From Vairimorpha necatrix (taxonomy: Eukaryota): a stretch of 64,000 nucleotides of DNA. A program made the position numbers and the translations under genes. The notes beneath the pieces are model-generated. The model ran no database searches. It was not told the origin of the DNA and worked only from the letters and a program-made list of their open reading frames with translations. Below, piece by piece: positions 1 through 64,000 of the stretch. Location: NCBI GenBank assembly GCA_036630325.1, contig CP142730.1, positions 1-64,000 on the forward strand. The letters run 5' to 3'. Position 1 is the first letter of the stretch; every line of letters starts with the position of its first letter.

Positions 1-2872
1 ACCTAACCTACCTACCTAACCTACCTACCTAACCTACCTAACCTAACCTACCTACCTAACCTACCTAACCTACCTAACCTACCTAACCTACCTAACCTAC
101 CTACCTACCTACCTAACCTACACCTACCTAACCTACCTAACCTACCAACCTACCCTACCTACCTAACCTACCTAACCTAACTACCTAACCTACCTAACCT
201 ACCTAACTCCTAACCTAACCTAACTACCTACCTACCTAACCTAACCTAACCTACCACCACCAACCTACCTAACCTACCTACCTACCTACCTACCTAACCT
301 AACCTACTAACCTACCTACACCTACCTACCTAACCTACCTACCTAACTACCTACCTACCTACCTAACCTACCTACCTAACCTCTAACCTACCTAACCTAA
401 CCTACCAACCTACCTAAACACCTAACCTAACCTAACCTACTAACCTACCAACCCTACCTAACCTACCTAACCTAACCTAACCCTACCTAACCTAACCTAC
501 CTAACCTACCTAACCTACCTAACCTAACCTACCTACCTACCTAACCTAAACTAACCTAAACCTACCTAACCTACTACCTAACCTACCTAACCTAACCTAC
601 CTACCTAACCTAACCTACTACCTAACCTAACCTAACCTAACCTACCTAACCTACCTACCTACCTAACCTAACCTACCTAACCTACCTACCTAACCTACCT
701 ACCTAACCTAACCTACCTACCTACCTAACCTAACCTAACCTAACCTACCTAACCTACCTAACCTACCTACCTACCTACCTAACCTACCTAACCTACCTAA
801 CCTACCTAACCTACCTAACCTACCACCTAACCTACCTAACCTACCTACCTAACCTAACCTACCTACCTAACCTAACCTAACCTACCTACCTAACCTACCT
901 AACCTACCTAACCTACCTACCTACCTACCTAACCTACCTACCTAACCTACCTACCTAACCTAACCTACCTAACCTAACCTACCTAACCTACCTAACCTAC
1001 CTACCTAACCTACCTAACCTAACCTACCTAACCTAACCTACCTAACCTACCTAACCTACCTACCTACCTACCTACCTAACCTACCTACCTACCTACCTAC
1101 CTAACCTACCTAACCTACCTACCTACCTACCTAACCTACCTAACCTACCTAACCTAACCTACCTACCTACCTACCTAACCTAACCTACCTACCTAACCTA
1201 CCTAACCTACCTACCTACCTACCTACCTAACCTACCTAACCTACCTAACCTACCTACCTACCTACCTAACCTAACCTACCTACCTACCTAACCTAACCTA
1301 CCTAACCTACCTAACCTACCTAACCTACCTAACCTACCTACCTAACCTACCTAACCTACCTAACCTACCTAACCTACCTACCTACCTAACCTACCTAACC
1401 TAACCTACCTACCTACCTACCTACCTAACCTACCTAACCTACCTAACCTACCTACCTAACCTAACCTACCTAACCTACCTAACCTACCTAACCTACCTAC
1501 CTACCTAACCTAACCTACCTACCTACCTACCTAACCTACCTAACCTAACCTACCTACCTACCTAACCTACCTAACCTACCTACCTACCTACCTAACCTAA
1601 CCTACCTACCTACCTACCTACCTAACCTACCTAACCTACCTAACCTACCTAACCTACCTAACCTAACCTACCTAACCTACCTAACCTAACCTACCTACCT
1701 ACCTAACCTACCTAACCTACCTACCTAACCTACCTAACCTACCTAACCTACCTACCTAACCTAACCTACCTACCTAACCTACCTAACCTACCTACCTACC
1801 TACCTACCTAACCTACCTAACCTACCTAACCTACCTAACCTACCTAACCTACCTACCTACCTAACCTAACCTACCTACCTACCTAACCTACCTAACCTAC
1901 CTAACCTACCTAACCTACCTACCTACCTAACCTAACCTACCTACCTAACCTACCTAACCTACCTACCTAACCTAACCTACCTAACCTACCTACCTAACCT
2001 ACCTACCTACCTAACCTAACCTACCTACCTACCTAACCTAACCTACCTAACCTACCTAACCTAACCTACCTACCTAACCTACCTAACCTAACCTACCTAA
2101 CCTAACCTACCTACCTACCTAACCTAACCTAACCTACCTAACCTACCTACCTAACCTACCTAACCTAACCTAACCTACCTACCTAACCTACCTAACCTAA
2201 CCTAACCTACCTACCTACCTACCTAACAACCTAAACCTACCTACCTAACCTACCTAACCTAACCTAACCTAACCTACCTACCTACCTAACCTACCTACCT
2301 ACCTAACCTACCTACCTACCTAACCTACCTACCTACCTACCTAACCACCTACCTAACCTAACCTAACCTAACCTAACCTACCTACACCTACCTAACCTAA
2401 CCTACCTAACCTAACCTACTAACCTACTAACCTACCTAACCTACCTAACCTAACCTACTAACCTACCTAACCTACCTAACCTACCTAACCTACCTACCTA
2501 CCTACCTAACCTACCTAACCTAACCTACCTACCTACCTACCTAACCTACCTAACCTAACCTACCTACCTAACCTACCTAACCTACCTAAACCTACCTAAC
2601 CTACCTACCTAACCTACCTAACCTACCTACCTACCTAACCTAACCTAACCTACCTAAACCCTACCTAACCTAAACTACCTAACTACCTACCTACCTACCT
2701 AACTAACCTACTAACCTAACCTACCCACCCTACCTACCCTACCTACCACCACCTACCTAACCACCTAACCACCCTACCCTAACCTACCCCCACCACCACC
2801 TACCTACCACCTACCTAACCTACCTACCTACCCTACCTAACCTACCTAACCTACCCTACCTAACCTACCTAA
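1..2872 (-). repeat. Telomere: irregular mix of CCTAA and CCTA units (TTAGG/TAGG on the G-rich strand)
   Basis: Uninterrupted CCTAA/CCTA array from base 1, C-rich strand at the 5' end as expected for a left chromosome end. Variant units (CCA, CCCTA) accumulate proximally at ~2640-2870. Confidence 0.97.
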
Positions 2873-3033
2873 CACGTAAGCTTTTAGCCCTCAAACCTTC
2901 CTGAATCTTTTGTTTGAAAAAAATTCAGTTACATCAATATGTAACTAAAATAAATAAAAAATGGAAATTTTTAGATAAAATTTATCTAACTATCTTTATA
3001 ATTCAATTATTTTTTTTCAGATTAATGATTATA

Positions 3034-3072
3034 TGTTATACATTTATTTAATATGAAAGTTCAACCCTAAAA
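3034..3072 (-). repeat. 3' LTR (39 bp) of the telomere-proximal gypsy element
   Basis: tgttatacatttatttaatatgaaagttcaaccctaaaa matches 6150-6187 (first 20 nt identical) and abuts the PPT. Confidence 0.82.
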
Positions 3073-3149
3073 TCCCCCACCAAACGGGTAGTCTCACGTT
3101 ACAAGCTTCTAATTTTCCATTTTTATAATCTTTTAGGTCATAATGTTGT

Positions 3150-5470
3150 TTCTTAATGTATCTTCAGCTATCAGTCCTTACAATATAAGAATTATTCTCA
3201 GACTTTCCCCTCCTTTTATCAACATTTGTAAATCTTCCTTTCATACTTTTCATCTATTTACCCTTGTTTTCTCTTATTGCAATTCTCACAGCCTGATCTA
3301 CTTCAAATTTTTCTCTATGCCTTAATTTAAAATTACTTGAATACACACCCTTTTTATTGTTTTCAATAAAGACTTATTTTCCTTGTTCTTTCCATGCTTC
3401 AATTGTGTTGAATTAATCGCTCTGTGTAAGAATTATTAGTTCTTACAGCTTGTTCTAGTTTTTCCTCTGGGTTTCCTTCTTTTTCATGGATCATCGATTC
3501 CCTTATTGTTCAAATACATCGTTCTATTCTTCCATTACTCCTATGAGCTTCTAAACCTACTTTCTATTGCATAATTTCGTTTACTTTACACCAAGTTACA
3601 AACTTATTACTGACAAATTCCTTACCGTTATCCGTAAAATATTCATCTGTGTATCCATCTTCCTTAAACAATTTTTTCTAAAATTTTCGTAATAACATCA
3701 CTTCTCTAATTTTTCATCTTTGCGCCCCATACTCTTTTAGAAAAGTAGTCAGTCCCTGCATAGCACGTATCTTTCCTTTTCTGCAATATCCATTACGTAT
3801 AAACTACTTTTTCTAATTTCTTAAATATTGTTACAAAATTTCAACCTCCGGTCGTTTTTCTGTTATTAAAACTCATACTTCACAATTTTTTAGCGTTGTG
3901 GTTATCTGGTCCAATACTTGGCCAGTACAATCTTTGTTTTTCCTTATAATAAGTTTTTTTCACTTCTCGATGATTTAATTTCTCAGGAACTCTACGAATT
4001 TCTGTTCTCACTTATTTCTTTGTGTTGTATTTATTAATTTCTCCTGTTGAGAACTTCCATAAGTTTTTGCTTTCACTTTTAACCATGCGCTTTTTTTCTT
4101 TCCCTTTCATTTGTTTTTGGTCCGTTTCTCTCTTTCGCCTTTTTCAATTACTTCGTTATTTTTTAATTGTCTACTAAGAGCATACACATAATCATCAATT
4201 CTCGTTTTACATATTCAATAGTAAAATCGATCTCTTGTATATATTCTATCCATCTCTTAATTATGTAATTAGTGAAAGACGGTTTGTTCTAATCTCGGCC
4301 ATTTCTTTATGATTTGTCATTTATTAAAATTTTCTTCCTCCAAAACTGACTCAAATTTCTTTATTTCAAATAGCACTGCCAACATCTCTTTTTCGCTAAT
4401 CGTATACTTTTTTTCTGTTGGTGTTAACATTTTTGATGCCCATTGTATCGGAATCCACCTTTCTTTCTTATCTTCTTGGAATAGTATGGCTCCAATTCAC
4501 GTATCGCATGCATCCGTTCTTAACTAAATATTTTTACACTATCTACTATTTTTAAGATTTTCACACCCTTTAAACCCTCTTTGATATCAAAAAAAGCTCT
4601 TTCCATATCTTAGGATCATTCCTATTTACTATCTATTTTTAGTGCTTCTGTAAAATTCGCTGAACGATAAGCATAACGGGGAATAAAATCTCTAAACCAG
4701 CCTGCCCGTTCTTTAAATCATCTAAGATCTTTTATGTTTTTAGGCCTTCTGTATTCTAATGTCTCTTGCTTTTTTATTTCGTCAGTTTAATGTCTTCTCC
4801 GTTAATTGTTTCTCCAAGTAGTTATACTTCTCCTTTATATTGCATCTTTTTAAGTTTCTTTTAATCCACATTCGTTAAATTTTCGAATTACTTGTTTTAA
4901 TAAATTTTCGTGTATATTACTATCTCTTGCATGAATAACAATATCATCCATGTACAACTCAAACACAACAGCCTCTGAACTTATCTAAAACTCCGTTCAT
5001 CACTCTTTGCATAATATAAGGAGATTTTTAAATCCCATTACCATGCCATTCCATTCGTAAACTCTAACATTTATCTCAAAAGCTGTCTTATGCTTTTGAG
5101 CTTTCTAAATTTCTATATGATAGAATCCTCCTTTTAGGTCTATAACCAAAAATACTTTAGAACCTTGATGCCCTACTAAGGTCTCTAACAATGGCAATTC
5201 ATACGGATCTTTTTATTCCAGTTCATTATAAGCCATCAAATTGCTTCTCAATTGTACTTCACCATTTGGTAATTTTATGGGCTTAATTGGGCTTATCCAT
5301 TCGCTCTTTGTCCTTCTGATAATACCTCTACTTTAATAAATTAATATACTTTTCTCGATTATTATAAGAAATATTTTTTACTTTTTTACTAATTTCACTC
5401 ATTGTTTTGTTTTGATAGAACATTTTCTCCCTGTTAAGTATTTTATTTTCCCTTTGTCTTTTCCTAATAC
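3150..5470 (-). pseudogene. pol: pol pseudogene (reverse transcriptase, RNase H, integrase) with many stops and frameshifts
   Basis: Minus-strand translations. RT: VIDLKGGFYHIEI (~5110-5150), KTAFEINVRVYEWNGMVMGFKN (~5025-5090), YMDD (4943-4954). RNase H: LRTDACDT*IGAILFQ and PIQWASKMLTPTEKKYTISEKEMLAV (~4375-4523). Integrase: YWPS, DYFSK, FTDNGKEF (~3615-3640), HRSNGRIER (~3520-3547). Confidence 0.93.
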
Positions 5471-5471
5471 C

Positions 5472-6150
5472 TCAGAAATTTTCCTTCCATTCTTCATATT
5501 TATTAATATTTTTTCTCTTTTTATCTTGGTTTGTATTTTTTACGTAAAAACCGTCTCTTGAGTTATCTCTTTCTACATCCACTAGTAGTCTCAATTTAAA
5601 ATCATTTCCTTTTAATATTTTCATTTTACTATTATCACGAATCCCAAAATATTTAACACTTTTATTTTCATTATTCTCTTCATGTCTTCCTTTACGCTCC
5701 ATACAACCTCTAGCTATATGTATAATTCTTCCACATATAAAACAATGGTTTTCTTCTCGTCTTTGATATTGAAAGTTTCTTCCCGTCACTGTTACAGTCC
5801 TAGTCAGTTATTCTTTAATCTTCTTTTTAATTTTTCTTTCATAACCTCTACCATATCTTCGAGTTCTCTACTCCTTAATTTTTCCTTGTTCTTATTCTCT
5901 TTCTTTTCAACAACTAATTTATCAATTTCATCAATAATATTATTCCAATTAATCATAATGATTAAATTTTTATCAATAATAAAATCCTAAAGTTCAGAAC
6001 TTACTTGTTTTATCGACTGCTTCGTTGTCACATCTTTTACATCTTTCTGCATTCCGATGATTGCTTCTACTCTCTGAGCTTCTTTTAGTAATTTTCTATC
6101 TCCTAAACACAGGTCTCACTTGTTACCCTTTCGTCTTTTGTGTTTGCCAT
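5472..6150 (-). pseudogene. gag: Short gag pseudogene with CCHC zinc knuckle
   Basis: ORF 5472-5789 contains CFICGRIIHIARGC (CX2CX4HX4C). A K/E-rich broken frame extends back to an ATG at 6150-6148. Confidence 0.8.
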
Positions 6151-6187
6151 GTTATACATTTATTTAATAGGAGGTTCAACTTTAACA
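6150..6187 (-). repeat. 5' LTR (38 bp) of the telomere-proximal gypsy element
   Basis: Minus strand TGTTAAAGTTGAACCTCCTATTAAATAAATGTATAACA: TG...CA ends, contains AATAAA, followed directly by TGG (PBS position). Confidence 0.82.
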
Positions 6188-9100
6188 TTATAATTAAAAC
6201 ACAAAGTATTTTTGGTGTAATTCTGCGAATAAATTTATGTAATAATATATTGTAAAAGTAGTAAATTACTTCTTTAATTTGTAATATATATTATTGTAAA
6301 AAAGGTCATTCTTGTGTTTTAAGATATTTTTTTTTACTGGAAATATTCGTATTATACTAAAAAAATAATATTTTAGGGATATTATACAAATAACTTAAAT
6401 CTCGAATGATGTACTACGCATAAATACAGACACAGGAGCTTATACTCTTCGGAAAGCCTATAAAAACCACTTTGAAAAAAAAATTAAATCATTATTCCAA
6501 GAAAGTAAAAGGACGTAAAAATTTGGAAACATTAAGGACTAGATTCTAGTGTTTGTTTGAAAATACAATACGAATAACTAATTACATTTGAATATTTCAT
6601 TATAAAATTATGTTATATTGCAATAGAACAATGAAAGTAATTATGATTTATTTAAATTAATATGATCTAATTTATTTTTATAAAATAAAAAATTTTAGAA
6701 AAAAATTGTTTTTTTATATTTTGTTATTGAACAATTATATCTACTCAGCTGCTGCATAAACATGCGGCTTCTTCTAATGTAAAATCTTATTTATCTATGT
6801 ATTTGCCCAACTTTTCAGGAAGTCTTTTATAATTACAATTGTTATTGTGTCTATTTTTTATGTTTTCTTTAGGATTCAATTTTTTATGGTAGAAAATAAA
6901 AATTTTAAAAATAAGAGGGAGTGAAAATATTGGATAATTGAAAAATACATCCTATTAATAATATATTTGATTATATGATCATAATACCATAGATATGTTT
7001 TGTTTATACTTTTATATTTTCTTTTATAACTGTTAGATTTACTTCTTGCTTGATCTTCATAAAATTTTTTATTATGAAGAGAACTTATTTGATATTATTG
7101 ATAACCAGTTAAAATTGATATATTTTTTGCGATTAAGATATGTTGTATATTTAAAATTATTGCGTAAAAAAGGCGAATAGTTTAAAAGTAACCTATCATT
7201 ATCTATGAAAATGTTTTACATAATGTGTTATGTTAAAATGTTATTTTTTATGATAAAACCAATACATGGATTATTAAAAAACTCTAATTTTTAATTAAAT
7301 CATTAGATTGATTTCATTCTACGAAAATCAAAATGCTTATTCCAATTAAAATTCATAAATATTTTTTTGTTAAAATATTTACAATTTAATTTTTCAATTT
7401 ATTATATTTTTTTTTTCTCAATAAATATTTAAAGTAATATAATTTAATAATTATTAGAAATCGTCAACCGCATCTATGTTTAATATGTATTTGGGTTTAT
7501 GCATTAAAATATTTTAATTAAACTTTTTTTTTTCATTATTGAAGATAAGATTTGTTTTTTAATTTATATGCTCTTACATTATATTAATCTTAAATTTATA
7601 TAAATATATATTAATTAGTTGCATTGGGTTTTGTTTATACTTTTTATTAACCCTTCTTAGCTCTTATTGATTTATATTTTTTAATTCTTCGGTTAGTGTA
7701 AATTTTTTTCAATAAAATTACTAATTCTGTATTTTTTTTTAATTTTATTTTTATCATACTTTAAAAATAATAAATACGTGGAATATATGATGTTTACTAG
7801 AAAAATTCAAATGAAGAAATACGAAATTTATTTCCAGCCTACTTTTGTGTATAAATTTACAATTTGTATATATATTGATTATCTTATCATTTGAAATGTA
7901 TTTAATATGTTTTCTGACCATTATTAGATTTATTTCTTAATTATTTATCATTATTTTCATTGAAATAATTTTTTGTTTTGATATTTTATAATTTTTTTCA
8001 GTCTATAACCAAAAATTTCAAAATACTGTTGTAATAAATGATAACAGAATGAAATGTCGTTTGTTGTGTTCCTCTATATATGTTTATATTTTATTTTCGT
8101 CGTATGTCTTTATGTTTCTTTGAGACTTTAAATTTTTATTTATAAATTTTCTTGATATTATTTGGTTTATAAATGCTAAATTTTTATAATAATTTTAAAA
8201 ACTTAAGTTAAGCATAAAAAATGAGTTTACAAATATGAAGAGCTTTCCAATGTTTCATTGCGATAATTAGTATTGAATGTTTACTATAAGAATAATTTAA
8301 ATCATTTTTGAAATTTTTTGAAATATTGATAGTTTTTTGATAACTTTAATCTACAATTTTCTAAAACCCTCCGTGATATGGTTTCCTTTAAAATACAAAT
8401 ATATAAAAATTTTTAATATTTTTATAAATTTTTCGTTATTGAATCATATGTTTTCGTGTAGGTTGTATATATCATCATGTTTAATAATGTAGGTGTAATA
8501 TATTGCATTTTAAATTTTCGATTGATACATTATTTTTAAAAAAAGATAAAGTCGTTATATGTTCTAAAACTATTACTTATACTAATCAGTCGTATGTGTA
8601 TTATTATGAGCGAAATTTGAAAATATAAAATTATATTTAATGATCAAAAAATATTATTTTCGTTTTAGTGGTTGAGACTTCTAGATTAATTAGTCGTGAA
8701 AATTTAATTGTATAAAAATTTCCTTCTTTTTACTAATCTAAAATTATTTGAATGTTTAGTTTGAATTTTTTTATTAACTATTCTAGATGAAAATATTTAT
8801 TTTCAAAACGAGTTTTAGTCCAATACGTTTTTTTTAAAAAAAATTATCCTACTACTTTAAATATATTTTCTTTTTAAAATTATTTTTGTAATATTAACCC
8901 CAATTATCTTTATTGAAAGTGCATTTCGAAATATATTAGTTTTTTCAAAGATTTTTATTGGCATTATTTTATTTTACTTGTAGGTCAATCTTTGTGTATT
9001 AAAAATTTATATTGAAGTATAATTTTTCTTGACCTTTTCATACTTAGAATTAATCTAACGCATTTTATTGAACTATACAATATATAATATCAAAATTAAA

Positions 9101-12100
9101 TTTCAATTTTTCTTCAAAAATATTGATTATAACAGTTATATAAAATTTTTGATTCAAAAAATTTAAATATCTGATAATTATAAGACAAAGAACAAAATTT
9201 TTTATTTTATAAGAGGAATTTTTAAGTTTTTCTTTTAACTAATAATATTTCATTTTTATGCTAAATAATATAAATTTTTTTTTTTATTTAAATATGTGTA
9301 AATGAATTCTTATATATTCTAAAAATTTAATTTCTTAAGAATACTTGTAAATTTTTTAAACTAACGATATATAAATATTATTTAGGTGTTTTTTCTAAGA
9401 TTCTTATTTGTTTTCCTGAAGTATTATCATATTGTTAATATTTAATATATGCAATTCAAACTTTTCGAATTTTTTTATTTTTTTGTAAATAATCTTGAAA
9501 ACGTCCAGGTGAAATATTATATAGTATTATAGTTAAGAAATACTTATTCTAAATTAACGTGTTTTTATAAGTTTTTTAATTTAAATTAAGCAAGTGTTAA
9601 TCATTTTATATTATGTTATTACTCTTTATATTACTTTAAATTATTTTCTGCTTAAATATATAAATTTTGAAAATTATATTCCGTTAGCGTGTAACTATGG
9701 CATAAAAGATTTTTTAATAAATATAGCATTTTATAATTAATTTTTTTATTGTTATTAAATGTATTGGATTTATATGCATTTCTATTCTACTCCCCTCATT
9801 ATTTTTGTTTTATTTTTTTGAGATATGCGACGCCTTTTTCAAAATCTCGAACCCATTTTACAGCAACCTTATATTAAATTGTATGAGCTATTGTTTTTAT
9901 TTAATTATTCATAATTGAAAATAAACTTATTATTTCTTATTATATTATAATATGGAAAATATATTTAAGTAGGGGTTCCCTAGGATTTTTAAAATCAATT
10001 ACATAAATGTCGTTTCTAAGTAAAATTCTTTTTACTGTTGCTGAACGATTTTACAATGAATAGGTTTTATTTTATATTGTTAATTTAAATAATTTTCATC
10101 AATTCTTCTAATTATAATTAAATAAATGATTTTCTAATGATTATATAATTTTACGATAATTGTTGATTGAATTTTAAATTTTTTTTTCTTTCGTAAATGA
10201 ACTTTTTTATAATATTTCGATCTTCATACGTAAATTTTAATCTAAATATTATATAAAAAAATTATACTTTACGGATTTAGAAGGTATTATATACAACAAA
10301 AGAGCAATTCTTAAATATTTAACCGATAGATATTTGAATTGTTTTATTTTTTTATTTCAATTAATAATAAAATAATATATTTTTATAAATATGATAAAAG
10401 TATTAATGATTTTACTTTTTAGAATTTTTTGGTCATAATTTCTAATTTTGTGTGGTCAATATGATTGTAAACAACAAATTAATATTTGTGACAATTGTTT
10501 TTTACCAACTTCGTTTTAAAAAGTCTACAATGTTTTATAACTGAAACTTCTTTAGAATTCTATAAACCAAAAAAATGTAATATACGAGGTCAATCTTAAT
10601 TCGTTTAAAATTTTTATATAATATTTGTTTTCGTTTTTTTACCATTAGTAATTATTATACTTAATAACGTGTACATATTGGTCATATATAAATATAATAT
10701 AGTTGATTTTTTAGTATAATTTTTATTTAAAAAATCGTCTGATATGTTCTAGATAATTAAAAAAACTTCATTGCATGTGTTAAGTGTACCTAAATAATAC
10801 TATATGCAATATTGGGATTTTTTTTGTTTATCTTGGCGTAGATTTTAATATAAAAGAAAATTGTATTTCATCTAATATCTTGATCGTATATCTTTATTTT
10901 GAATTCTTTGTATTTATCTTGCAAAGCAATATGTATAAATCATATGTATATCTTTTCTTTATAATACCTTTACTATCTAGTTATAATAAATGAATATTAT
11001 TTGTATCACTTCTAAAACAGTGCTATATTGATCGTAAAAGAAATTTTATTTGTTTGCTTTCGTATTTATACCAAATGAAAAAGCGAAAGATCAAATTTAA
11101 ATTATCTTGTTATTACCTACGTTGTAAATTTAGATAGATTGTAGAGTTCGTTTTAAAAATATTTTTTCTTATAACTAATATGCTCCTTCTTATTTTTTCT
11201 TTATTTCTCTGTTCTTCATAGATAAAACTTTGAAGACTAAAAATATTTTACTATTAATAACTTTATGATTATGTACTTGCTTCATAGATATTCCTTGCCC
11301 TTCATACACAAACTTTTTTTTTAAATTTTATTTTTATTGTAATCATTTTTTAGCCACGTAAGTTAAAGGTTAATTATTTTGCATGGATAAACACATATTG
11401 TAAATTTTTCATTTTTTGTTGTATTATTGATGTGTTGGAACGTTGTTGGTGAATATTTGACAGAGTAAACTTTGAAAACTGTCCTTATGATGTAATCGTT
11501 ATTACACACTTCCATAAAACCTTTGTATTTAGTTTATCAAGTTTTGGTATATTTAACATTAATTAAATGCTTTAATGCATATACATAAATTATTTTAAAT
11601 AGATTTATAATAAAATTTCTTGTATATAAATATGTCCTAATTCTTTCAACAAATATATTGTTAGACTAAATTATATGTCTTAAATGATTGTTATAAAGTG
11701 TCAGACATTTCTTGTAATTAAATCACTCAATGATTGTGTTTTAATTTCTTTTTGAAAGAATCTAATTTACTTGTTTTGAAAAATATGTTTTTACCTTGCA
11801 AAAAGAAGTAAATATTGCGTTTAATTAACGTATTTGTCTAAAGCCGAATTAATATGTTTAACTTTACTTCAATTTTTTATTTTTATGTCGATTCTGCACA
11901 TAATGCGTTTCATAATTATTTTATATACAGCAAATTATATACTTACGTACTCATATGAAAAGACAAATAAATCTAAATTTCTTAAAATATTAATTATACA
12001 GATACATACGTTGGCAACCTCTAAAAAAAATGTACTAAATTGTGCAAGAAATAATTTTCAAAATAACAATATTAATATTTTCTTCAGATGTGTGAGGCTG

Positions 12101-12716
12101 CAGACCTGCACTGACGAATCTTGTTTATAATTAAATAATGATTATTGGTGCTGTCAATATCTCAGAGCATTGTAAATAAACATTAGACATGTTTGACATT
12201 CACAAACTAAAAGTAAGAAAAGTGCATGTCACATAAAGTGCTACGTTTTTAGTTGAACTATGGTTTTTTATTTGTTTACATCTCAAGGAGATTGACAGTT
12301 AATCTAATTAACTATTTAAACGGAATTTACCCCTGACCTACAATTCCGATGAGCAGCAAAACAAACAAATAATATAAATCAATATGTTAGTTTAGACTCA
12401 CCACTTCAACTTCGGATCAGCCTTCATGCCGGATATTAGATGTGTAGATACTCCATAAAGAAAAAAAATATTAATTTGTCATATATTTATTTCTTGTTTT
12501 TATGTTTAATTCTGAGGTATTGCCCGGGAGTTGGCCGTTCCTCAGATAGCATTCTATAATGCTTCTCCCGGGTATTAAAGTTTTATTATATTAAAGTTGT
12601 TATTAAATCTGCTTCCTTGGGCTTTATCTTCCCTTTTCTGGGGATGCATTGATTGATACTGCTGATTTCTAGACTCCTCTGTTCTTCTTGACATATTTTG
12701 GTGGGGGTAAAAATAA

Positions 12717-13341
12717 TAAAAGATTTATTGAGTTAATTTTCAATTATGTTTAGATATTCATAGCACAGCTTTCCCCGGTATCGCTCATGGGATTCAGCTC
12801 TTCACAGACTTTGGTTTCTGTGGAATTATTAATGTTTTCCAACTTCACTTTAGCAGCTTCATTCCCCTTTGCCGACACCACTTCTTTAACAGTCGCCATA
12901 TTCGCTAGTGCGCTTACAGCTCTAGCCACTTCTTCTTCTCCTGCATCCTCATGATCGTATCCTCGTCGTCGTTCCAAAGAGATGGACTCTAGAGTCTTCT
13001 TCATCACAATAGACTGGATATATGCTTCCAGGTAGGGTTGGATTTCTAGCTCCTTGATGTACTTTCTGTGATATTTGGTCACCACTCCATCCCATGTCAT
13101 TACATAAGGAACTATTCTTGTCCGGGATTTATGTATTAGTCCCAGTTCATTTGCAAGAAGGTCATATTTTCTTAGTTTTTCATTCTCAACTATAGTAAGT
13201 CGATCCTGGTTGGTTATACCAACTTCAACTATTATAATTTCTTTCTTCTTCTTGTCAAACACAAGAATATCAGGCTTATTATGGGTTACCTTTATATTAG
13301 TGGATATTCTCGTATCTACTCTTATTTCTGCACGATCATTT
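12717..13341 (-). mobile_element. 5'-truncated RLE-type non-LTR retrotransposon (R4/Dong-like), family A; endonuclease domain in an open frame
   Basis: ORF 12750-13341 has KPDILVFDKKKKEIIIVEVGIT...EKLRKYDLLANEL...PYVMTWDG (PD-(D/E)xK restriction-like endonuclease). 33-nt 3' UTR with AATAAA. 11-bp TSD GGTAAAAATAA at 12706-12716 and 13342-13352. Confidence 0.9.
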
Positions 13342-13611
13342 GGTAAAAATAAAAAGAAAATATTTATAGAAAAATAAATTCTAGAAAATTCATTTGGAGG
13401 GAAAATATAATAATGTGGTAAATAATACCACAAATTCATATTTAATATGGAAAAATATAGTTTATTCCAGAAAATAACATAATAAATACCATTGTTATAA
13501 TATATATAAACAATCTTTATAAATATATAAAACATAATTATTATTATTATTCTAATAAAAATAAATTAATACGGGATATGCTAATGGTGTTTTATATTCT
13601 AGTATATTCTT

Positions 13612-13770
13612 AATAGGTTCCGCATTAGCATCTCCTGTTTGTAGGCAGCTTCACGGCTCTTAGTCCTTTTTAAATCGGAACCTTCACACCTCTTTTGTAG
13701 TCTATTTGAATGCTTTAGTTTGTCTTCTGTTAATCATCTTGATGTACGCTATTAAATTCTTAGAGTATTT
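13612..13770 (-). mobile_element. Decayed 3' end of a second RLE LINE family (family B)
   Basis: Shares taggttccgc.ttagc.tctcctg.ttgtagg..gcttc with 32640 and 42270. The 42270 copy translates to RLE C-terminal motifs. Confidence 0.6.
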
Positions 13771-14274
13771 GATAGTTTAACCTATTTTTTATATTATATA
13801 ACACAACAATATTATTATTAGATTATTTTTTTTATTCAAATATATATATATATATCTTTTTATTATACTCTATAAGTTATCTTATTTAAATTTTTAATAT
13901 ATCATTTTTGTTTAATTATAATATATTTAAAATATTTTTTTTTAAATATTTTCCTTAAATGAAGATAATTTCAGATCCCTAAATAAATAATTTTAAATAT
14001 TACAAAAAGATTAGTTTTATTAAATATAATAGACAAGATTAATATAAACCTTACATCGATAAAAAATATTAGGTTCTACAAGGCTTGATCTGATGATTTA
14101 TCCTTCATTTAGTATTTATTGTAATATAATCCGTTGTTTTAATTATCTTTAATATTAAAAAAAGCAAACTTCATTACCGACAACCAAATTACTACACACC
14201 TTCTTTTACATGGCCAACATGTTTTTTCTAAATATATTTTTTTTTATACTAAACTCTAGATTTTTACTGATATA

Positions 14275-14786
14275 TCATATATATAAAAGAATTTTATTTA
14301 ATTCCTTACCCCTCTTTTTTGTGGTTTTGAAATTTCAAAACTATTTGTTTTGGTCTTATTTTGTTATTGTATTATCAAATTTAAACTCAATGCTTACATT
14401 TGATAATTGTAAGTGCGTATACTATATATTGATGCATTTTTATTCTATTTATTATTTTTAGAAAACTCAGTTCCAAAATATCGTCAGAATCGTTTTTTAG
14501 AATTTATTTAACCCTTCTAGAAAAATTCACAAAAACATGTACCAAAAAAAAGTTGAATGTAAGTGTCAAAAACTGAGCTTAAATAGTTTAAAACATATCT
14601 CATTGAGATTCATAAGTGTTTTCAACTTCATTATACTCTTTAAATGTTCATAAAAAGTGTTTTTAAAACATACTTTTCCTTTTTCTTATTTAAACCAAAA
14701 ATGGAAACTCAAAAAATAAAGGAGGAAGTAAATGAAATAAACAAAATATATTAATCCCGTTTTTAAAACGGGAAAGCATACGCTAG
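14275..14786 (+). mobile_element. Non-autonomous Helitron-like element, copy 1 (512 bp)
   Basis: Starts TC after an A and ends CTAG, with hairpin TCCCGTTTT/AAAACGGGA about 10 nt before the end. Confidence 0.8.
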
Positions 14787-15305
14787 TCATATATATAAAA
14801 GAATTTTATTTAATTTTTTACCCCTCTTTTTTGTGACTTTGAAATTTCTAAACGATACATTTTGTGCCTTTTCCGTTAATATATTATCAAATATAGATTT
14901 ATTGCTTTAATTTGACTATTCTAAGTGTGTATGTTATTAGTTAATACTTTTTTGATTTAATTACCATTTTTGTAAAACTCAGTTCCAAAATATCGTCAGA
15001 ATCGTTTTTTAGAATTTATTTAACCCTTCTAGAAAAATTTTAAAAACAATTGACAGAAGAAGAAACTGAATAAAAGTGTCATAAATTGAGCTTAAAAGTT
15101 CCCAAAATTATCTCATTATAACTATTTAATGTTTCTAGATCAAGTTTACTCCTTATATGTTACTAAAAAGTATTTTTTAAAATCATGTTTTCTCCTTTTC
15201 CAATTCATTCATCCCAAAATAAAAACTTAACAAAATTAAAAGGGGAAATACATATTAAAAACTAACCATTTAGATCCCGTTTTTAAAACGGGAAAGCATA
15301 CGCTA

Positions 15306-15306
<1 letters not shown>
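14787..15306 (+). mobile_element. Non-autonomous Helitron-like element, copy 2 (520 bp), head-to-tail with copy 1
   Basis: CTAG|TC junction at 14786/14787, same 3' hairpin plus CTAG followed by T, and internal block aaaactcagttccaaaatatcgtcagaatcg shared with copy 1. Confidence 0.8.

Positions 15307-15340
<34 letters not shown>
15307..15340. repeat. (TA)n microsatellite
   Basis: Pure TA run directly after the Helitron end. Confidence 0.9.
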
Positions 15341-15345
<5 letters not shown>

Positions 15346-18300
15346 ATCATTCTCATACTTTATAGAAATTTATATCATATACACGTTTTATGATATTTTT
15401 ATTTATTAAACTCATTTAATTATTCATTATAATAGAATGAAAGTCTTTAATATGGTTAATATAATGTTCTAATTATTTATGACTTTACATTTAAAATATT
15501 TTGTTCTACTGATTCATCTTAATTATAACTGTAAACAGTTTATATGATAATACACTATCTATTTATTACTATTATATTATCTAAAGTTGAATGTTTACTA
15601 ATAAAGACTTTTAAAGCTGATATTAAACTTTGTCTGAATCAGTGTCAATATATACTTTATATGACAGATATGTAATTGCAATCAATTACCGTATGCGCAA
15701 ACTTTCAAATTTTATTATATGCTAAATTTCTTATCTAATGAATTCGCTTTTCAATTTTTATAAATTTTTCGTAAATGTTAATGATCCTTCATTAGATATT
15801 ATTTCTAGACATTCTCTTCTTTTCTCATAATATTACTCTCTTCTTAATTTTTATTTTTTTCATGTAAGAAAAGAGAGAACCATTACATAGAATTTTGTTA
15901 ACAATAAATTTAACCTCATACGTTTAGTGTAGTAGTTTAATGATAAACACTAATTTAAATTCTCATACTCTTTACAGAAGGGCATATTGTATAATTTTTT
16001 CGTTTCAGAACATATGTTTTTATCTATCTTTATATTACATCGTCAAGATTCGCTGCTGATAAGAAACTAAGATTTAAATAAATTCTAAAAAAAACCATGT
16101 ACATAATTTACTAACACAAATAACACTTATCATTACATGATTCTTTTACGCGACTTCTAACATTACTAAAATTTGATCCTGCTTTCTACGAACTTCTTTG
16201 ACCACAAGTTATTCGAATTTTGTCAAATGAAGATATAGAATCGTATAAAAGAAAGGAAGATGCTCCTAGATAAATCCTTCTATTCGTAAATTCACCATTA
16301 AGAAATTTCATTAAACACTGCATCAGTAATGTTTTCTAAAAAACTGGCCTCTTTTTGAAAACACGGTCGATGTAAACATCAATTTTATTTCTAGTTGTAA
16401 GTGAAGTTGTTCATTAATAGTAAAGTTCTATTTTTGTATTTTTTGAAGCTCATTGTTACATAAAATTTTTTAATGATTTCAAAAATAAACTTCGTCGTGC
16501 GGGGAACAAAAAAGTTTTTTCAAAAAACCTGAAATTAGAAAGTCATTGTTTTAAAGGCTTGGTTACCATGTTTTTTTTATTAGTTTCGTTAATCTTCAAG
16601 ATAAAGGACTGGATATCATTTTATATCTCATAAATATTTACAAAATGTTCTACATATTCATTGTCTACTACAAAAAATATAATTTTAAAATTTAATATTA
16701 AAAGCTACTTTATACAGAATTACTTATTATTTTTTATATAATATATCTCTAATTTATATAGAACATTAGTTTTTAGTTTATTAATACTCTATATGTAAAC
16801 TTTCCTTATATTACACTCTTGATTATGTTTCTGTTCGAAAAAGTGTTTGTTATTTTGTTTTGAACATAATATTTTTTTATCCACTCTATATATATATTGC
16901 TATGCAAAATTTATATTCAAATTCATTAACTTAAAAATTTCTACATAGATAGTTTTATGCCTATAATGCAAGTTGTTTTTGATTTTTACGAGTGTGTTAG
17001 TTTTGCATCATTTTGATCCTTGTATTATATTTTTATTGTAGATCCGTTTTTGTCATTTACAAATAATAATTGAAAAATATAAATACTTCAAATTATTATA
17101 TTTTAACATAATGTATTTTTAACTAAGCATTATTCTTATTTTTAATTTTACATAGATACCTTGAATTAAGCGGTTTTACTAATATTCTAACCTTAAAACA
17201 AGTTTTTATATTAATTCGACATGTATTATACGTATTAAGCGTATTTCATCTAGGTTTTATAAGGTAACTTCAATATTACTTAAGATCTAGACTTTATCTA
17301 CAACTGATATTTATTAAAACAATACATCTCTATTATAGAAACAGTACAATATTCAAACTAACAATTCATAAAGATTATCAAATGTGTAACCTTATGTTTT
17401 GTTATACAATAGAAGATAGGTTAGAATTTACGGAACAAAAAAAACAATGACAGTATTACTAATTTAGTAATGATACAATAGAACCTTGTCCTTTAAACGA
17501 GGAAATAAGCTATGATTCTTTTTTATAAATATTGGACTGTTTTTCAAAGAAATTGTTTCTTTTATTTTGTAAAAATTAATTTCTCGCCTTTAATATTATA
17601 AATGGCTTAACCATATTATCCAATTGTTTTTGTAAAAAACAACATTTCGATAATCTTTCACCTAGGGATTTGTTTTTCTGCCAAAAAAAAATTAGTGTAC
17701 GGAATTTGCTTTTAGAAATTAGAAATAAGGGCGAAACAAGTTAATTGGTTTTTTCTGCATAATTTTTTGTCAAAATATTTTTAAAGTAACTTATAATGTG
17801 AATATAATGCCAATTTACTTTTTTTTTATAGAACATAAATAAAATATGTGCATTTTTTATAAAAATTAAATTTGCAACCAAATCAATCCCATGAAGGTTC
17901 AGTCAAAATTTATGTCTGCAATTATTAAATCCATTGTATAATATCTAATGTAAACGAATAAATTTGATTTAGCGTACAGTTTTATAACTATTTTTTGATC
18001 TGTAATCTTTTTATTTGTTTTCTTTTCTATTATATTTATCGTACTCTTCTCTATTTGAAATATAAATGATTTAGATATTCTAATTATTTGCAAACAGAAA
18101 GTATATCTATTAGGGGGTGTGATTCAAAAATATATCTATTCAATTGTTTTTTAGAAAGGTTATATTTAAATGAGCATTCATCCCATCTTATGAAAAATAT
18201 TTTCATCACTGGAATATTCAAAAAATATAGTATCCCAAAATGAAATTTTTTCACTGTAAAGATTATATAATCTCACAATAAAATGTTGACGTAATTAAAT

Positions 18301-19864
18301 CTAAACATATCAAATATTAAATTGCGGAATTATATTACTCTATTGTATATATATATTGTAAAAAAATGATTTTATTTTTAATCAAAATCACAAATAATTA
18401 TAATTTCGTTATTTCCACTGTTTTTTTTTTTATTTCTTAACTTTTGTTTATTTTATAATCATTTATAACTGAAAATTTCTCTTATTTTTTTTTATTGTAG
18501 GTCAAAATTACTTTAATCCACCCTATAAAATATTAATAATTATATCTTTTTACTGACATTATATTTATAGAATATATAAGATACGTAAATTCTATTTTTT
18601 AATTTGTCATTTATTTTTTTTAGGTTTTTAGCATTATCTTGACAAAGAGAACAAAAGTTTGATTGTTTACAATACTTACTTTTTATTGATTTGGTTCTTT
18701 ACTATAATTTGTTTATTCTTTTTGCATACGAAATATTTTTTATTTATTAATTAATCGATATTGTTCATAACTGAGAAACAAATATATTTTCTTATTATAT
18801 ATCATTTAAAACGTTATCGTTAATTTTAGTAAGTCTGTAAGAATAAAATTTATTTGACTTGATTCTGGGGTATTCATTCTTTTATACATAGATACATCTG
18901 ATTGTTGCAATAAATATGAATTTATTACCAAGATTTTTATTTCTTAGTATATTTATGTATATTTATATTAAGCGGTTGGCATCTTAATCATATCTACACA
19001 TATTTTAGTAAAAATTTATAAATTGTGTTGGCATTTTAAATTTCTAGTACCATATAATTTTTATTTTATTTTAATAAAAACTTCGAAGTTGATTTACGCC
19101 CTAAATAAGGAATATTGTTGTTTTCTTTTAGATTGTTCATTTCTGTGCTTTTCGATCCTTAATAATTAATCTTTCCTAGTCTTTCCCTAAAAGTGTCTTA
19201 TTTAAATAAAATGCTAATGACTAATTGGAGATATTTAAAACACAGAAAACATTTGTTATTTAAATCTTTATATGTCTTTATTACATATACATACCTGCTC
19301 ATTTTGCCATATAAAGTCAATCATTTCTTCAGTCTATCGATGTGCCAGTCAATAATAGCTAATCCTCAGGGCAGGCCACGTCTCAGTGTGCAAATGATTT
19401 ATCACACATAGATTATTCAATTAGTAGTATTGATGGGAAATCTGTTCAAAATATAAATTTCTTAAATCATATAGTTCGGTTGTTAAGATAAATAGCTCCA
19501 AAACAATGTATTTAAAAGTGTTTGTTGAATAAACGATTAAACTAATTTTTTATGTTTCTCTATTATATATACTAACTTTACTTTGTTTGCAAGCAATAGA
19601 TATAATTATAATTTTTCAATCGTAGAATATTAAGTCTATATTTGAAGTTTTGTACTTATAATACTGTTTATTCTTAATTTTAATGATATTATTTTCGTCT
19701 TGTCGATATTATTATCTCTTCTTAAATATATATACATATACAAATACATCTCTTCTTAATAATTAGTTAGTCGTTTAAAATGTCTAGAATAATTACTTTC
19801 AAGCCTTCATGATATAGCTAAATTCTTTTGTAATGAATTATTTTGGGGTGATTATTTTCCTTGT

Positions 19865-20310
19865 TAATTATCATGATTTTCTTCTCCTTCTTTTTACATT
19901 TTTATATATACTTGTCATCTCTGAAAATCAAAAAATTTAAATCTCTTTAATTCAAAATTATGACATTTTAGACTAATTATTTTTCCATGATTTTCTTTTC
20001 TGTCTTATTGTATATATATATGTATATAGAATTTTCTTCATTATAGGATGAAAATTCCAAAACTCTAAAAATCAAAATTATGACATTTTAGACAAATATT
20101 TTTATATGATTTTTATCAACTTCTTATTTTTTACAAATGTGTATATGTTCTTTTCATCAATAAAGAAAGAAAATCAAAATTATGTCGTTTTAGATAATTT
20201 ATTTTTTCATGATTTTATTCTTATTCTTGGTGTTTGAATATATATACTTGTCATCCTTGAAAAATATAAAATTTGGAAATTCAAAAAACAAAATTTTGAC
20301 TTTTAGCCTA
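19865..20310. repeat. Degenerate ~120-bp tandem repeat (~4 units); second copy at ~28170-28630
   Basis: Recurrent caaaattatgacattttagac...catgatttt at ~19955, 20075, 20175 and 20290. Confidence 0.65.
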
Positions 20311-21000
20311 TATTTACTTTAAAATTTCATATTCTTGGCGAGTAGAAGGGAAGATGAAATATTTTACATGAACTTAAAAGAAAGAGAGTTAATTATCCAA
20401 TAGATATAGGGCATTTCTAACTCTTAACTATTACCGAATACTTGCGCTGCACTATCTCCGACGTAACCATTGGGATTTGATAAGAATATTTTTATATACA
20501 AGCCTCTAATCGCATCATTAAATCAATAAATATATTAAAATAAAGGTTTTAAAACCTCTGTATAGATTTATCAGATTAATATAATGTCTATATAATTATA
20601 AATCATCTAGATCTCAGATGGCTCTTTCTCTTACACAGAACACTAAAAGCAAACTTATTAAACTTCTTTGAAACTAATGGAATAATTGAACAGATCTCCA
20701 TCTTATACTATATCTTGTTTGTATAAAATCAAACTTCATAAATTTCTACATCAAGAGTGCCATAATTGGCTTTTAGATCCCTATAGAATATACAGCTATG
20801 GTATTTTGAAACACAGAAGGACAAATAATATGTAAAAAAATTCGAATTATAAATATATTTTAAAAATTAATAATCATTTCATTACAAAAGATACTTTTCA
20901 TAATATTTGTTTAGTCTAAAAATTTTGCCAATTTTATTTTATTGACTTCTATATGGCCAACAGCATCCATTTCTACAATGCGTATATAAATTTATATTTT

Positions 21001-21070
21001 ATTCCCACAGGAATCGAACCTTGGACCTTCGATATCCAAATTCAAGGTGCAACCATTCTGCCAAGCACAA
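21001..21070 (-). pseudogene. Degenerate tRNA-like sequence (copy A)
   Basis: Minus strand has A box TGGCAGAATGG and B box GGTTCGATTCC, but the acceptor stem does not pair. Confidence 0.6.
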
Positions 21071-21804
21071 CTATTTTAATTTTTTGTTATCCTTTAAGAA
21101 AACCAATTATATTTTCAACTTCCTTTAATTTTTGTTTTCTTTCTATACATAAAGAAAAATTTCAAATTCAGATTAAAAGATCATTAAGTGATTTAACCAA
21201 ATAATAGAATAATTTACAATATTAGTTTTATGCTTTCTTATATAAAATTTTCTTTGATCCGAATATACCTTTCTATTATATATATACTTGTTATACTAAA
21301 AAATAATATACACTTTACACGGCAAAAACGAGTATATATTCTATATTATATACAAAAAACTATCATATGTGATCGCAAATTTTAAGATTTACTGGCATCG
21401 TATTTCAATTTCTCTATTATATCTGGCAATTTTGTTATTCTTATTTTCCATACCCTCTAAAGAAAATTTTTTTAAATAATTTTTTCAACAAATCAAAACT
21501 GTCATTTGTGAGAATATGTTTAATATGTATTTGATCTGCTACAACTATATATAAACTACATCTTTTAATAATTTCAACTAAAAAATAATAAAAACATATT
21601 TATGTGATTTAACTAATATTCTTTATTGAGATTTTGTTTTTCTTAGATACTGTGATGTACATTACTACAACACATGGACAGATGTCAAAAATATTTCAAC
21701 CGTTTCGGATGGCATGTCAAGTTGGGTCACACAATCAAACGAAAGTTGCATGGTCGTTACTACATTCGTAAGAACGCCAATGTTTGTGTTTAGTGTTGAT
21801 AACA

Positions 21805-22112
21805 TATAAAAAATTTATCAGCTTAATTTATCATTAAAGTTAGATTAGCAAAGTTTACCTTGGTATCGCTCACTAGATTCGGCTCTATATAGACTTTGGT
21901 TTTTGTGGAATTATTTATGTTTTTCAACTCCAAATTTTTAGCTTCATTCTATTATACCGACATCGCTTGTTCAACAGTCGCCATATTCGCTAGTGCGCTT
22001 AAAGCTCTAACCACTTCTTCTTCTGCATAATCTTTATCGTATCTTGTTCGTCGTTCCAAAGAGATGCACTCTGGAGTTTTCTTCATCACATTAGACTGGA
22101 TGTATGCTTCCA
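21805..22112 (-). mobile_element. Decayed 3' fragment of RLE LINE family A
   Basis: Aligns with 12717-13030 (acagtcgccatattcgctagtgcgctt; tagactggat.tatgcttccag). Confidence 0.85.
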
Positions 22113-22167
22113 GAAATGTTTAGATTTTTGCAGAATGCAAATAAGATCTTAAAATATTAATATATAT

Positions 22168-22393
22168 TGTGGACTGATGGTTTCCCATCAGTCCGAGAAG
22201 AATGTTTTAAACTAATATTTTTATTATTCTTCATACCCTTCTGGGTATGATTTTCTTTTATATTTATAGGCGGGAAAATATTATACATTTTCCCTCCATA
22301 AACATAGTTGGGAGAAGGAAGAGAATACTTATAGAATCGTATTCTCTGAGCTCCAGGGCAATCTTAGGACCACTGGAGATCTGTCACTTGACA
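22168..22393 (-). repeat. 3' LTR (226 bp)
   Basis: Base-for-base identical to 24488-24713. Confidence 0.95.
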
Positions 22394-22415
22394 CTCCCCC
22401 CTTCTTTAAAGCCTC

Positions 22416-24608
22416 CTAGGTTCCCATTTGACGACACATCTTAAAGTACTTGCAGTAAATAGTGACTGCGTCCTTATTTAGGTTATATGAATTATAGGCT
22501 CGCTTTATTTTGGCTACAGGGGTAATATATGACTTTCCCCTTTTATCAATCACTTTCTTCTTGAGGTTTATCGGCGGGTTTCGCCTTTGTATTGTGTTTT
22601 GTAGTTTATGAACACCTAATTTCTCATTTTTTATAACTATTCCTGTTTCCTCTCCTGGTTTAATCATCGTGTAAATGATATGTGTGTAGTGAGGCACTTC
22701 TAAACCTTCGTCGTAATTTTTACGCCATCCATTTATCATAAAATTAAAATTGAATGGTATATTTCTAAGCCCAGGGGGTACACTACGCCCGTGAACATTT
22801 TTTATTAGTCCGTTATATGGCGACTGTTCTCTGTATTTCTCCCAGGTACTTATCTGACGATGCCTTAAATTCAAGCCCCATCTTATACATTCAGGTGGAT
22901 CATGTAATTCTTCAATGTAAGGAGTTGGGTAACCAACTTGTTTTTTAATTATGTAAAGTTTTCCCGGGTTCACATATATTCCTTTGTCCCTGAAAAATCC
23001 TTTGTCTAAAGCAATCGGGATAGTACCCGTCGAACAAGTTTCTCCAGTATGGGTTTCTTTCACCAGCTCTACGGGCTTGACTCTTATCGCTTCATTTTGA
23101 CTTATTAGTCTTCTATGTTGAATGTTCTTTAATGCCGTAAGATCCTTTGGCACTTTCAAATCTATGCTACGATGTACACTTGAGCTTTGGTCTTTAATAT
23201 GGAATGTTATAGAAGGTTTTATATCAAGTTTATTACTTTGTTCTTTTTCTTCTTGAACTAAATTCTCTCCGCCCATTTCTGTTATATACGTGTCTGGTTT
23301 TTTCACCATAGTTGTACAGACAGATTTCTTTGTTCTGTCATATTCCATTTTATCGAGACTTTTTAGTAGATTTAGTTTCTTGGTATCTTGTATGCCAATG
23401 ATGAAGTTTTCCGGTAATTTCTCTTTTATATGAGCCTCGATCTTTAATTTTTTCTTGATCTTTGGCTTTTTGATAAAAACTTGTGTTTTCCCTTCTGCTT
23501 CAACCTGGTCTCCTTTTCTATCTACCTTAAGCGTATCTATTATTGGTTTTAATTCCAATTTCTGAATCATTGTTTTACTTTTAAGATTCACTCGAGATCC
23601 GGTATCATTAAGAGCGGATATTTGTGTTGTTCCCGAATATAAATTTATCCTCGGGCGGATATCTTGTAATTGAGTAGTATTTTTTTCTTTCCCCAACTTT
23701 AAAAGCTTGGCAGAATATACTTGTTCTGCCTTTTGACCAATGAGTTTATTATTTTTCCTTTCTCGTTTAGTGGCTTCATATGTTGGTTTCCTACTAAGTG
23801 TTTTCTTTTTGTTTAAATAGTTATTTATAAAAGTTTGTTTGTTCTCAACTAATTCCAGCAATTCCAACCAATCTTTCGTTTCTTCAATAGACTGTTTCAA
23901 CCTATCAGGGGAGTTCTTTCCTATAGAAATCTTTGATCTGGCAAAATATTCAGGGTTTCCTTTTGCACATCTTTTGAGGTCATAAGCGTAATTTAAAATG
24001 TCGCTTTCCTTTGGACCTTCCACATATAGATGCATGAACCTATCTGCTATATCTTCTGTTAGTTTCTCTTTTAGATACTTTTTTTTAAACTGGGTTTTGA
24101 ATGAATCATAGTCTGTAATTTCATCACCCTCGAACGCTTTGAACCATGTTAACGCCTTGCCTTTAAGTTTAGATTTGGCAATATCTAGCGTTTTATCTTG
24201 CGTATACACATCCTCAATTTCGCGGAACTGAGTTAAAAAATCTTCGGCTTGTTTTAAAGTTTCGCCGTTAAATTCTGTCCACCTATTGATCAGACATATT
24301 TTTTCCATGTGCGTGATGAGACTATTAAAGTGATCGTTCAAATCCTCGTCACCGTTACCACCATTGTGGACTGATGGTTTCCCATCAGTCCGAGAAGAAT
24401 GTTTTAAACTAATATTTTTATTATTCTTCATGTGAGTGATAAGACTATTTAGGTGATCGTTCAAATCCTCGTCACCGTTACCACCATTGTGGACTGATGG
24501 TTTCCCATCAGTCCGAGAAGAATGTTTTAAACTAATATTTTTATTATTCTTCATACCCTTCTGGGTATGATTTTCTTTTATATTTATAGGCGGGAAAATA
24601 TTATACAT
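22416..24608 (-). CDS. Gag-aspartic protease polyprotein with eroded RT-like C-terminus (730 aa from the first ATG; real start may be 24554)
   Basis: Gag motif KLKGKALTWF...YDSFKTQFKKKY. Protease ALNDTGSRVN...FIIGIQD. RT-like remnants YPTPYIEEL and VPPGLRNIP but no YxDD. No RNase H or integrase. Confidence 0.85.
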   Translation of the reverse strand: MYNIFPPINIKENHTQKGMKNNKNISLKHSSRTDGKPSVHNGGNGDEDLNDHLNSLITHMKNNKNISLKHSSRTDGKPSVHNGGNGDEDLNDHFNSLITHMEKICLINRWTEFNGETLKQAEDFLTQFREIEDVYTQDKTLDIAKSKLKGKALTWFKAFEGDEITDYDSFKTQFKKKYLKEKLTEDIADRFMHLYVEGPKESDILNYAYDLKRCAKGNPEYFARSKISIGKNSPDRLKQSIEETKDWLELLELVENKQTFINNYLNKKKTLSRKPTYEATKRERKNNKLIGQKAEQVYSAKLLKLGKEKNTTQLQDIRPRINLYSGTTQISALNDTGSRVNLKSKTMIQKLELKPIIDTLKVDRKGDQVEAEGKTQVFIKKPKIKKKLKIEAHIKEKLPENFIIGIQDTKKLNLLKSLDKMEYDRTKKSVCTTMVKKPDTYITEMGGENLVQEEKEQSNKLDIKPSITFHIKDQSSSVHRSIDLKVPKDLTALKNIQHRRLISQNEAIRVKPVELVKETHTGETCSTGTIPIALDKGFFRDKGIYVNPGKLYIIKKQVGYPTPYIEELHDPPECIRWGLNLRHRQISTWEKYREQSPYNGLIKNVHGRSVPPGLRNIPFNFNFMINGWRKNYDEGLEVPHYTHIIYTMIKPGEETGIVIKNEKLGVHKLQNTIQRRNPPINLKKKVIDKRGKSYITPVAKIKRAYNSYNLNKDAVTIYCKYFKMCRQMGT

Positions 24609-24713
24609 TTTCCCTCCATAAACATAGTTGGGAGAAGGAAGAGAATACTTATAGAATCGTATTCTCTGAGCTCCAGGGCAATCTTAGGACCACTGGAGAT
24701 CTGTCACTTGACA
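24488..24713 (-). repeat. 5' LTR (226 bp)
   Basis: TG...CA ends; the minus strand has TATAAATA followed by AATAAA. Confidence 0.95.
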
Positions 24714-27700
24714 GTAAAGTTCTATTTTTGTATTTTTTAAGCTCATTTTTACATAAAATTTTTTATTAATTTTTCAAAATACACTTCGTCGTTTAAGGAA
24801 CAAAAAAAATTTTCAAAAAAGTAAATCTTAATAGTCATTATGGAAAAGACTTGGTTAAAATGTTTTTTTTCTAGTGACGTTATCTTAAAGATAAAGGACT
24901 GGATATTCATTTTATTTCTAATAAATATTTTCAAAATGTTCTACATATTCAATGTCTACTACAAAAAATATAATTTTAAAAAAGTTATAAAAAACTACTA
25001 TATACGGTTGTACTTTTTATTTTTTATACAATAATCATCTCTAATTTATATATAGAACATTCGTTTTCAGTTTATTAATACTCTATATGTAAATTTTTCT
25101 TATATTACACTATTTATTATAAAAATTATCAAAAAACGGTTTGTTATTTTGTTTTAAAAAAACTATTTTTTTATCGACTCTATATATATTGCTGATGCAA
25201 GTTTTATTTTCAAATTTATCATCTTAAAAATTTCTACATGGATAGTTTTATGTCTATAATGCAAGTTGTTTTTGATTTTTAAGAGTGTGTTGGATTTGCA
25301 TCATTTTAATGCTTGTATTATATTTTTATTGTAGATACGTTTCTTGTCATTTTCAAATAAAAATTGAAAAATATAAATACTTAAAATTATTATATTTTAA
25401 CATAATGTATTTTTAACTAAAAATTATCTTATTTTTGATTTTACACAGAGACATTGAATCATGCGGCTTTACTTTATATTCTAAACTTATAACAAGTTGA
25501 TTTTATTGGTTCGACATGAATTGTACGTATTAAACGTATTTCATATATAGGTTTTATAAGGTAATTTTCATATTTATTTCTTGTCAAGATTTTATCTACA
25601 ACTGATATTTTATAAAGAATACATCTTTATTAAAGTATTAATACTTAAATAACACGAAATTCTGTACGATTTGCAAAAATGTAACCTTATGTTTTGTTAT
25701 ACGATAGAAGATTAGGTTCGGATTTACGGAACAAACAAATAACAATGACAGTATTACTATTTTAATAATTATATATTTGTTCCTTGTTCTTTATACCAGG
25801 AATGTAAGCTACTGATGCATCTAAAATAAATATTGAACTGTTTGTCAAAGAAAGTGTTTGTTTAATTTTGTAAATATTAATTTCTCGCATATATATATTT
25901 TCGCGCTTAATATTATAAATGACTTGAAGATAACTCAAAATTGTTTTTGTAAGAAACGACATTTCGATAATCTTTCATCTAGGGATTTGTTTTACTGCCA
26001 AATTAAAATTGTGTTCGGAATTTGGTTTTAGAAATTAGAAATAAGGAACAAACGAGTTAATTTGTTTCATGCATACATTATTTTTTGTCAAATTATTTTT
26101 AAAGTAACTTATAATGTGAATATAATGTCCTTTTACTTTTTTTATAGAACATAAATAAAATATGTGCATTTTTTATAAAAATTTAATTCACAACCAAATC
26201 AATCCCAGGAAGATGTAGTCAAAATTTATGTCTGCAATTATTAAATCCATGGTATAATATCTAATGTGAACAATAAATTTGATTTAGTGGACAGTTTTAT
26301 AACTATTTTTAGATCTGGTATCTTTTTATTTGTTTTCTTTTCTATTATATACAACGTCCTCTTATCTGTTTGAATTATGTATGATTTAGATGGTCTAATT
26401 ATTTGCAAACAGAAAGTATATCTATTAGGGGTGTAATTCAAAAATATAATACTTCAATTGTTTTTTAGATATGTTATATTTAAATGATCATTCACCCTAT
26501 CTTATGGAAAATATTTTCATCTCTGAAATATTTAAAAAATATAGTATTCCAAAATGAATTTTTTCCATTGTTAAGATTATATAATTTCACAATAAAATGT
26601 TAACGTAATGAAATCTAAACATATCAAATATTAAATTGCAGAATTATATTACTCTATTGTATATATGTTGTAAAAAATGGTTTTATTTTTAATTAAAATC
26701 ACAAATTAATATAATTTTGTGTCTCCTACTTTATAATTCCTTTATTTTTCAACTTTTGTTCATTTTAATATCTTATATAACTGATTATTTCTCTTCTATT
26801 ATTTATTGTAAGTCAAAATTACTATATCAGTCCCATAGAATATTGTTAATAGTATATTCACATTGACTTTCTATTCTTAGAGGATAAATGAAACGTGAAT
26901 TTTATTTTTTAATTTGTCTCTAATTTTGTTTTTGGGTTTTACTATTATCTTGCCAAAGAGAACAATGATTAGATTGTTTACAATACTTAATTTTCATCGA
27001 TTGGGTTCTTTAATATAATTTGTTTACTCTTTTTACATATAAATATTTTTTCTTTATTAATTAATCGATATTATAAACACTCAAAAACAATCATAATTTC
27101 TTATTATATATCATTAAAAATGTTAATGTTCATTATGTTTAGTCTGTACGAATAAAATATTCGAATTAATTGATTCTGGAGTGTAAATTCTCTTATACAT
27201 AGATACATATGATTGTTGCAATAAATATGAACTTATTAATATGATTTTTTTTTCTTAGTATAAATATATTAAGCACTTGCCATGTTTATTATATCTACAC
27301 GTATCTTAGTAAAAATTTATAAATTTTGTTAGCATTTTGAATTTCTAGTATCATATTATTTTTATTTTATTTTATATAAAGATTTCGAGGTTGATTTACG
27401 CCCTAAATAAAGAATTTTTTTGTTTTGTTTAATAAGTTCATTTTTTCTGCGCTTTTCGATTCTTAATGCATATCTTTCCTAGTCTTCCACTAAAAGTGTC
27501 TTGTTTATGTAAAATGCTCTTGACTAACTGGAGATATTCAAACACAAGAAACATTTGTTATATAAATCTTTATATGTCAACATTACAAATATTACCTGCT
27601 TATTTTGCCATCTAAAGTCAATCATTGTTTTTGTCTTTCAATATACTTGGAAATAATAGCTAATACCCAGAGCAGGGCAGGTCTCAGTATGCAAATGACT

Positions 27701-29323
27701 CGTCACACATAGATTATTCAATTATGTAGGATTAATGGAAATCTGTTCAAAATAAAAATTTCTTAAATCATCTAGTTCGGTTGTTTAGATAAATATTTAT
27801 ATAACAATGTATATAACAGTGTTTTTTGAATAAACGATTAAACTAATTTTTTATGTTTCTCTATTATATATACTAACTTTACTTTGTTTTCAAGCGATAG
27901 ATAGAATTAGAATTTTTCAATCGCAAAAAAATATTTAATCTACTTTTGAAGTTTGGTACTTACAATACTGTTTATTCTGAATTTTAATAATAGATTGTTT
28001 TTGTCTGGGGGATATAATTATCTCTTCTTATATATATATACATATACAAGTGCATCTCTTCTTGATAATTATATGATCATTAAAAATGTCAAGAATAATT
28101 ACTTTTAATCATTCATTATATAAGAGTTTGTTTGGAATATATTATTTTGGGGTGAGTATTTTCCTCAGTTAATTATCATGATTTTCTTTTTCATCTTATT
28201 ACATTGTATATTTACTTGTTGTGTTTGAAAAATCTAAAATTTAAATCTCTAAAATTCAAAAATATGAAATTTTAGACTAATTATTTTTCCATGATTTTCT
28301 TTTCTGTCTTATTGTATATATATATGTATATAGAATTTTCTTCATTATAAAATGAAAATTTCAAAACTCTAAAATTAGAAATTATTGCAAGTTAGACAAA
28401 TATTTTTTCATGATTTTTTACAACTTCATATTTTTTAATTTATGTGTATATGTTCTTTTCATCAATAAAGAAAGAAAATCAAAATTGTCAAAAAATCAAA
28501 ATTACGTCATTTCAGATAATTTTTTTTCATAATTTTATTCTTATTCTTGATGTTTGAATATATATACTTGTCATCCTTGGAATATTAAAAATTTGGAAGT
28601 TCAAAAAACAAAATTTTGACTTATAGCCTATATTTACTTTAAAATTTTGTATTCTTTGTAAGTAGGGAAAATCAGGAGTATTATACATGAACTTAAAAGA
28701 AATTGAGTTAACAATCCAATTGATATAGGGTATTTCTACTCACTTAACTTCTACCAAGTACTTGCGCTGCACTATCTCCGACTTAGCCATGGGATTTAAT
28801 TGAGTGATAATATTTTTATATACAAGCCTCTAATCGCGTCATTAAATCAATAAATTTATTAAAATGAAGATTTTAAAACCTCTGTATAGATTTATCGTAT
28901 TAATATAATGTCTATATAAAAATAAATCATCTAGATCCCAGATGGCTCTTTCTCTTACACAGAACACTAAAAGCAAACTTATTAAACTTCTTTGTAACTA
29001 ATGAAATAATTGAACAGATCTCCATCTTATACTATATCTTGTTTGTATAAAAACAAACTTCATAAATTTTTACATCAAGAGTGGCATAATTGGCTTTTAG
29101 ATCCCTATAGAATATACAGCTATGGTATTTTGAAACACAGAAGGACAAATTATATGTAATAGAATTTAAAGTGTGAATATATTAAGAAATTAATGATCAA
29201 TTCATTACAAGAGATACTTTTCATAATATTTGTTTAGTCTATCAATTTTGAAATATTTTACTTAGTGACGTCTGTATGCTTAACAGCATCTATTTCTACA
29301 AAGCATATATAAATTTTAATTTT

Positions 29324-29394
29324 ACGCCACCGGGAATCGAACCTTGGACCTTCGATATCCAAGATCAAGGTGCAACCATTCTGCCAAGCACACT
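29324..29394 (-). pseudogene. Degenerate tRNA-like sequence (copy B), possibly Pro(TGG)-derived
   Basis: GTGTGCTTGGCAGAATGGTTGCACCTTGATCTTGGATATCGAAGGTCCAAGGTTCGATTCCCGGTGGCG: A and B boxes, stem TTGAT/ATCGA with loop CTTGGAT; acceptor and T stems are broken. Confidence 0.6.
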
Positions 29395-30142
29395 TATTTT
29401 AATTTTGTTATCCTTTAAGAAAACCAATTATATTTTCAACCTCCTTTAATTTTTGATTTCTTTCTAAAAATAAAGAAACATTTCATATCAGTCAGATTGA
29501 AAGATCATTAAGCGATTTAACCAAATAATAGAATAATTTACAATATTAGTTTTATGCAATTCTTATATAAAATAAAATTATATAAGATTATCTTGATCCA
29601 AATATACCTTTCTAATATATATACATGTTATACTAAAAAATAATATACATTTTACACGGCAAAAACAAGTATATATCCTATATTAAATACAAAATAATTT
29701 CATATGTGATCGCAAATTTTAAGATTTACTGGCATCGTATTTCAATTTCTCTATTATATCTGGCAATTTTGTTATTCTTATTTTCCATACCCTCTAAAGT
29801 AAATTTTTTTAAATAATTTTTTCAACAAATTAAAACTGTCATTTGTAAGAATATAATTAATATGTATTTGATCTGCTACAACAATATATAACTACATTCT
29901 TTTAATAATTTCGACTACAAAATAATAAAAACATATTTATGTGATTTAACTAATATTCTTTATTGAAATTTTGTTTTTCTTATATACTGTGATGTACATT
30001 ACTACAACACATGGACAGATGTCAAAAATATGTCAACCGTTTCGGATGGCATGTCAAGTTGGGTCACACAATCAAACGAAAGTTGCATGGTCGTTACTAC
30101 ATTCGTAAGTACGCCAATGTTTGTGTTTAGTGTTGACAACAT

Positions 30143-30452
30143 ATAAAAAATTTATAGAGTTAATTTATCATTAAAGTTAGATTAGCACAGTTTCCCTCGG
30201 TATCGCTCACTAGATTTAGCTCTTCATAGACTTTGGTTGCTTAGAAATTTTTTATTTTTCCTACACCGAATTTTCAGCTTAATTCTCCTATACCGACATC
30301 GCTTGTTCAACATTCTTGATATATGCAATTGCGCTTAAAGCTCTAGTTACTTCTTCCTCTCCTGCATAATCTTTATCGTATCTTGTTGGTCGTTCCAAAG
30401 AGATGGACTCTGGAGTTTTCTTCATCACATTAGACTGAATGTATGCTTCCAG
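30143..30452 (-). mobile_element. Decayed 3' fragment of RLE LINE family A (duplicated copy)
   Basis: Aligns with 21805-22112 and 12717-13030. Confidence 0.85.
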
Positions 30453-32639
30453 AAATGTTTAGATTTCTGCAGAATGCAAATAAGATTTTAAAATATTAAT
30501 ATATATGTAAACAATAATAATATAGTTTAGAAATAATATATTCCTAAACTTTTAAAATTTTACAACTGTAACTATTATTTTGGAAAAAATATTTTAGTTT
30601 GACATTACGATTGATTTTTAGTAAAAATTTAATTAAATTTTGAATTTCTTCAAAAATGTGAAGAGAATTTAAAAAATTTAAAGGCCGTATTAAATTTCAA
30701 AAAATATTATCTGGTCATCTTTTTAATTGAGTTGTTACTCTGTAGACAAAGAAAAATTAATAATAAATTTCAAATAAAGATCATTGAATAAAGAGTAATT
30801 AACATTTTTGTTTAGTTTTTGATTGTATATTTTTAATTAATTTATAACAAAAAGTTGTTTTATTTTTGCTATTAAATCCTTTAAATTCAAAATCTACGCT
30901 CTTTTCTATATTTTGTTTATTTAAAATTTCCCTCCTAAAATATTAAATAAAATTTTTTTGTTGAGGGGCAATGATAAATCAAAGATTGGATTGGTGCATA
31001 AAAGAGATAAGAAAGTTTGGAATGACAATAAACTTTTGTGAAATTAATAATACTATAAATAGAGGATTATACAATATCTAATCCAAGACAGACAATTTTT
31101 TTCTGCTAGTGTAATAATCTTTATATTTTACGTTTATATTCTTTTTTATCAGCTAAAGATGATGATATGAATTATATACATTAGAAATTTGAGTATCGTT
31201 AGTTATACCAACTTCAATGGACAAGACCTTATAGCGCTTGCGCATCCCACGTGTCGCGAGAAGTTGAAAAGTTGGAATACAGATGAATACTCAAATTTCC
31301 GAAGTATTAAATTGTATAATAATCATTAGATGATAAATAAGATCATGAGCATAAAATAAAAAAAATACATTAACAGTGAAAAACCACGGGCTGTCACAAG
31401 AGTTATAATGCAGCTTTTTACTATAATTATAAAAGAAGCACTTCACTACATGTTCTTTACCCAAATTTAGTCATATAATCTGTTGATAAACATAAGGTTT
31501 CTCCGATCATATATTTCTAGTCCGTCGAAAATAATGATTTTAATGATCGCATTTATACCTAATTATTGCCAATCAAACATAAGTATGATTATTTTATAAT
31601 CATTGATAAGAATGTATGCGAAAACTTCTATAGATATAAGTTTACCATTATTTGAATAAATGGATCAATTATTAAAAGGGATATTAGAACTAAGATCAAA
31701 ATTATGAATATTAGATTATTTAAAAACAGTTTTACTTAGAATAAAGGTGCAATTTTAGACATTTCGACTATTTAAATAATTTTACTTACTAATATTATTT
31801 ATAGAACATCAGTCTGATGAATTGTGTGATATGTGTAAACAAGAATATTTTGATGATTATTCTAGTATTTAATTAATGATTATAAGAATTTAAAAAGATA
31901 ATTTATGAAAACTGTTTAAATGCTTAATATTTTATGTGTCTCTTCCATGTACTGATATAAATAAATGGTAAAATTCAAAACATTATCATATTTAGTGTTA
32001 TAACACTATACGATTAACAATGAATATTTTGAATTAAGAAGTATGCATAAATATCCCTAATTCTCAATTTGCTATTAATTATAAACAGATGTATAAGGAT
32101 AAAATTTTAGAAATATCGAAAACAAAATATTAAACAAAAAAGTATTTTATATATACAATAGAAATTGTTATTAATGAGGTTTCTATATAAAAGATATACA
32201 AAAAATATTAGTGCAAAATGTTGAGTCCTTTTTACTTTTTTTTTGATTACTACTGATTTGACGAGTAAATATTATACGATCAGATATAAAATATTTTCTC
32301 TAATAGAAAGATACTAACATAACAATCAGATATATATATTTCGTTTTAATTGAAGGTGGTCTAATTATCTCCTGAACAGGTTTGCCAATATTATCATATA
32401 TTGAAAGTAAGTTTTTCAAAAACTATCCTTTATTAAAAGTAATTTTGATCTCGTAAAATCATGAAGAATCTTAAGATCAAAATGTTATAACTAATTTTAT
32501 AATATCCTATATTGGGTCGCGAAATTCTATGTTATACTACCATAAGATATCGTTGGAATATAGTTATATTTCGACATAAAAATAAATGAATCTAATTAGG
32601 TGATGCTTATTGTAATTTATATTTATAGTTTAACAAGGA

Positions 32640-32752
32640 TAGGTTCCGCGTTAGCGTCTCCTGCTTGTAGGTTGCTTCTCATCTCCATAGTCCTTCCCAC
32701 ATCTCCTTCACTAGTCCAGAGAAATGGTTTGTAGCGTGATCATCTGGATGTT
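32640..32752 (-). mobile_element. Decayed 3' end of RLE LINE family B
   Basis: taggttccgcgttagcgtctcctgcttgtagg...tgatcatctggat shared with 13612 and 42270. Confidence 0.6.
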
Positions 32753-34084
32753 ATTTCGACATAACATAATTTTTATGTTTATTACAATTCTTATTCAAGC
32801 TTATTTTTTTAGAAATTCTCATTAAATTATGCAAAAAATTATATATAATTATATAATAAAATTACATGATTCTATAAGATCTTATTTATTTGAAATATGT
32901 CAATTTCTTTATTCTTATTATCATGCCCTCTTTTGAAATTTTTTTTAATACTTTTTGTAGCCAATTTGTGAGAATATGATTGATCAGTATTTAATTGGCT
33001 ACGATAATATTTACATTTATTATGAAAATTATAATTTCAATGTTAAATTCATACATACGTACTTATGAGATTTTGCTAGTTATTCTTAATAGAAATTGTG
33101 TTTATTCTCAATACATTTATATAATCGCTCCCTTTGTATTAAATGAATAAAATATAAAATCTTCATGATATTTAAAATTCGTTTTATATTTTTTTAAGTG
33201 TTGTATTTTTATACAGTATTGTTTTCCAATGGGGTATTGGTTGTTTTTTATCCACAATTATATTCTTTCTAATGTACCTCGATGTACTCCAATAATAAGA
33301 AATCATCTTTAAATTCAAAAAAATCTTTGTTATTGATTTATACACAAATTATATTCTGATTTGTTTAATTCAAAATCTATTTATTCTATGTGTTGATACC
33401 GGCAATAATTATATATTTGAATGTTTTAATTACATAAAAATACTTATATATTATTTGTTATTTAGAAAGTTCTATTATTTCAATACAATTATTTTTACTG
33501 CACTAATATTTATGTATATTTTTCTTGATTTTTAGGTTTTTTATTTTGTACTTTTATATATATATGCATATAGATACCCTTTAAAAAAGTTAAATCATGC
33601 ATATAATAAAGGTTTTAATTAGAATAAAAAAAACTTCACAATCTACTTACATATATACATATGTTATTTTTACTAGTTTTATAAGATGTCAATTTCTCCT
33701 TTTTTCGTGTACATTATCTCTCTCATGTACAAATATACATAGATACTTTCCATTTGCCAAAAAAATTAGAAATATTGCTGATACTTAAAGACTTGTATAT
33801 ATATTTAGATGTAATTGTAATTAAAATATAGGTTGTTTTGGGGAGTTTTTAAAATATTTAATCATTATAATAAAAATTTTTACCAATTAGTCTACATTTA
33901 TTAATTTTTTTTATGTTAGAATGTTAAATCGTAAAACGCCCACGATTACACTAGAAACTTTTAGAATAATCCTGTTTTAAAATTTATATAATAAAGACAT
34001 ACTTTGATTTACTTAAAGAAAAGATGAAACATATAAACTAAAAAGTACGCATATATATATACACATTCCTTTTTATCACATAAG

Positions 34085-35570
34085 ACTGTACAATTATATG
34101 AATTTTCAGCTGTTCTTAATTTTTTCATATTTTTCATGATTTGTCTTCTTATATATGTATACAAGAAGGAGATGGAAAATGGCAAATTTCGTAAATGCTT
34201 TAAAAACAAATAAAGATACCCAAGTGTCATTTATAGAACAATAATGTGTATTTATATGCATTTTTAGCTGTTCTTAATTTTTTCATATTTTGCAAAATTT
34301 GTCTTCTTATATGTATACAAGAAAGAGATGGAAAAATGCCAAATTTCATAAATGCTTTAAAAACAAAAAAAGATACTCAAAAAGTACTTGTATTACAATA
34401 ATGTGTATTAATATGCATTTTTAGCTGTTCTTAATTTTTTCATATTTTTCGAGAATTGTCTTCTTATATATATATACAAGAAAGAGATAGAAAAATGCCA
34501 AATTTCATAAATGCTTTAAAAACAAAAAAAGATACCCAAGTGTCATTTATAGAACAATAATGTGTATTTATATGCATTTTTAGCTGTTCTTAATTTTTTC
34601 ATATTTTTCAAAATTTGTCTTCTTATATATATATATACAAGAATAAGATGGAAAAATGGCAAATTTCATAAATGCATAAAAAACAAATAAAGATACGAAA
34701 GAAGTGCCTGTATAACTATAATATGAATTTATATGTAGTCTGAGATGAACTTAATTTATTTATATTTTTCAAGATCTGTCTTCTTATATGTATACAGGAA
34801 GGAGATGAAAAAATAACAAATCTTTTAAATTGCTCAAAAACAAAAAAAGACACACAACGTTCACTTATATACCAATAATATATATTTACATGTAGTCTTA
34901 GATGTACTTAATTTATTTATATTTTTCAAGATCTGTCTTCTTATATATGTATACAAGAAGGAGATGGGGAAATGGTAAATTTTATAAATGCTTTTAAACA
35001 AATAAAGACACACAAATTTATCTTATATACCAATAATATAGATTTATATGTAGTCTTAGATGTTCTTAATTTTTTCATATTTTTCGAGATTTGTCTTCTT
35101 ATATATATATACAAGAAAGAGATGGAAAAATGCCAAATTTCATAAATGCTTTAAAAACAAATAAAGATACCCAGGTGTCACTTATATATCAATAATATGA
35201 ATTTATAAGCATTTTCAGAAGTTCTTAATTTTTTCATATTTTCTAGATTTGTCTTCTTATATATATACAAGGAGAAAATGAAAAATTATCAAATTTCATA
35301 AAAGCTTTAAAAACTAATAAAGAAACACAAAAAGTACCTGTATAACTATAATATGAATTTAAATGTAGTCTGAGATGTTCTTAATTTTTTCATATTTTTC
35401 ATGATCTGTCTTCTTATATATATATATACAGGAAGGAGATGAAAAAATAACAAATCTTTTAAATGGCTCAAAAACAAAAAAAGACACACAAAGTTCACTT
35501 ATATACCAATAATATAGATTTATATGTAGTCTTAGATATTCTAAATTTTACGACATTGTTATTTCTTCTT
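34085..35570. repeat. Satellite: ~158-bp unit, 9-10 copies
   Basis: Anchor gttcttaatt (or a variant) at ~34112, 34270, 34427, 34586, 34746, 34905, 35062, 35221, 35377 and 35537. Confidence 0.93.
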
Positions 35571-36173
35571 ATATGTTTATTAAGCTATAGTTACTTATCT
35601 ATAAAAAAATTTGAAATTATTTTTCTCGGAAAAATATCATCAAGAAAACCAATAATTCTTAACTCTTTTTACATATACTATACATGTTAATTTTTTTTGT
35701 TTAGAAGTAAAGTTAATTTTCTTCTTCTTTCAAGTTCATTATCCTTCTATATATACATATACATCTTTACAATTGATTTTTTAAAAGAGGATAAGTTCTG
35801 TTTTTCTTAGTACCTCAATGATTTGAATATGTTTAACCAATATTTCATTACAATATGTTTCTGTTTGTTGTTAAAATACGTTATGTTAGGGCTTTTTTAT
35901 TATTTTAGCATTTTAGTGTATATAGTATATTATTGTTTTATAATTACAATTTAAAAGGTTGAATTTCTACATTTACACTATTAAAAATTATGGTTAATTC
36001 TTTGATACAACTTCTTCATACATCGGTCATCTAAAAACTTAAAGAGCCTAACAAACCATAATAGATGATCTATATATACAAAAATATAAATGAATAAAAT
36101 AACTTGCATTGCTTTGTTTTGCAGACTTTAATTGTTTCTTAAGTTAAGAATTGGTCTTTTTCTACATTAAAAA

Positions 36174-36198
36174 TACCTAACCTACCTACATACCTAAC
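36174..36198. repeat. Short interstitial telomere-like tract
   Basis: tacctaacctacctacatacctaac, with the same units and orientation as the terminal array. Confidence 0.6.
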
Positions 36199-38343
36199 AA
36201 AAGCTAAATTAGCCGTATCTTTTACTTAATGCATTCTCGTTTGGGTTTTAAAAAAATTCAAAATAAATTTGTGCTGAAATATACTTATATTATAAACAAT
36301 TTGTTATTTAAAGTATCGTCTAAAATTCGATCAAAACTATAATTTTTTCCATTTCTATAGGTAAGATTTGGCGTTTAATGCATAAAAATAAAAAAAATAC
36401 CTTTCATCATATGATTGTATTTATTAATAATGACATTTTATCATTCATTGCAATATAATTTTATGTTAGAAGTGTCAATCGTAGATTTTAATCTAATTCC
36501 TTTAGACAAAATATTTCAATTATAACAAAATAATGTATATTTTGAGTATATATGCAATAAACCAAGCTAAATTTTGTACTAAGTCATCTATGCATAACAG
36601 AGTTATAAAAGAATCTTAAAAATATTCCCCATTACTATCCTTTGATAATAAAACTTTAATAAGAATTAGTTCGGTAAGGCGAAGCGCAAATAAAATAGAA
36701 TCTTTTTGAAGTCCATTGTAAGATTTGTTAGGAACTCCCAGTATACGATTTAAGAGACAAGGAGATAAAACATATGTAAAATATTATCTCTATTAATACA
36801 TAAATGTAAATTGTATCGACATATCAGATTAAATTATTATATTTCATGAGTTTATTAGTCGTAAAGTAATGTATTATTATATTTTTAAATAAATGTATAG
36901 TTTTATTTTTCCGGCAAACACAATGATTTTTAGTACATAATTTTTCTACTTTCTATGACCTGTATCTATCAAATCATTTTTTTTTGATAATTCCAATTCT
37001 AAATAAATTTATATTATAATACTTAGCCAATTTTTGAGATTTTTCAAATTTTGATTCTTTGTATATGCACGCAATGAAAAAAGAAGGTAAGATGTATATA
37101 AATGTAAATTGTATTATCTCTTTAATTTTTTAGAAATTATTATGGATAACAAAAATAATTTGTAAAATGAATTTTATGGTATTAATATTGCATTTTATTT
37201 ATAATTTTGTTGGATACATTAAATTTTCTAATAAAAAGTAGATATCTTAAATATTTATCTATAGCATTCTTTTACCTATCTAAACATCTAACCAACCCTA
37301 CAAACATTACTCAATTAAGATCTTTTTTTGTTCTTGAACATCTTCTTAACGAATATTTAAAATTTTCAATAATATGTATATTACAAATACTAAAGATAAA
37401 TTAAATATATTTCTTTGTTCTCTACATTACTCTATATTTGTTCAGATATTTATTTATCTATCTTTAAATGAGTCTTGAATTAAAATATCTTTAATATAAG
37501 GTTTATGTTCACTATGCAATATTCATTAATGATTTAGTCCATTACAAATTTTCAATTAACATTAATATATAAATATCTACAATTTATTAAAGAATTGCAG
37601 CTTTTATTTTCATATTTGAACTAGTTCTTTTCTAAAATACCACTTACATGTATGGCTTAACGCTATTGTATTTGCGATTTTATATATATTAAGATACAGT
37701 ATTTTGGATCTAGTATTTTCTGAACCTGGATCAGGGTGCCGTAAAGCCGTGAATACAGATATAAAATTTATAGGATTTTTAAAAGCCTAGGATGTGTCAG
37801 TCATCAAAGTTCAAAATAATGTTTCGGTTATATAAGAGGGACTTAAATGTAGATATTAGAATTTTAATTGAACTTTAGTATAAGGTTTGTTAAATATGAT
37901 CGAATAGTCACAAAATACAATCAATTACATCTAATTAAATTTGTTAAATCTTTAAACTTACATTTCTAATATTTTTCTTGATATCATAATTAAGAAAATA
38001 AAATTCTTTTCTGAGTAACAATTTTTTTTGATTGTGTTGTTATTGAATTCATAAAAAATGAAATGTATTTTTTATTATAGATTTTCTTGTTTTATATATT
38101 ATTTATAGAATTATAATGGGTTTTTTATAATATTTCAAATTTGAATCAAATAAATATAATATAATATATAATAGGGTTTTCGTAATTTACATTTTAGTTT
38201 CTAATTTATTTTTTAAAATAAATAATATGCACAAGAAGGCGAATTTTAATAATTAAGGAAAATAATTCAGAAAAGTTGTGTGTTATTGTGATATTTATAG
38301 AAAATTATAACAACTTAAAAAAATAACATAATACAAGGCTTTT

Positions 38344-39071
38344 TGTTAAAGATAATTGTATATAAAGGGTTAATTTATAAAATATATATTCTCAACATCC
38401 CGCGCCGAATCTGCAACTAAGTATTTTATATATTTTTTCTACTTCCTAACTCACTACTTGGCTCTCATAATAGAAGTGCATTATTATGTTAACAGACCAT
38501 GGGCTGTGCTTTACTCTTTTGCATCTTTATATCTTCTCTTATTTGGGTCTTTACGGTTCTTTCTTTTCCTGTTAAAATAAATTTCATCGATGGGCATGGG
38601 ATTTTTTTACACATGTCTTCTTAACATTGAAACCGTAATTTTATCCATATAATCGACTATTTATTTACAACACAATTTTTTTGTTGTTTTTCTTTTCTTT
38701 TTAAATCTCTCTGGATTTTGAACACTGGTGGTTCAGCTATCTTGCCACAATAGCTTTTATATAAATATTGAGAATACCACTACACTCAATCTCGACAATT
38801 ATGATGCCATATCTTATTATAGTCAAAACTGTTATAACATAGCATTTCATAGCTAATATAAGTCTTCACATATGCAAGTCATCATCTTCTCTTCTGTAAA
38901 ACCAACACCATATTTTAACATATACTGCATTTTTTTTACGTCTAATGCCACGGCGGAGCTTTCAACCTTTTCTTTTGTTTATGTTTGGATTCGATCATTT
39001 TTTTTATTCTCCACCATATTAAAGATAATTGTAAGTTAGGTGTTAAATTTATTAAATATATATTCTCAACA
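38344..39071 (-). mobile_element. Decayed miniature (TRIM-like, gag-only) LTR element with 54-55-bp LTRs
   Basis: Direct repeats at 38344-38397 and 39017-39071 (t.ttaaagataattgta...aaatatatattctcaaca). PBS TGGTGGAGAAT directly after the 5' LTR. G-rich GGCGCGGGA before the 3' LTR. Internal broken frame with PMPIDE. No TSD seen. Confidence 0.72.
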
Positions 39072-52948: not shown

Positions 52949-53700
52949 ATGAGAAACTAAGGAGAACTAAGAAATTCAAGATCAGATATTTTTTCTACTA
53001 ATAAAGCAGCCATGGATTTCTTGAAGAAAGCAATATGTCTGAAATGTTCTTAGAGTATGGTTTTATACACGATGTTACGTATTATAACAATTTTCGACAA
53101 AGATGTTTAACTTGGTGTGTATAAAAATAAAACAGTTTTGGAGGTCTAAAAAAAACCAACTCAAAGTAGACATATGCGACTACATAATTATAATGTCTTC
53201 GTGGCAAGAAAAAAAATTATGAATATAATACTGATTGAAATTTTATAGTGAATTAAAAACTAATGAAACTAAAAAGTGTAATAATAGGAGTAATATCTGA
53301 AGACAATGAAACAACATGAAGGAAATTTAGCCCTGATCACCCCATACAAGTGGATGAGAGTGTTATAATCAAAGTAAACTTATAAAATCACCTCCAGAAA
53401 TGTATGATTCGCTCAATAAATCTACTTGGATAATTGGTGAGTTGAAAAAAACGTAAAAGCTTCTACTTAAAGTTATACCTAATGGTAAAAAAAGAATTTT
53501 TCCTTGACTGTTTGCTAAAAACCAACACTCCAGGTCTGTTTTATAACTGTCGGACTCAGATCTTACTCATACGCTTTTGCTGGAATGATAAAGAACATAA
53601 AATCGTGAAGCATGAAAAAGGATTTTCCAATGCTGATGGATTTACACTAATTTACAAGAATGAAGTAGTCTATTTTAAAATCCGATATTCAAGGGAGGGA
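52949..53700 (+). pseudogene. Merlin/IS1595 (ISXO2-like) DDE transposase relic
   Basis: IQVDESVI (53344-), TWIIG (~53424) and HKIVKHEKGFSNADGF (53596-) resemble the family motifs VxIDES, WxxG and HxxVNHxxxF...GxHTN. CCCC precedes the ATG at 52949. Confidence 0.72.
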
Positions 53701-53989
53701 TGAGATACCGGGTTGTTCAATGCCGGATAGATAGAAGAATATAAACCGAGAAGAAAAATTAAAAACTCATAATTATAAGTCCTATAAAGGCGCACTTAAA
53801 ACTTTTGAAATTCTTACATTAAAATTAAACTTTTAATTTCTTGCTTTCTCTATAATTTTTTTTAAGGCTCTCGGCTCTCTCTTTTAAGAAAAAAATATCA
53901 GGATTAGACCCTAAGCCCCTTTTATTATTTAAACCCAAAATAAAAAATAAAAAAAAAAGATAAAGATTAGGTATAATAAACATAATGTT

Positions 53990-54023
53990 TAAATCTCGTT
54001 TTACATGGAAAAGCATACGCTAG
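53990..54023 (+). mobile_element. Helitron-like 3' terminus
   Basis: aatctcgttttacatggaaaagcatacgCTAGt matches the termini at 14786, 15306 and 47810. Confidence 0.6.
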
Positions 54024-56159
54024 TAATTTTATAATTTTTTATGAATGTCTTATAAATAATAAAAAAAATTTTAATTATATTTTGGAAGTAGGGTTATAAA
54101 AAAAAACTTTATTTTAAAAATGTCAATGCATGTTATACGCACACATAATTTTAAATTAGAACATTTAATATAAATTTAATATTATAACGAAAGATAAGAT
54201 TATAATAGTTACTTTAGAAATTTAAAACAAAGAAAAATTATATATTAAGATCTTTGTAAAGTAGTAGATAGAAGATTATATGATGTTTTTATGCATGTCA
54301 TTTGTATAATGTTGTCTTAACAAACTAAAAATTATTTTTTAAAAAAAAGGTGTGTTTGTCATTTCCAAAAAGGTCTGGCTTTTCGAAATTTGTTGAGGCA
54401 AAATTCCATTATGTATTAAGAGGTTATGTTATTTATTTCAATATTAAGGATCTAAACATGTTTGATATCACGAAAAAAAGAAAAGTGAAAAATAATGAGT
54501 CCTCGGCAGCTAAATAAATGTGATCACTCATATAATACAAATGAATAGATTTGGTTGGCTACTATATTATCTAGAAACATTTTTAAAGATACTATTAAAA
54601 AGAAAAGGCAATTGACAGAAACTAAATATTTCAATACACCATGATAATTTATTTGATTAAAAAATGCAATTCATGCAAGACAGCAAAATTTAGGTTGTTT
54701 TTAGTAATAAAGACTAGACAGAGTATATTAGATAAAACACCGCATAATAATACTAAAAAAAAATCAAATTAGAATTTATTATTTCAAAAAAAATTTCAAG
54801 ATTTTAACACGTCAACTCTAATAGTTGTGAGAAATATTTCATCACTTTGTACTTTTATCAATTATCAATCTTATTCTTTGGATTTTTGCTTTTGTTAATA
54901 AAAGTAAATACGGGGTTACGAGTAAACTCATCTCGATATATTTCAATCTAGTTTATTTCATGGCTCTAATTATAATATTGCTTGTGATACATAATTTTGC
55001 TTTCTTTTAAAATACTTCGAAAAATGAATTTTGAAAATAAACGTGAAAAAAAAAATTAGTCTTTTTTAAGAAAGGCAATATAAGTAATGAAAAAACAGCC
55101 CCACACTCTATTTATTTGGTATAGACACATAATAAAATCTAAGGAATTTTATTGTCATTAATTTTTCTAATAATTATTTTCTAGTTTTCAACGAAACAAA
55201 AAAGAAAACTGCTAAAACTAGTTCATAGAATAAGAACTAAACATTTGGCGCTTTATTTACAGCCCATTTATATTACTAAATCGGTTCTTAATTGTACCCA
55301 TATTTATATTCGCATCTAATAAAAAATTTTAAATTAATCTTTTTATTCTTTTCTTAATAAATCTAATATATCTAAATAATTTCACGATATTTTTAAATTC
55401 TGAAATTTTTATTTTATTAAACCTTTTTTTTAAAAATTCCAACATCCTTTCATATTTTGACTTTTTTTCCCCATCGACAATTTACTTTTGAGTAAATTTA
55501 TTATCGATATATAAAACATTCCTGACGATTTTTTAAAAAATACTAAAGTATAGTTTTAATCTGAGTGTGAATCTATCTATTAAAATATTTTTTATTTGTT
55601 TATTAAACATTCTTTTATTCATGTAAACAAATTTTTAATTTTAAATTTGATTTTCCCTTTTTCGTTTTCATCATGACTATTCTGATATTATTTGCCAAAT
55701 TTTCCGAAAAACATGTTTAACTTTTCTTTTTTTGCTTTAATTACATATCCTTTTAAAATTTTTCCTTTTCTATTGTATTGTATTTTTGATTTTTTTTTTC
55801 TATTAATTTATTATTTAATTTTATTGTTTTTCATAATAGTTTCTAATGCAAGACCAAATTTAATAGGATTTTATATTTTTTTTTTGTGTTTTTATAAAAA
55901 GTATTTCAAGATATTTATAGATCTAAAGTTTGTATATAATCACCACATTACAAATTTTATCTATAACTAAATTTTCATTTCACAAAAGAGTAAATTATAT
56001 ACATTTGCAATCTTACTAAACGGAGTAAACTAAATATTTAAACATATTCTATGTTTTTCATCAATATTAGTGCCCTTAGTTACTCCTAATGCACTAAATT
56101 ATATTTAGACAAAAATTCTAGCATGCGGCTATAAAGAATATCATTTATGCTTAGCAATA

Positions 56160-56760
56160 TTTTGTCGACAGCGTAAAATTAAAAATGAAGACTGTAGATC
56201 ATCTAGCAAGATGATGCGATCGTAGGCTATCATTCGATTAGTCTATATGACATAATGACGAATTAGATCCATTTACCTCGAACTATGCTTAGAGTACGGG
56301 CTGAAATTTTATAATTATACACGAACAGAGTGCAAGAAAAAATGACTAATAATAACGCAGGATTTGGGTAGACAAGAGGATCTTTACTGAAATAAAACAA
56401 TTATATAAGCCTAATATACATGTATTGGACAAGAAAAATAAAAAATAACACTAACGAAATACTAATAACTTACCTGGAAACTTTACACAAAGTATAACAT
56501 GAAAATTTTAGAAAGTACAATATTTTATCAGATGAATTGGCCCTAATGCACAAATTCAAAGTTTAAAAAACCATAATTAATGACATGGGACGGAATTGAG
56601 ACAACAAATTACAACAATTATGTTGATGCCATTGGCCTATAGAATAATACTGAAGTTACATAAAAATGAATTATAATGAATACACTAAAGAGCATTATTT
56701 TTGAACATGAATAAAAACTCGTCGAGGTAAATCCGGAATCAAGAACATAATAGAGCTTGA
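56160..56760 (+). mobile_element. Old decayed RLE LINE fragment (zinc knuckle plus endonuclease region)
   Basis: KTVDHLAR*CDR (56188-), RKYNILSDELALMHK (~56510) and MTWDGI (56580-). Confidence 0.8.
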
Positions 56761-58789
56761 AGAAGGGGGTGGCCTGAATAAATGCGCGGCAGTGTAGGCA
56801 AACTGAATAAACAAACCAAATAATAACTATATGTAAAGCTTTCTATACTCAACAATATTATTTTTTAAAAGATTCTTTGTTTACATAAATTTGTTTCTAG
56901 GAGTAAACTATCGGCTAGTAAAAATTATCATCTTTATAAAGAGACTCTATTATATCTGATATTATTTTTTTTAGTTCTGTAATGTTCGTTTCATTATATT
57001 TGTTTTGCGTAATTAAAATATTCTATATATCGTAAATTTTCTCATACGACAATAAACGACAAAATCGTTTTTATTGCAGATTTTGGTTTGTTAATAATGT
57101 TTGAAAAAATATATAAAATCATAATAAATATGTAATTTGTTAAAAACAATTAGCTAGAACATCATAGCATCACTTAGGACAATTGCAAATAATGAAAGTT
57201 GCATTACAATTCCTGCTTATGTAAATTTTTTTACTAAGTCTTTATCTTCAAGAATTTTGTAAAAATGTTCCATGCTTTTAAAATTATTTTTTGTTTTGTT
57301 TTTACCTGGATTTAAAAGTGTTAGTTTCATTGTTCATTTTATTTTTGCTTATTATAACGTATACCTTAAAAAATAGTGCTAGTTTAATATATAATAAATT
57401 TTAAAAAAAAATTTGGATATTTGATCTTTGTTTTTTTTTCAATATGATTTATGCAAACTCATATGACAAGATTTGTTGTATAAAATTCTATTATGTAAAA
57501 ATATTACAAATGTAATTGCTTACTACAAACATGTCTCTAATTTCATAAATCTTAATAAGAAAAGGGCATTAAAAGAAAAGCCCTTTAACATATTAGCAGT
57601 AAAAATTAAAATTTCTCGTTTGTGTTTTTGTAATTTATTACTTGCCTCATATATTTTTTCATAGATGATTTTAATACACTACGTCTTAACTATAATTGAT
57701 GTATTAATTATAATGTATGAACACAAACTCTTCCACACTTTGATATTATCCCTGATAATATAAATCATATAAAAGCTTAATTGAATTAATATTTGAAAAA
57801 TCTAAAAACATTACAACTTCTCTTTCATTTAGATTATATTTTCAACTGTAGATTTATTTTTTGTATAGGCAAAAACATTTCTACTTATACTAATCGCAGT
57901 TTCAAATGTATCTTATACATTTCATATATTACTACTTATCTTTAAAAATTCGCATATATAGCCATTTAATAATAAGTAAAGCATAAATATATATAATGCC
58001 CCATATAGCTTTTCAAAGCATTGTTATTTAACTTTTCGTATTGCAGATGCTTATTTATGAACAAAGACAAATTTTAGTTTCATTTAGATATTAGAATGAG
58101 TAAAATATCCTGATTTTTATTAAATTACATTTAACTAAATTGAAGGTCATTCCAACGCCTTGGTTTTTATTGTCATTTAAAGGTTAATTTAAAAGATTTT
58201 ATGTCCGTTTTTTATTATAATATATAGATATAAATGTTATATCCGGATGAGAAAGTGGTAAAACTATGATTTATATTTCAATTGATCATAATTTTAGACT
58301 AAAATTTTAAAGTACGTAATTAATCTTAATATATTTGTCTTGTGATATATATTTTATTGTATTTTTTCATTCTTATTAACCCATATACCATTTTAATAAA
58401 ATTTTTAATATAGAAATCTAAAATATTAATATCTAACGAAGAATATGATCTGTTATCGTCTAGTCCCGAGTTTTTTAAAATTTTGGTTGTATATATGACT
58501 CGCACTATATACTGTTTTAAACTTATTTTAAAATATTTTTGCAGATCAATTACATTTTTAGATCAAGGTATAAAATTCTAGTATATAACACACAAAAACT
58601 TTATAAACGTATATAAACTGTAAGAAAAAAAATTTAAAATCATGTCGAGATATAAAGTTATGCTTTTATAGTATGTTTATAGCTCTAGTATTATTTATTT
58701 TTATTGTATTTGACAAATACTCTTTTCTATAAAATATTGTTAGTAATTTCTCGTTATATAACCTCAGAAAGTTTCGGGTTCTACGTAAA

Positions 58790-59598
58790 TTTTTTTTTTT
58801 TTTTTTTTTTCTTTTTCTTTGCAAGTAAGAGGTAGGGAGAAACCTTACATAGGGACCAGAGGGATTTGGGTGTGATCCTTTTCCAACTGGTACTGTGAGA
58901 TTATTACTCACTAAAACTCCCTCCATACACTTGCCGGTGCAGCAAGCTCCGCCGTATCCATTGGACTTTGGCTCCAGGAGAACGTTTTCCATTTATACCT
59001 CAAATCGCGTCCAGAGTGACCTCACAGCGGATATACTTAACGGGCATGGTTATCTATAATCCGATGAGATACATCATCGTACTGACTCAAAGGTCCCTAC
59101 AATCATCTGTATCGCACACACGGCTCCTTACACGACCACATCCCCAGCCCGGCGTTTTTATTGGGCTGCGTTGACCACCAGTCTCCCACTAGTTTCGGCC
59201 ACCGTGTTACAGAATCATGTAGGATAGGGTCCACGAGACCTTCTATTGCCCTACTTCGTCTAGTCTCTTAGTTAGCTCTAGGATCCCACTCTAGAGTGCA
59301 CCGGCCATGGGCTCCAACTAGGCCGTACCCATTAGATACTTTTATGTATCATTAAGTCACCAAAGGGCGATACTGCTTTTTGGCCTTGAGGTGCGTTTCT
59401 ACACTAGATGCTAATCCCCTTGTGGCTGGACACACACAAGTTTCATTGAATCAACTTAATGATTACCGTGGACATTTTCATCATCTGAGTTGTTCCAACT
59501 GCATCATAGAAAGTAGAAACAATTTGGTGCCCCTGGGACTCGAACCCAGCCCATTGGTCAATGAGAACATCCCTTCGACCACTCGGCCAAGGGCACCT
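58790..59598 (-). mobile_element. tRNA-derived SINE (~810 bp) with poly(A) tail and 12-bp TSD
   Basis: tRNA-like head at 59526-59597, GC-rich non-coding body, A21 tail (T run 58790-58810), and TSD GTTCTACGTAAA at 58778-58789 and 59599-59610. Confidence 0.9.
59525..59597 (-). other. tRNA-like head of the SINE (Pol III A and B boxes; Leu/Ser-type D arm; no canonical anticodon arm)
   Basis: Acceptor stem GGTGCCC/GGGCACC, A box TGGCCGAGTGG, T arm CTGGG-TTCGAGT-CCCAG. Confidence 0.85.
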
Positions 59599-60756
59599 GT
59601 TCTACGTAAACAGAACATGAAGAGATCATGATGCTAAAAATCGGAGAGAATGTTCCTACCCTAGAATAAAAGAATTTTAATAGATCGACAAAAATTTAGG
59701 TAAATAGCAATAGAAAGAATTACAGAAACTTCCATTGTAGATGCTTGAACGACGAGGTTTCTGTCGCACCGTTGAAACTAGATTATTTTAAAAAAATAAA
59801 TTGTTTGTTGTTTATGTTCTATAATTATTATTATTTTTACATAAATTAAATATATGTATTTTTTAAAAATAATAATTAGCATAAGAATTTATGAGCTCTA
59901 AATTTTTATTTTTGTTTTTGGATTATTGCATTAAAAACTCATCATAGGAAATATTAGTTCTCTATTTATATAAATATAAGTACATTTATTGTTTTACAAG
60001 GCAAGCATATTTTTTACATAAAGACAGTGTACTTGTTGAAAGTTTTATATCTATCTGAACTCATTCAATGCCTAAGCTTCAACTAAAATTTGCAATAAAT
60101 GTTTGTTTTAAGCTGCCTGTAGTATTTTCGATTACTAAATAACTTAAAAAGGGTAATTTGAGATATCAATATGTACATACATCGATTTCATATTTATTTA
60201 AAAAAATTACCAAAAAATAAAGGGTTTGAATACATGCAGACTTTAGTTGTTCTATGTTGATAAGGTAATGTTTATGAACAATATAATTAACTATAATCAT
60301 ACATTTAAAAAACAAAATATTTTCTAGATATTTGCTTTAGTTGTATTTTTGATAAAAGCCTTTTATGATAAAATATACAATTCTAGACTTTTTTATAATA
60401 TGTTTTGAATATTTTTTACAGAATTCGATCCATAAAAAATTTGTTAATATAGAAAATATTGAAAAATTATAAAAATGCTTTACGTATTTAAATTCTATAA
60501 GTTTATAATGTTTCCCTAATTTATAAGTTCCGTCTGATCTCTACATTTTCAAAATAAATTTTATAAGTTTGCGTGCCCTGAACAATTGTACTGTTATTGT
60601 CTATTTTGTGTCACACGCTTAGGACCTTTTGTGGTAATTATTTTTATTATGCCCAATCACAATCTATAAAACCATAGTGAATTTCATGATATATATCTAC
60701 AGAAACATTTACTATTTACAAAATGTAATTTTTTCACATGACAATAAATTCCTATT

Positions 60757-61417
60757 GGTACATGACCGTTTGGAACCCGCTTTAGGAAAATAACCCCGCA
60801 TTGGGAAAATGAACCCGCTTTGAAATTTTAAAGGAACTCCCCCTTTTAAGAAAATGGCAAAATTGGCAAAAACAATGTTTGTTGAGGCAGATGAGGTTTT
60901 TAGTGATGTTATGTATTTATACGTGGAATATAAAGAAAAGTTTATTTTGGAAACATTTGATGCTGAATCGGCGTGCGCCTTGCTCGTTTCTGTAACTAGT
61001 AGAATACTGCTTTTTCCTTGAGGTGATACAAGAAAATGTATAACCTGTTTCTATATGATCTCTAATCAATGGGTAGCATATGATGTCACATTAGCTAAGC
61101 AAAGGGATGGAGCACAGTACTAAGAATCACTCCATAAATGCTGTACCATCTAGCGATTCTGAGTCACCGTCCGCCATATAATTTAGTTGGTTTGGGCTCA
61201 TTTCTATAAGAGATATTCGTTCTAGATATAAACAAAGAAGAACAAGGGTACCTTTTACAGTTCCACTGGGCTTTCCAAATTCACAAAATTCACCGGATAA
61301 ATTGTCTTCTGTCATTATTTAAAATAAATCATCAAGTCCCTTTTTTTATAATTTTTTTTATTTTTCCCTTTTTTGAATTTTTCAAAGCGGGTTCCAAACG
61401 GTTATGGGTCATGTACC
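60757..61417. mobile_element. Non-autonomous Merlin-type DNA transposon (661 bp)
   Basis: TIR GGTACATGACC/GGTCATGTACC plus subterminal ccgtttggaacccgcttt/aaagcgggttccaaacgg. Perfect 8-bp TSD TTCCTATT at 60749-60756 and 61418-61425. Confidence 0.88.
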
Positions 61418-62388
61418 TTCCTATTTGATTTTACTCAATTTCATTGATTTTATGCGTACTGTGCTAATTATATTATAACAAAATTACCATAGCAATTATT
61501 CTCTTGTCTATAATAGAACATGTATTAGCTAAATCAAATTAAAAGAGTATGTTTATTATTGGTTTTTGTGAATTCATCGTAAGCAACTCACCATAAGCAA
61601 TTAACCAAAAATTAAAATATGATTTTTTTAGGGATATCCATTCTAATAATATGCAATATATATTTAATCCATACATAATCAAATTTTAATTAAATATATA
61701 TAATGGATATTCCTAAGAGAAATTAATATTTTGATTTTTCGATGAATTGATTCATGTCAATTGCTATTCGGTGAATTCTCAGGACACCTTTTTTATTCCT
61801 GACAAATTAGGACGAATTTAGGGGTTGCTCTCATAACCTCCTCAATTTAGCTTATGGTTTCTGTGGTATCATAAATACTGCGTAGCTCCAAATTAGTGGT
61901 CATCCTGTTTTGTAACCTAACTCTTGACTAGTTGACTTGTTGATCGCTGCACACACGTTTTTAACCACTTCAAACTTTACCAAATACGTCTGGTTGTATC
62001 CTCAGCTTTATATAACGAAAAACTTAAGATCACTGGATTATAAAATAGGTGTATATATAGAGAAATGATTAGATTCTGATCATCTGATGTTTTTTTTTTA
62101 AATAAAGTATACAACAACACACATTCGATTAATTATCTATATTTTTATATCTCCCAATAAAACAAAATCGAGTATAATACAATATAACTACATAATTAAA
62201 TGTGCTTTGTCTATCTGATAGGAAGCAAAGCTCATAGAATTATTCTTTTAATGATTGTACAAAATATTATTGTTGTTAAGGGTTGAATAAAGATATTTAA
62301 AATATGAGGGGAATCAATGAAAAGAATTATTTTTTGATACAAACTAGAAACGAAAATTACGCACTGGAAACAGATAGAATGTAACTAA

Positions 62389-62615
62389 TATAAAAGATTT
62401 ATTGAGTTAATTTATCATTAAGCTTAGGATTTCATAGCACATCTTTCCCAGGTATCGCTAATGGGATTAGCAAATTCAAAGACTTTGGTTTCTGTGGAAT
62501 TATTAATATTTTCCAACTTCACTTTTTCAGCTTCAGTCCCCTTTGCCGACACCACTTCTTTAACAGTCGCCATATTAACTAGTGCGATTACAGCTCTAGT
62601 CACTTCTTCTTTTCC
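62389..62615 (-). mobile_element. 5'-truncated RLE LINE family A copy (227 bp)
   Basis: Aligns with 12717-12942; 11-bp TSD AATGTAACTAA at 62378-62388 and 62616-62626. Confidence 0.88.
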
Positions 62616-62643
62616 AATGTAACTAAAAGCAATAATTTTTTAA

Positions 62644-62761
62644 AATTACAGCACCCTGCTTTTCCGAGCGGTCTCCCATCTCAGTACTCACAAGGCTCTT
62701 ACTGGCTTAACTTCGGAGAGCTGACGAGTTCCGGTGCATTACAGTAGATATGGCCGTAATT
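62644..62761 (-). rRNA. 5S ribosomal RNA
   Basis: AATTACGGCCATATCTACTG...GAACTCGTCAGCTCTCCGAAGTTAAGCC...GAGTACTGAGATGGGAGACC...GGTGCTGTAATT, 118 nt. The termini pair and a short T tract ends the gene. Confidence 0.95.
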
Positions 62762-62924
62762 GAATTAAAACAATATAAATTTAATAATGTATAATTGACG
62801 TTAACATCTGCTTATGTAATATACTGATAAGTGATTTATTTTTTTTTTATTGTACAATTCGAATTTTTTAAATTTATAGATTAAGAGATACACGTAAACA
62901 CAAATGGTTGTTGTCAATAACTTA

Positions 62925-63070
62925 ATTCTTGTTTTCCATCCCCTCTAAGGAATTGTTTCTAAATACTTTTTGTAGCCAATCAAATCTGTCCATTTGTAAG
63001 AAGATGATTAGTCAGTATAAGATCGGCTACGACAGTTAATATTGTATTTTTATAGTACTAGGAGATTTTT
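62925..63070 (+). repeat. Unclassified dispersed repeat (other copies at ~21430-21650, ~29770-29990 and ~32910-33110)
   Basis: Shared attctt.ttttccat.ccctct ... tttgt.agaa.atg ... g.tc.gctac.aca blocks. Confidence 0.6.
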
Positions 63071-64000
63071 TTTCAAAATAGTAAAAACATATGTAGACAA
63101 AAAATCTCAGGAGAGCGAATCCTATCAATTATTTATGGACTTTTATAAGATTGAGCAATTGTTATACATAACATATAAAGTATAACTTAAGAAGCAAATA
63201 AACACAATAGTATTGGGTCAGGTACAATATTCCACATAAAAATTCCAGTCATGTCATTTGACCTAATATCACTTTATTTAATTACAACCATATAAATATA
63301 TATTTGGTTCTATAAATAATAGTTGACTTTTTAGTAATTTACGAACTAGATTTTATATTTTCTTATATACTTACATGTTCATAAAGACTTTATTTTTTCT
63401 ACCTGTATATATTAAAGAGGATAAATAACCTTGTAATTTTTTTAAAACAAAAATTAATGGGAAATTTTGATCATATTAAAGTAAAAGTTAATGTTTAAAA
63501 ATTATTTTTCATCTTTAATGAGAAAAACTAATTATATTGCAAAGGTGAAATTCACATCAATGGTAATATTCTCCCTTTGAATCCCAATTTCTTCTATTTC
63601 ATCCCACTCTACGCAATGTTTCTATTTTCATGATAGGTATCTTGTGTAGTGTAAAAACTGTTATTACTATCTAACTTTGGCTCTTTATATAATTTCAAGC
63701 CAACTTCTAGTCGATTTGTTTATGAAATTACATACGAAACGATTAACACAAAAAACACATCTTACCATAGAGTTATAAAGATTTTTTATCGCATTGGCTT
63801 TCAAAAAAAAATTAATTGAATAAGTAAAACATAAAAATTCTTTAGAAAATTTCTTGAAGTAAGCAAATCGTCGATAAATTAGAATATTTGTACCATGTAC
63901 AATATCGAAAATTACAAAGTAGTCTTACATGTAATTTTTTTATGATAAAATCCACAAGGCAAGTTTTTTGAATATTTTGCTAGATTTATTACCTTTTGTA

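Follow-up and report, generated by a model that had tools for sequence, protein, structure and literature searches.

Probable long terminal repeats of only 38–39 bp in an inactivated Ty3/gypsy-type element of Vairimorpha necatrix

Structure of the locus

The window analysed comprised the first 64,000 nucleotides of contig CP142730.1 of Vairimorpha necatrix (assembly GCA_036630325.1, forward strand). A Ty3/gypsy-type element of 3154 bp was located on the minus strand at positions 3034–6187, separated by 160 bp from a telomeric array; the coordinates of its features are listed in Table 1. The sequence around the element was also found in multiple copies in related read sets, and in run X1 eight contigs extended over the flank at position 2964 and three at position 6409. 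These boundary-spanning copies probably correspond to paralogous subtelomeres rather than to independent insertions. The window also contains a Rho-like ORF with 80% identity to a V. necatrix protein.

Table 1. Features of the element and its surroundings. P0003 is an intact homologue; L001, L005, L081 and L084 are related loci.
Feature	Positions	Strand	Details and basis
Telomeric array	1–2873		Mixed CCTA/CCTAA units (TAGG/TTAGG); period 4 and 9, 83–84% matches
Target-site duplication, left copy	3029–3033		TTATA on the plus strand
3′ LTR, 39 bp	3034–3072	−	TT..CA, contains AATAAA; direct reading, blastn
Polypurine tract GGTGGGGGA	3073–3081	−	Immediately upstream of the 3′ LTR; same place and type in L001, L005, L081 and L084
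Integrase region (zinc-binding, DDE core, C-terminal part), degenerate	3131–4119	−	tblastn with P0003 residues 665–998: three pieces, three frames, 9 stops
RNase H region, degenerate	4193–4523	−	RT_RNaseH (Pfam); tblastn with P0003 residues 529–639
Reverse transcriptase region with YMDD, 13 in-frame stops	4526–5332	−	RVT_1 (Pfam); tblastn with P0003 residues 256–527
CCHC zinc knuckle CFICGRIIHIARGC, gag-like N-terminal part	5703–5744	−	In a 105-aa ORF, 5472–5789(−)
Primer-binding-site-like TGGCAAACAC..	6132–6149	−	Adjoins the 5′ LTR without spacer, within coding sequence; sequence reading
Junction ATG	6148–6150	−	A is the final base of the 5′ LTR, TG come from the primer site; begins MANTKDERVTSETCV (then a stop), which is homologous to the MANTRN.. 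N-terminus of intact relatives
5′ LTR, 38 bp, TGTTAAAGTTGAACCTCCTATTAAATAAATGTATAACA	6150–6187	−	TG..CA; CCTCC plus TATTAAAT/AATAAA core; direct reading, blastn
Target-site duplication, right copy	6188–6192		TTATA

The perfect 5-bp target-site duplication reported in the initial annotation was recovered without mismatch on both sides of the element. For two random 5-mers from the non-telomeric part of the window, the chance of equality is P = 0.0036; TTATA (0.8%) and TATAA (0.7%) are each relatively common for a 5-mer of this window. The polypurine tract was likewise present as described, adjoining the 3′ LTR. Alignment of the two LTRs yielded 33 identical positions in 39 columns, with a single 1-nt gap, and AATAAA occupies LTR positions 24–29. 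The TG/CA ends and AATAAA that had been ascribed to the repeats hold in full for the 5′ LTR, and AATAAA is present in both, whereas the 3′ LTR departs by one change from the TG start, its position 2 being T.

When the element was compared with the whole window by blastn, the LTR pair was the sole match (85% over 41 nt, E 7.7e-6). A 22-nt LTR core, searched with at most three mismatches, occurred in the window only at the two LTRs, with 0.04 expected and none of 100 shuffles giving two. Neither a second copy of the element nor a solo LTR was detected within the window by blastn and the core search, and no further pol remnants were found elsewhere in it. The only tRNA of the window did not match the primer-site sequence, so that no primer tRNA was found there.

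Coding region of the window copy

Pfam searches of the element matched RVT_1 (E 1.2e-14, positions 4859–5185) and RT_RNaseH (E 8.5e-18, positions 4326–4556) in two different frames, and the integrase subdomains were named after Pfam matches in intact homologues. The zinc knuckle follows the pattern CX2CX4HX4C. A tblastn comparison of the intact homologue P0003 with the window aligned residues 20–998 in nine pieces, distributed over all three frames and interrupted by 26 in-frame stops; across the element, stops number 70–116 per frame. Given these 26 stops and three frames, the window copy is unable to encode protein. It is structurally full length yet dead, and the initial description of a "complete" gag-RT-RH-IN element of 3154 bp stands as to structure and falls as to coding capacity.

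Traces of the coding frame are present at both ends. A second in-frame ATG lies within the 5′ LTR at 6157–6159, 9 nt upstream of the junction ATG, and a TAA in the 3′ LTR at 3048–3050 closes the homologous frame ..ETTRLVGDFRVELSY, comparable to the C-terminus ..ETTRLEEGMLGY, likewise followed by a stop, of P0002/L081.

Related elements and their LTRs

The family set consisted of nine loci (L001–L005 and L081–L084) with best-segment identities of 35–60%, obtained from metagenome or mis-binned MAG contigs. Microsporidian retroelement contigs get binned into bacterial MAGs. Both LTRs could be defined in three of the nine loci (L001, L084 and L005) and one LTR in two (L081 and L083); evidence on both LTRs thus comes from four elements including that of the window, three of them from metagenome/MAG assemblies and possibly chimeric. 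L001, an element of 3163 bp, has 39-bp LTRs identical at 38 of 39 positions and a TTATA duplication. L084 measures 3530 bp, with a 67-bp LTR pair that is 100% identical and an intact 1109-aa ORF beginning within the LTR; no target duplication was found at its ends (TTTAT vs CTAAC). The 66-bp LTR pair of L005 is also 100% identical, and its flanks retain only four bases, which are unmatched. L081 shares 66% DNA identity with the window element over 1.9 kb, and its intact ORF extends without a stop over 911 aa up to the contig start, the 5′ end being off the contig; its 3′ LTR comprises 38 bp with the core CCTATTAAATAAATG..TAACA as in the window, and 27 of 38 positions are the same by hand count. 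The 5′ LTR of L083 is tentatively set at ~47 bp, and the 3′ LTR of L002 begins after GGGCGGGGA, its end being ambiguous without a 5′ LTR.

These LTRs of 38–67 bp are far below the usual Ty3/gypsy range, and their ends read TGTT..ACA in L001, L005, L084 and L081. TGG directly follows the 5′ LTR in the window element, L001, L005, L083 and L084, with TGGCACCC kept in three of these; at the primer-site position the relatives read TGGCACCCGA, TGGCACCCAG or TGGCAACACC. The purine tracts are GGCGGGGA in L001, GAAGGGGGT in L005, GAGGGGGGA in L084 and GGAGGAGGGGA in L081. No member with long LTRs was seen among the family relatives examined, and the relatives obtained included neither of the cases that the initial annotation had set against its own reading, namely intact relatives with long LTRs or copies lacking the repeat-plus-duplication boundary.

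A blastn search for LTRs across 26 loci returned pairs in four, namely L001, L005, L084 and the distant low-GC element L054 (115-bp repeats), and none in 22, an absence best explained by collapse of LTRs during assembly or by short flanks; the search therefore yields no usable comparator distribution. Contigs of four sequencing runs aligned to the window revealed many diverged copies of what is an abundant family, with 387 (X1) and 628 (X2) contigs aligning to the stretch at a likeness of at least 80%, and the contig loose ends listed for the four runs included no element boundaries. The lengths of homologous Logan contigs (3.03–3.16 kb) were considered as evidence of tiny LTRs and rejected, since a de Bruijn assembler breaks contigs at every LTR longer than k. 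In a viral contig collection no family member was found, only distant integrase-like matches of ~60–150 residues at 28–36%. Named protein matches were from Nosema granulosis, Vairimorpha necatrix and Enteropsectra breve, with no N. bombycis protein among them.

Polyprotein organisation

In the homologues, gag and pol form a single ORF, and the polyprotein comprises, in order, a helical N-terminal part, the CCHC knuckle, reverse transcriptase (RT), RNase H and integrase. RVT_1, RT_RNaseH, Integrase_H2C2 and rve were matched in that order in all 15 intact homologues searched with Pfam, and zf-CCHC in 11 of the 15. The best sequence matches among solved structures were Ty3 Gag-Pol (7q5b, E 1.7e-61) and Ty3 RT (4ol8, E 4.7e-58), followed by the "Enzymatic polyprotein" 8r0s (1.3e-39) and by retroviral RTs at 1e-27 or weaker. 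By these similarities, RT/RNase H appears nearest to Ty3/gypsy, over copia, Bel-Pao or retroviruses.

Of the 37 Pfam families matched by the 15 homologues at E ≤ 1, 25 were listed, none of them a retropepsin family, and no D[ST]G motif was found in the gappy linker of 70–110 aa between knuckle and RT. The AlphaFold model of P0003 (mean pLDDT 77) contains helices over residues 14–135, an all-helical segment that includes one 67-residue helix, followed by disorder over residues 156–191, and no beta domain ahead of RT; no Pfam gag or capsid family matched the N-terminal part. Sequence searches and model together indicate that a subgroup of ~1000 aa is without detectable protease. In the 1109-aa subgroup of L084, a sub-threshold match to gag-asp_proteas was recorded (E 4.8e-4).

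An MA/MG-type N-terminus is expected because of the ..CA|TGGCA junction, and N-termini fitting MA/MG or Mx(0–7)M[AG] were found in 24 of 37 close homologues, at least one of them (P0037) a false positive. The ORF continues through the purine tract into the LTR in five of the 37. The coding frame begins in the 5′ LTR or at the junction of LTR and putative primer site and, in some members, finishes within the 3′ LTR; the putative primer site is itself coding, as is the purine tract in members whose ORF ends in the 3′ LTR.

Promoter and polyadenylation motifs

The LTRs of the relatives carry ACCCTT/CCC 9–15 nt upstream of ATG, plus AATAAA, and the window LTR has CCTCC in place of CCC. For E. cuniculi, PMC2803860 describes 5′ UTRs shorter than 7 nt, with a CCC-like motif immediately before the start codon and AAUAAA ~20 nt ahead of the cleavage site; for Nosema, ACCCTT or TTTTTTTACCCC is described upstream of start codons in PMC11592040. 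The motifs in the relatives' LTRs match those described immediately ahead of the start codon in Nosema and E. cuniculi. This makes a circumstantial case that compact microsporidian promoters and near-absent UTRs may have permitted the LTRs to shrink, as had been suggested at the outset.

Interpretation of the short repeats

We consider it highly probable that the sequence at 3034–6187(−) is an old, inactivated, full-length insertion of a very compact microsporidian Ty3/gypsy-type lineage and that the 38–39-bp repeats are its real LTRs. Their initial identification as true LTRs is upheld: the putative TGG primer site adjoins one repeat and the purine tract the other, and the L081 LTR is homologous to them. 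In a window of 26% GC, where many short AT-rich sequences occur twice, both the 38-bp repeat and the TTATA duplication might be chance matches around a truncated pol fragment; this reading is effectively excluded by the E value of the LTR pair, the absence of shuffles with two core matches, the placing of the repeats exactly at the primer site and purine tract, their homology to the L081 LTR, and an element length of 3154 bp against 3163 bp in L001.

It is highly improbable that the repeats are deletion remnants of longer LTRs, whether the loss affected this copy or a defective sublineage, and that functional members possess ordinary LTRs of at least 100 bp. The gypsy consensuses of Anncaliia algerae do have longer LTRs (retroA ~169 bp and retroB ~225 bp by our own reading of File S1, PMC4202319), the distant L054 carries 115-bp repeats and the window copy is dead, all of which would accord with such a loss. 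However, the same deletion in both LTRs of one dead copy would be unexpected, relatives differing by ~34% in DNA keep LTRs of 38–39 bp with the same core, and the LTR pairs of L084 and L005 are 100% identical, with the L084 ORF intact, yet measure just 66–67 bp. In addition, coding sequence enters both LTRs, which fixes the LTR ends.

The repeats could also be true termini that lack an internal promoter, RNA being produced by read-through from flanking host transcription, a frequent phenomenon in microsporidia, or from a TATA-like target, with the whole LTR serving as terminal redundancy. A 38-bp LTR indeed leaves scant space for promoter, start site and R, the two duplications observed are TATA-like, reading TATAA along the element in the window and TTATA in L001, and PMC2803860 reports both transcription overrun and transcripts spanning several genes in E. 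cuniculi. Against this, the duplications number only two and lie in AT-rich DNA in which both 5-mers are common, and the relatives' LTRs bear the ACCCTT/CCC motif near the start codon together with an ATG, suggesting an internal promoter. We regard this alternative as improbable.

If the 38–39-bp repeats are the real LTRs of an insertion from a compact lineage, replication would be canonical, with a tRNA-primed minus strand, two strand transfers and integrase joining at TG/CA. U3 would span ~20 nt and bear a microsporidian CCC/AT-rich core promoter, transcription would begin a few nucleotides upstream of the first ATG, leaving just ~10–20 nt for R (with U5), and the AATAAA of the 3′ LTR would direct cleavage at the LTR end or barely past it. 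With AATAAA at LTR positions 24–29, cleavage is predicted past the 38-bp LTR; a transcription start at most 7 nt from the junction ATG would leave an R of only 3–9 nt, seemingly too short for strand transfer.

Comparison with known elements

The window lineage has in common with Ty3 of Saccharomyces cerevisiae the order RT-RNase H-integrase, TG..CA ends, a 5-bp target duplication, a purine tract by the 3′ LTR and, putatively, a primer site by the 5′ LTR. Ty3 measures ~5.4 kb, with LTRs of ~340 bp, separate GAG3 and POL3 frames and an aspartic protease, whereas here 3.15 kb, LTRs of 38–39 bp, one LTR-to-LTR frame and, in the ~1000-aa subgroup, no detectable protease are found. The Mag element of Bombyx mori is a Ty3/gypsy element with unusually short LTRs of ~77 bp; if this figure is correct, the LTRs here are about half as long.

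Among microsporidian Ty3/gypsy elements, including retroA and retroB of Anncaliia algerae, gag and pol are encoded as one polyprotein according to the available portions of Parisot et al. 2014 (PMC4202319), in which LTR lengths are not a topic. These elements are small (~3.5 kb in retroA) and have a GGGGGA-type purine tract and LTRs with TATAAATA and AAATAAATG motifs (Supplementary File S1, PMC4202319); by our own reading of the printed consensus, retroA has an LTR ~169 bp long and encodes a D-T-G protease motif. The window lineage shares with retroA and retroB the microsporidian host, the Ty3/gypsy type, the single polyprotein and the small size, and differs from retroA in LTRs 2.5–4 times shorter and in the absence of a protease in the 1000-aa subgroup. 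The Nbr elements of Nosema bombycis are likewise Ty3/gypsy polyprotein elements from the Nosema/Vairimorpha clade, with Gag, protease, RT, RNase H and integrase in one polyprotein (as cited in PMC2474625).

What is new here is the lack of a detectable protease in the ~1000-aa subgroup, a start codon at or in the 5′ LTR, a stop codon in the 3′ LTR of some members, and LTRs bearing AATAAA, joined in the relatives by a Nosema-type ACCCTT/CCC promoter motif. The "micro-LTR" class put forward in the initial annotation is borne out by L001 (39 bp), L081 (38 bp) and L084/L005 (66–67 bp), and it is plausible that it has been overlooked so far. No earlier description of short-LTR retrotransposons in microsporidia was found in a search that did not cover the original N. 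bombycis element paper, and priority is accordingly uncertain.

Implications

LTRharvest, LTR_FINDER and LTR_retriever apply a minimum LTR of ~100 bp. Short-LTR elements are probably missed by such standard software and would appear merely as loose reverse transcriptase or "endonuclease" genes. Microsporidian genome size is driven by transposable elements (TEs), and a bias would arise in estimates of repeat content, in the dating of insertions and in the TE dynamics derived for microsporidia. The main text of the Vairimorpha necatrix genome paper contains neither the word LTR nor the word retrotransposon, and genes of this kind bear the names endonuclease or reverse transcriptase; the main texts of PMC7313128 and PMC10759460 never mention LTR.

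We tentatively suggest that this Nosema/Vairimorpha-type lineage may represent the most compact LTR retrotransposon design so far: autonomous, ~3.15 kb long, with LTRs of 38–39 bp, no protease of its own and one frame that starts from the 5′ LTR and is able to end in the 3′ LTR. In such a design, the ends bound by integrase, the promoter, the poly(A) signal, both the start and the stop codon, the primer site and the purine tract would overlap one another or coding sequence. Should active copies replicate by means of these LTRs, their RNA would have a terminal redundancy of at most ~10–20 nt, a new natural lower bound on LTR content. The lineage would thereby offer a natural experiment on the minimal LTR, in which 38 bp accommodate att sites along with a promoter, R and a poly(A) signal and the element seemingly encodes no protease, and would make testable the minimum R for minus-strand transfer, the sufficiency of a tiny microsporidian core promoter and the working of an unprocessed Gag-Pol.

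Termini and coding state of the window element

The Ty3/gypsy-type element (Table) was compared with the whole window by blastn, which detected the LTR pair as the sole match (E 7.7e-6; 33 of 39 aligned columns identical). A 22-nt LTR core, searched with up to three mismatches, occurred only at the two LTR sites, against 0.04 expected, and two matches were obtained in 0 of 100 shuffles; chance identity of the flanking 5-mers had P 0.0036. The 38/39-bp terminal repeats and 5-bp duplication described in the initial annotation are therefore real and lie at the coordinates given there. The cis-anatomy is that of a canonical LTR retrotransposon, with att-like TG..CA ends, a putative primer site, a purine tract and the 5-bp duplication.

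The same annotation had called the element complete, which holds for its structure but not for its coding capacity. The three frames carry 116, 79 and 70 stops, the Pfam matches RVT_1 and RT_RNaseH each lie in another frame, and the sole notable ORF comprises 105 aa with a CCHC knuckle. By tblastn, residues 20–998 of an intact 1002-aa homologue (P0003) were matched in nine pieces spread over all three frames, with 26 stops within the pieces. The element is therefore structurally full length yet long dead, in agreement with the ~15% divergence between its LTRs. No further element copy, solo LTR or pol remnant was found within the 64-kb window.

Coordinates and properties of window features and of the nine family loci (LTR coordinates follow element orientation)
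Feature	Window position	Strand	Description
Telomere-type array	1–2873		Mixed CCTA/CCTAA units (TAGG/TTAGG); TRF periods 4 and 9
First target duplication	6188–6192	-	TATAA, then 5′ LTR
5′ LTR	6187–6150	-	38 bp, TGTTAAAGTTGAACCTCCTATTAAATAAATGTATAACA
Putative primer site		-	TGGCAAACAC.., directly after 5′ LTR, spacer 0
Internal region		-	~3.08 kb, between TGGCAAACAC.. and ..GTGAGACTACCCGTTTGGTGGGGGA
Purine tract		-	..GTGAGACTACCCGTTTGGTGGGGGA, then 3′ LTR
3′ LTR	3072–3034	-	39 bp, then second TATAA
Second target duplication	3029–3033	-	TATAA
ORF	12750–13535	-	261 aa; locally GC-richer stretch (30% in 12–14 kb)
Direct repeats, ~3.6 kb	18000–21600 / 26315–29914		72–95% identical in blocks; spacing ~8.3 kb
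Direct repeats, 228 bp	22166–22393 / 24486–24713		100% identical
Gag-like ORF	22416–24608	-	730 aa; Retrotrans_gag match E 1e-5, without RT
Tandem copies, 123 bp	24301–24546
Rho/Ras-family ORF	45407–45862	-	151 aa
tRNA-Met (CAT)	59525–59597	-	Only ARAGORN tRNA in the window; 3′ end ..GGGGCACCA
L001			39-bp LTRs, 38/39 identical; element 3163 bp; TGGCACCCAG follows 5′ LTR, GGCGGGGA precedes 3′ LTR; TTATA both sides
L084			67-bp LTRs, 100% identical; element 3530 bp; intact 1109-aa ORF start to stop, first ATG within 5′ LTR
L005			66-bp LTRs, 100% identical; contig stops 4 nt past 3′ LTR
L081			3′ LTR only, 38 bp, preceded by GGAGGAGGGGA; ORF open 911 aa to contig start
L083			Candidate 5′ LTR, 47 bp, before CA/TGGCAACACC; tentative
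L002			3′ LTR start only; end ambiguous
L003, L004, L082			Fragments; no LTR evidence

LTR length and domain content among relatives

Three collections were scanned for relatives and 15 homologues were aligned. Nine loci, with listed best-segment identities to the query of 35–60%, were taken as the family. Intact relatives with long LTRs, of which the short repeats might be remnants, were looked for, and no long LTR was seen in any of the nine loci; the locus with the intact ORF itself has 67-bp LTRs. The core of the micro-LTR interpretation is thus supported. The 3′ LTR of L081 (TGTTGGGTTATTAGCCCCTATTAAATAAATGACTAACA) is identical to the window 5′ LTR at 27 of 38 positions (hand count), and the two elements share only 66% DNA identity over 1.9 kb. 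Speaking against this interpretation, no target duplication was found at L084, and the four flank bases of L005 mismatch; in both cases a repeated element was assembled from metagenome-type data. The contigs of L081–L084 are assigned to MAGs of bacteria (Clostridium sp., Turicibacter sp., Erysipelotrichales) and carry low-GC (32–37%) microsporidian-type gypsy elements; most likely, they are eukaryotic contigs mis-binned into bacterial genomes. Named polyprotein relatives come from Nosema granulosis (52%), Vairimorpha necatrix and Enteropsectra breve.

Of 37 Pfam families matched by 15 members at E ≤ 1, the 25 listed include no retropepsin, and the gappy, 70–110-aa knuckle-to-RT stretch of the alignment contains no D[ST]G motif. 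P0003 was modelled with AlphaFold from a 19-sequence alignment; the model (mean pLDDT 77.1) comprised helices at 14–135, the knuckle, disorder at 156–191 and then RT, with no beta-rich domain before RT. The longer L084 type gave a sub-threshold gag-asp_proteas match (E 4.8e-4). The enzymes are Ty3-like (match to 7q5b, E 1.7e-61).

By the tested features, the window element appears to belong to the microsporidian single-polyprotein Ty3/gypsy kind, as outlined in sections of PMC4202319, from which it and its relatives differ in LTRs of 38–67 bp, the lack of a detectable protease in the 1000-aa subgroup, and LTR-to-LTR coding. Among the nearest published comparators, the A. algerae Consensus_retroA and retroB LTRs measure ~169 bp and roughly 225 bp, respectively, as read off the printed sequences. 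Our literature search found no printed description of such short-LTR microsporidian elements; an earlier one may exist (Xu 2006, the first account of Nosema bombycis elements; Parisot 2014, supplementary tables). The term "LTR" has zero occurrences in the main texts of the V. necatrix genome paper and of the microsporidian TE survey PMC7313128.

Coding overlap and putative function of the short LTR

At the 5′ end of the window element, ..TATAACA is followed across the LTR boundary by TGGCAAAC.., which reads ATG GCA AAC.. and yields MANTKDERV..; the N. granulosis polyprotein starts with MANTRNQRE. An N-terminal pattern (MA/MG or Mx(0-7)M[AG]) matched 24 of 37 close homologues, including at least one false positive (P0037). 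These N-termini place the predicted start codon either at the LTR/primer-site junction, composed of the last LTR base and the TG of the primer site, or at an in-frame ATG 9–18 nt upstream within the LTR. The primer site is itself coding sequence. At the other end, the L081 frame (..ETTRLEEGMLGY, then stop) crosses the purine tract and terminates 12–14 nt into the 3′ LTR, as do 5 of 37 homologues in reading through the tract into the LTR. The homologous frame in the window ends in ..ETTRLVGDFRVELSY, its stop being the TAA of TATTAAATAAA.

All LTRs contain AATAAA or ATTAAA. ACCCTT (L001, L005 and L084) or CCCC (L081) is located 9–15 nt before an ATG, and the 66–67-bp LTRs have an additional TATAAATA box. 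In E. cuniculi, according to PMC2803860, 5′ UTRs are shorter than 7 nt and a CCC-like motif closely precedes the start; AAUAAA lies ~20 nt ahead of cleavage, and overrun is frequent. In Nosema, according to PMC11592040, ACCCTT and TTTTTTTACCCC directly precede start codons and are enriched among genes with high expression.

On these motifs, the LTR may constitute a minimal yet complete U3-R-U5. If the first LTR-internal ATG (position 29–31 of 38) were used, transcription would start near positions 19–27, so that 12–20 nt would remain as R(+U5), with cleavage at the LTR end or just past it. A retroviral R of about 12–15 nt can still support strand transfer. Use of the junction ATG alone would give an R of 3–9 nt, which is a weak point of the proposed mechanism. 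Alternatively, the RNA might arise by read-through or from the target site, given that the target duplications are TATA-like, with two such cases only; we deem this origin improbable. Transcription from within the short LTR, with replication as proposed, is plausible. The 3′ end of the window tRNA-Met mismatches the primer site.

Other repeats in the window

The 228-bp repeats bracket and overlap the gag-like ORF, whose start lies within the right repeat. Either a young LTR element of the non-autonomous type or a duplication internal to the locus could account for this arrangement. The ~3.6-kb repeats flank this region; they would represent either terminal repeats of great length or the two copies of a segmental duplication. 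The ORF at 12750–13535, which gave no Pfam match at E ≤ 0.01, is possibly TE-derived.

Subtelomeric context

Position 1 of the window lies at a chromosome end, and the element begins 160 bp past the end of the telomeric array. The V. necatrix genome paper names TAACC alone as telomere repeat; in N. muscidifuracis, according to PMC11592040, the telomere is a composite of TAGG and TTAGG units, and ~20 kb of subtelomeric sequence is conserved across many chromosome ends. The Rho/Ras-family ORF is 80% identical to a 204-aa V. necatrix Rho-like protein; it seems to lack its C-terminal part and could be either a pseudogene or a paralogue in the subtelomere. Together with the named polyprotein relatives, this ORF identifies the host as a microsporidian of the Nosema/Vairimorpha clade.

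Contigs from sequencing runs were placed on the stretch at ≥80% likeness, totalling 387 in run X1 and 628 in run X2; the element family is therefore abundant and diverse. In X1, the element flanks (2901–3033 and 6193–6800) are also covered by diverged contigs, eight at position 2964 and three at 6409. Both the abundance and this flank cover agree with the conserved subtelomere of N. muscidifuracis, and contig copies spanning the element boundary are probably paralogous chromosome ends rather than independent insertions. In X2, bins 6266–6547 are without cover. Taken with the X1 flank cover, this gap suggests that one organism carries copies of the telomere-proximal block, dead element included, at several of its chromosome ends and that another lacks part of the block.
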